The notes beneath the pieces were generated by a model. The model saw only the letters and a list, made by a program, of their open reading frames with translations. It made no database searches and was not told the origin of the DNA. A stretch of 64,000 nt of DNA from Syncephalis fuscata S228 (taxonomy: Eukaryota; Fungi; Zoopagomycota): the NCBI GenBank assembly GCA_025786725.1, contig JAHLTZ010000021.1, positions 310,001-374,000 on the forward strand. The letters are read 5' to 3'. Positions 1-64,000 of this stretch are shown here, one piece after another. The translations under genes and the position numbers were made by a program. Numbering within the stretch: the stretch's first letter is position 1; every line of letters starts with the position of its first letter.

Positions 1-1657
1 AGTAACTGAAAGCATAGCATCAATCTTTTTTGTAGAGTCTTTATCTGATATAAATAATGTAGAGATTGAACGCTCATCTTGCAGATTGCCATATAAATGC
101 TGCTTATCAATTGGCTTCTCGTTGCTACAGCATACCACAGATACAACACCATTGCTATTGAGAGAAGGAGTATTATGGTGACAATCTGGTTCATTGGTTC
201 TCTGTATTGATTTGTCGCCTGATTGCAGAATTTTATAAGTAGTATTGTCGGCATCGAGAAGAATACTGGATTTGTCGAGAACATAATTATTCAAATGTTC
301 ACTGTATTGGTATGCTTCTTCCGTTTTAGCATCTTTCTCCATAACTGTGCCTAGCTGAGGCACTGTAAAGTCATCCTCCATCATTGGAGTATCTACGATA
401 ATTCAGCTTCTAGCAAATTTTAAATATGGTGTATTTACCGTGCATTGTAAAACACAAAGGTGTATGAATGTAGTCCTTTTCGATATATCCGGGTTCTGTA
501 GCGCTACTGCTATGCTCGTTTAATTCATCCATTAATGACTTTCCTATAGTAATTTTACACAAATTAGTAATATTGACGTGTGACTCTAATTAATAATCAC
601 CATAAACTTTATCATCTCCATTAGTGGGTAATAAATTCAAAGTGGTTGTCGGATAGAAGGGCAGAGTAGTCTCATCAATAGCAGTTTTTAAGTGGCTGTT
701 GCTTTCTACATTCGAGGTATCATTGCCAGAAGATGCTAACTTTTCTCTATCTAATTGAATATACTGTCTTCCATGCTCATCAATATTTGTAATCAATAGA
801 TTGTGTTCATTTAAACAGTCACACAAATAAGTAAAACCATTGCGCCATTGAGCATTATCTGCGGCATAATTTTGGCAGTCTTGCTGCAAAGAACGAATTA
901 CACCATGCGAATGCTGCAGTTGCTGCTTTAGCTGAGATTGAGATGCCTCACATTTAGCTTGATTTTTCTCCAATACCTCTATGTGCTGATTGGCCTTTAG
1001 AAGATCTCTTTGGGCTTGTCGAAAAATATAACCATCCTTTACGCCTGTCGTCTGTAACTTACGCATTTTTGTCATTAAACGCGCGTGCTCTGGCACCAAC
1101 TGAGAAAGCCGATCGTTGACTTTTTTCAAACTATCCTCGCTCTTTCGAGTTTCTTGCACTAGGCGGGCATTTGCGTCTTCTTTACACTTAAGTTCTGTTT
1201 TTAATGCATCACGTTCTTCTTCCACTATCGCTAAAGTATTTGACAATTGTTCCATTTCATATTCCAGGCGGCGCTGCCTAGTAGAGGAAACTTTTTCAAT
1301 GTCCTGCGTTATATCGATTTCACATAGCAAGTGGTGACCATCCCAGTTATTAATGGGCTGCGGACTAGCGGGCAGTAGAGACGACTGTGACATTACCGTG
1401 TTACAGGCAAATTCATCCTCAATATATTCATCTCTACTATCTAAACTATTAATCGACGTATTAAAGCCTGATGGATGATTGGTCAATTGCTGATCCTCAA
1501 TAGATTCAGCTTTTCTGATACTAGTTTGCTTAGTATCTACCGGTGTAGTTGCTTTGGGTGAACGCGAGGAAGAGCGATAATACCCGGTGGGTGGTTTAGG
1601 CCGTTGCGTTGCCATAGGGCATACGATGCTAGATCCTGATAATGATGCGAACGACAT
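1..1657 (-). CDS. Uncharacterised coiled-coil protein; large first exon 590-1657, probably continuing in further exons toward or past the window start
   Basis: 355-aa ORF with Ser/Pro-rich N-terminus and a long E/K/L/Q heptad-like stretch. Candidate splice sites near 390-610 suggest more exons. No family recognised. Confidence 0.6.
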
Positions 1658-2383
1658 TATTAAAATTGGTCAATACTGTATTGACGCCCCGTTATATCGA
1701 TTTTAGTGGTTAAAATTGCTTGATTAACCAGAAGATACTCAATATCGTTAGTTGTAATTCCGCTCAACGTTCTTTAGCAACAAGCGATGTTGTTCGGTAG
1801 TCGTTATTAAAAAGGGATGTCTTACTAGGTAACACGGAATGATAGCAACATGTAAACAAGTTAATGGATTGGTTGGTCTTTTATTCTAATATACGCTTTT
1901 ATTCATAGTTCAAGGAATTAAATAACAATAAAATAGATAGATAATTGTTGTAAATAAACAATTGTCAAAGGAATGCTGCTGATTTAATAAATGAGTCGTT
2001 TGTATTGATTACCTTGTTTTGCATGACGTGTTACATGGCCAAAAACAATAATAAAATACACATGAACCCCTGGATTCATTTAAAGGAGTATAAACACCCT
2101 GAATAGTTTGTTATGCGCGGAGAGAGAGAGAGCAGAGAACAGTGCCAGTTTTACGTCAAAATATGTGAAATAAAAAACAGCTATTTGCTATAATAGTAAT
2201 ATAGAATATAGTTTATAAGCAAATACAACAGCCTGATCATCTAGACTATTTCTACGGTATTAGAAAAGTTTTAATTTATAAACAATATCATTTAAATAAC
2301 GAAATTCACTCTATTTTTATACTATTAATAATTTTAGTTTTTTAATAAAAATGTTGTCTAATGATTTGTACACTCAATAAATG

Positions 2384-3446
2384 TTAATTTAATGCACCAT
2401 TTTCTGTGTACAAACGTTTGTCAAACGTGTAAATTCTTGTTGCCCAGCGTTTATATACATTATACAAAGATGCCGACCGTTCGTTACTACTTCGGTTGCC
2501 ACCACCACCACCACCACTTACTTTACCCGGTGGTAATGGTAATAAATCAGTAGTTAATAGCTGACATCTAATTGGTATAGTTGTATTAGTGATAATTGAC
2601 TAGCAGCATCGTTACTTACGACATGTGCGTCGTGCGATGTAAATATCGTATAGCCGATATTGCTAATGCCATTGTTCTAGCAGCTAATTCAAGACTATAA
2701 GATGATTAGTTATAGGGGCATTCATTATTACTTATACATTATGATATACTTACGACACAAATTCTCCTAACGTATTTGATTCGTCGCTTAATGAATCAGC
2801 TTTCATGATTAACCAGCTTGATAAACTATCAATTATCAATAGGGTCGGCGTAGTAGTCTGTGGTAAATGTATACTGGCCAATAATGCCATCAATTCACCT
2901 ATTGTTTGTGGATATCTAGTAGCAATCATTATGTATTTACTCAAATAGTATATATATATGTATATATCGCTTTTTTTCTTACTTTATAGTGATTCTAGAT
3001 AGATACGCTTTAATGCCATTCAATTTAGCCGATGGTGTTAATGGCATGCCATGTAATACGGCGGCCAATCGATCTTGAGTAGTTTCCATTTCCACGCCAG
3101 TTGTCGGGTCATTCTCCTTGTAATTCAATAGTTGTTGCAAGCAATCTGCCACTGCTTGCTTATCGCGTACTATATATAATACATGTCGCGGACCTTGACC
3201 ACTATGCACACTATCGCTACTATCGTCACTTGCTGCCAAGTGTTGTATGGCATGGGATAGTGCCCAACTAGTCATTTCAACACGTCTATTGAACTCGACA
3301 TATTACTTTGTTGCAATGCAGGTCAGTCTACCGTGTATTTACCTTGGTTTTGGCATAAGAAATACAATACTGCCGTCATTGGCGATAACCTTATTGGTAA
3401 GCGATGCATGTTCAGTAATAGTGGCCAACAACGATGTTAACGACAT
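2384..3446 (-). CDS. SWSAP1-like (Shu-complex RadA/RecA-like) protein, multi-exon
   Basis: Spliced reading gives ...HVLYIVRD...YLSRITIK/YPQTIGELMALLASIHL...PTLLIIDSLSSWL..., resembling SWSAP1 as I recall it (KIRFQYP..RELFRLL..AH..PSLLLLDGLEEYL). Walker A position appears degenerate. Confidence 0.5.
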
Positions 3447-3629
3447 GGTCAAGCCAAACAAAAAAGAGTAAATGTGATAAAATACATACATACAAATAAA
3501 CTAAACACTATTAAACAGTATACACATATCAATATTAGCAACAACAATGTTTATTTCCATTGAAAGACCAAAGATACGCTTTGTCGTCAATGACAAGTAT
3601 TACTAGATTCGCGCTAAATACCAATAAAT

Positions 3630-4450
3630 TTAAGCATCTTCCTTTTCCTTTACTTCTTCAGTCTTTTCCTCCTCCTCCTCCTCCTCTTCCTTCTTGGTCT
3701 CTTCTTCGGCTTCCTTCGTCTCTGCAACCGATTCCTTCTTGGCCTCAGAAAGCTTCTTCATGACCTCTTGTGCCTTTTCAAAGTGTTCCTTGAACAAATT
3801 AGCGTTCTCAGCGTTGCCGAAACGGATGGCCAATGTCTCGGCATTTGGTGTGCCTTCTGACATATCTGCAGCTACACTCCAAACCCATGAACGATCGCTG
3901 CCAACATTAGGGGCCAACGACATATCTGGCATAACTATTGATGGCACAATAAATAATCTAGTTTATATAAATATAAAAATACACTTACTGGCGTGGTTGG
4001 CACAAAGCTTCAGCGTTTTATCGCGACGCATCACCAAACGAACCTTTTTGGTGTCTCTGTGTTCCAAAATACGCACGTCACCAGTGCCGCGCTCCTTCCA
4101 CTCCTTGGAATCTTTGTCAAAACGGAAAAGTTTGGCGCGCCTAACATACTAATAGTAAGTAGTTGAAGCTCAGATTCATCTTTAACTTACATCTTGAACA
4201 AAACATCTTCATCTTCTTCCATAGTCTTCACCTCTACCTCGGTAAGCTTTAAGACAGGTTCAAAGTGGACGTCTGGGCTTTCGACGACCTCGGCCTCTTC
4301 AGTGGCAGCAGGCTAATAGTTGTCGTGTAAGGATTACGGTTAGACCAGTCAAAATCACTATTGGTATCCATTATCAATCACTAACTGTAGACTTACCGCA
4401 ACAGTGGGCTGCTCCTCCACCTTTGGCTGTTGTTGTTCAGTATCGGCCAT
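3630..4450 (-). CDS. YRB1: Ran-binding protein 1 (RanBD), multi-exon
   Basis: Motifs [54 protein letters not shown]; acidic tail. Confidence 0.95.
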
Positions 4451-4743
4451 ATTGATGATAAAGGGCAGGTAGTAACAGTGATGGAAATGAAAACAATGTA
4501 GATGAAGAAAGTGATATGAGTGTGAGTGTGAGTGGACAGTAAGCGGCCATTATTATTATTATTTGGTGATCATTTTAATTTCTCGTCCAATAATCGATGA
4601 ATAAACACACAGTGGTAAATAGAGAACATTTATTAATACACTAATCATAGATAGACAGGTAATAGTGTATAATTAACCGTAGATATTTATGCACAGATGA
4701 ATATACAAATGAATGGACGCTTAGATAAATAATTAGTCATTTA

Positions 4744-4812
4744 ACTAGTTAGTTAGTTAGTTAGTTGGATGGATGGATGCATGAATGCATGCATAGATGG
4801 ATGGATGGATGG
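4744..4812. repeat. (TAGT)n/(GGAT)n microsatellite tract
   Basis: Seen directly in the intergenic region. Confidence 0.8.
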
Positions 4813-5138
4813 ATATATTATACTGATGCATTACGTCATTATTATAATAAATATTTACGGTAATGTTTGTTATTTATTACGTTGTTATTCAACAACAAAA
4901 CATTGCTACACAAACGTAATCAAGTATATTAAATTGTTAAATAGTGTCTATTTAATATTACAATTTAATGTCTAGTTAATAATTCTATTTTAAATTTGTA
5001 TACATACATATATATATAAATATAAATACGCGGGTTGTTTTAAACTCAACTAAACAGATAGATAGATGTATTTCTACTATAATTATAAATTAAAACAAAA
5101 TATTTTATTTATGATTAGAAAACATACAACACGACTAA

Positions 5139-8100
5139 CTAACGAGATATTGTAGCGGGATGTGGTGGTGATTGGCTTGATGGCCGTTTACCATTGACGG
5201 TACCACCAGTAGGTGATTTTGCTTCTAATCCTGCTGATTCCTTGGCATTTTTAGTATCATTCGTGGATCCAGATGATTTGGATGGTCCAGATCCTGATGG
5301 ATCAGTGGCCATAAGTGGGATTTGTTTAGCCTTTTCAAGTTCTTCCGTAATAGGCGGTAATGTTTTACCCTCGCCTTTAAGTACAATATCAATTTGTTCA
5401 CGCGATAATGTTTCATTCTCGACTAAAGCACGGGCTAATTTGTCTAGTTCCCCTTGATGTGTCTTTAATAGTGTTTGTGCTCGTTCTTTTGCATTCTATA
5501 TCATAACGTGTATCATTAATAACAATAGTATTATAGTTTACTATTCAGTTTACTACTTACCTCAATAAATGAACGAACTTCACTTTCAATAATTAACTTT
5601 GTTTCCGTCGATAGTTGTGGCATATCTTCATCGACATACGCCACCGGTCCTACCTATATTCATATAGTTAGTATTATAGCTACAGCTACACTTATTGTCC
5701 TATTATCTACCTTCTCACTCATGCCAAATTGTGCTACCATACGTCTTGCTACAGCTGTTGCTTTCATAATATCGTTATGGGCACCGGATGTCACGTTATC
5801 ATCGCCAAATATCATTTCCTCTGCTACTCGGCCACCCATGCATACATCGAGCATAGCCAAGTATTCTTGTTTTGTATACGAATCCTTATCCATTTCTGGT
5901 AACTGCACCGTCTATCGTAAATAGTTCATTAGTCACTCGTATTTATGATTAAAGAATAGCCTACCATGCCAAGTGCTTGACCACGCGGCATAATTGTCGC
6001 TTTATGGAGTGGCATGGCCCCTTTTGTGTAATAAGCTACAAGAGCGTGGCCACCTTCGTGATAGGCTGTGACCCGTTTACTCTCATCGGTAATAACGGCT
6101 GAACGACGTTCCGCACCTATATGTATAGCCATTAGAACCGTCCTTTATTAATATTGCTCCATCTTACCCATAATAATTCGATCTTTAGCAAATTCAAAAT
6201 GATGCATCGTTACTTTACGATTGCCTTCACGTGCAGCTTGAATTGCGGCAATATTAACTAAATTTGATAGATCGGCACCTATTACATATGCATACATATT
6301 AGCATTACTATGCCATCTAATTCATAATCCATTATCATTTACCTGAAAATCCCGGTGTACCACGAGCCAGAATACTTAGATTCACATCTATCGTCAACAA
6401 ATATAAATATCAATAGCCCTTTATACGCTTGCTCGCTTACCATCAGCAATAAGAATATTCTTTGTATGTAATGAAAGAATCTGAATACGACCACGTACAT
6501 CCGGTAGTGGTACTGGTACATGACGATCAAATCGGCCAGGCCGTACTAGTGCTTTATCAAGTAGTTCAGGGAAATTAGTTGCGGCCATAACAATAACCCC
6601 TTCAGTTTGTGAAAAGCCATCCATCTCAACCAGTAACTGATTAAGTGTCTGTTTCATGTAAGTTTGATCCTTTGGATTACGTTTACCACCAATGGCATCA
6701 AGTTCATCGATAAAGATAATCGACGGTGCCTTGCGTCGAGCAGCGGCGAATAGTTCACGTACACGACGAGCACCGACACCGACATACATTTCGTCAAATT
6801 CTGAACCAGACATAAAGAAGAAAGGTACATCGGCTTCACCGGCTACAGCTCGAGCCAGTAATGTTTTACCAGTACCGGGTGGACCCGTTAGTAGAACGCC
6901 TTTAGGCAATTTACCACCCAATTCTGTAAACTTGCTAGGATCTTTAAGAAAGGCTACTAATTCCTCAAGTTCATGTTTTGCCTCATCGACACCTTGTACA
7001 TCGGTGAATCGAACAGAACGTTCTGGAGATGGCTCGAATTCCGGTTGAGGTGGTGCCGCCTTAAGTAAACCCGAATTCTCCAAAGCCAACGAAACAAAGG
7101 TCAGCATACAGAAAGCGTAAACAAATGTGGCACCAAATGAACGAACAGCCCGCCAAAATCTAGATCCACGAGCTATAATTGAATAAGTTAGCATATAGGC
7201 CTATTTATATAGCCTATAGCCATACTACTACACTTACGCTCATCAACAATGACATGAAGAGGACTTTCTTTACCGCCTGATCCATTCATGACTGATAGTC
7301 CACTACCACCCATCTCATTACCAATACGCTTTCCTCCTATGCTACTACTGCTACCACCACTGCCCAATGCAGCTTGTAGCAAGTTCTTCATAGGAATACC
7401 TGCATCACCAGTGGCTGTCGATGTTGTTGTGCTATCATGGCCATGAGCAGCCTTACTATTAGGCCATATTTTATCCATTTGACCAGATTTTGCCAATGCT
7501 TCAATGTATAGACGGGCACATGTATCATCTGCAGCAAATTTACCCATTTCATAACGTGATACGACCATTTCAGGATAGCCAGCTCTATTTAATTCCTATA
7601 TTGTAGCATATAAGTATAATATACAATTGAATAAACAGATATATATATACTTACTTTATAGAAATCAGCTTGACGAGCTGGATTATCTGGCATGGCTACT
7701 GCATCAGCCTCTAATCGTTCTAATCGTCGTTCCTGCATATATCGTATAGGATTGGCAAAACTACTCATAGATCGTTGTTGATGTTGTATACGCATAGAAT
7801 AAATAGAATTATTTGAAAATCTATTTGATTTAACTAATAATAATAATAAGTAAATAAATAAATAGATAGATAGCAATATAATCTATATTATTTACCTTGA
7901 CGAATCAAATAACTATTACGCATCGTTTTACTCAATGTATTTGTCGATAGAGAAGTAGTTTTAGGTTGACAAATTGATCGCCATTCTTTGGTTAGTAGAT
8001 GTTGTAGATCTGGTTGTGCTTGTAATAAAGATACGGCCTCAGTGAGTATGGGTGTTGGTAGAACAGAGACTGCTCGGAGTACAATTGGTAAATGTGAGTT

Positions 8101-8477
8101 ATTGTTGTTGAATGTAGATAATTTACTACCCCTAGAAATTGGATACTTTAACTCCTGTTTAGTGTAACTACTATTAAGTATGGTTTTTGTAGTTGTTGTT
8201 GTTGTTGTTGTTACATCAATTGAATGTTGTTGTTGCTGTTGTTGTGGCATAGTAGACACTATCGATAACCGACGACGATTACTAAATAGACGACGCGATG
8301 ATGTAACTGCAGCAGTGGTCGCATCATTAGCAAGTCCCGGCAGCTAATTTGTTACAACGATTGTCAATCAATCAATCAATCAATCAATACAGAGCTAGAC
8401 TAGCTTATTGTACTCGTAAAACTACTTACTCGAGGTGTTGCCACCGCAGCGACCGCCGATAAACTATTCGACCACAT
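5139..8477 (-). CDS. YME1: Mitochondrial i-AAA protease (FtsH family), multi-exon
   Basis: Walker A GPPGTGKT, Walker B IIFIDE, RPGRFD, zinc motif [13 protein letters not shown]; LGGKLPKG and [14 protein letters not shown] typical of Yme1. Confidence 0.95.
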
Positions 8478-8628
8478 AGAGAATTCAATCAAGGAAGAAT
8501 ACGTGTACGCGATCTATCTTGACAAAATTGACTATAATAAACTAAACCTATTCTTTAAACGTATCACCGCAGTAACAGTAGTATATTAATATAGAATATA
8601 ATATAAATACTATTACTGTTTAGTTAAT

Positions 8629-8659
<31 letters not shown>

Positions 8660-8862
8660 AAGAACGAGCAAGTTCAATATAGCAAAGTGGAAAGAAAACA
8701 CGATAATGTCACTGTTGTCATCTCATCTGAAAAAGTATTAATCACATCTCCTATTTGTTAAACTATATTATAATGCGCATTAATAAATTTCCGTATATTT
8801 CCGAGTTGATTAATTACCATTACAAAAAATAGTCACATTATAAAATATTAATGATATGGAGC

Positions 8863-10037
8863 TACTGTACTTTGACTGCTACATTTTTATTTACTCATTT
8901 CATTACCTTTTTCTTATTGTTATTTTATCGTCTTATCTTTTTTTTAGTTGTTTTATTCAGTATTATATTATATGATAGTGTTGGATATAACAATATAAAT
9001 AGTATGTGTATTTGAACATCAATAAAAACACTATTCAATTCCCAGTCTTTACTTTTCTTATTTTACATCAACACCTGTTCAAGTAACTCAACAGCATGCC
9101 ATATATTCTGGTTATAACTGTCGCTATAAGATCTTCCTGGTGAAGACACTTAAACTATCATTATTGCATATGGTGGAGGCCATTTGCTTTATCAATGATA
9201 GGCAAAGAATCTGCATCTACTAAGTTGATATCAAGAATGCTCAAGAAAATGGTAATATCAGAAATGATGTCCTACCTTTTGTCACCATAGACGAGTATCT
9301 TACATAGTAATCTCCCATAGTACAGTATTAGAATATTAGAAAATAGAAGAAACCATTCAAATGCAATAATCCATGCTGTACATAGACGCAACAACAACAA
9401 CAACAACTGTGGAACGATATGGAATTGCGATCAATGGCTTCTATTAATATTCGATCAATCTTTCTACGCATGATCAACAACAACAATAATCGGCCTCAAA
9501 TGTCTCAAAGTAGTTAAATGAGCGTTATAACTATGTTTGTTGTGCATAACAGCATGACTTTAATTGGAACGAATTTTGCTTTGAAGATTACAAATAGGAG
9601 AGTCAAAGTTTAATTCAACCAATTGTAATTACGCCAGCCTACAATACTTGAATCATCTGCTACTTGCTATTGGATTATTCAAATAAGCTGGCATAACATT
9701 GCATCGACAAATCACACTTCTCAGTAGTGGAGACTGATCGACGCTTACTATTCAAGTTATTAGTATAAAACATGTTCATCAATAAAATAATGTATAATAA
9801 AAACATTAAAGCCATTTAATACTAAAAGTCGTTGTTATAGAGCGTACTGCCAATAAATTACTAAATGTAATAGAAAATAAGTACTAATTAATTGACACTG
9901 ATTAATTCAATCGGAGTTGATGTGGCACTACTTCAACAAACAAACCCCTCTCAGTAATAAAAACTGATTGACGATTTATTGTTCAAATTATTGATCTTTT
10001 TGTCCCCAGTTTGAAGCTAGGGAGTCAAAGTACAGTA
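8863..10037. mobile_element. Non-autonomous TIR element (MITE-like), copy 1
   Basis: Left end CTACTGTACTTTGACT (8862-8877) and right end AGTCAAAGTACAGTAG (10023-10038) are inverted repeats, with TA at both ends. About 700 bp (~9320-10033) is near-identical to ~31451-32153. No transposase ORF. Confidence 0.75.
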
Positions 10038-10041
10038 GTTC

Positions 10042-13000
10042 TTATGATGATGCATCATCATCACTCTCTATGATAGCGCTTGATAATCTATTCATTTCAT
10101 TTAGTATTGATATACTTGTAGATTATAACACTTACACGCGACGTCGTGGTGTAGTTGTTGACTTCTTTTTATTAGTCGTTTCTTCTTCTTCTTCTTCTTC
10201 TTCTTCTTCTTCTTCTTCCTCTTCCTCCTGGTCATCCGTATTATTATTATTGTTGTTATTATTATTACGCCCCTTTGATGTTTGTTGATTTTTCTATAAA
10301 TGTACATACATTTATATTATTTAACTATTAAGCTAATAGTGTAGAATATACAATGAATTACCTCTTGTCGCGCCAATTGTTCTTCCAAATCTTCTAGACT
10401 TGGGCCGGCAATATCAACATCATTATCACGATTGACTTCATCATAATCATAATCATCGTCATGTTTGACACGATGATCTGCTTCAGAAGTATTCGTTTTT
10501 CGTTGTCGCTTCTTATTGCCCGTTGTATTGGTAGTACGACGTCGTTTGCCCTTAGTGCTACTACTAGCATTGCCATCATCTTCACCTCCACTACTGTGGC
10601 TACGTTCGGCTGCCTCTGCCTCTGCCTCTGCTTCATCAAGCATTTTCATATCTATTAATGCTTGTTGTTGAATCTGTCGGTTAAGTTCTTCAATACGACG
10701 TTCTTCTGCTTCGCGTGCTCGTTTCTCCTCTTCAACCGCCGCTTCTTTAGCTAGACGTGTTTGTTCGCGGACGGCCAAGGCATTACTTAGAATACGGTCA
10801 CGTTCCGCTTCCCATTCTGATTGATGTTGTTGACGCTCTTGGATACGGCGTAGTAATGAATCACCATATTTCTGACGTTGATCGGCAATTTTACGTGAAT
10901 ATGGCAACTGATCATCTTCACCTGGATAGGCTGCCAATCGTTGAAACAAGCTATATGTATTCATTGGTAAATGGTTATTTAACTTATACGAGACTTACCT
11001 TTTAGCATGTCCTAGACCTGCTGCTGCTTCAAGTAGCATATCTACTGTTCGTTTTTCACTCTCTAAATCACCGACCATATAAGCATAGGTCTGTTGCCTA
11101 ATGCCAGATTATACAATCCCATCAAGTTATCTGGTTCCATATATAATGCCTAATATTATACTATTAATTTATATAACTATACAACTATATAATATAGCTA
11201 ACTACCTTTTGCACATAACGTATGGCTCGTTTCATCATTAATGGATCATTGGCTAAGCGAGCTGCTCTATAAAGCTGGTTGGCAGCACATAACCATAGTT
11301 GTGGATCACAGGTCATACTAGAGAATCGACGAGCACACGTTTCATACTATTAATTGTATTAACATTAATGTTGAATATTAAATAGATTGTAGTATTCCTT
11401 ATTGCTATTTACCATATTTACAGCCTCCATCGATTGTCCTAATGCCGCATAAGCATGGGCCAGATTGATCCATGCACTAGGTATTGTTGATGATGCTTCT
11501 CTTACTTGACCAAATAGATCACGGGCTTCAGAAACCATACCACTTTCAGCTAATACAACACCCAATCCATTGACGGCCAATGTGCATTTTGAATTCTGTC
11601 TCAAGGCAATAGTAAAAAACTCGTAGCCTTTCTTTAATGCTTTATCTCTCTAAACCATTAATTAGCTACTGTTTAGTAGTAATGTTGGCCAATTAACTTG
11701 CCTCTGTACGAGTGGCTTCTCGTCTAGACTGTAGAATGTGTTGCCATCCTGTACCACATAATGCCCAAATATCATAGCGATCATGTGCTTGAAGTACTGT
11801 TTCAAAGTGTTTACGTGCCTTACGAGGATCCACACGAGGGACAGATAGGTAGCGTTCGGCCATTAATAGTGATGCCATGGCTGGTGGAGGTCGTCGTTTC
11901 AGTTCTACTACAAGCTGTTCCATTGATGTTGTTGGATTCTCCTCCATAATGGATAGTCGTAGTCGTGCTATTTAAGATATAGATGTAGATATAGATGTAA
12001 TATATATATATATGCAAATTAGTAATCTATATGTATTAATTGTTAATCGATTATTACCATCTGTATAGGCTGGACATTGTTTCAATAGTGATTGATATAA
12101 TTCCTGTGCCTCTGATAATTGACCCAATTCTTCTTTAAGACGAGCAAGATTGTATTTAATAGTAATTAAATTGGCTTGGTTTGTATCTTGTGTTGATGAT
12201 GATGTTTCTTGATCAGTAGATAACAACATTGTTTTACACCGTTCATACGTTTGTTGTAGACTAGTATGCGCCACTTCTTTATCGCCTATTATGAATAGTA
12301 TAGTGTTAATAATTTATAATGATCTATTTAATATATTTACTTACCTGTTTGATATTCCAAGGCTGCTAAATTATTGGCTACCACTATTGGTACACCATCT
12401 TCACGTGAACTGTAGAGACGATTAGCTGTACGATATGCTATCCACTAGTTATTAGTTTAGTAAATAGCCTAGTTTGTATATAATTACCACGAAGTGCCCG
12501 GGTAGGATCTTTAATTAACAAGGCACTACCCATTTCAGCAAATAGCTCTGCATCAATGGTAAGTGTATCTGATCCATCTGACATCTTGGCTACTACTTTA
12601 TCGAAACACTGCAATGCACTCTCTAATGATTTGCCTGAACTGGCATATAATGAAGCTAGCATCTATATTAAATGATTAGTGCTATATTTTAATAATAAAT
12701 ATACAGATTGTTCAATAAATACTTACCATAAGAATATCAATTGAATCAGGCTGTTCTTTCTTCAATTTCTCTAATAAATCTATAGCTCCGTCATAATCAC
12801 CTAAATTTAACCAATGGTTATTACACTAAATAGCCATATTATTATATTAACTAACCAGCATGAATTAACATTTGTGCACTGCCCAATTGTGACAGTGTAT
12901 ATTGCGGTGTTGATTGAAGTGATCGCTTGTAGTAATTTGCCGCTTCTGTCCATTGTTTCTATATAGAATAGTTATTAGCAATAAACTTATATTATAAACA

Positions 13001-14454
13001 ACTGCCTACTTGATAGTGGTGTGCACGAGCAAGTTGATAATACGCTTCAGCTTTTAATCCATTGGCATCGGCGGTTTTACATGCCACCATGGCACATTTA
13101 ATCACCTATTCAATTGATTAAGTATATAATTTACATTTAATTCAACTACTTACATTGGGCATTTGTCGATTAAAGAAGAATTGATCGGCCAGTCCACAAG
13201 CAGCTGGTGCATGGTGTTTATTCGCTTTAAGTGCCCGTAACAAGGATGACTGTGCTCTTTCTAATCGCTGTCGTTGTTCACTTGCCGTTAATGGTGTTGT
13301 TTCTATAGATGTTTTATTGACCGATCGTTTCACTTCATTCAAATCAAGAATGGCCAGTAATACTAGAGCATCGGCATGAGTTGGATTCTATATTTAATTA
13401 TATTAAAACTATTTGTGTCTATTAATATTAATCGAGTAGTTACCAATTCTATAACTCGTTCAAATGCCATTCGTGCTTGAACGTGCATACCCAGTTGTTC
13501 GAAGCATAGACCAATGCCTACACGTGGATCTGGTCGACGACTAGCTTGCGGTTGTAGTCGAAGAATACGCTGGTATATTTCCAAGGCCTGTCCATACTGC
13601 CTTTTACCATATAATAGTCTTGCCTTATGATTATCGGAATATAAATAAGCATTGAAACTATTTGCGTATCTATACTCACTTTGCCGTAAAGTGCAGCTAA
13701 ATGCTGCGGTGATCGGGTTAGTACTTGTTGGAACTGCCGATCGGCCTCTTCGAGTTGTCGACGTGCCAGTAACCATTGTCCTAGAGTATTGTTTAATAAG
13801 CATATAGACATCAATAGTAAGTAACTTGCCTCGAACGGCCAATGTTGTCGTATCTTGCGGATCTACCTCACTTGCTCGATTCAATAGTTCAACTACTCTC
13901 GTTAGCAATGCTTCTTTGTTTTGTGTTTCATTCTGTGCTGAATTGGATGCGACACCTGTACTACCACCCGTATCAGCATTTGCTTTTGCCAGTAGTAAAG
14001 CAGCTGGCAATTCATTAATGGTAGACGGGCCTGACGTGTCGTTTCATAAGCTATAGTTAAATAAATAGAAAGTAAATAAATAAATAAAATATAATTAATT
14101 ATCCTGTATTAATATGCTATTAGCATATACTTGCGTGTATTAAGGCCACGTTCCAGCATTGTAATTGCTTCTTCTCTCATATCGCGTTTATTGTATTCCA
14201 ACTATCAAGTGCATTAATATGGCTAATACTTGCATTTTACATAGATTTATACTTACAGCAAGTCGTAGATAGTATTGTAATGGTACGCGTTCCTCGTAAA
14301 GAATAGGCGTTAGGTCATCGGCTGGAGTGACCGGCAATTCATCGCAGCTAATATCAATGTATTCTCCCGGTCTATGTAGCGGCAATTCAATAACTTGTCC
14401 TGTTGCGATCCCTGAATTGGGGGCAGGAGTTGCCTTAGTGGCGGCCCCGCTCAT
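10042..14454 (-). CDS. CTR9: Paf1 complex TPR subunit Ctr9, many exons
   Basis: N-terminal IELPL...EYIDISCDELP, PDPRVGIGLCF, NGLGVVLAE...ARDLFGQVRE...AWINLAH, many TPRs, charged tail ending LSSAIIESDDDASS* (stop 10042-10044). Confidence 0.9.
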
Positions 14455-14783
14455 GACAATTGCTTTAAAAACTTGGTAGCAAATGGATTCAAGCGAGTAG
14501 ATGAAGAAGCGATCAAGGTTTAATCTCGCTCAGCTAATATGAGCGCGTTACTCCAACATGATAGACTGTATCGAATGAAGTGTGATTGAATGCAGATCGA
14601 TTCAATCCGATATTGTGCATCCTAGATGGTAAATAATGGCGACTGATGCAATATATATATATATCGATATACTTATTACTCTTCTACATTCCATCTAAAG
14701 AACACGTCCACTATTTCTATTTCTCGTTGATTCTACTATCGGCAAAAGTATTCGTGCCTATTACTTTATCTATCTGCCGTAAC

Positions 14784-16571
14784 ATGATTAGTGCATTTTT
14801 TATTTATAATTTGAAAGGCGATGTACTCATTTCTCGACTTTATCGACAAGATTTAAGGTAACGAGATGAGAATGGCACTTTGAAAGTACTCCAACTGAAC
14901 TATGACGGCTATAGACGCTCAGTTGCCGATGCTTTTCGTATCCAAGTCATTTCGAGTCCTGATGTACGAGCGCCTGTAGTTACGCTTGGCTCTACGTCCT
15001 TCTACCATGTTCGCCATGAGAATATTTACTTGGTGGCGGTTACGCGCTGGAATGCCAATGTAGCCTTGGTATTTGAACTGTGCTATCGAGTCATTTCTTT
15101 AGGCAAAGGTTATTTTGGCCAATTGGATGAGGAGAGTGTTAAGGACAATTTTGTACTTATTTACGAACTATTAGACGGTAATTATTAAATAGCAGCATTA
15201 ATGTTTTAAGTCATTAATAATATTATTAAAATGGTGGTAAATAGAGATTATGGATTTTGGTTATCCACAAAATGCAGATATCGATACTTTGAAGATGTAT
15301 ATTACCACTGAAGGTATTAAATCAGAACGTGCTCTTGTAAGTAGTCATCATACTATTGATAGCAGCATAATGTTATTGGGATAATTAATTATTGTAACTA
15401 CTATCGCTACTAGAAAGAAGCATCTTCGCGAATTACCACTCAAGCACAAGTGCCATAACGTGGCGTAGACCTGGTATTCGTTATCGAAAAAACGAAGCAT
15501 TTATAGATGTTATCGAATCAGTTAATTTATTACTTAGCGCAGAAGGTAGAAGGATAATGCTGTCGATTGTTTAATAGAAAGGATGCTAACACAAAATGGT
15601 GATTATTTAGGCACAGTGCTGACCACCGATGTGTCAGGACAGATTGTAATGCGAGCCTATCTATCAGGCATGCCAGAATGTAAATTTGGATTAAATGAGC
15701 GTATTCTAATTGAAAGTGATCCGACTCAACGTACAACGTAGGTTATAAGCAGTCTAGATGTTATATACTAACAAATTATAATGGAATAGAGCACGTAGAA
15801 CAGATGATGTTGCCATTGCTGATTTCCAGTTTCATCAATGTGTGCAATTGGGCAAATTCGATAGCGAACGTATTATCAGTTTTGTGCCACCCGACGGTGA
15901 ATTTGAACTAATGAAGTGAGTATTAATGAATGATCTATCGAATAGTATAGTAATGTGTCACAAATGGCGTTTTACAATAGATACCGAACACGTGAAAATA
16001 TTAATCTTCCGTTTAAGGTGCGGCCAATGGTCAATGAGACCAATAAACGTCGTATTGAATACAATATATTGGTGCGAGCTACCTTTGCTAGCAAGCTATT
16101 TGCATCTGATGTAGTAATTCGTGTGCCTACGCCACATAATGCTACAAACGTTAATGTTAACGTAAGCGGTGGTAAAGCAAAATATATGCCTGAAGAAAAT
16201 GCCATTGTGTGGAAGTAGGTAGAGCAATGTAGTTAAAATGCTGCTGTTAATCTTTGTAATGACACTATGGCTATGTAGAATACATCGCTTCCAAGGCCAG
16301 TCCGAATTTAGTTTAACAGGAGATTCCGAATTATCTACACTTACTGTACAAAAGGCATGGTCCCGACCACCAATATCAATGGATTTTCAGGTAAACTATA
16401 CTGTTCAATGGCTCAATTATAAAGATGACTTACATTTAATAATAGGTGTTGATGTTTACATCGTCAGGATTACTGGTACGATTCCTTAAAGTGTTTGAAC
16501 GTAGCAATTACCGCTCGGTAAAATGGGTTCGTTACATGACCAAAGCAGGCTCGTATCAAATTCGATTTTAA
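14784..16571 (+). CDS. APM4: AP-2 clathrin adaptor complex mu subunit
   Basis: [97 protein letters not shown]. Apparent 1-nt deletion near 15446. Confidence 0.93.
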
Positions 16572-17157
16572 TTAAATGACCGATTTACGTGCTATAATAT
16601 TTGATGCTGCATTTTGAAATTTCTTAAGAAAGCATTGTTGTTGATGTAAAGTTTTATTAAAGAAAAGCTATAATTTTATTTTAAAAAATATTATGTAATT
16701 GCAGTCATTAGTATTTTTTATATTAAACGTTAAATTATCGTTTTTATGGTAAATTGCCTAATTGATAAGACATCAACCAGTAGTTATAGTAAAGCCGGTA
16801 TAGCTACTAAAATACAGGTGTTTATTAAACTAATATGCCAAAAAGCGAGTGACTTTAATATAGTTGTTTCAGCAATGCGTGCAGGTTAATGCAGCATAAT
16901 GGAAATGAAACATATTTAAACATAGCTTGATATCTTTGTCGTGGGTTGCGGAAAGTACTCTACATTGTTTCATACATGTTTAGCATAATTTAAAACGCGA
17001 TAATAATAAAAACATTATTATGCGCATAAACACGAGTAATATCATGTAAATTCCAATATAAAAGCTATCCAGCAACTAAATAAACTGTCATGTAAATACT
17101 TATACTTATAGCACCTCATTTATCTGTCAATATATTGCAAAATCTCTATTACTAACC

Positions 17158-17619
17158 ATGTACAGCTTTACGACTACTAAAATTGCTTCTACAGCACTAG
17201 TGACCATAGCTATGGTGACACTAGCTGGTCATCTAACCAATGGATCCTCCTTTGACATGGAGAAACGTAGTAATCACGTTATTGGCGAACAGTCTGAAAG
17301 TAGTTTGGCTAAACGAGGCGACGGTACTTTCTACAACATGGAAGGCGGCTATACGGCGTGCGGCGAAAAGCATAGTGATAATGAGGCATACGCAGCCATT
17401 GCTCCCTCTTGGTTTACTGCTGCTGATCCAAATAAAGACCCAATGTGTAAAAAGTGTGCCCTTGTATCCGGACCCAAAGGCCAAGTTAAAGTGCACATCA
17501 ATGACATTTGCCCACCATGTGCGCGCGATAGCATCGATATGACTCCAGGTGCTTTCAATCAAATTGCTGATCCGTCTCAGGGCCGTGTACCTATTAGTTG
17601 GGATTTTACTGACTGTTAA
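17158..17619 (+). CDS. Secreted RlpA-like double-psi beta-barrel (loosenin/expansin-like) protein, intronless
   Basis: Signal-like hydrophobic N-terminus, two KR dibasic sites, GDGTFY..G..ACG, C..C, V.I.D.CP.C...IDMTP.AF..IA....GRVPISW. Confidence 0.85.
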   Translation: MYSFTTTKIASTALVTIAMVTLAGHLTNGSSFDMEKRSNHVIGEQSESSLAKRGDGTFYNMEGGYTACGEKHSDNEAYAAIAPSWFTAADPNKDPMCKKCALVSGPKGQVKVHINDICPPCARDSIDMTPGAFNQIADPSQGRVPISWDFTDC

Positions 17620-18169
17620 ACAGTTAATAAACAATATTTAGATTCGAATACATTTTCCAAAATTACATGTATAGTTTATCAATTGTGGACCTATATCATA
17701 GGTTAATTATTAATATTTTACTGGCACAATTTAGCGAATAAAGGTAGAAATAAAAGTCAAGATATTGTCACTACCTTGTATAAACGGGTATCAAGTAAAA
17801 GGGCTATTTTAAGAGGATTTAAATGCTTATTACCTTATTAAATGATTTTAAATAATAGCATCTTTATATAATTACTATTATACTTTTATACTATTATGTA
17901 CATTATGTATGTAAACTGACTGCTATACTTTAACTATACTACGTCATTTGTACTTTAATTAATAATCTAATTTTTAAAATAATTTAAAACTATTAAATAT
18001 GGTAACAATACCTATGCTACACGATTATATGGTTGCCTATGCTGCAGTTCTTGGCTTTGGTTTATAATAAATTATTTTTTCTTCCTAATTCATGTCTTTA
18101 TTTAAACCAACCAGCATTATCAGTTTATACAGTGCGATATCAAATCGAATTTTTATTTTAACAAATAGC

Positions 18170-19722
18170 ATGCTGGGATTACAAATATTTATGAAAGTGG
18201 ATATTGAGCCCGAACGTGGTGGCAGCGACAATAATGGCACATTTCTTGCACCCACGCCTGCCGAAGCGTATGATCCAATGCAAAATCATCTACAACAACA
18301 AAACGTAAACCAAGCGTTTCCTCGCCTTCAATTAGAAGAAAGACCAGCTGCGCAAATTAATGACAATGCAAATCTATTGTATCTGCCTGGACAAGTAAAT
18401 TCTTGTGCCGCACAGTCGAGTTCTAATCAGAATCTACAGGCATCGCCCAGGTATCTCGTCAACAATGTGCTGCAGCCTAATCGAGATCCACTAGTGATAG
18501 GCATGCTTGGTCGAACACCATCTTATCTTTGTGGCCGTGTGCGTATTTCTTGGAGTGCATCGCATTCGGCAGGCACTGAAGCCAGTCCAAATGGCTCATT
18601 GGTTTTCAACTCGTCCTGCACACCAGTGAAGCTAAAGTTGCACTTTCATGGCCAGTCATATGTGTACGAGGTTCGAAGTAATGGCACTCCTGAGCAAGGC
18701 TCTTATCGACACAAAGCCCATCGCTTCACTATAGTGGATGAGAACTTTGTAATCTGGAATAAGGACAGTGCAAAGGGTGCGTCCAATGCTCATATACGTC
18801 CTGTGTATAATCATGAAACAAAACGTTGCACGCTACTACTGCCATTTCAAATCCGCATTCCAGATGCCATTCCAAATAGCTATAAAACTAAGTTTGGCGA
18901 AGTGGAATATTCACTGAAAGCCAAGCTTACCTATCAGACCAACAACTTTTTCACCAGTCTTAAAGCTAACAGTAAACGTGATGTGACCATAAGACGATGG
19001 GCTGACTTTGGACAATCAGAGAATAATGTGTCGACCGTATTCCGTGTTATAGGCCCTATGCAGCACGGCTGGGCTACGCGTGTAATATTCAAATCCCACG
19101 TTCGTATTATGCCAGCGGTGATACGGCCCAGATAGATGTATTTGTTGGCCCGGGCCTTACAGATTTATTAACTCCCGAATCAAATAGTAACAATGGAAAA
19201 ACACAAGCAATCAGTGGGCTGGCAACGAGCTCTGCGGCAGAACCAAGCGTTAAATTGAAGCGTATATCTGTGCAGTTAACACGGCAAGAGCGTAGTAGCG
19301 GTTTTATTGGCAATAAGAAAAAAACTACAATTACTAAGGTGGACTTTAATGCTCCACCTTACAATCCCATTACAAAAGCATACAATGGTACAATATTTTT
19401 TCCAATTCCTCGCATCGATGCACCATCTCTTCAGGCGCACAAATTTACTGTTGAGTATATTTTAAAAGTAAAGCTGGTAATGCGTGGCAAGTCGGACACA
19501 AAGGCCAAATTTCCGATAACAGCACTATCTGTTACTCGAGACGAGCAATTTATGCCACCAGACACGCAGTATGGCTTACCGTTACATATTCGCAATACAG
19601 GCAATCAGTCATCGGATGGCAGTAGTAATAGCCAACTTGCATTGCCACCAGCACAACAACCACACAGTCAAGGATGGGATCAGTCATATGTTGAGCCGCC
19701 GCCACCTTATTCGTGTGGTTAA
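18170..19722 (+). CDS. Alpha-arrestin-like protein with C-terminal PPPY motif, copy 1 (frameshift ~19055)
   Basis: LPFQIRIPDAIPNSY...GEVEYSLKAKL (arrestin-N-like); RISVQL, VEYILKVKL, KFPIT (arrestin-C-like); terminal EPPPPYSCG. ORFs 18092-19135 and 19255-19722 join if one base is restored (compare copy 2). Start codon uncertain (18170 or 18191). Confidence 0.75.
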
Positions 19723-20186
19723 TATTAATATTAATAATTTAAATTATGCTAATACATCAATGAATTTAATCAGTGCAATGTTATTGAGTTATACCATATC
19801 GCGGCTATGATTTAAGCAACTAATAGGCAAATTTGCAAATGCACTACAGTTATGCTAAAAAGCTGTAAAACTCACATATTTTGTATAAGCATTGTATTTT
19901 GTTTATTTACTTATTTGCTACAATTGTTTAGATAACCAAGTATGCAATCTATGCTGCTTTAAAATACACTGCATCATTCTAAAGTAATTGTTTGACTAAT
20001 AGTATAGTTTACAGTGTATGTTTATTATGTAAATACATCATTGTTACTTTAGTTTACTCTGCCATTTCATTATTACAGATTCTAATGGAAAGTATCAAAC
20101 ATGTGTTTAACATATTTGCTATATTCAAATACAATCTACAAATGATTATTTATACTAGTTTCAATACAATGCTGAATATAATGTAG

Positions 20187-20276
20187 CAACACACGTTGTT
20201 ACACGACAGCACCATATATACGCGGCATAGGTCACATTGATTGCTGTTTGTTCTTTGTTCTATTTAGTCATTTAGT
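20187..20276 (+). promoter_or_regulatory. Conserved ~90-bp candidate core promoter of the F-box-like genes
   Basis: TTGTTACACGACAGCACC(C)ATATATACGCGGCATAGGTCAC... precedes all seven copies; in copy 6 upstream homology stops just beyond it (~46942). Confidence 0.5.
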
Positions 20277-21839
20277 ATGCAGCATATCCCTGTACCTGTT
20301 GTTGAGCGACTTGCGGTGTTTGCCGACGACAAGTCGCTGGTGCTGTTTGCGTCGTGCTCTCAGTGGCTGTGGCAGTGTGTTGGTATACAGCAGCGTGTAT
20401 GGCGACAGCGATATATACAGCACTACACGTTTAAAGACGACGACGAAGTGCAGTGGCTGTCGTGGTACGTACGCACACTGCGAGTGTCTGGCGCACTGGC
20501 AGCAACAAGCAACACGGCGATTGATGTCACCCAGCTGAATGACCATGATATCAACTGGTTCCGTGCATTCTGCATCGACGTGCCACCAGTGCCAACTGGC
20601 TACGAGACAGCCATATCCGATATATGACATAGTCGAAGATACATCGGACAGTGATCAGGTTATAGTATTGCAGCGTATAAGCAATAATAGTCGTATATTG
20701 GGAGAATGTGGTGTTATTGAGCAGTGCCAACCAATAGGGAAACCAAAACACCAACAATTTGGCGCTACGCAAAGTATGCTGTGATGGATTTGATCCAACA
20801 GTCAATGTGGAGCAATTTTTAGTATCAGACAAATTTGTCGTAATTGTCATTAAAAAAACGAATAAGGCCTCTAATGCTGTTGGAACACCATACAATGTTC
20901 TTATCTGGCCAGTACACCGAGTATCAACTATACAGCCATATTCTGTTCCTTATTTATGCAATCGGAAGTCATCTATTCGTGGCCGTTGGCTGTTACTTAA
21001 CTACATTGAAAGAAGTTTAAATCGCAAACTAGCACCACTATCGACAACTCGCGTATTTGATATGGCTACTCGGCAAATATGTATGGGAAGTATACAGAAT
21101 AGCAAAGGAACATCATTTATACAACGAGCCACTGAAGACACTGCTACTGTATTTTACGCATATATAGATAGAGTTGATACTTTTCAAACTGTCCATTGGA
21201 GCGTATGGCAATTTTCTGTTTGCCAGCTAGAAGACAATCCTCAATGTTTAATGCAAGGTGAATTCACTATTACATGCTTAGCAGTTCTTCAATGTCCTGT
21301 GGAAAGACTGGATGATGAGCGTGTGCTTGTAGCAAAACATGTTATGGGTGGTTTTAATGAATCAGCAAATGAAGTAAACAGCGAAGTATTAAGCCTTGCA
21401 GTAATTTTGACTAATTGCGACAATTCAAATCAATCCATGGATAATCAAAAACCTATTTGGTCGCATTATATTAAGATCAGTAAATGGAAAGCGCTTACAT
21501 CTCTTAACAAATTGCTATTATATCCTTTGAAAATGGTGCATTTACAATTTGGTAGACGGTACTATTTTATACCAAATCAATGCAGAAATATTAAGTCCAA
21601 TATTGCCGCGCTATTTTTCATATAGTTTAGAAAATAAGAGTAAAATACAAAACCTTATTGTTTATACTTCTATAGGAGAGCATCCTAAAATAATTGATTT
21701 GATTCAGCCGACTAATAGCAAACGACTTGGTATTGTAGATGCTGAATTGTTGGCTGTAGCATCAGTGAAATCAAACACAACAAATGCACTTGTTATGCAT
21801 TCCAAAGATGGCTATAAAATAGTTGATGTTTCGTGTTAA
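20277..21839 (+). CDS. F-box-like family protein, copy 1 (several apparent frameshifts)
   Basis: MQHIPVPVVERLAVFADDKSLVLFASCSQWLWQCV...VWRQRY fits the F-box pattern. Pieces 20277-20627, 20759-21625 and 21549-21839 align to intact copies 4 and 5. Confidence 0.7.
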
Positions 21840-22252
21840 TAAATACAAATATTGTTTAGTATATTATTTTATTACTGCTTTTAATTTATTTATTTATTGT
21901 TTAGATAATTAAGTATGCAATCTATGCTGATTTAAAATACACTGCATTATTCTAAAGTAATTGTTTGACTAATAGTATAGTTTACAGTGTATGTTTATTA
22001 TGTAAATACATCATTGTTGCCTTTAGTTTACTCTGCCATTTCATTATTACAGATTCTAATGGAAAGTATCAAACGATGTGTTTAACATATTTGCTATATT
22101 CAAATACAATCTACAAATGATTATTTATACTAGTTTCAATACAATGCTGAATATAATGTAGCAACACACGTTGTTACACGACAGCACCCATATATACGCG
22201 GCATAGGTCACATTGATTGCTGTTTGTTCTTTGTTCTATTTAGTCATTTAGT

Positions 22253-23822
22253 ATGCAGCATATCCCTGTACCTGTTGTTGAGCGACTTGCGGTGTTTGCC
22301 GACGACAAGTCGCTGGTGCTGTTTGCGTCGTGCTCTCAGTGGCTGTGGCAGTGTGTTGGTATACAGCAGCGTGTATGGCGACAGCGATATATACAGCACT
22401 ACACGTTTAAAGACGACGACGAAGTACAGTGGCTGTCGTGGTACGTACGCACACTGCGAGTGTCTGGCGCACTGGCAGTAACAAGCAACACGGCGATTGA
22501 TGTCACCCAGCTGAATGACCATGATATCAACTGGTTCCGTGCATTCTGCCATCGACGTGCCACCAGTGCCAACTGGCTACGAGACAAGCCATATCCGATA
22601 TATGACATAGTCGAAGATACATCGGACAGTGATCAGGTTATAGTATTGCAGCGTATAAGCAATAATAGTCGTATATTGGGAGAATGTGGTGTTATTGAGC
22701 AGTGCCAACCAATAGGGAAACCAAAACACCAGCAATTCTGGCGCTTACGCAAAGTATGCTGTGATGGATTTGATCCAGCGGTCAATGTGGAGCAATTTTT
22801 GGTATCAGACAAATTTGTCGTAATTGTCATTAAAAAAACGAATAAGGCCTCTAATGCTGTTGGAATACCATGCAATGTTCTTATCTGGCCAGTACACCGA
22901 GTATCAACTATACAGCCATATTTGCTCCTTATTTATGTAACAATGAAGTGTCTATTTGCGGCCGCTGGTTGTTATTCAACTATATTGAAAAAAGTTTAAA
23001 CCCTAAATTACTGCCACCATCAACAACTCGCGTATTTGATATGGCTACTCGCCAAATGTGCATGGGAAGTATACAGAACATCAACGGAACATCATTTATA
23101 CAACGAGCCACTGAAGACACCGCTACTGTATTTTATGCGTATACAATGCAATTGATACTTTTCAAACTGTCCATTGGAGTGTATGGCAATTTTCTGTTTG
23201 CCAGCTAGAAGACAATCCTCAATGTTTAATGCAAGGTGAATTTATCATTACATACTTGATAGCTCTTCGTTGCCCTGTAGAGAGACTGGATGATGAGCGT
23301 GTGCTTGTAGCAAAACATGTTATGGGTGGTTTTAATGAATCAGCAAATGAAGTAAACAGCGAAGTATTAAGCCTTGCAGTAATTTTGACTAATTGCGACA
23401 ATTCAAATCAATCCATGGATAATCAGAAGCCTATTTGGTCGCATTATATTGGAACTATTGACGCAATGCCAATCATTACTTTCAATGCCGTAGCAATAAT
23501 AGCTACGGAAGGATTGTTTGTATACAGCTTAGCTGATGGTGCCATTTTATCGAAAATTAGTACTGATAAATCGGAATCAATACTACCAAATTATATTTGG
23601 CATAATTTAAACAATAAGTATCAAATACAAAATTTTGTTGTTTGTACTTCCAAAGACAAGTGTACCAAAACAATCGTTGATTTGATTCAGCCAACTAATA
23701 GCAAACGACTTGGTATTGTAGATGCTGAATTGTTGGCCACATTGTCAGTGGAATCAATTACAGCAAATGCATTTGTTATGCATTCCAAAGATGGCTATAA
23801 AATAGTTGATGTTTCGTGTTAA
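22253..23822 (+). CDS. F-box-like family protein, copy 2 (frameshifts ~22922 and ~23145)
   Basis: Same N-terminus; pieces align to intact paralogs; ends YKIVDVSC*. Confidence 0.7.
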
Positions 23823-24235
23823 TAAATACAAATATTGTTTAGTATATTATTTTATTACTGCTTTTAATTTATTTATTTATTGTTTAGATAATTAAGTATG
23901 CAATCTATGCTGATTTAAAATACACTGCATTATTCTAAAGTAATTGTTTGACTAATAGTATAGTTTACAGTGTATGTTTATTATGTAAATACATCATTGT
24001 TGCCTTTAGTTTACTCTGCCATTTCATTATTACAGATTCTAATGGAAAGTATCAAACGATGTGTTTAACATATTTGCTATATTCAAATACAATCTACAAA
24101 TGATTATTTATACTAGTTTCAATACAATGCTGAATATAATGTAGCAACACACGTTGTTACACGACAGCACCCATATATACGCGGCATAGGTCACATTGAT
24201 TGCTGTTTGTTCTTTGTTCTATTTAGTCATTTAGT

Positions 24236-25795
24236 ATGCAGCATATCCCTGTACCTGTTGTTGAGCGACTTGCGGTGTTTGCCGACGACAAGTCGCTGGT
24301 GCTGTTTGCGTCGTGTTCTCAGTGGCTGTGGCAGTGTGTTGGTATACAGCAGCGTGTATGGCGACAGCGATATATACAGTACTACACGTTTAAAGACGAC
24401 GACGAAGTGCAGTGGCTGTCGTGGTACGTACGCACACTGCGAGTGTCTGGCGCACTGGCAGCAACAAGCAACACGGCGATTGATGTCACCCAGCTGAATG
24501 ACCATGATATCAACTGGTTCCGTGCATTCTGCCATCGACGTGCCACCAGTGCCAACTGGCTACGAGACAGGCCATATCCGATATATGACATAGTCGAAGA
24601 TACATCGGACAGTGATCAGGTTATAGTATTGCAGCGTATAAGCAACAATAGTCGTATATTGGGAGAATGTGGTGTTATTGAGCAGTGCCAACCAATAGGG
24701 AAACCAAAACACCAGCAATTCTGGCGCTTACGCAAAGTATGCTGTGATGGATTTGATCCAACAGTCAATGTGGAGCAATTTTTAGTATCAGACAAATTTG
24801 TCGTAATTGTCATTAAAAAAACGAATAAGGCCTCTAATGCTGTTGGAACACCATACAATGTTCTTATCTGGCCAGTACACCGAGTATCAACTATACAGCC
24901 ATATTCTGTTCCTTATTTATGCAATCGGAAGTCATCTATTCGTGGCCGTTGGCTGTTACTTAACTACATTGAAAGAAGTTTAAATCGCAAACTAGCACCA
25001 CTATCGACAACTCGCGTATTTGATATGGCTACTCGGCAAATGTGCATGGGAAGTATACAGAACATCAACGGAACATCATTTATACAACGAGCCACTGAAG
25101 ACACCGTACTGTATTTTATGCGTATACAAATGCAATTGATACTTTTCAAACTGTCCATTGGAGTGTATGGCAATTTTCTGTTTGCCAGCTAGAAGACAAT
25201 CCTCAATGTTTGACACAAGGCAAATTTATCATTACATACTCGTTTGATCTTCGTTGCCCTGTAGAAAGATTGGATGACGAACGTATACTTGTAAAAACTG
25301 TTGCGTGCGGTTTTGATGAATCAGCAAATGAATAAACAGCGAAGTATTAAGCCTTGCAGTGATTTCGACTAATTGCAACAATCCAAATCAATTCACGAAT
25401 AATCAGAAGCCTGTTTGGTCGCATTATATCGAGGTTATTAGTGCTATACCAATTATTACTTCCAATGCCATAGCAATAATAGCTTTAAAGGATTGTCTAT
25501 ATACAGCTTATCTGATGGTACCATGTTGTCACAAATTAATATGGAAGTATTGGAGTCAATAATACCAAATTTTGAATGGCATATATCAAAACTTTGTAAA
25601 ATTCAAAACCTTATTGTTTATACTCATATGGGAGGGCATCCTCAAATAATTGATTTGATTCAGCCGACTAATAACAAACGACTTGGTATTGTAGATGCTG
25701 AATTGTTGGCTGTAGCATCAGTGAAATCAAACACAACAAATGCACTTGTTATGCATTCCAAAGATGGCTATAAAATAGTTGATGTTTCGTGTTAA
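24236..25795 (+). CDS. F-box-like family protein, copy 3 (frameshifts ~25105, ~25332, ~25485)
   Basis: Same N-terminus; pieces align to intact paralogs; ends YKIVDVSC*. Confidence 0.7.
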
Positions 25796-26208
25796 TAAAT
25801 ACAAATATTGTTTAGTATATTATTTTATTACTGCTTTTAATTTATTTATTTATTGTTTAGATAATTAAGTATGCAATCTATGCTGATTTAAAATACACTG
25901 CATCATTCTAAAGTAATTGTTTGACTAATAGTATAGTTTACAGTGTATGTTTATTATGTAAATACATCATTGTTGCCTTTAGTTTACTCTGCCATTTCAT
26001 TATTACAGATTCTAATGGAAAGTATCAAACGATGTGTTTAACATATTTGCTATATTCAAATACAATCTACAAATGATTATTTATACTAGTTTCAATACAA
26101 TGCTGAATATAATGTAGCAACACACGTTGTTACACGACAGCACCCATATATACGCGGCATAGGTCACATTGATTGCTGTTTGTTCTTTGTTCTATTTAGT
26201 CATTTAGT

Positions 26209-27801
26209 ATGCAGCATATCCCTGTACCTGTTGTTGAGCGACTTGCGGTGTTTGCCGACGACAAGTCGCTGGTGCTGTTTGCGTCGTGCTCTCAGTGGCT
26301 GTGGCAGTGTGTTGGTATACAGCAGCGTGTATGGCGACAGCGATATATACAGCACTACACGTTTAAAGACGACGACGAAGTACAGTGGCTGTCGTGGTAC
26401 GTACGCACACTGCGAGTGTCTGGCGCACTGGCAGCAACAAGCAACACGGCGATTGATGTCACCCAGCTGAATGACCATGATATCAACTGGTTCCGTGCAT
26501 TCTGCCATCGACGTGCCACCAGTGCCAACTGGCTACGAGACAAGCCATATCCGATATATGACATAGTCGAAGATACATCGGACAGTGATCAGGTTATAGT
26601 ATTGCAGCGTATAAGCAATAATAGTCGTATATTGGGAGAATGTGGTGTTATTGAGCAGTGCCAACCAATAGGGAAACCAAAACACCAGCAATTCTGGCGC
26701 TTACGCAAAGTATGCTGTGATGGATTTGATCCAACAGTCAATGTGGAGCAATTTTTAGTATCAGACAAATTTGCAGTGGCTGTATGTGATCAAAGGAATA
26801 GCACTGCAAAGGATGCTGAACAAACAAGTATTATTCTTATTTGGCATGTACATAAACTATCATATGTACGACCACAAATTATTTTTGAATTATTTATCCA
26901 AAACATAGAAATCCGTGACCGTTGGATGCTTGTTACTTATATTGATAAGAGCGAAAAAATGGCCGGTGGCCCTTCTTTAATAATAGCCACGCGCGTTTTT
27001 GACCTTGCGACAGGTCAGATGTGCATGGGTGCCATTAAAAATGTCAGAGGAAAAACGTTTTTACATCGAGTTACCAACGAGACGGCAGACATAGTATATA
27101 CTACTATTGCTGATGTGCCTGGCTTTCATATAATTAACTGGAGCATTTGGCAATTTTCTATTTTGTTAATCGAAGATACTCCTCGGTGTTTAATGGAAGG
27201 AAAGTGCACTATTTCATACACGATGGAGGTTTACAGTCCGTTAGAAAGATTAGATGAAGATCGTTTTTTAATTCGACACGGCATCAGGCAATTTTTTAAC
27301 GCATCAGCTAGTGAACAAAACCCAGAGGTGTTGAATTTAGCTGTTATTTCAACTCGCTCCGATGGCTTGAATCAAGATATAAATAATCAAAATTTCATGT
27401 GGTCCCATTACATAGACATTTATGACGCAACACCGATCCTTTCACTTGACAGGATTATCACTTCATCCAAGCAAGGATGGACGGTATATGATTTGACAAA
27501 TGGCGCAGTATTATCACATATTGACAGGAGCAGGCTAGAACTAGTATTCTCGCACTACCTTACTCCTGGAGTGGGCATTAACTTGATAGGAAAGACATGC
27601 TGGATTCCAGGCTTTGTTATTTGCCAAGGAAAAGACGAATACTCTATAATGCTAATGGATTTGTTGCATCCAGAACGTAGTAGACCATTAAAAATAATGG
27701 ACACCACTACGACTTTAAATACTACGCCAAAGCAATGTACTCGAAACGCACTTTTTATATCCCAAAATGATAAATATAAGATTATTGACTTGTCATGCTA
27801 A
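26209..27801 (+). CDS. F-box-like family protein, copy 4 (intact 530 aa, divergent C-terminal domain)
   Basis: Uninterrupted intronless ORF; matches paralogs to ...FLVSDKF, then strongly divergent but collinear. Confidence 0.85.
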   Translation: MQHIPVPVVERLAVFADDKSLVLFASCSQWLWQCVGIQQRVWRQRYIQHYTFKDDDEVQWLSWYVRTLRVSGALAATSNTAIDVTQLNDHDINWFRAFCHRRATSANWLRDKPYPIYDIVEDTSDSDQVIVLQRISNNSRILGECGVIEQCQPIGKPKHQQFWRLRKVCCDGFDPTVNVEQFLVSDKFAVAVCDQRNSTAKDAEQTSIILIWHVHKLSYVRPQIIFELFIQNIEIRDRWMLVTYIDKSEKMAGGPSLIIATRVFDLATGQMCMGAIKNVRGKTFLHRVTNETADIVYTTIADVPGFHIINWSIWQFSILLIEDTPRCLMEGKCTISYTMEVYSPLERLDEDRFLIRHGIRQFFNASASEQNPEVLNLAVISTRSDGLNQDINNQNFMWSHYIDIYDATPILSLDRIITSSKQGWTVYDLTNGAVLSHIDRSRLELVFSHYLTPGVGINLIGKTCWIPGFVICQGKDEYSIMLMDLLHPERSRPLKIMDTTTTLNTTPKQCTRNALFISQNDKYKIIDLSC

Positions 27802-28389
27802 TTAATATCCTTTTTAATAAACAAATTAGCTCACCTTTCCTCGAACATCCCAGTAGTCGCGCCATTATTGATCTATAAAAGTCATGGTATGCAAATAAAG
27901 ACACTCAAATGTTGATGTAATTCATTTGATTGCTTGCTATGTACAACAATATTATTACATATGTATTGCTTCATTGTAATGACTGGCACTTTACACTTTG
28001 TTACATTTAATAAAGTCCTAACTATACTAGCCATCTTAGCAATTATATCAACAGTTTGTTTAGCTGTTTATTTATGTTAATGTTATCGAATAATTGATTA
28101 ATTATTTAGTATGATGTGATGATCAAATGATTATATTCAATAATATTTGCGCAATTGTACTATACTTTTATCATTAATATACATGCATTTTATTTAAATA
28201 TTCGTTTGAATTTACTTTTCTCATTAGTCTACAGCCACATATCTAGTGTATAGATAGAAAAAGGCAATGTGTATTAAGCTGAACGCGTAATATCCACAAT
28301 AAATCAAATCATAACAATTAATTTTTCACAGCACCATTTTTGTTTCTTTCAAACGCTATTGCTGCTTATGAAAATACGCAAGTGGCCTA

Positions 28390-29275
28390 ATGACTAAAAG
28401 TACAAATCCAAAAATCGTGCGTTTAGAGAATTGCACTATTGTTCAAGCGGACATTGCTCATATGTTGTAAGTCAACTACCTTATACTTTATCAATATTTA
28501 ATTAACAGCTACCAGTGAATACCGTTGTCCAGTACGCAAATGCAATAACTACGTTGTATCGATGGTCGATGAACGTGATCAAGCCACAGCTTTGGATATG
28601 ATTGATCATGAAATGGATGATGATTTATCATCAACTGTTAGTATATTGCATTCAACACAAGTATTTTATTGCAGTAAACATGGTACTTTGTCAGATCCAC
28701 CCAATGTTACCTACAGATTAAAAGTAGAGTTTAATAATACAATTGTATATATATATATTAATTTGCTTTAGATGACTGTGGCTCATGAATCACGCCTCTA
28801 TTGTGTCATTGGCTATGACGAAAAAGTTCAACAGCTTTTAAATGAGCCAGCCGAGCATTTATACAAAGTTAGTGAAGATATCCATTATTACATATACTAT
28901 TCTAATAGATTATAATGCTGAATAGTGGATATTGAGTAATGTCAATGGTGCTACGCAGCCATGGCAAGCATGGTGTCGTCAGTTGGAGAAGGCACTTCAG
29001 GGAACCAGTTGCCAGCTTAATATATATCCCAGTAAACCATTTAAAGTATATACCTATCGTGTTTAATAACTATCAACTAATATAATTGATTGCAGGTGAA
29101 CAAAAATGAACCAAATTGGTGGATTGACCGAATCTTGCCAATACATTCTCAATTCAGATCCATTATAGACCAGTTATCATTTATGTTAAAACAATATGAA
29201 TTATCTAAAGAAGATGACTATGCCAATTTCTCAAATCAGTATTTATCACCAGCGGATTTTAAGGTAATTATATAG
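28390..29275 (+). CDS. Zn-ribbon OB-fold protein (RPA1 DBD-C / DDIAS-like), multi-exon
   Basis: Spliced reading: YRCPVRKC...FYCSKHG...VTYRLK/MTVAHESRLYCVIGYDEKVQQLLNEPAEHL...FRSIIDQL. Confidence 0.55.
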
Positions 29276-29413
29276 TTATAACACATTAGTAGTAGTAGTA
29301 TTGACGCATAACTAGTTTATTGCAAAGTAATTTATTATTATACTATACTACTCTTTAACGCATGCATTTGTTCATCAGTGACACTGTCTTTGACATTGGA
29401 AAAGCAGCAATTA

Positions 29414-30267
29414 TTACACTTTAAATGATGTAAATAGTCGGGATTGTCGCATATCCTCGGCAACATAATCATTTTCATCCATTATTATACCCTCGCCTTT
29501 TAAAAGCATTTGTTTATCGCAAATGTCACTGCCTTTCCCCCATGTACTATGTTTATAGCGTAATTGAGTATTTGTAACAATAAAACATCTATTTATAAAC
29601 TACCTACCCACGAAATCCACCGATAAATGCATTGCTAGTCAAAACACGGTGGCCTATCTAATGTTGAGTACACTAACAGGCTTAATACTATATACGTACA
29701 TGGCACAGGTAATGGCGCAAATGGGTTGCATCTCAATGCTTGTCCCACTAATAGATAATAAGTCAATTGTCATAATGATGGACATTCTGCTTATCATACC
29801 TGCACGTGGAGACCCTTTAATTGAGTCGGAAATCTGTTTATAAGTCGAGTAGTAGCCTAATGATAAATTAGTACGTGCTTGATTATTTAGCATACTAATA
29901 AAATGCCATTTACCTTCAGGAATCTAAATGGATAAGCATAATACATTTGTTTAGTTAAATAGTTAAAGCAAGTCGTATTTACTTACTTGTGCACATAAAT
30001 CGTAGACGCGAAACTGGAATTCTGTTACGCGACGACCTGTTGTTGAATTAATAAAGTTTTCTCGCTCCTTTACACTAAGTGGGTAGTAAACTATTATAAA
30101 AAATTAGATGGTTTGATATAAATGATAAATGACAAGTACATACTTGTTGACACTGCTTCGTTCGATGGTGCTTTGTCACCCGTATCATTTTTTTGCAATT
30201 TTGCACTGAAGTAAGGCGACTGAGTACTAGTCTTTTGGTTTATTTTACGCTTTGCAACACGCGGCAT
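29414..30267 (-). CDS. MGT1: O6-methylguanine-DNA methyltransferase, multi-exon
   Basis: VTEFQFRVYDLCAQ/IPEG, STYKQISDSIKGSPRA/VGQALRCNPFAP, active-site PCHRV split by an intron, K..LL..EG. Probable 1-nt deletion in the last exon. Confidence 0.9.
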
Positions 30268-30621
30268 TCCTATAGTAAGTACTGAATAGTCAAATAGTTA
30301 CGAGTCTGTTTGTATACAACAAGCAGTGAAGAAAGATGCTAATCGCCCTTGTAAAAGTGACGTCCTGCTCAGTTTCAGTTCAAGCGAAAACTATCATGAC
30401 TCATCATGCCCATGGGATTATCCCATGCAACTAGTAGTTTATAATTTGCAATGAAAATAAATAGCCCTTCTTTATTTTCATTCTTATTTTCATTCTTATT
30501 TATCTTTCTTTTTACTATTATTTTTACTATTCTTTAGAATAGACGCTGTCTACCGGTGCTATTGGTAAGTCTTTATGATAGATTGATGCATTGGAGCAGG
30601 CTATTGCTTGTTTCATTAGTA

Positions 30622-30742
30622 GTTGGCAAACGTGATGATCGATATAAACCCAGCTCGTCGATGGACGTCGTTGCCTGTTAGCTTATAGCGGCGTTTTACA
30701 TGAGAATAAGACTAAATGTCACCTCAACTGACTATTGCCAAC
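30622..30742 (+). ncRNA. Box C/D snoRNA candidate 1
   Basis: Box C GTGATGA 30632-30638, box D CTGA 30728-30731, 8-bp terminal stem GTTGGCAA/TTGCCAAC, and TAAACCCAGCTC (30645-30656) complementary to conserved LSU rRNA GAGCUGGGUUUA. Confidence 0.75.
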
Positions 30743-30909
30743 AACTATATGTGCAATGCTTGCGTTTACATATTGAATTCTATTTACTTACATTTACCAA
30801 TTGTTATAGTATCCGTGCACAAGTCTAGTAAAGAGCTTTTCTTGTTATTCTGGCTGCTATTTGTATTTTTGTAAGTATTATAAACGATATAAAATTGTTA
30901 TGTTTTTTT

Positions 30910-31009
30910 TGTAAAATGATGAGCTTTCCGCCTACCCAGCTCACTTCGAGAAGTGTACGCAAAAGACGTATTCTGTGAGAAGAACGGCGTCTTTAAATCT
31001 GATCTTACA
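30910..31009 (+). ncRNA. Box C/D snoRNA candidate 2
   Basis: Box C ATGATGA 30916-30922, box D CTGA 30999-31002, terminal stem TGTAA/TTACA, ACCCAGCTCAC (30934-30944) complementary to LSU rRNA GUGAGCUGGGU, internal stem AAAGACG/CGTCTTT. Confidence 0.65.
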
Positions 31010-31164
31010 TTAATTATTTAATGTCTCTACGTGTTTTTATTAATTAATAGATGCTAACTAATAGTTATTTAGATGAATCAAGGTACTATATTATTAAATA
31101 AAATTTTTTAACTAAATTGTTTGATTATTCAATGAATAACTATGAATACACAGAAATATAAGGC

Positions 31165-32153
31165 TACTGTACTTTCACTCCTACATTTTTATTTATTCAT
31201 TTCATCAGTATAACATGTATAATATTGCATCCAACATTAATTAATTTATGTGTAATTATCAATACAATAATGTAATTAATTAGCTATATTTATTATTGCT
31301 TTAATATATATATATTGTCATTATAATATTTATTGTTCAAAATGCCATTTATTTAGTCAGATTGGCTATAGGAAAAGTGGCTGTTTAATAAATGACTTTT
31401 ATAATAAGTATATTAATCTTGAGTTTACATCACAAATATGCCCAAAGTGCAACAGTAGAATATTAGAAAATAGAAGAAACCATTCAGACGCAATAATCCA
31501 TGCTGTACATAGACGCAACAACAACTGTGGAACGATATGGAATTGCGATCAATGGCTTCTATTAATATTCGATCAATCTTTCTACGCATGGTTAACAGCA
31601 ACAATAATCGGCCTCAAATGTCTCAAAGTAGTTAAATGAGCGTTATAACTATGTTTGTTGTGCATAACAGCATGACTTTAATTGGAACGAATTTTGCTTT
31701 GAAGATTACAAATAGGAGAGTCAAAGTTTAATTCAACTAATTGTAATTACGCCAGCCTACAATACTTGAATCATCTGCTACTTGCTATTGGATTATTCAA
31801 ATAAGCTGGCATAACATTGCATCGACAAATCACACTTCTCAGTAGTGGAGACTGATCGACGGCTTACTATTCAAGTTATTAGTATAAAACATGTTCATCA
31901 ATAAAATAATGTATAATAAAAACATTAAAGCCATTTAATACTAAAAGTCGTTGTTATAGAGCGTACTGCCAATAAATTACTAAATGTAATAGAAAATAAG
32001 TACTAATTAATTGACACTGATTAATTCAATCGGAGTTGATGTGGCACTACTTCAACAAACAAACCCCTCTCAGTAATAAAAACTGATTGACGATTTATTG
32101 TTCAAATTATTGATCTTTTTGTCCCCAGTTTGAAGCTAGGGAGTCAAAGTACA
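31165..32153. mobile_element. Non-autonomous TIR element (MITE-like), copy 2
   Basis: Left end GCTACTGTACTTTCACTCCTACATTTTTATTTA matches copy 1; right end GCTAGGGAGTCAAAGTACA; shared ~700-bp core. Confidence 0.75.
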
Positions 32154-32306
32154 ATTCAGTCAAATAAAAATAAATTGTATTGGCGTTTTCTGAACTAGAC
32201 GCTGACATTTACTTGCCATTTTTCTCGTACATTGGTCACGTATCGTTTAATATACCTCCTGTGATTGTATCCTACTGGTTGCGCATTCGGTCCGTCTTTA
32301 CTTACT

Positions 32307-35300
32307 ATGCGGGTAGAGGAGTTGATTATTGAAGGATTCAAATCCTATGCAGTGCGAACGCACATTACTGGCTGGGATTCGGCCTTTAATGCTATTACAG
32401 GTCTGAACGGTTCAGGCAAGTCGAATATTCTCGACGCGATCTGTTTCGTGCTGGGCATTAAAAATCTATCAGCGGTAAGTTATGCAATAGCAAACTGAGC
32501 TACCGACACAATAGTATATTTACGCGAATTACATACAATTATTATTATAGGTACGTGCCAACAATCTAGTTGAGCTGGTCTATAAGCGTGGCCAGGCCGG
32601 TGTTACGAAGGCGTCTGTAACCATCGTGTTCAACAATAATGATCGTGAAAAAAGTCCTGTGGGCTATGAGCATTGCCAACAGATCTCAGTAACTCGTCAG
32701 GTAAACAAGGTGAAATAGCGTTGACACAAATTTAATTACGCGTATTATGTAGATTTTATTAACTGGTAAAACCAAATATCTTATTAATGGACATACAGCA
32801 CAACAACATGCTGTTGAAACACTATTTCAATCGGTTCAGCTTAACGTTAATAATCCACACTTTTTAATTATGCAAGGACGAATCACAAAAGTGTTGAACA
32901 TGAAACCGCAAGAAGTACTTTCTATGATAGAAGAAGCATCGGGTACACGTATGTTTGAAGAGCGTAAGGAGAAGGCGCTTAATACCATGACGAAGAAGGA
33001 TAAGAAAGTAACCGAAATTACGACAGTAAGTATTATTAAGTAGCAATACAATTATGATTAATATCTGTGTTATCGATCGTAGATTTTAAATGAAGAGATT
33101 ACACCAAAATTGGATCGGTTACGAGAAGAAAAACGTGCTTATTTGGAATTCCAAAAGACTGAAATTGAGATTGACCGGCTAAGTCGTCTAACTGTTGCTT
33201 ATCAATATGCAAAATGCCAGGTAAAAAACACGTAGTTTTATAAGCTATCATCTAATATAATATATTGCAGAAACAACTCAATCATTCGCACAGAGAGTTT
33301 GAAGAGAAGAAAGACCGAGTTAGAGATATTCGCGTAGAAATGGATCGTCTCCGTACTGAAACAGAGAACCTTGAACGCGAAATTGAACAACTTAGCCAGA
33401 AGCGTCAAAAGGTAACACTATAGCATAGCGTATTTACAATGATATTCATCAGTATAATTAGGAAAGTGCCAAAGGAGGCAATATCCAAGCAATGGATCAA
33501 CGTGTCAAAGAATTGTCAATGCAGGTGGTCAAATCAAAAACTCAATGTGATATAAAGAAACAAACGGTTAAGGAAGAAGAACGACAGTGTGAGCAATTGC
33601 AAAAGAATCTTAATGAGATTGAGGAGACAATCAAGTCAAAAGGTGCAGTGTTGGAGCAGAAGAAACAAGAGTTTGAAAGTGTCCGTGTTGAGCATGAGAA
33701 GCGATCAGTTGAAGTACGCAAAGCGGAAGAATTATTGCAAACCTTGACTACAGGTCTATCGGCACAGGAAGGACATGAAAATGGCTATATGGAACAGCTA
33801 CAAGGTAACTATTAAGTATGCACCACAATATAAGTATACTTATCAGTGGCTGGTAGAATCCAAGCGGCAAATGGTACAATGTGATACGGAAACTGAGCAA
33901 AGCCGTATTCGTAAAACACATTTAGAACGAGAGATTGCTGAATTGCAACCTAAAGCAAAACAGGCCGAAAAGGAAAACAAATTACTATTGGCTGAGGTTG
34001 AGACGGCTCGACAACAAGTTGACAAGTTGGAAGTAGGTTAATAGAAATAGATTAATAGTCGTGTATTAATAATAATTAAACATTAATGTAGAAACAATTA
34101 AAATCTATTTCTTATGACGCAGAACAAGAATCAACTTTGTTAAAACAACGATCACAATTACAGCTATCAATAGAACGATTACAAGAGGTAAGTAATTCTT
34201 GATAAATGTGTTTTTATTAACATAGATTTATTGTAGAGAATAGATCAGATGGCCAGCCAATTGTCATCGATTGATTTTATTTACACTGATCCAGTGGCTA
34301 ATTTTGACCGTAATAAGGTTAAAGGTGTAGTGGCTGAACTTGTTGAGCTATCCAAGGACCGAGCTGCATCAGCCACGGCACTTGAAGTGTGTGCTGGCGG
34401 TCGTCTCTACAATGTATGAATATGATTCTAAAATAGATAAATGACACTAACATAATATTTATAACATTGATATATATATATATGTATAGGTTGTTGTCGA
34501 GAACGAAACGATTGGTTCGCAGTTACTTAAACATGGCAAACTACAGAAGCGTGTTACAATTATTCCATTAAATAAAGTACAGCCATATCTTGCCTCGGCC
34601 GATGTAAGTTGAAGTATATTGTATTACGCTGTTGACTAATGAAAGAATAGCGAGTCAATGCTGCTCAGCAATTATCGCCGGGTAAGGTCGATCTAGCGAT
34701 CTCTTTAATTGGCTATGAAAAACAAGTGGCCAAAGCGATGGAGTACGTATTTGGAAGTACATTGATCTGTGCAGGTAATTATGCAATTAAATACATATTA
34801 CGTTTATTTAACAATTCTATTACTTTGAAATAGATTCCGAGACGGCGCAAAAGGTGACATTTGACCGTCAAGTACGTCTAAAGTCCGTTACCATTGATGG
34901 CGATGTCTATGATCCTGCTGGTACATTGCAAGGTGGATCGAAGCCACAATCTGCCGGTCTATTAGTTAAAATCCAAGAGCTACACGAGGCCCGCAATCAA
35001 TTGGCCAGTCTACAAGCTGAGTTGGCTCAAATCGACCGAACATTGGCTGGTATGGAGGCTAATGCATCCAAATACAAGCAGCTGAACCATCAGCGTGAGT
35101 TGAAATTGCATCAACAATCATTGGCTCAAGAACAGCTGTCGAGTAGTCCACAGGCTCAACTACTTAATGCACTACAGCAAGCACGCGAACAACTAGCCCA
35201 AACTGAAGCGACAATTGTAGATGCTCAAAAGCGTCGTAAAGAAGCAGCCCAACAATGCAAGCATATTGAAAAAGAAATGAAAGATTTTAAACAGAATCGA

Positions 35301-36984
35301 GACGGCAAACTAACCGAGATGTCGGTAAGGCATTATATGGAAATATATGAATAGAGCTAATATCCATATTTGTAATTATTTAGAATAAATTAGCTAAAGA
35401 AAAGCAGCAAATGACAAAAGCAAACTTGATTGTAAAGCAACAGCAGCGGGAAATTCATACTCTTGAACTAGAGATTGGTAATAGTATTTTATTTAAAAAG
35501 TGTCATTTATTAATACGATGCATTATTAGAACAACTTGGATCGGATGCAGAATCGGCGGTCACCGAGTTAGAAACAGCCAGATCAACAGCCGTGTTATGC
35601 GTACAAGAGGAAGAAGCATTACGACAAGAATTAACGGCCATCCAAGTAAGTGATTGATTAGATATTATTATAGCATTACTACCCATATTAACATGGCGAT
35701 TATTCGCATCCATTGTATAACGTTATTGTAGAATGAGTTGGAAGAAACCAAGCATGCGCTTAAGGCTGAACGAGATCTATTAAGTGGATTTGATGAAGAA
35801 ATCAAGGAGATTGAAGTGATTTATAAGAAGAAAGCAGGACAAACGACCGAATTTCAGGTAGAAATGCAACGACTTAGTCATGAGGTTGAACGCTATCAAT
35901 CAGACAGATACCAGACAGAAAAGGAAGTTGAAACGCTTGAAAAACGGCATCCATGGATTGCTGAACAACGCGAGTACGTATCAATAACAACACATTAATA
36001 CTTTTCATTCATTTATTTGTACTGTAGTCAATTCGGACAGCCAGGTACTCAGTTTGATTTTACTACATTGGATCCAAAGAAGAGTCGAGAACATTTGGCA
36101 CAGTTAGAAACAAAGTTTGATAGCTTACGCAAAAAGATTAATGTCAAGGTTATGAACACATTGGAAAGGTTAGTATTGGTTAATAAGCAGATTAGCTGAA
36201 TCTAATTAAAAAATAGCACGGAAAAGCGTGAAGTGTCATTAAAGACTATGTTATCGACTGTATTACGTGATAAACGAAAGATCCAAGAAACAATCGAAGA
36301 GCTGGACCAATACAAAAAAGAAGCACTTGAAAAGACTTGGGTTCAAGTTAATCGGTAAATTTATTGGCATCACGTTAAAATGTGAAGGTACTAATATATC
36401 AATATCAATATAATAGAGATTTTGGTGAAATATTCGGTGAATTGCTTGCTGGCAACACTTGTAAACTTGAACCACCTGAAGGTAAATCGCTTACTGAAGG
36501 CTTAGAGGTCAAGGTATGTCTAGGTGGTGTGTGGAAGAACAGTCTAACCGAGCTAAGTGGTGGTCAACGGTAAGTATGGTTAATACAAATTCTTTACCAA
36601 GTATCTTAATTAATAATATACTTATTAGGTCATTGGTGGCACTGGCCCTTATTTTATCTTTATTGCAATATAAACCGGCACCAATGTACATTCTCGATGA
36701 GATTGATGCCGCACTTGATCTATCACATACACAGAATATCGGTCAATTATTCCGTACTCGTTTTAAAGGATCTCAGTTTATTGTCGTATCGCTTAAAGAA
36801 GGCATGTTTAATAATGCCAATGTTTTATTCAGAGCTCGATTCCGCGATGGTGTCTCAGTAGTAGAGGTAAGTGGCAATTACACCATTACTCTAGATATTA
36901 ATTCAATAAAACTACACTCTATAGCGTATTCCACAGCGTATCGATCGACGAAAATCTCCTGGCTCATCCTCTAGTCATGGTTAG
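32307..36984 (+). CDS. SMC2: Condensin subunit Smc2, many exons
   Basis: [58 protein letters not shown], hinge [47 protein letters not shown]. Confidence 0.97.
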
Positions 36985-37084
36985 AGCGCAATAACTAAAT
37001 CCACTTATTAGATCAATAAAATAAGATTGTATGTCGTGTTATTGTAATTATACTGATTTTGTTACTTCTTTTTCTTTTTGTACC

Positions 37085-37722
37085 ATGCCGTCTCCACCTA
37101 TTCTACCGTTAGGCTATCAAAGAAGAGCAGTGTATTTACTACGCTGTTATTCAAAGTATCAAAAGCACTGCTTTTCAACGCTTAATAAAAGTAATGACCG
37201 CTCAATTATTTCTCGTTGGGTAAGTCAATAAAGATCAGTTGATTAAGACTAATACAAGTTAAGCCGTTGAAGCCTACTTGGTCGGTCAGTTCGACATTAC
37301 TAACAGAAAATGGCGAGGATCAGAATGGCCTACTAGAAACAACGCAGCAAACAATAGAGACTGAAGATAAACGCGTACTACACCGCGTACTACGCCTGTC
37401 CTGTCTTAATGCCGATACTGACGATAGTTTATCGAGAAAGACGACTATAGCGCGATTAAATAGAGATTTGGACGCATTACGCCACTTTGTACAGCATGTC
37501 CAAGATGCCAAGATTCCCAAAGATACCAAACCATTGGCAAGACTATGTGAATGGCCTTGGTCACCAACTGATATCAATGGCATCAACGACATTAATGATA
37601 ACAGTCTATCACAGTCCTCTTCATCCGAGGAACGTAATCGTGCATTATTAAAACATGCGGCACAGTCAAAAACATTAATTTATTATGATGTACCAGCACC
37701 ATTAATAAAATCTACTAAATAA
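37085..37722 (+). CDS. Probable mitochondrial Glu-tRNA(Gln) amidotransferase small subunit (GatC/GatF-like)
   Basis: Basic presequence-like exon 1, then PTWSVSS, LHRVLRLSCL, LNRDLDALRHFVQHVQ, PLARL, LLKHA...YYDVP. Confidence 0.55.
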
Positions 37723-37818
37723 TTGAATACACTAATAAATAGGCTAATTGCCTTATTAGCTATATTGATTTATTTTCGTGTTGTTATTACAGATCTCTTT
37801 TATTTCCTTTTATTGGCC

Positions 37819-38826
37819 ATGAGTAACTCACATAAACGTGTAAAGGTAGCGTTCTAGTTATGCTGCTTATTAAGCTGAAGCCGACCAACGAAATAAACAA
37901 CTACTCTACGTGACTAGGGCGTAACGATAAGCCGGCCGATCGTCTTTGGTAATGTTGCCACGCCATTGCCTAAAGTCAAGACAAACGAGTCCGACCACAC
38001 GCATCGCTGGACGGTTCAAGTGCGTGGTATTGGTGATACCGATCTATCGGGTTATTTGCATAGCGTGACATTCATACTACACGAGACTTATGCAAATCCA
38101 CGTCGAGGTAAGTAAAAGGGCGAGTAAATCTATGCTGCTTTATATTTAATGTTTAATGAGCCATTATTGATCAATGCGAATAATAGAAATTACTGAACCG
38201 CCTTACGAGGTCACGGAAACAGGCTGGGGAGAGTTTGATGTAGGCATTCATATACAATTTCCGGCGAGACGGCCGAGAAGCCAGTTACATTCTATCATCA
38301 TTTGCGTTTGCATCCATATGAAGATGACTATGCGGTTGCATCAACAAGTACACCCACTAATAAGAAGAAAGATGTACAAGCATGGTGCTATGATGAATTG
38401 GTAATTGTACAGACGGAATGATGGAGAACATAGGAAAAATAGATGGATTGACAAGCTAACAAATGATGTATTATTATGCTTGTAATCCTTAGATATTCCA
38501 TGAGCCAACCGAGGCAATGTATCAATTGTTAACGGCACATACAGGCTCACCATTGCCGGAACGACGTGTTGGTCATCGCTACTGGAGTAGGTGATATGCA
38601 TTTGTTCTGTTAAATAATTGTGTAAATAAGTGAATTAATTCGCCGTATTTAATTATAAATAGGTGTACAAACAGAAAACGAAGAATTACAACGGTTAGCA
38701 GATGCACAAAATAAAATCAATAGTCAAATTGAAGAGTATCAAAAACGTATGGCAACTGCTCAAGATGATATTGTACGGTTAAAACGAGAATTGCCGGCAT
38801 TAGGATCGACAGATAAAACAGTGTAA
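37819..38826 (+). CDS. YAF9: YEATS-domain NuA4/SWR1 subunit
   Basis: KRVK/GVTISRPIVFGN, DHTHRWTV, F.LHETYANP.R, PPYEVTETGWGEF, HHLRLHPY, C-terminal coiled coil. Apparent frameshift ~38260. Confidence 0.92.
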
Positions 38827-39069
38827 TTGAATAAACCATTGTAGTACACGTATTGTATTTTGTATGGTGTAAATATTATATAGTTTATAATTCAAATCGT
38901 GTTTCCTCTATTTTGCAGCACACTAATGGGAAAACACGAGGAAAAGGACAGAGACAACGAAAGAGAACAAATAATAAATGAAACTAAGAACGATAGTAGA
39001 AGTGCGACGCAACAGCAACAGCAGCAATAATGAAATCAATGAATGAGTGTTAGTGATTTAGAGCAAGTA

Positions 39070-41978
39070 TTAAATGTCAGAACCATCTTCAATTAACGCA
39101 ACCAATTCCTTCGTATGTTTGGCAATCTCAAATGCGGCACCGGCCAATGCTTGTTTTGACGATTTATCAGCCGGTCCATCCAATGGATACGTTTCTTTTA
39201 ATTCGTATAAACGCCGGTTGCTTTGATCCAGATTGGTTAATACTTGTTCGCCTTCCATACGGAAATCGGTACCGGTTGGACTGTTAAAGGTACGTCGACT
39301 TGCCCCGATAACATCGTCAACCGTCGTGCGAATGGCCAAGACGGCTTCATTTAATTCTTGAGCATCAGCCCGTGGTGCACGAATCAATCCCAACAAGGTA
39401 TGAATAGCTTGGACAATTTCATCAGTACGCTGTTCCAAATAGACCTATAAATAAAGAGTAAAGATTAGCATTACTACTTGCGATATGGATTGAATAGTGC
39501 TTTGTCATTACCTTCAAATCTTCCACGTCATAGACAATGACCTGGGCACGCGACAGAGAGGATGGAGGTGACATTGCATTGGCTCGTTGAGCCGTCGATA
39601 CACCATTTGATTGCCATGAAGTGCGTCGACTACGTGCTGGGCTATTGTTGTAGGGTGTACTGCCATTAGATCTATTTTCATAGGCTGCTTGTATATCGGA
39701 TCCATAGCCGGTCGATGAGTTGCCTTCATCGATTGGACTTAGAATACCATTGCCGACATGTTTGGCCGTCGATGCATTAATGTGCAGCATGCGCACCATA
39801 GCCACTACATTGCCTGTAACTTCGGAGGCAGCGGCATCTACAATACCCGCTGGTGAAACACCGCCTGCCGTAATATGATTACGCACTGCAGTAACCAGTA
39901 TATTTAACGCGCCACCCAGACGTGATTTCACATCTGGCAAAGGAGTACGATCGGGACCGGGCCGGTTACTCTGCTCATAAACTTCGACATCTTGCAGTAG
40001 ACCCTTGCAAGCTAAAACAACGGCTTTCATCGCTAACAAGCATTGGTTGGCCGTCTCCGATCTAATACGTAATTAATAGTCCGTACATAACAAATATCCC
40101 TTTTAACATATCCATTGTTCCAATGGCCGTTGTTACTTACCGAATAGCCCGTAATAACGAGTCAACGCCTAATTGGAATGAGGTAACGTGAGACTGTTCA
40201 AGTACACCGTCGTCAGTCGGTTGTAATAGTCCTTGTTCGGTAAAGTCCATCTTTGGATTGTCACGAATATACGTAGAAGTAGCTGTAATAACAGGCTATT
40301 TAATGCACAGTTACTAATTAATAGTCCACAATAATTTACCTTTAATGGCTCGCAATTCTCTTCGTGCCTCCTCCAATGAACGTCGTAGTGTTTTATTCTA
40401 CAAACATCAATCAGTAAAGTATAATCAATCATTTTTAATAATATACCTCGTTAGTAATTTCTTTAATGGTTGCCTCATACTCCTCTCGTTCAGTGTTAAT
40501 CTCTTCGTTTTTTAATGATAGCTCACGAATCGATGCCATTAACGTCTCTGTTTCATCTCGAAGTGATCCGGAATTCTAATTAGTGCTTTGTGTAAATATT
40601 CTATAAATATACATATTAATCTGAGATAATTACCTGATGTTGTGCTTCTAACTCTTCATGTAGCGAATTGTAATCTGCTTGAAGTCGTCGCAAATCTGCT
40701 TGTAGCCGATTATTGGCCTAATATTGTGTTGGTAATCGCATCTCTACTATACTACTACTCTATAACTACTTACCTCTTGATGATGAGCTACTTCATCTTC
40801 CAAGGCACGTAGTTTTGTTGAGTTAATATCATCCACAGTAGCCTATATTATTTAATAATATAAATATGGTATATTATTAGTTATCTATCGCAATATGCTA
40901 ATTCCATTTCGTTACTACCTACCGCTAAACGAGATTCCAAATCGCGTATTTGTTGCTGCATCATTTTCACCTGTGCCTCGTATGATTCTTTCATTTTAGC
41001 CATGAGTTCCTGTGTCTATTATTGCAAAAATTAGTATAAATTGCACTCATTAATCTATTACTATCTAATTACACTATCAATATCTCCAGCCGACTAGTTA
41101 TTTAAATAAGTATGGCTATTTAAATATATCATTTTTAATATTCTTACCTCGCCTCCGTCTTTTTTCTTGTTAACCATGCCAGCCATTTCATGCATAAGAT
41201 CATCCAGCGAGTCTAAATTGACCGATTGACCATTGCTGGTGGGACGTGGGTGTACCGTATATTCAAGTACACCACTATCATCCATGACAGCCTCAGCACG
41301 TTCAGGTACTACAATGCCATGTACAGCGACACCTTCCAACGAGTTTACTGCCTGAGGATTGTCGTTTTTATGGCTCTGTGGCGCAGTACCCAGGGCAGAT
41401 CGATCTACATCTGACTGTTCGGGTGATCCACCTCCATTAGTCTGTGTAAACCAGTTAGCCTATTAATATTTTATATTAATTGTTATATCTACCGAAAACT
41501 GATTGCCAATCTCGCGATTAAAGTGTGGATAGCGTCGATCCAATTCAGCAAATACATCACTAGCCAAATCTTTAAATCTTGTTTTGGGTAATGTTGCCAA
41601 TTTTTGACGTGCTTGGTTTCGCTTTGGATGAAATTCGCTTTTTACTTCGAGAAACGGTACTGTAACAATACCTGTAAGCAGGAATAGCACAGCAATTACA
41701 AACGGTACTTACTTTTAGGATCGTTGTTTTCTCGTCGAACGAGTTCGTCGTAAACATCCGTTGACAGCTCTTGGAACTGCTGTTGGGTCAAGCGAACCAG
41801 CTTTTCGCGTGCTGATCTACGCTGGGTACTCACGCCATTTCTTTCTAATAAACAGTAGAGATAAATTTTGTCTGTTCTCTCGACTAGTGGCTCAATGTTC
41901 AAACGTACCTTTAAGTAAATGCTGGTAAAGATAGCGCTTAAGGCTTATATAGTGTGTTTTGGCTACTTCAATCGACAT
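39070..41978 (-). CDS. SPA2: Spa2/GIT-like cell-polarity scaffold, multi-exon
   Basis: Two Spa2-homology repeats (AREKLVRLTQQQFQELSTDVYDELVRR; KRNQARQKLATLPKTRFKDLASDVFAELDRR), coiled coil, and GIT1_C-like end AFEIAKHTKELV. Confidence 0.85.
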
Positions 41979-43305
41979 GCTGGCCAATGAATTGTCAATA
42001 TTGCAAAAAAAGACAAGTGTATCAAAGTCTACTAATAGATGCTATAAATACCACTCCCAGTACCGTTTATCGATAGTGATGAGGCTATACAATGTTTATA
42101 TACCGTAGTAGCCAGCGCTGATGAAAACGAAGATGGAGCGAAAGGAACTGCGTGTGAACTCAACTGCACACTAAGCACCCAAGCACACAGACACGTGGGT
42201 CCGATAAAGCTATAGACCTGGCCTGCCAGTCCTGCACAGCGGCCGTAAGTAATTGAATAATAGTTTGTGACGCTGCTTGGCAAGGTAGGCTAGTATGAAG
42301 GTTCAATTACAGTAGAATATTACCAGTGATGGTAAATAGTACTGCAATTGAATTAAGGCTCGACTAGACTGATACAACTTTGCAAAGTGTTGGATATCGC
42401 GTGGTTCAATAGTAAAAGTGGAAATTGAATAGTGCTTGATACGTCAATAAATAATGGGTTCAAGTGGAAATGGTAAAGGTAGAAAGATTAAATAAAGGCA
42501 CAAGTAAGGCGGTGACAATATTTAAGGCACCGAAACGGGATATGAAATGAAACAATCGATAAGTTACAGTGCATAATGAAGATAATCGAGTACTGTTTGG
42601 TTAAATCTATTGATGATCGCCTCCTTCAACAATTAAATAAATGACAATTGGCGGTTTTACTTATATTGTAATATTGGCTTGTATACCTTTGTATTGTATC
42701 CATTAATCGACCATAAAAGTAATGCTGTGTGAATGGTAAATCTATTGTGTCCAGTAAAATCCCTGTTTGACATGTAACATGGTACAACTATTACTGCATT
42801 ATTGTAACGATGTAGCAGTTTATTTTATTTTTTTCAACGATATACTTGTACCAATCGATCACGAAATATCATGCAAGCAAATTTAGTTATTTTAAATAAT
42901 AATCTAGTGGTTTAAATTACAGTTAAATTGGTAAACTATCAGCTATTATTAATAAACCTGTATTTATTCAATGTATATATGTTATTTTATATTAATGAAT
43001 AGATAGCATTGTTAATGATTATTTAAACAAGTTGGGTGCATTAATGTTAAATATAACTTCTGTGGCACCATGTGCACTTTTCAATGAATCACATTTTTAA
43101 TTTTATAGTGGTATTGTAAACCATATTTATAAATTTGACATATACTAGTATTCATTCGCTTACTATTTATTCAGAATATAAATTAAGTCAATGTTTAAAT
43201 CAGATATACCTGAATTAATGTAAATTAAACTTGGGATACATAGTATATTATCAAATAGTATTTCTAATACCAATAAAATAGTATAATTAATGATATTTGT
43301 ATTTA

Positions 43306-44871
43306 TTAACACGAAACATCAACTATTTTATAGCCATCTTTGGAATGCATAACAAGTGCATTTGTTGTGTTTGATTCCACCGATGCGATAGCCAACAATT
43401 CAGCATCTACAATACCAAGTCGTTTGCTATTAGTCGGCTGAATCAAATCAATTATTTTAGTATGTTCCCCTGTAGGTGTATAAACAACAAGGTTTTGAAT
43501 TTTACAAAGTTTTGATATATACCAATCAAAACGTGGCATTATTGACTCCAATACTTCCATATTAATTTGTGACAACATGGTACCATCAGATAAACTGTAT
43601 ATAGACAATCCCTTTGAAGCTATTATTGCTATGGCATTGGAAGTAATAATTGGTATAGCACTAATAACCTCGATATAATGCGACCAAACAGGCTTCTGAT
43701 TATTCGTGAATTGATTTGGATTGTTGCAATTAGTCGAAATCACTGCAAGACTTAACACTTCGCTGTTTACTTCATTTGCTGCTTCATTGAAACCACACGC
43801 AACAGTTTTTACAACAAGTACACGATCGTCATCCAGTCTTTCTACAGGGCAACAAAGATCAAACGAGTATGTAATGATAAATTTGCCTTGTGTCAAACAT
43901 TGAGGATTGTCTTCTAGCTGGCAAACAGAAAATTGCCATACACTCCAATAGACAGTTTGAAAAGTATCAATTGCATCTGTATACGCATAAAATACAGTAG
44001 CGGTGTCTTCAGTGGCTTGTTGTACAAATGATGTCCCTTTGATGTTCTGTATATTTCCCAGACATATTTGCCGAGTAGCCATATCAAATACACGAGTTGT
44101 CGATAGTGGCGGTAATTTGGTATTTATATTTTTTTCAATATAATTAAATAACAACCAGCGGCCGCGAATAGATATTCCTCTATTGCATAAATAAGGAACA
44201 GAGTATGGCTGTATTGTTGATACTCGATGTATTGGCCAGATAAGAACACTGCATGATGTTCCATAAATATTGATGTATTCATTTGTTTTTTTAAAAACAG
44301 CTACGACAAATTTGTCTGATACTAAAAATTGCTCCACATTGACTGTTGGATCAAATCCATCACAGCATACTTTGCGTAAGCGCCAGAATTGCTGGTGTTT
44401 TGGTTTCCCTATTGGTTGGCACTGCTCAATAACACCACATTCTCCCAATATACGATTATTATTGCTTATACGCTGCAATACTATAACCTGATCACTGTCC
44501 GATGTATCTTCGACTATGTCATATATCGGATATGGCTTGTCTCGTAGCCAGTTGGCACTGGTGGCACGTCGATGACAGAATGCACGAAACCAGTTGATAT
44601 CATGGTCATTCAGCTGGGTGACATCAATCGCCGTGTTGCTTGTTGCTGCCAGTGCGCCAGACACTCGCAGTGTGCGTACGTACCACGACAGCCACTGCAC
44701 TTCGTCGTCGTCTTTAAACGTGTAGTGCTGTATATATCGCTGTCGCCATACACGCTGCTGTATACCAACACACTGCCACAGCCACTGAGAGCACGACGCA
44801 AACAGCACCAGCGACTTGTCGTCGGCAAACACCGCAAGTCGCTCAACAACAGGTACAGGGATATGCTGCAT
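43306..44871 (-). CDS. F-box-like family protein, copy 5 (intact 521 aa)
   Basis: Uninterrupted intronless ORF with the family N-terminus and YKIVDVSC end. Confidence 0.85.
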   Translation of the reverse strand: MQHIPVPVVERLAVFADDKSLVLFASCSQWLWQCVGIQQRVWRQRYIQHYTFKDDDEVQWLSWYVRTLRVSGALAATSNTAIDVTQLNDHDINWFRAFCHRRATSANWLRDKPYPIYDIVEDTSDSDQVIVLQRISNNNRILGECGVIEQCQPIGKPKHQQFWRLRKVCCDGFDPTVNVEQFLVSDKFVVAVFKKTNEYINIYGTSCSVLIWPIHRVSTIQPYSVPYLCNRGISIRGRWLLFNYIEKNINTKLPPLSTTRVFDMATRQICLGNIQNIKGTSFVQQATEDTATVFYAYTDAIDTFQTVYWSVWQFSVCQLEDNPQCLTQGKFIITYSFDLCCPVERLDDDRVLVVKTVACGFNEAANEVNSEVLSLAVISTNCNNPNQFTNNQKPVWSHYIEVISAIPIITSNAIAIIASKGLSIYSLSDGTMLSQINMEVLESIMPRFDWYISKLCKIQNLVVYTPTGEHTKIIDLIQPTNSKRLGIVDAELLAIASVESNTTNALVMHSKDGYKIVDVSC

Positions 44872-45283
44872 ACTAAATGACTAAATAGAACAAAGAACAA
44901 ACAGCAATCAATGTGACCTATGCCGCGTATATATGGGTGCTGTCGTGTAACAACGTGTGTTGCTACATTATATTCAGCATTGTATTGAAACTAGTATAAA
45001 TAATTATTTGTAGATTGTATTTGAATATAGCAAATATGCTAAACACATCGTTTGATACTTTCCATTAGAATCTGTAATAATAAAATGGCAGAGTAAACTA
45101 AAGGCAACAATGGTTTATTTGCATAATAAACATACACTGTAAACTATACTATTAAGCAATAATTACTTTAAAATAATGCAGTGTATTTTAAATTAGCCTA
45201 GATTGCATACTTGATTATCTAAACAATAAATAAATGAATTAAAAGCAGTAATAAAATAATATACTAAACAATATTTGTATTTA

Positions 45284-46852
45284 TTAACACGAAACATCAA
45301 CTATTTTATAGCCATCTTTGGAATGCATAACAAGTGCATTTGTTGTGTTTGATTCCACCGATGCGATAGTCAGCAATTCAGCATCTACAATACCAAGTCG
45401 TTTGCTATTAGTCGGCTGAATCAAATCAATTATTTTAGGATGCTCTCCTATAGAAGTATAAACAATAAGGTTTTGTATTTTACTCTTATTTTCTAAACTA
45501 TATGAAAAATAGCGCGGCAATATTGGACTTAATATTTCTGCATTGATTTGGTATAAAATAGTACCGTCTACCAAATTGTAAATGCACCATTTTTCAAAGG
45601 ATATAATAGCAATTTTGTTAAGAGATGTAAGCGCTTTCCATTTACTGATCTTAATATAATGCGACCAAATAGGTTTTTGATTATCCATGGATTGATTTGA
45701 ATTGTCGCAATTAGTCGAAATTACTGCAAGACTTAACACTTCGCTGTTTACTTCGTTCGCCGATTCATTAAAACCACCCATGGCAGGTTTTACAACAAGT
45801 ACACGCTCGTCATCCAGTCTTTCTACAGGGCAACGAAGATCAAACAAGTATGTAATAATAAATTTGCCTTGTGTCAAACATTGAGGATTGTCTTCTAGCT
45901 GGCAAACAGAAAATTGCCATACACTCCAATAGACAGTTTGAAAAGTATCAATTGCATCTGTATACGCATAAAATACAGTAGCGATGTCTTCAGTGGCTCA
46001 TTGTATAAATGATGTTCCGTTGCTATTCTGTATACTTCCCATGCACATTTGCCGAGTAGCCATATCAAATACACGAGTTGTCGATAGTGGCAGTAATTTG
46101 GTATTTAAACTTCTTTTAGTATGATTAAATAATAACCAGCGGTTACGAATAAACGTTTCTCTATTGCATAAATAAGGAGCAGAATATGGCTGTATTGTTG
46201 ATACTCGGTGTATTGGCCAGATAAGAACATTGTACGGTGTCTCGAAAGGATCGATGTATTCATTTGTTTTTTTAATGACAATTACGACAAATTTGTCTGA
46301 TACTAAAAATTGCTCCACATTGACTGTTGGATCAAATCCATCACAGCATACTTTGCGTAAGCGCCAGAATTGCTGGTGTTTTGGTTTCCCTATTGGTTGG
46401 CACTGCTCAATAACACCACATTCTCCCAATATACGATTATTATTGCTTATACGCTGCAATACTATAACCTGATCACTGTCCGATGTATCTTCGACTATGT
46501 CATATATCGGATATGGCTTGTCTCGTAGCCAGTTGGCACTGGTGGCACGTCGATGACAGAATGCACGAAACCAGTTGATATCATGGTCATTCAGCTGGGT
46601 GACATCAATCGCCGTGTTGCTTGTTGCTGCCAGTGCGCCAGACACTCGCAGTGTGCGTACGTACCACGACAGCCACTGCACTTCGTCGTCGTCTTTAAAC
46701 GTGTAGTGCTGTATATATCGCTGTCGCCAAACATGTTGTTGTATACCAACACACTGCCACAGCCACTGAGAGCACGACGCAAACAGCACCAGCGACTTGT
46801 CGTCGGCAAACACCGCAAGTCGCTCAACAACAGGTACAGGGATATGCTGCAT
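45284..46852 (-). pseudogene. F-box-like family, copy 6, with in-frame premature stop
   Basis: IQR codon CGA of copies 1-3 is TGA at 45998-46000; the downstream frame stays open to YKIVDVSC*. Confidence 0.65.
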
Positions 46853-47213
46853 ACTAAATGACTAAATAGAACAAAGAACAAACAGCAATCAATGTGACCT
46901 ATGCCGCGTATATATGGGTGCTGTCGTGTAACAACATGTGTGCTCGTAACCAATCATACTAATAAAATGATTTATGTACTACAATGATAATTGCAAAGTT
47001 TAGCTATTTAAATTATGAATATTTTATATATAAACAGTTTGCTTTATTATGCATAGTTATTTAACCAAATAATAGATAACAATTACAACACTCATCCTAA
47101 TATTGTTTGAAAACATGTTTTATTTAACTACAATTTATGTAATTATTAACTTTTTCGTAAAGTAATAGTTTATACGGCATGGAACAAATCTGCAAGATTT
47201 CTTTAAATTTTCT

Positions 47214-48226
47214 AATATCTCTCTTCATCAGCATCATTTGGATATAAAAGTTTGTAATAATTTTTTTTAAAACTGTTGTTCAGTGATGGAAGCATATGTT
47301 TTTCTATTTCATTTATCCAACGGGGCGATTCCTTGATATATGTGTTTACAAATCCTTTAATTAACACGACCTTGTGCATTAATGCATATTTTATCTAATA
47401 AAAATAAGTATTATGTTGAGTTAGTTGCTTATTTAACTTACCTGTCATAACCACGCTGTAAGTTAGTCCAATACTTTGCAAGTAGCGTAAGCCTACATTA
47501 ATGCTAGTTAGCTTTTTGGTACAGCATCAAAATACATACCAGCTGCAGTTTGTCTTATAACAAGTTTTGACAAGGCTTTTTTATTTGGCACTCTTCCGAG
47601 AAATATTTTCTTCAAAAACTTTATCAAATGTCTTATCACAGCGATCCAAAGTGACATAGCAGGTGTGGTCTCTTACGGAAAAGTGCATAATCGGCTCAGC
47701 AACGTATGCTTTTCCTGATGTAACTGGTGTTCTTGAAGAAGAGGAAGTAGCTAAATTTGTCGAAGAAGATTGATGATCTATAAAATGCTTTTATTAAAAC
47801 TGGTTAGCTAACTCATACTATAATGTGCATCGTCATTTTCACACGTAACCAGAACATCTTTATTTTTGTATGATCCTTTTCCGTAATGGATTCCATCGCC
47901 AGGTTTCAATAAATCAAAGATTTTGATATTACGCTAAACAAACGGACTTTCGTCGTTCACCGGATAATCAAGAAATGGGATTTCGGCTATTTAGTGTTAA
48001 TAAATCGTTGTAGGTATATATTTAAATAAAACTCGCGAGGACTACTTCTATCTATGTGGCCAGTCAATGCAACAACATCTTGAGCAGCTGAATGCAGCAT
48101 TATTGCAATAGTAGCAAAAGTAGAAATAATTTGAAGTCCAAACACTGCTATGGAATAATATAATCGTCCAATAAAAGCTTGATCTAAGTTTGTATTTATG
48201 AAAAGCAAGAGAAGTGTAGGGAGCAT
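47214..48226 (-). CDS. Putative secreted/membrane pseudokinase-like protein (possibly disrupted)
   Basis: Hydrophobic N-terminal segment. Spliced reading YVAEPIMHF..DHTCYV...KLVIRQTAAG/LRYLQSIGLTYSVVMT/DKICINAQGRV(L)IKGF parallels kinase subdomains IV-VII but lacks HRD and DFG. Several frame breaks. Confidence 0.45.
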
Positions 48227-48737
48227 AGAAAAAACAATTTAGAGACCATCGAACTTTATAGCAAAAGCTATGATGCGTGATATTTTTTATTTTACTAAAT
48301 AGTATAGTGCTGTCATGCTAGAAGATTTGCAAAGAAAATTACAGTACATGGTACTCACGTTTGATATACTTTAATAAGTAGCTGTGTTTATTTTCAAATG
48401 GCTAAATAAACAAAATAAATATCAACTGAGAATTTGATCAAAAATAGCAGGAAAAAACTACATTATGCTATTTGCATTTATTTAATTCCAGAATTAGCAT
48501 TACTATATATAATAGAAGCAATTTACGTTTTCCGTGGCAACTACTTAGATTAGCAATACATCATTTATTTTTTTCTAATCTCATTGTCATCCGATTTTCA
48601 ATAAATTTGTATATATTTATAGAATCTTTGTTAAGTTCAGTATCAATCTAGTAAATTGGAATAACATTAGACCAATAAGCATTGTAACCAAATAGATATA
48701 AAGATTTATCCAACAATCAAACAACATTTAAACCATA

Positions 48738-50441
48738 CTAAATTAAAGAGTCCCATCCTTGCATAGTTGATGGAAAACTAGTATTTCCAGTATTCGAAGT
48801 AGCTACACCCGTATTTCCTAATTGTCCGGTCATTTGTCCTAATGATGCCTGAGGCTTTTGCTGTGCCAACGATGCCAATGAAGGACCAGTTGAAGTGGTC
48901 TTTTTTGTAGTTGCACCAAGCGAATCAAGTGACACAAGTGTTGAATTGGGCGACCAAAGATCGTCCAGACTTAAACCGCCTCCGCTCTTTTTCGACGTCT
49001 TATCATCCATTAATAAACGTTGTGCTATTTACTTACTTGATCTACCTACCTCTTGGCTTGATGGAGGATTGCTTGCTGTAAATGGTGTGGAGACCATTGG
49101 ACTTATACTGCTTGTATTGCCAATGCTTAAATTGCCAAAATCCGATAATAGCGGTGCTGCATTATTACTACTGGTAGTGGGTGCAATAGATGCAAATGGA
49201 TCAAACGAACCAAATACATCATTATCATTATTGTTATTATTACCAAAAGTATTTGGTGTAGCAGTTTGAAAGTCCGTAAATTCATCTATCATATACAATC
49301 TAGTTCGTAAATATTATAATTTGACACAATGAACTTACCATCATCAGCACCAGCACTAGATTGAAAATTGCCCCAATCATCATCGTCACCATTCTGGTTA
49401 TTAACGACCAAGTTAGTAGCAGTAGTCGTCGTTGTCGTGGGTGTTGGTTCAGCATCAAAATCAAGTAGCAAATCTATACCTGCTCCATTAGAAGGAGCAC
49501 TAGATGTGTTTGCTTTTGTCTCTTTTTGTTTATCCACTGTAGTTTTTTTACTAGGTGAGTTCTTAGCTGCACGAGCCGTTGCTGCTGCTCCGGCTGCTAC
49601 TGCTGCTGCCGATGGTGTTGATGTACTAGCAGTATCACTTGAATCACGTTGTCCATCACGCGATGCAAAATATGATTCACTGCTAAAACCTTGATAACGT
49701 GAACTGGAACTACTGGCCATCCCACCACTAGAGAATGACGATGAGGATACACCGCGGTATTTGGCCCGATTGGCCTTTGCTTTGGTTCGTTCATCACGAA
49801 TCATATCTTCATCCATAAGCAATTTTACCAATTCTTTGGCCCGATTACGCACTAAAACACAACTAATAAGTCACTATCCATATTAATTACTGTTTACTTA
49901 CCATTAATACCCTGATCTTTGCCATCATCATCAATATAATTAAAGCTACGCATAGATTTCAACAGCGATAATCGACCCCGACAGTCATCAATGACCCGTT
50001 CGGCACCGTTTTTAACCAGAAATTCAATCAAAACTAAACTCTGTAGCCATACAAGTTATAATGGCAACTTTTATATAAATGTGCTTCATTACCTTATAGA
50101 TTTGCCGCCATTCATGTGGCTCCTTTTCTCGAAAGCGTCTATAAATAAACGGCATAACTTCGTTAAACTGCTGACTGTTTTCGTATTAGTAGCATTTCTT
50201 AGCAATACATATTAACCTACTAATTGTAAGTGCCTTGGGCAATCTCTTGCATCAATGTACTAGATGCGCCCCACGGGTCGTTGTTGGTTGCCTCGCGAAC
50301 CTTGGCCTCCATCTCGGTCAGGTTAAGCACGGCATTCTTACTGGATAGCCGATGACGGCAGCAGTTAGAAGATAGCTATGGTGTAGATAGAAGACCAACT
50401 TACACCTTGTTGAACATATCCTTTACCTCCCAAAGCGACAT
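48738..50441 (-). CDS. ENT3: ENTH-domain epsin-related clathrin adaptor
   Basis: KNAVLNLTEMEAKVREATNNDPWGASSTLMQEIAQGT, DQGIN/VRNRAKEL, DLLLDF and DDDDWGNFQS motifs. Confidence 0.88.
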
Positions 50442-51166
50442 GGTGAATTAAGCGATGGTAAACTTGCCAATAAGAAGTAGACGGCAAATAAGATGTAAAG
50501 CAAAGTACCAAATATATATAAATGGTAGATTGGTAAACAAAGGCTATAACCAAAGAAATAGCAGTGAAAGAGTTACGCGTCGGTGATATCAAGGGATTGT
50601 TAATTCAAATGATGCCTGTCTATATTTGTTAGTTTGACTTCATACTACACTCCTTTTATGGGGAATTCACTTTTATTGTATTAATATACAGCTTCTACTA
50701 ATCAAAAGATATTAATAAAAGTTGTTTATTATTAACTGTATTTATTGTATCATTATATCATTATATCACTATATTATCCTTTTAATTAGCATATATATAT
50801 TTAATAAAAACAAATAAAATAATACTCTTATTAAAGACCATTATATTAATATTAATAATAAAGATAATGATGACGATTATTACACTTGTCTCTACCCAAT
50901 TCACAGAACACTGCCATGCCATAACCGTATCTACTTTGGTTCCATCTCGTATTTCTCCTGGATACTTCTACTGTCAACCGTCTCACTATCCGTACTCTAC
51001 TACATCCGACCTTCTTCTTTCTTTAACAACATCATTTCTCTTTATAACTAGGCGTCAATTGTTTATTTTGTATTAGTTGTGGTGAATTCACGTTCAACGG
51101 CCATTATAGCGTCCGTGTAGTTGTTATTAGTGCGACAGTGACCTATTCGTGTCTAGCACGGTTAGA

Positions 51167-54100
51167 ATGACGCTTTTCTCTCTAACGTCTGATAAAAAGC
51201 GTTTGGCAGCGGCAGGACAGGAAAGCCGATTACCGTCAATCAGTCCTGGTGCTGCTAATCCTTTTACAGGGTGTTTTGACGAAGCAGTATGGCGCGATAA
51301 ACGCTATCTTGTAAGAATAGAATAGCTAATTACTTTAAACTATAGCTAGGCTAATTAAATGACGGATATTGTGCCATTTAGGTGTGGGGCTGCGGCACAG
51401 GCATCGTGGTTTATTGTGATAATAGCTATAGTTACGAGGATGTATCACGGCGTCCATTTGCTAAACGATTGGAGATTCGTGCCGTATCAATGTCATCACA
51501 AATGGGACTTGTAAGTTAGGAGAGTTTATCGTATTTAACAGTATTAAATCAATCGTTAGATTGCTTCGTGTGATTCTGAACAATTACGTATTCATCAATC
51601 CACGGGTGAAGATGTAATGTGTATAATAGTTGATATGTAAATGTATTTAACAAATTAAATACTATGATGATGATGGCTATAGGATACAGAATGGCCAGTA
51701 GTATTGCATGAATTACAACCAACACTAAATTGTATAGCTTGGAGTCATCAAGGTAATAAATAATATTCTACACCTATAAATACATTCTAAGTCATTATGG
51801 AATAGGAACACTTATCACTGCCGGTGATGGTATAACTATATGGAGTGTTGCAGTATCAGAGGAGAATGGCACTATTGAATTAAATACAGTGTGGAAAACA
51901 ACGTGGTACGTATTGCATTGATTAAATTAAATGATTTTAAACATAAAATAGTTTGGGCACACCAATCGCTGCCATTATAGCTACAGAGTATAGCACTATG
52001 TTTGCTACACTAGGTGCAGTAAGTGGACGAATACTGATTGGGCTACAACTAATCAATTAAATTAGAAAAGTCGATTAGTTAAAGTATGGCATGGAAATAC
52101 AGACCGAGTGGACTATCAGTATTCATATCTATCACATCCTCGTTCAGTTATCAATGCTATTTGGAGAGATCGAAATATTCCAAGGTAGCTTCATATAAAT
52201 GCTAGTAATGGATAATCGCTTACACCGATTGATATAGCTTAGTAACACTATGTACAGATGGATTCTCGCGGGTCTGGACTGCCCAGGCACCTGATGCCTT
52301 CTACATCACTAATGTGGTCGATGTTAGTGGTACAGGTGTTTGGCCAATGGTGCCACCCAATGCTGGTCGGCGGATTGTCAGCTGGTCTGATTGTTCTGAG
52401 GGTCAATCTTTGGCATTAGTAAGTATAAGCGTTAACGGTGCGATGTCTATTAATTCAATTATATAGGATAATGACCATAGTAGTGATTCATCTTCACATC
52501 GTGATATGTTGGTCGATGCCATTCTACTTGAATACACCGATGCTTCCGAACTAATTGCTTGGGCTATGCTGGTTAGTAGTATGCTAGTACTGGTTATTCA
52601 AATGATTGATGTGTCAATATGCTACAGTACGATGATGATGGTAGTGCATCGCTGCAGTCAGCTCCACTAATGATTGGAAAGATTCAGCTTGAAGGTCAAT
52701 TAAAGTCGCTTGATTCTTGTGTTATTCAATCGGCCAATAATCATAGTGGTATGTATGGATTAAGTCAGATAGTTTATTGGTTAATCTGGGATGGTAGATA
52801 TTGGTCTATCATTAATGACACCGGCCGGCGATATTTATCATATTTCATTTGGTAAACTAAACTGTCCTGAGCCATCACTGGTCAGTGTGGCATCTGGTAA
52901 TCGACGAACTGTAGTTGAGATTGCTATACAACCACCGTATATTGCAACTCGGACACAAGATGATTCAATAACTTGTTTCTTAGTAAAGGTACAGTATATA
53001 GATGCTAGATGTACTGCTATATACTAATATAGTTGTTATTAGCCTGGTCAGACAATGTTGGAACCAGTATGGCAAGCATCTAATGTTTCGCATTTTAGTT
53101 GGGTCCAAGGCAGTAAGTTATTATTTATACAAACCATTCTAGTCATTTATACTTGTTTTTACATAGGCGATGTTCTACTAAGTGTTGAAAAAGATGCTGT
53201 ATTGGCCTATGCACTTGATAGTGGCCACATTACACGCACTCATGTTACACTACCCAAACTACTATCATCTATCACTTTAGTAAAAAGTGTACTGTTATCT
53301 AAGAATGTTTCCAATACATCGACTATGACCGCCGAAACTTGGGCACTTGCATTAACGGGAAGATTCATGTCAGCCTGTGTTATTCTAAACAGAGGCAAGT
53401 ATAATGATATACCATTATATTTAACTAATAGTAGTACTAGATGGTATTGCCATTGCTACACAGGCCACATTTGAGTTTCCAGATGCTTTGGCAGTTGCTG
53501 TTTCACGAGATCAACTTAATATTAAATGTACTGCTCAGGCATACTGTGTTGTTGCTTGTAAAAATGGATCAATTTTGGTTTCTTTGATTGATGAGCAGGG
53601 TCAACAAACATCTCTGGGCCAATTTAATGTTACTTTATTATCCAAGGCACAGAATGTACATATATCTATTAATCATGATGGCACAGTTGCTTTAGGTAAA
53701 TATTATATTGGTTATGGTTATGTTTTAATAATTAATGTTAATAATGGTATTATTGCATAGCCTATATTATTGATGGACAAGCAACAGTAGAGATTTGGTC
53801 GTTAAATAAATTATCAAAACAATGGGTCCAAGGCTATTGCTACACAATCAGGTAAGCTACACTATGTACTAATAAAGCTATCTAAAGCATGATTTATAGA
53901 AAAGAAAGTCCTTTATTAAATTTAATGTGGCAACAACAAGAAGCAACATCAACAGATCTACTTATTCTATCAACATGTTCAGGACTGAATCTAGTGGCAC
54001 GTGTACGCTCTATCGATTCAGCCTATGCACATGAATGGAGATTAATTGGATCAATTCCTATGTAAGTAGATGAACAATAGAACCGATATACACTGGTTCT

Positions 54101-56108
54101 AATGATTTAATAGGGCACAGCAATGTAGTGCTCAATTCTATGGAGCCGATATGGTATTAGTTAAAGCAGAGTCTTGTCGTATTATTACCGTAATGAATAT
54201 TTGGTCTGAAATACATTGGGGTAAGCAATTGATATTTCGTACTAAATAGCCATTGATTGACTTTTATTAGAATTTGCCTATTCATCTCAACAGCGCTCAC
54301 TTGCCCAAATATTAACTATTTTAAAGGCAGAAATGCCTCTTTATCATCCAGAATTACTTGGTTTTATGGCACGACAAGGTATAGTAATGGCTATTATTAC
54401 CATTACCATTTCTATCAATGAATGACTAATACATGTATAATAGCCGATTTTGAACGGACCAGGATAGCATTACATATATTGGAGGAGATGGTACATAACG
54501 GCGATAAATACGACGAGTATTTAGCTTCAAATAATAAGGTTAGTTAATTGTTTACTGTAGATACTTAATGTTTAATAAGTAAACTACAGATTCTACAATG
54601 TTTAAGACCAGTCTATAATCTTTCCGAGTATGTACATTATAGATAGAGATGATTGGTTTGCTAATATAGTATTATTATTATTATTATTATTATAGTACAC
54701 TACCCATTGCTAAAAGTGCAGCCGAATATTTAGCCAATGATTTGGGACAATTTGAATTACCGGGTATCACCGTACAAGAACGACAAGATCTTTGTACATT
54801 GATTAAAGTTATGGCTGAGGTAATAATAATAATAATACATTTTAACAATTTGATATTAATAGAATATCTAATTAGATTATAGATTGGTTACGTAGTCTAG
54901 ATGCCATAGGTGCCCGCTTTGCTTTAGCCGTTCGACTTGCTACTATTGGCAATAATAATAATAATGGGAAATCATCATCTAAACCATTAAAATTGGGCTA
55001 TCGAGAATTAAGTTGGGCCTATTATAGTTTGGGACAGGTAATATTCTTTATCATAACTATAATAATCAAATACACTAATTTAATTTGTTATTAGGACTCG
55101 TTATTCTCATTTTGCCAGTCACATTGTAGTTTAACTATGGATTGGCCAACCGTAGCAGCACTTGGTATACCAATGTGGCTTAAAGATACAAATACACTGG
55201 TAGGTGGAGCATTTAACAAATATCAGTATATTAATTGTATGTTTAGAAAGGTTTATTGCTTAAAATGGCTCGTGATCGATTTACTGTAAGCAAGGATCCA
55301 ATGAGTGCATCATTATTCTTTTTAGCGTTACGTAAAAAAACGCTTTTACTTGGTCTTTGGCGTACGGCCAGTTTCCATCCAGAACAATCGAAAATGCTTA
55401 AATTCTTGAGCCAAGATTTTGATGATTCTCGTAAACAAAGTGCAGCACTTAAAAATGCCTTTGCTTTACTGGGCAAACAACGTTATGGTAGATATATATA
55501 ACTATGTGTGCATAAACCATTCTAATTACTGGATTATCATTTAGAATTGGCCGCTTCTTTCTTTTTGCTAGCTAATCGCTTAAAGGATGCAGTCAATGTG
55601 TGTCTTAAGCATTTGAAAGATATTCAATTGGCCATTTGTATATGCCGTGTTTATGAAGGTAAACTATTATACTATTAGACTATTATACTATTAGTTATCA
55701 AGTCTATTATGAAATTAATAATATTATATAGGCGATGATAGTCCATCACTACGGGATTTATATACAACACTAACCAATTTGTCTTCAATCGAATTGCAAC
55801 AAATATTACCACAAGAAAATATTGTCTGGTTAAAATCAGTCATTGCTTTTGCCGCAGATGATCGTATTCAAGCAATGAACATTCTAGTAGTAAGTAGCTA
55901 TTTATAATACTGTTATTCACCATTATTAACATTATATTTGATATAGAATGATATTCTGGAAAATGGTGACCTTGCTGATCCTAGTATTTATCCGGTGATT
56001 GAACACTTGCGTATCACTCATCGCTTACCATTACCTGATGATGTACAGCTACAATTGCAGTCGTGGTATCTTGCTATGGAACGCAGTGCTTATAACAGTT
56101 TGTTTTAA
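51167..56108 (+). CDS. RAV1: RAVE complex subunit Rav1 (WD40 repeats plus Rav1_C), many exons
   Basis: KDPMSASLFFLALRKK..LLGLWR..HPEQ.KMLKFL..DF...AALKNAFALLGKQRY/ELAASFFLLA..LKDAVNVC..DIQLAI.ICRVYEG; YLSHPRSV and LGIPMWL motifs. Confidence 0.88.
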
Positions 56109-56249
56109 AATTATTCTATCACACACACACACACACACACACAAATACACACAATTCGAATCAAATATTACGTGTTTAAATCAAGTCAACAAACGATCAA
56201 TCGCGCTGCCATTCCCACCACAACCATAACAATTTTCACTATAGACGCT

Positions 56250-57909
56250 TTAACTAAGCTGTAACGCGGCCAAATATGCTTGTGTTTCAATGACCTGCAA
56301 ATAATTAGTTTATGTATTAAATGATGATTATTCCCATTAAACTTTTCAACCATTAATTAATTAACGATTAGCTTACCTCAAGTGCTTGAAGTAGTTCCAA
56401 TCTTTGACGTGCTGCTTTAATCCAGTCGCGTGCTAGATTCTTTGGCCAGCCTTGTAATTGATTGATTTCACGTGTCGCGTTATCGAGATCATTTTTGGCG
56501 AGTAAATAGTCGGTACGGGCAATTACGGCCTCGACATCAGTACCAGGGACGTAGCCTTGTTTTTTAACCAATAGTTTGGACATAGTAGCCGACACGGCAT
56601 GGCTCACTAGACCGCCATCTTCAGGGACCATGGCAGCACGACGTACCTGCTCTTTAACTACGGCAAATCGATCGGTAAGTTCTAGTGGTGTATCGACACC
56701 GCGATAAGCCGTCTCCTCAGTAATGGTCGCCACTACCGATTCGAGAATAGGGAAATGCGGGGCCAATTGGCGTAGTGCATCGAGTTCATTGGCAAATCCA
56801 GTTCGTTGGTTGGATTCAAGTGCACGACGCAATGCACCAGCAATGATTTGCAATCGGTTGTTTAAGGCACATTGATCAATAACCGTTGAATTCTCTTTGC
56901 ATATAATTTCGAGTTGTTTCAGCGATTCGGCAACTTGATCTAGATTTGCCAGACGGCCAACACGCTCCTCGTCTACGCTTAGACGTAGATCACGTTGCCA
57001 GCGGCGTTGTAGATCCTCTCGTAGCAACTGCATACGTCGTAGAATTTCTTCACGATAGCGTACAATCAGCGCACGTCGTTCATCCTGCCAATGGGCTGCC
57101 AATTCTTCTTTTTGTTTATCTAATGCCACATTCTGTTCATCCTTTAATAACTGGACTGTTTGTTGTAATACTGCATCTCTTTCCTCAAGCGATTTACGAA
57201 GTGTACCAACATCGCCTGATGACCAATTACACATAACACGGTCTGTTTGATCTAATACACGAACTACTTGGTTTAAAATAGCCTGTGTATCATCTGTAAT
57301 TAGTGTATGATCCAGACTATCAATTAAACTATCAATAGTAGTGAATAGTTTGACGAGTGTTGGATCGGTAGACGTTGGCTGTGACAATTTGTGCAGTTTA
57401 GTTTTTGGTGCTTTGGCTTCGTAGTAGTAGTAGTAGTAGTAGTGGCAACTACCGGTACTGCGGTAGTAGTTGGCTCAGCTGAAGCCGTCTCAGTCACTGC
57501 TTCTTTACTTGATACCTGCTGCACAAGTGCATCGACGCCCATCTTCATATGACGTCCAACTAACTTGGCCTTTTCGGCTGTGGTGTCCACTGCATCAACC
57601 AGATCATCGCCACTATCTAAATTTTTTGATACATATTGACGGACGTTGTCGTTGGTATGTCCAATGTAGACTAGGCCTGCACCCACGAGTGTGGTATATA
57701 GTAGAAACTTGGGCAAGCGGCGCTTTGGTTTAGGCGTTGGCTTTGGTGGTGTTGGCGTAGGATTTGCCGTAGAGGCTGAGACACTTCGACGCTATTGACG
57801 TTCAATTATAAGCAACATAGATTGTATACAGGCTAGATCAGGCCATTTTACTTACTGGCTGCAATAAAACGCGCCGAGAAACACGTGTTGCAGCGGTACG
57901 TGCAAACAT
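56250..57909 (-). CDS. MIC60: MICOS subunit Mic60 (mitofilin)
   Basis: Presequence, single TM segment, coiled coil with VDEERVGRLANL, mitofilin domain DVEAVIARTDYLL..DLDNATREINQLQGW...LARDWI..AR.RLE..QAL. Confidence 0.92.
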
Positions 57910-58338
57910 GATCAACACCAGTAAGCCAGTAAAGTAGCGATTAAACAAAGTAGTCGGCTATGGTGGGTGTGCCGGCACAAGAGATTCAGCTTTCTCTTAG
58001 CAGCAGGCAAATAATCGCCAAAGGACACCACGAAGAAGAAAGAGAGAGGAACGAATTATATCTCGGATGTGTTGTTAACAACGACATTTAATCCAGTTTA
58101 AATTTCAATTAGAGATAAACACCAAGCCATTTAAAATACCAGTATGAATCGATATCAGTAAATACTTAATTGTCAATAAATATACGCAGTTATTTAGAAT
58201 ATTATCGTCTAATTAATATATGGAATGGCGTGGTTTTTGGCGTGATATTTAGTGTAGATACGGAAATTTTATATATTTTAACACTTTCTTTTATTTTGCA
58301 GTCATCTGAGAAAAAGACTTTTGCTAATTGCTTACAAC

Positions 58339-58810
58339 ATGGCGTCTGAGGATAGTCTCAAAGAGATATTTACAGATAAATTAAACGCTGTACATGTTGT
58401 AAGTAGTAGCGATATTGATATTAATAAAGAATAAATTATTTAAACTGATACAATTATTATGTCAGGAAATACAGGATGTGTCTGGTAAGTAGTCGTTGAC
58501 CAAAGTAGCTACATATCAATGTGTTTCTATGTTAGGTGGATGTGGCCAAAGCTTTGAAGCCATTATCGTATCAGATCAGTTTGCTGGCAAGTCGTTATTG
58601 CAGCGACATCGGTAAGTTTCAATATTTCAGCCATCAATTACTTATCATTGCACACAGTCTGGTTAATTCTGTAGCCAAAGATACAATCAGTCAATTACAC
58701 GCCTTTTCACAGGTAAGTGTGCTTATTGCTTAATCAATTTGTTATTAATTCATTAATAGAAAACGTATACCTTGGACGAATGGACCAAACATCAAGCCAC
58801 AACCAACTAA
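58339..58810 (+). CDS. BOL2: BolA2-like protein, five small exons
   Basis: Spliced reading ...[61 protein letters not shown]. Confidence 0.88.
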
Positions 58811-59037
58811 TTCAATAAAGCATTTGTGTAGCTTGACTTGCCAACTGGTGTAATTAAATGGCACAGGGGTATAGCCCCAGTTACCCATGTCCATATTTGG
58901 ATGATGACGTTTCCATTGCCTTCCATAAAGCACTTGACAGTAAAGAAATTTACGGGCCCTTATAAAGTAGCAACTGCGCTACTACGCCAGTTAAACAGTA
59001 CAACGCTTTTTGTTTCTATTTGCTTAGTTATTTCATC

Positions 59038-59528
59038 ATGGCCAACCCAAAGGTTTACTTCGATATCACCAAAATGATGCACCACTCGGTCGCATCGTCA
59101 TGGAACTCCGTGCTGATGTTGTCCCAAAGACCGCAGAAAACTTCCGTCAATTGTGCACTGGTGAAGCTGGCTTCGGATACAAAGGATGTGCTTTCCATCG
59201 TATTATTCCAGCTTTATGCTTCAGGGTGGTGATTTCACCAGTGGTGATGGCAAGGTGGCAAATCCATTTATGGTGCAAAATTTGCCGACGAAGACTTCAC
59301 TCTTAAGCACACCGGTCCAGGTATTCTTTCCATGGCCAATGCTGGTCCAAACACCAACGGTTCTCAGTTCTTCATCTGTACTGAGCCAACTCCATGGCTT
59401 GATGGCAAACACGTCGTGTTTGGTAAAGTAGTTGAAGGCATGGATGTTGTAACGAAGGCCGAAGCCTGTGGCTCAAAGACGGTACAGTCAGCGGCACGAT
59501 CGTCATTGCCGACTGTGGCCAGCTTTAA
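59038..59528 (+). CDS. CPR1: Cyclophilin A-type PPIase, intronless, several apparent 1-nt deletions
   Basis: [73 protein letters not shown], spread over different frames. Confidence 0.88.
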
Positions 59529-61021
59529 TTGCCAAGCAAATATTCAATAAAGAATTAGCTTGATTCATGTAAATCTATTTTAATCAAGTGACTGTATTTA
59601 ATAATTGAACATTTAATTTGAACAAATGATAATACGTTAATATTTCATGATAAGCAGTGTAATATTCTATATACCAATGAAAATACCACTATATATTGGT
59701 ATAGCTTATTCTGTAATATATTGCTTTAATATAAACAGACACTTTCTATAATGTTACTGGTTATAATAAATATGACATTCTATTATAAATTGTAACAGTT
59801 TAATAGCAAGCATGTTTATTGACGAAGAACCAAACAAATGTTAATAATGTATAATAGCAATAAAATGTTTGCAAAAATGCAATAATAACGATATTAGCAA
59901 AGTATTATTAATTTTAATTGATTATAAATAAATATTAGTATATTACTCCACCTGGACATCACATTAATTACACTATATAGTAGTGTATAAACCATAATTT
60001 ATAACGAAATAGATTTAAAATGATGATGTAATACGTCACTTGATCATTTGACTTGTATTACGCTATTAATATATTATACTTACACTATTTATTTAGTCTG
60101 CTGTCTTATTTGTGTTTATATTATTAGATGGTTATTAAATAGCATATTAATATTGTAAATTTATTCTACGGTATAGTATTTTATATATAGCGAATATATT
60201 TTATTAATAAAACTTTGTTTACTGCTAATTGCATCAATTATGGATTTCAGCTTATTTTACTTATACTCAATTACGCACATTGTAGCTTTATCATTATTTT
60301 TGCTTCATTTTCTTTTATCCATTTGTCTGTCCTATACCATTATATATTTTATTTGGTTATTTATTTATATCAATGTCATCTTATATTGAACTACCAATAT
60401 AAGCATGATATTTGAAAAAAATAGAGATAGTAAAAAAGTAAAGAGAATAGGATATAAGACCATTAAACTTGAAAAAAAGTAGTATTAAGCCTAAATCTTT
60501 TACAACAATGTAATATTCTTACATACATATTTATTACATTCATAACTAACATTTATACTAAAATAATGATTTGTATTAAAAAATACTGTTTTAATATATA
60601 TTGATTTGCTAAAAGGCTTGGTATCTATATTTAACTATAATGCATCATTTGCACATTGATTATTGCTTTGCTTTTAGATGCTTCAGTTCCATTAAATATA
60701 ATAATCCATTTATTACGCTGAAACTTATCCATTATGGTAGACTTAAAACAAGTTGCACGTTTGAAATGTTGCTAATTTGAATCCACTTTCTATTTATACT
60801 TGAACGGTGGTTGTAAGCTACTAATCCAAAAGTTTTATTTTGTTGCAGTGTTCCACGTTTTTATCTATTAATAAAATACTACTTTCTTTATACGTTATGT
60901 TCATTTTAGGCAATATAATGTCTGCATTGCCACCACCTTTTATTGATATGACAATATATGATGTCACCTATAGCGTACAGAACAAAGCATTACAACGCTT
61001 TGTTACACGACCACGTGATTA

Positions 61022-63830
61022 CCTATGCTGCAGTTCTTGGCTTTGGTTTATAATAAATTATTTTTTCTTCCTAATTCATGTCTTTATTTAAACCAACCAG
61101 CATTATCATTTATACAGTGCGATATCAAAATCGAATTTTTATTTTAACAAATAGCATGCTGGGATTACAAATATTTATGAAAGTGGATATTGAGCCCGAA
61201 CGTGGTGGCAGCGACAATAATGGCACATTTTTGCACCCACGCCTGCCGAAGCGTATGATCCAATGCAAAATCATCTACAACAACAAAACGTAAACCAAGC
61301 GTTTCCTTGCCTTCAATTAGAAGAAAGACCAGCTGCGCAAATTAATGACAATGCAAATTATTGTATCTGCCTGGACAAGTAAATTCTTATGCCGCACAGT
61401 CGAGTTCTAATCAGAATCTACAGGCATCGCCCAGGTATCTCGTCAACAATGTGCTGCAGCCTAATCGAGATCCACTAGTGATAGGCATGCTTGGTCGAAC
61501 ACCATCTTATCTTTGTGGCCGTGTGCGTATTTCTTGGAGTGCATCGCATTCGGCAGGCACTGAAGTCAGCCCAAATGGCTCATTGGTTTTCAACTCGTCC
61601 TGCACACCAGTGAAGCTAAAGTTGCACTTTCATGGCCAGTCATATGTGTACGAGGTTCGAAGTAATGGCACTCCTGAGCAAGGCTCTTATCGACACAAAG
61701 CCCATCGCTTCACTATAGTGGATGAGAACTTTGTAATCTGGAATAAGGACAGTGCAAAGGGTGCGTCCAATGCTCATATACGTCCTGTGTATAATCATGA
61801 AACAAAACGTTGCACGCTACTACTGCCATTTCAAATCCGCATTCCAGATGCCATTCCAAATAGCTATAAAACTAAGTTTGGCGAAGTGGAATATTCACTG
61901 AAAGCCAAGCTTACCTATCAAACCAACAACTTTTTCACCAGTCTTAAAGCTAACAGTAAACGTGATGTGACCATAAGACGATGGGCTGACTTTGGACAAT
62001 CAGAGAATAATGTGTCGACCGTATTCCGTGTTATAGGACCCTATGCAGCACGGCTGGGCTACGCGTGTAATATTCAAATCCCACGTTCGTATTATGCCAG
62101 CGGTGATACGGCCCAGATAGATGTATTTGTTGGCCCGGGCCTTACAGATTTATTAACTCCCGAATCAAATAGTAACAATGGAAAAACACAAGCAATCAGT
62201 GGGCTGGCAACGAGCTCTGCGGCAGAACCAAGCGTTAAATTGAAGCGTATATCTGTGCAGTTAACACGGCAAGAGCGTAGTAGCGGTTTTATTGGCAATA
62301 AGAAAAAAACTACAATTACTAAGGTGGACTTTAATGCTCCACCTTACAATCCCATTACAAAAGCATACAATGGTACAATATTTTTTCCAATTCCTCGCAT
62401 CGATGCACCATCTCTTCAGGCGCACAAATTTACTGTTGAGTATGTTTTAAAAGTAAAGCTGGTAATGCGTGGCAAGTCGGACACAAAGGCCAAATTTCCG
62501 ATAACAGCACTATCTGTTACTCGAGACGAGCAATTTATGCCACCAGACACGCAGTATGGCTTACCGTTACATATTCGCAATACAGGCAATCAGTCATCGG
62601 ATGGCAGTAGTAATAGCCAACTTGCATTGCCACCAGCACAACAACCACACAGTCAAGGATGGGATCAGTCATATGTTGAGCCGCCGCCACCTTATTCGTG
62701 TGGTTAATATTAATATTAATAATTTAAATTATGCTAATACATCAATGAATTTAATCAGTGCAATGTTATTGAGTTTACTATATCGCGGCTATGATTTAAG
62801 CAACTAATAGGCAAATTTGCAAATGCATTACAGTTATGCTAAAAAGCTGTAAAACTCACATATTTTGTATAAGCATTGTATCTTTGTTTATTTACTTATT
62901 TGCTACAATTGTTTAGATAACCAAGTATGCAATCTATGCTGATTTAAAATACACTGCATTATTCTAAAGTAATTGTTTGACTAATAGTATAGTTTACAGT
63001 GTATGTTTATTATGTAAATACATCATTGTTGCCTTTAGTTTACTCTGCCATTTCATTATTACAGATTCTAATGGAAAGTATCAAACGATGTGTTTAACAT
63101 ATTTGCTATATTCAAATACAATCTACAAATGATTATTTATACTAGTTTCAATACAATGCTGAATATAATGTAGCAACACACGTTGTTACACGACAGCACC
63201 CATATATACGCGGCATAGGTCACATTGATTGCTGTTTGTTCTTTGTTCTATTTAGTCATTTAGTATGCAGCATATCCCTGTACCTGTTGTTGAGCGACTT
63301 GCGGTGTTTGCCGACGACAAGTCGCTGGTGCTGTTTGCGTCGTGTTCTCAGTGGCTGTGGCAGTGTGTTGGTATACAGCAGCGTGTATGGCGACAGCGAT
63401 ATATACAGCACTACACGTTTAAAGACGACGACGAAGTACAGTGGCTGTCGTGGTACGTACGCACACTGCGAGTGTCTGGCGCACTGGCAACAACAAGCAA
63501 CACGGCGATTGATGTCACCCAGCTGAATGACCATGATATCAACTGGTTCCGTGCGTTCTGCCATCGACGTGCCACCAGTGCCAACTGGCTACGAGACAGG
63601 CCATATCCAATATATGACATAGTCGAGGATACATCGGACAGTGATCAGGTTATAGTATTGCAGCGTATAAGCAATAATAGTCGTATATTGGGAGAATGTG
63701 GTATTATTGAGCAATGCCAACCAATAGGAAAACCAAAACACCAGCAATTCTGGCGCTTACGCAAAGTATGCTGTGATGGATTTGATCCAACAATTAATGT
63801 GGAGCAATTTTTAGTATCAGACAAATTTGT
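61022..63830 (+). repeat. Near-identical duplicate of ~18036-20840 (arrestin, spacer and F-box 5' half)
   Basis: Identity begins at CCTATGCTGCAGTTCTTGGC in both places (~43.0 kb apart) and decays right after ...TCAGACAAATTTGTCGTA. Confidence 0.92.
61157..62707 (+). CDS. Alpha-arrestin-like PPPY protein, copy 2 (frameshifts ~61230 and ~61360)
   Basis: Near-identical to 18170-19722; the 448-aa ORF 61361-62707 is continuous across the site broken in copy 1. Confidence 0.75.
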
Positions 63831-64000
63831 CGTAGCTGTTTTTGAACAAGTGGATAGCAATTTTAGTACTTTCAAGACACCATACAATGTTCTTATCTGG
63901 CCAATACATCGAGTATCAACAATACAGCCATATTCTGCTCCTTATTTATGTAACAATGAAATGTCTATTCGCGGCCGCTGGTTGTTATTTAATCATACTA
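63265..64000 (+). CDS. F-box-like family protein, copy 7 (runs off window end)
   Basis: Family ATG context TTAGTATGCAGCAT and open frame to the window edge. Confidence 0.85.
   Translation, partial: MQHIPVPVVERLAVFADDKSLVLFASCSQWLWQCVGIQQRVWRQRYIQHYTFKDDDEVQWLSWYVRTLRVSGALATTSNTAIDVTQLNDHDINWFRAFCHRRATSANWLRDRPYPIYDIVEDTSDSDQVIVLQRISNNSRILGECGIIEQCQPIGKPKHQQFWRLRKVCCDGFDPTINVEQFLVSDKFVVAVFEQVDSNFSTFKTPYNVLIWPIHRVSTIQPYSAPYLCNNEMSIRGRWLLFNHT

Follow-up and report, generated by a model that had tools for sequence, protein, structure and literature searches.

In Syncephalis fuscata, a biotrophic mycoparasite of the Zoopagales that parasitises other fungi, the copies of an F-box-type gene swap sequence by ectopic gene conversion and by unequal or inverted crossover, both within and between three tandem arrays. 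Seven copies (c1–c7) lie in the stretch of 64,000 nucleotides analysed here (the window), and an eighth (c8) lies just beyond its end (Table 1). The reading that we lean towards is that these genes form a recently amplified subfamily within a Zoopagales family of FBXW-type SCF adaptors, diversified by ectopic conversion and crossover and acting in the fungus's own cytoplasm. The first-pass annotation had described seven intronless paralogs at three loci, and they are found where it placed them; introns are unnecessary for any copy. The repeat unit of the array measures 1973–1983 bp, and c5–c8 sit in 4-kb arrays flanked by unique sequence. Self-comparison of the window reveals repeats only between genes and none within a gene, and the window contains neither RNA genes nor partial cassettes elsewhere. 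The public annotation misses this system: the intact c4, c7 and c8 appear there either cut short or in an incorrect reading frame.

Table 1. Features of the F-box-type arrays, with shared tracts and neighbouring genes (window coordinates unless given as L006, the adjoining stretch)
Feature	Position	Strand	ATG	Remarks
Arrestin-domain gene, copy 1	18012–19722	+		co-duplicated with start of F-box array; one-base deletions
Shared upstream (promoter) segment of c1	19925–20276	+		about 350 nt; also precedes c2, c3, c4, c5, c7, c8
c1	20277–21839	+	20277	six one-base deletions in coding region (after 20572, 20608, 20759, 20765, 21509, about 21527)
c2	22253–23822	+	22253	one-base deletions after 22922 and 23145; own alleles from blade 6 to strand a of blade 8
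c3	24236–25795	+	24236	one-base deletions after 25106, 25332, 25486; in-frame 3-nt deletion after 25292
c4, constant 5' part	26209–26773	+	26209	codons 1–188: F-box, linker helices, closing strand, blade 1, strand a of blade 2
c4, 3' part	26774–27801	+		ancient paralog; c4 ORF intact, 530 aa
c5	43306–44871	-	44871	intact, 521 aa; used for structure model
c6	45284–46852	-	46852	no frameshift; in-frame TGA at codon 285 (45998–46000)
Arrestin-domain gene, copy 2	60998–62707	+		one-base deletions
c7	63265–64000	+	63265	cut by window end; intact 522-aa ORF at L006 12110–13678
c8	L006 14092–15657			past window end, after c7; intact, 521 aa
c1/c3 tract	20755–21078 / 24716–25041	+		326 nt, no substitutions; codons 161–269
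c1/c2 tract	21305–21447 / 23283–23425	+		143 nt, identical; codons 345–392
c1/c6 tract	21409–21749 (+) / 45716–45374	opposite		340 nt, no substitutions; 24 kb apart; codons 379–492
c2/c3 tract	23053–23227 / 25037–25211	+		no substitutions; codons 268–326
c3/c5 tract	25361–25562 (+) / 43741–43539			202 nt, 3 differences; codons 377–445

What kind of protein do these genes encode? The AF2 model of c5 (pLDDT 90.2, pTM 0.90) places an F-box in residues 1–50 (helices 6–15, 18–25, 29–36 and 39–49), linker helices in residues 55–107 and an eight-blade WD40-like propeller in residues 116–518, and its top Foldseek matches are Fbw7 (E=1.5e-11, TM 0.47–0.56), Cdc4, FBXW8, FBXW11 and beta-TrCP. The N-terminal model alone finds mostly F-box complexes, weakly (E 0.13–10). 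A profile of the family's N-termini matches Fbw7 at E=2e-4 through the F-box and linker motif, with F-box proteins making up nearly all its other matches, and Pfam F-box-like (PF12937) is matched at E<=1 by 31 of 47 family N-termini (best 2.3e-7). An N-terminal F-box, as first proposed, is thus borne out by the Fbw7/Cdc4-like architecture of the model and by the profile match. The F-box of the window copies is degenerate, and single window proteins match nothing among Pfam and PDB sequences, F-box included. Pfam WD40 likewise finds none of the window proteins, with one weak ANAPC4_WD40 match among 67 relatives; the predicted propeller resembles WD40 only in its fold and in partial motifs. FBXW proteins (Fbw7, Cdc4, beta-TrCP/FBXW11 and FBXW8) share with the Syncephalis copies the F-box, the W-x-x-A-x-x-x-R...NW linker helices, the closing strand and the eight-blade propeller; the Syncephalis copies differ in their 9–13% identity, degenerate F-box and lack of a Pfam WD40 match, and are multi-copy and recombining, whereas FBXW genes are conserved single genes. 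By analogy with the family, the F-box would dock on Skp1 and the top face of the propeller would pick out proteins to be ubiquitylated, all within the cytoplasm of the fungus itself. A viral origin lacks support because the best viral folds, giant-virus F-box/WD proteins, stand at 9% identity with a TM below that of Fbw7.

The front part of the gene is nearly constant. Codons 1–188 show 96.6–99.6% DNA identity among the seven copies, whereas identity falls to 81–91% downstream among c1, c2, c3, c5 and c6; dS is 0.037 in the front part versus 0.30 downstream, an approximately 8-fold lower silent divergence. Omega is 0.16–0.23 in codons 1–188 (0.23 for the 5' part, P=6e-5 versus 1), and all eight copies begin diverging at one place, codons 189–191. 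The original claim that promoter and codons alike are near-invariant holds for the codons but not for the promoter of c6, which has only ~85–90 nt before the ATG in common with the other copies, the rest being unique and adjoining an ENTH gene, the ancestral neighbour. Nor does the fixed part correspond to an SCF-docking module, as had been suggested: it is larger than the Skp1-docking part, running on through the linker, closing strand and blade 1 as far as the first strand of blade 2. A transposon-derived constant segment was rejected, there being orthologous coding sequence in relatives and no sign of a transposon. GC-biased conversion was considered for the GC3 of 0.58 in codons 1–110 (versus 0.39–0.41 in two dispersed S. 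fuscata paralogs); a metagenomic relative has the same gradient, and codons 111–188 are without it. Among the 67 related proteins, sets clustered at 50–90% identity from annotation that misses copies, only the c4/c5 pair displays the constant/variable contrast.

Downstream, codons 189–521 are patchworks across copies, as the first-pass annotation had proposed. The PHI test on five copies reaches its permutation floor (P=5e-5), and does so for c5–c8 alone, none of which is frameshifted; nearly all cross-block trees are rejected in AU tests. The copies c5–c8 split as 56|78 in the 5' part and codons 249–310, and as 58|67 in codons 356–456. The blocks originally named for c1/c3, c1/c2, c1/c6 and c3/c5 are real. 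The mixture of c2, c5 and c6 motifs ascribed to c7 amounts to short motifs in its in-window part; its long tracts are found past the window end, with c6-type sequence from codon 311 and c8-type sequence in codons 247–347. Tract ends lie within strands and loops alike, which excludes the shuffling of whole blades or domains; the proposed ectopic conversion or crossover between paralogs stands, but the exchanged patches lie within one domain.

The copy c4 is a separate case. Its 5' part is 99% identical to c5, and at a sharp boundary (nt 565/566) identity to the other copies drops to 53–55% in DNA and 35–38% in amino acids, with no tract in common with any of them. This 3' part clusters with the syntenic gene of S. 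plumigaleata (UFBoot 85), and monophyly of the window copies is rejected for it (AU P=2.6e-5). In c4, the current promoter, F-box and blade 1 have been joined to the propeller of an ancient paralog, and this copy would represent the extreme product of exchange.

Where, then, does the variation fall on the protein? With top and bottom loops assigned from secondary structure and WD40 motif registers rather than coordinates, 64 of 92 sites in top-face loops are variable versus 16 of 65 in bottom loops (P=3e-8), and omega is 1.05, 0.20 and 0.32 for top loops, bottom loops and strands, respectively (P=2e-19). Variation is concentrated in loops assigned to the predicted substrate-binding top face, which also hold 25 of the 30 top-ranked codons in site models. 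However, the omega of top loops cannot be told apart from 1 (P=0.74; 0.72 with separate synonymous rates), and site tests for omega>1 on seven copies are not significant (M1a/M2a P=0.48, M7/M8 P=0.16, M8a/M8 P=0.12), so relaxed constraint fits equally well.

These values suit a neutral account, which we consider a lesser but serious contender: an FBXW gene was rearranged and tandemly amplified, ordinary ectopic recombination between neighbouring repeats followed, the 5' part remains alike because similarity begets conversion, the loops drift under relaxed constraint and several copies decay. The stop codon of c6 fits this account, as do the genomic surroundings: local rearrangements relative to S. 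plumigaleata have their breakpoints at the arrays, an arrestin gene was carried along, and the further S. fuscata family members that were looked at are single genes in dispersed positions. Against neutrality, bottom loops are conserved, long ones included; four of the eight ORFs (c4, c5, c7 and c8) are intact; all eight copies start diverging at the same codons; and the reading frame of the c4 3' part has stayed uninterrupted since a time that predates the S. plumigaleata split. On the adaptor-subfamily reading that we favour, the promoter and codons 1–188 are both homogenised and under purifying selection, and downstream, old diverged loop alleles persist and recombine, so that each copy carries a different combination of top-face loops. 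Homogenising tracts would reach no further than the first variable top loop (codons 195–206) because keeping different specificities is favoured. The targets may be foreign or selfish proteins that change fast, from viruses, hosts, endobacteria or transposons, and dedicated diversifying machinery would not be needed. S. fuscata has been reported as the host of a tombus-like virus (PMC7482067). It counts against this reading that half of the copies are broken in the assembly.

Might the products act on the fungal host instead? It seems improbable to us that they are effectors which pass through the haustorium and commandeer the host SCF ligase so that host proteins are destroyed, with the constant part docking on a conserved host Skp1. 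The organism is a biotrophic mycoparasite, species-named family matches are all Syncephalis or Thamnocephalis, and bacterial and viral F-box effectors are known. Yet the protein begins directly with the F-box, which starts at residue 4, and a crude check found no signal-peptide-like stretch, with three acidic residues in the first 20; a literature search found no report of such translocation in these fungi. Both labels attached to the system initially, arms race and parasite effector, are therefore unproven, since the selection tests are not significant and no signal peptide is apparent. Similarly unlikely is an actively renewed combinatorial library, in which frequent within-strain recombination would yield new top-face sets on a fixed F-box scaffold, with products that act on proteins derived from the host, either where the two fungi meet at the haustorium or on its far side, as a host-range or counter-defence system.

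Least likely of all is that the mosaics arose in assembly or polishing, as chimeras built from collapsed or heterozygous repeats: although consensus is poor in the repeats (the promoter and 5' part of c1 have 7 one-base deletions versus 2 private substitutions, and the arrestin copies differ by 7 gaps versus 8 substitutions) and most early-diverging fungi tested are non-haploid (PMC6784888), the signal holds among c5–c8, which have no indels and sit in short arrays with unique flanks, alternative blocks differ at up to 45% of bases, beyond what polishing could swap, and the c4 junction is a clean intact ORF with an ancestral 3' flank. The single-base deletions of c1–c3 are probably assembly errors; the resulting frameshifts, like the in-frame stop of c6, went unmentioned in the first-pass annotation. 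Broken copies were entered with N or X at each break; database gene models served for contig look-ups and local comparisons, and one alignment (A2) includes model P0001.

A constant front with a reshuffled binding surface has precedent in animal and plant F-box genes, and we found no description of it for these fungi. Unequal crossover has been invoked for the tandem mouse Fbxw12 cluster, where the WD40 substrate channel holds most of the selected residues, and in primate Fbxo6/Fbxo44 a conversion tract spans the F-box and part of the substrate domain (PMC3984280). Unlike these, the Syncephalis genes are intronless, share one conversion boundary across eight copies and have a propeller that is itself a patchwork; in contrast to the Fbxw12 cluster, positive selection is not significant. 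With the birth–death F-box repertoires of nematodes, plants and rodents they share lineage-specific tandem expansion, with eight S. fuscata copies in three arrays versus one gene at the syntenic S. plumigaleata locus, and purifying selection on the F-box side. The Caenorhabditis F-box/FTH and FBA2 families combine tandem expansion, an F-box under purifying selection and a diverse substrate domain (Thomas 2006 as cited in PMC12062965, PMC8120010), but they have another C-terminal domain, hundreds of genes and demonstrated positive selection, and those two papers make no mention of gene conversion. [quoted passage not shown] In the tandem paralogs TLR1/TLR6, conversion with recurring boundaries homogenises the partner-binding region while the recognition region diverges (PMC2077338), although these are two membrane receptors without a mosaic repertoire. 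Cassette-type antigenic variation (VSG/vlsE-like) was rejected, every copy being full length and seven of eight having the same upstream segment. The surprise is limited, because tandem F-box clusters, F-box-side conversion and a variable propeller face each have precedents.

Next to nothing is known of the molecular means by which biotrophic mycoparasites handle hosts, viruses or endosymbionts, and our literature search found no paper linking Syncephalis with F-box genes. With its near-identical scaffolds, few interchangeable loop alleles and one ancient propeller bearing a current front end, the array is a compact natural panel on which to study how repertoires of ubiquitin-ligase adaptors acquire new specificities.

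Comparison of the window with itself recovered the seven gene copies in three loci (c1–c7) that the first-pass annotation had described, as a ∼1.98 kb unit in three arrays (table), and contig sequence past the window completed c7 (522 aa, intact) and uncovered an eighth copy, c8 (521 aa, intact); on that sequence (locus L006) the two occupy 12110-13678 and 14092-15657. The promoter and first ∼188 codons had been called almost invariant; codons 1–188 are 96.6–99.6% identical among c1–c7, and ∼350 nt upstream are common to every copy except c6, which shares only ∼85–90 nt. Identity in the rear part falls to 81–91% among c1, c2, c3, c5 and c6, and to 53–55% for c4. The long shared blocks reported earlier are all present as tracts with zero or very few substitutions, and in each variable segment the seven copies carry between them three to six alleles, combined differently copy by copy. 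Trees along the gene proved incongruent, as had been suspected: trees of ten blocks reject one another in nearly all AU tests, and PHI, an independent test because those blocks were picked from the data, gives P = 5e-5 (the permutation floor) for five copies and again for c5–c8 alone, where the grouping switches from c5/c6 and c7/c8 to c5/c8 and c6/c7. The rear part has recombined between paralogs.

Locations of arrays and neighboring features in the window
Feature	Position	Strand	Source
Array c1–c4	20277-27801	+	window self-comparison
Copy 4	26209-27801	+	
Array c6–c5	46852-43306	-	window self-comparison
c7	from 63265 onward	+	window self-comparison
Duplicated regions with the arrestin-domain gene	18012-19925; 60998-62910		
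DPBB gene	17158-17619		
DNA_binding_1 gene	29414-30267	-	
720-bp repeat	9314-10034; 31441-32153		
Rearranged gene order	17158-62707		

What do these genes encode? The window proteins, searched singly against Pfam and PDB, gave no match. Relatives are numerous and form 139 clusters at 50% identity; those bearing a species name are all from Syncephalis or Thamnocephalis, and several carry the UniRef label F-box. The family N-terminal profile matches Fbw7 (E = 2e-4) across the F-box and linker, its weaker matches are nearly all F-box proteins, and 31 of 47 family N-termini match Pfam F-box-like. An AlphaFold2 model of copy 5 (pLDDT 90.2) has four F-box helices followed by linker helices, with a strand pattern that we interpret as a propeller of eight blades, which residues 116–121 close; Foldseek ranks Fbw7, Cdc4, FBXW8, FBXW11 and beta-TrCP highest. 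The predicted fold class is thus F-box plus propeller, and on this model the constant region extends into the propeller and stops in blade 2, at strand b. The fixed module proposed earlier as the SCF-docking part does contain the F-box, but is wider than that. Public models of copies 7 and 8 (122 aa, another frame) and copy 4 (a 291-aa truncation) misrepresent three intact genes, so the subfamily is under-counted in protein databases. A separate large clade of ∼30 diverged members in the family tree (P0038–P0091), the identified ones from Thamnocephalis sphaerospora, suggests an independent expansion.

The two parts of the gene evolve differently, with dS 0.037 and omega 0.16 in codons 1–188 and dS 0.30 and omega 0.44 in codons 189–521. 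Because its dS is low, the front part must be homogenised beyond protein constraint alone; it is both homogenised and constrained. FBXW proteins bind substrate with the top face of the propeller. With loops classed from secondary structure, anchored to the beta-TrCP alignment, as top (d-a, b-c) or bottom (a-b, c-d), variable sites make up 64/92 of top-loop, 16/65 of bottom-loop and 65/173 of strand positions, and omega is 1.05, 0.20 and 0.32, respectively. Variation is concentrated in the predicted top loops. Site models allowing omega>1, with a tree per block, were not significant (P = 0.48, 0.16, 0.12) in our own codon-model implementation, which with seven sequences is approximate and of low power; 25 of the 30 best-ranked codons lie in top loops. 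Separately, GC3 of codons 1–110 is 0.58 in all copies, 0.26–0.35 downstream and 0.39–0.41 in dispersed paralogs, and 21 of 33 minority variants within the constant part are G>A or C>T.

The earlier observation is real and has a structural explanation. Syncephalis fuscata is a Zoopagales fungus of a genus of obligate mycoparasites; it does not cause disease in humans, animals or crops. We lean, by a modest degree, toward a joint reading in which the array proteins would dock on Skp1, different copies would have different specificities, selection would hold the limit of conversion at the first variable loop, and the targets would be foreign or selfish proteins inside the parasite's own cytoplasm. 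A tombus-like virus is on record for S. fuscata (PMC7482067) and represents one candidate target class, nothing beyond that. Neutral amplification with loops under relaxed constraint is unlikely though a serious competitor; effectors delivered into the host seem improbable, and an arms race, as proposed earlier, may be at work. One-base deletions interrupt the coding regions of c1 (six), c2 (two) and c3 (three), and c6 has a TGA at codon 285; the c1 promoter and 5′ part show 7 deletions against 2 private substitutions, and between the two arrestin copies there are 7 gaps and 8 substitutions. We infer that the deletions are probably consensus errors in repeats, while the c6 stop, being a substitution, may be genuine; all breaks were entered as N or X in every analysis. 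That assembly chimeras lie behind the mosaics themselves is the least probable account, and a very doubtful one.

The locus has its own history. S. plumigaleata has a single gene (P0016), flanked on one side by an ENTH gene and on the other by a block whose last genes are SMC2, YEATS and GIT, after which come DPBB, arrestin and Rav1. In S. fuscata the ENTH gene lies upstream of c6, and the downstream block follows c4 with its order unchanged. The c4 3′ part clusters with P0016 (UFBoot 85; forced grouping with other copies rejected, AU P = 2.6e-5). Its 5′ part, by contrast, matches c5 at 99% identity and clusters with the metagenomic relative P0002, which likewise adjoins ENTH-locus sequence; c4 is therefore an old paralog that has received a new front end. 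The ancestral locus appears to have split at the F-box genes, plausibly via inversion between inverted copies, with other event orders possible. The c7–c8 array (94.7% identical to the c6–c5 pair) resembles, together with its arrestin gene, a duplicate of that pair whose 5′ halves later underwent local homogenisation. The other S. fuscata relatives that were examined occur singly, as dispersed genes. Compared with S. plumigaleata (loci L007, L009), the local gene order shows rearrangements, and F-box arrays sit at three junctions: GIT/DPBB, arrestin/Rav1 and ENTH. The arrestin-domain gene was co-duplicated with the array start (∼99.5% identical once the one-base gaps, which both copies carry, are set aside). 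Proteins with arrestin domains also act as ubiquitin-ligase adaptors, but no F-box gene adjoins the ortholog in S. plumigaleata, and the linkage looks incidental. Nearby are a small and probably secreted DPBB (RlpA/expansin-like) protein, whose N-terminus is hydrophobic and which is conserved at a syntenic position in S. plumigaleata; a Pfam DNA_binding_1 (alkyltransferase-like) gene within the ancestral block that follows copy 4; and a 720-bp non-coding repeat (97% identical, part also on another contig, L002 21094-21179), possibly a non-autonomous element, in which terminal inverted repeats and an ORF are absent.

In how its proteins would work, the array is like FBXW adaptors; in its evolution, it is like the birth–death clusters of F-box genes in nematodes (PMC8120010, PMC12062965) and mouse (PMC3984280), and like TLR1/TLR6, whose partially concerted evolution likewise keeps a stable boundary (PMC2077338). 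The paper on mouse also reports conversion across the F-box of Fbxo6/Fbxo44 (PMC3984280). Podospora HNWD genes share the reshuffled propeller surfaces (PMC1805685, PMC2873952), but their family-defining features, like those of cassette antigenic variation, are not present here. Our literature search, with most subscription journals outside its scope, found nothing on this F-box/propeller family in Zoopagales. The array is a variation on F-box repertoires already known.
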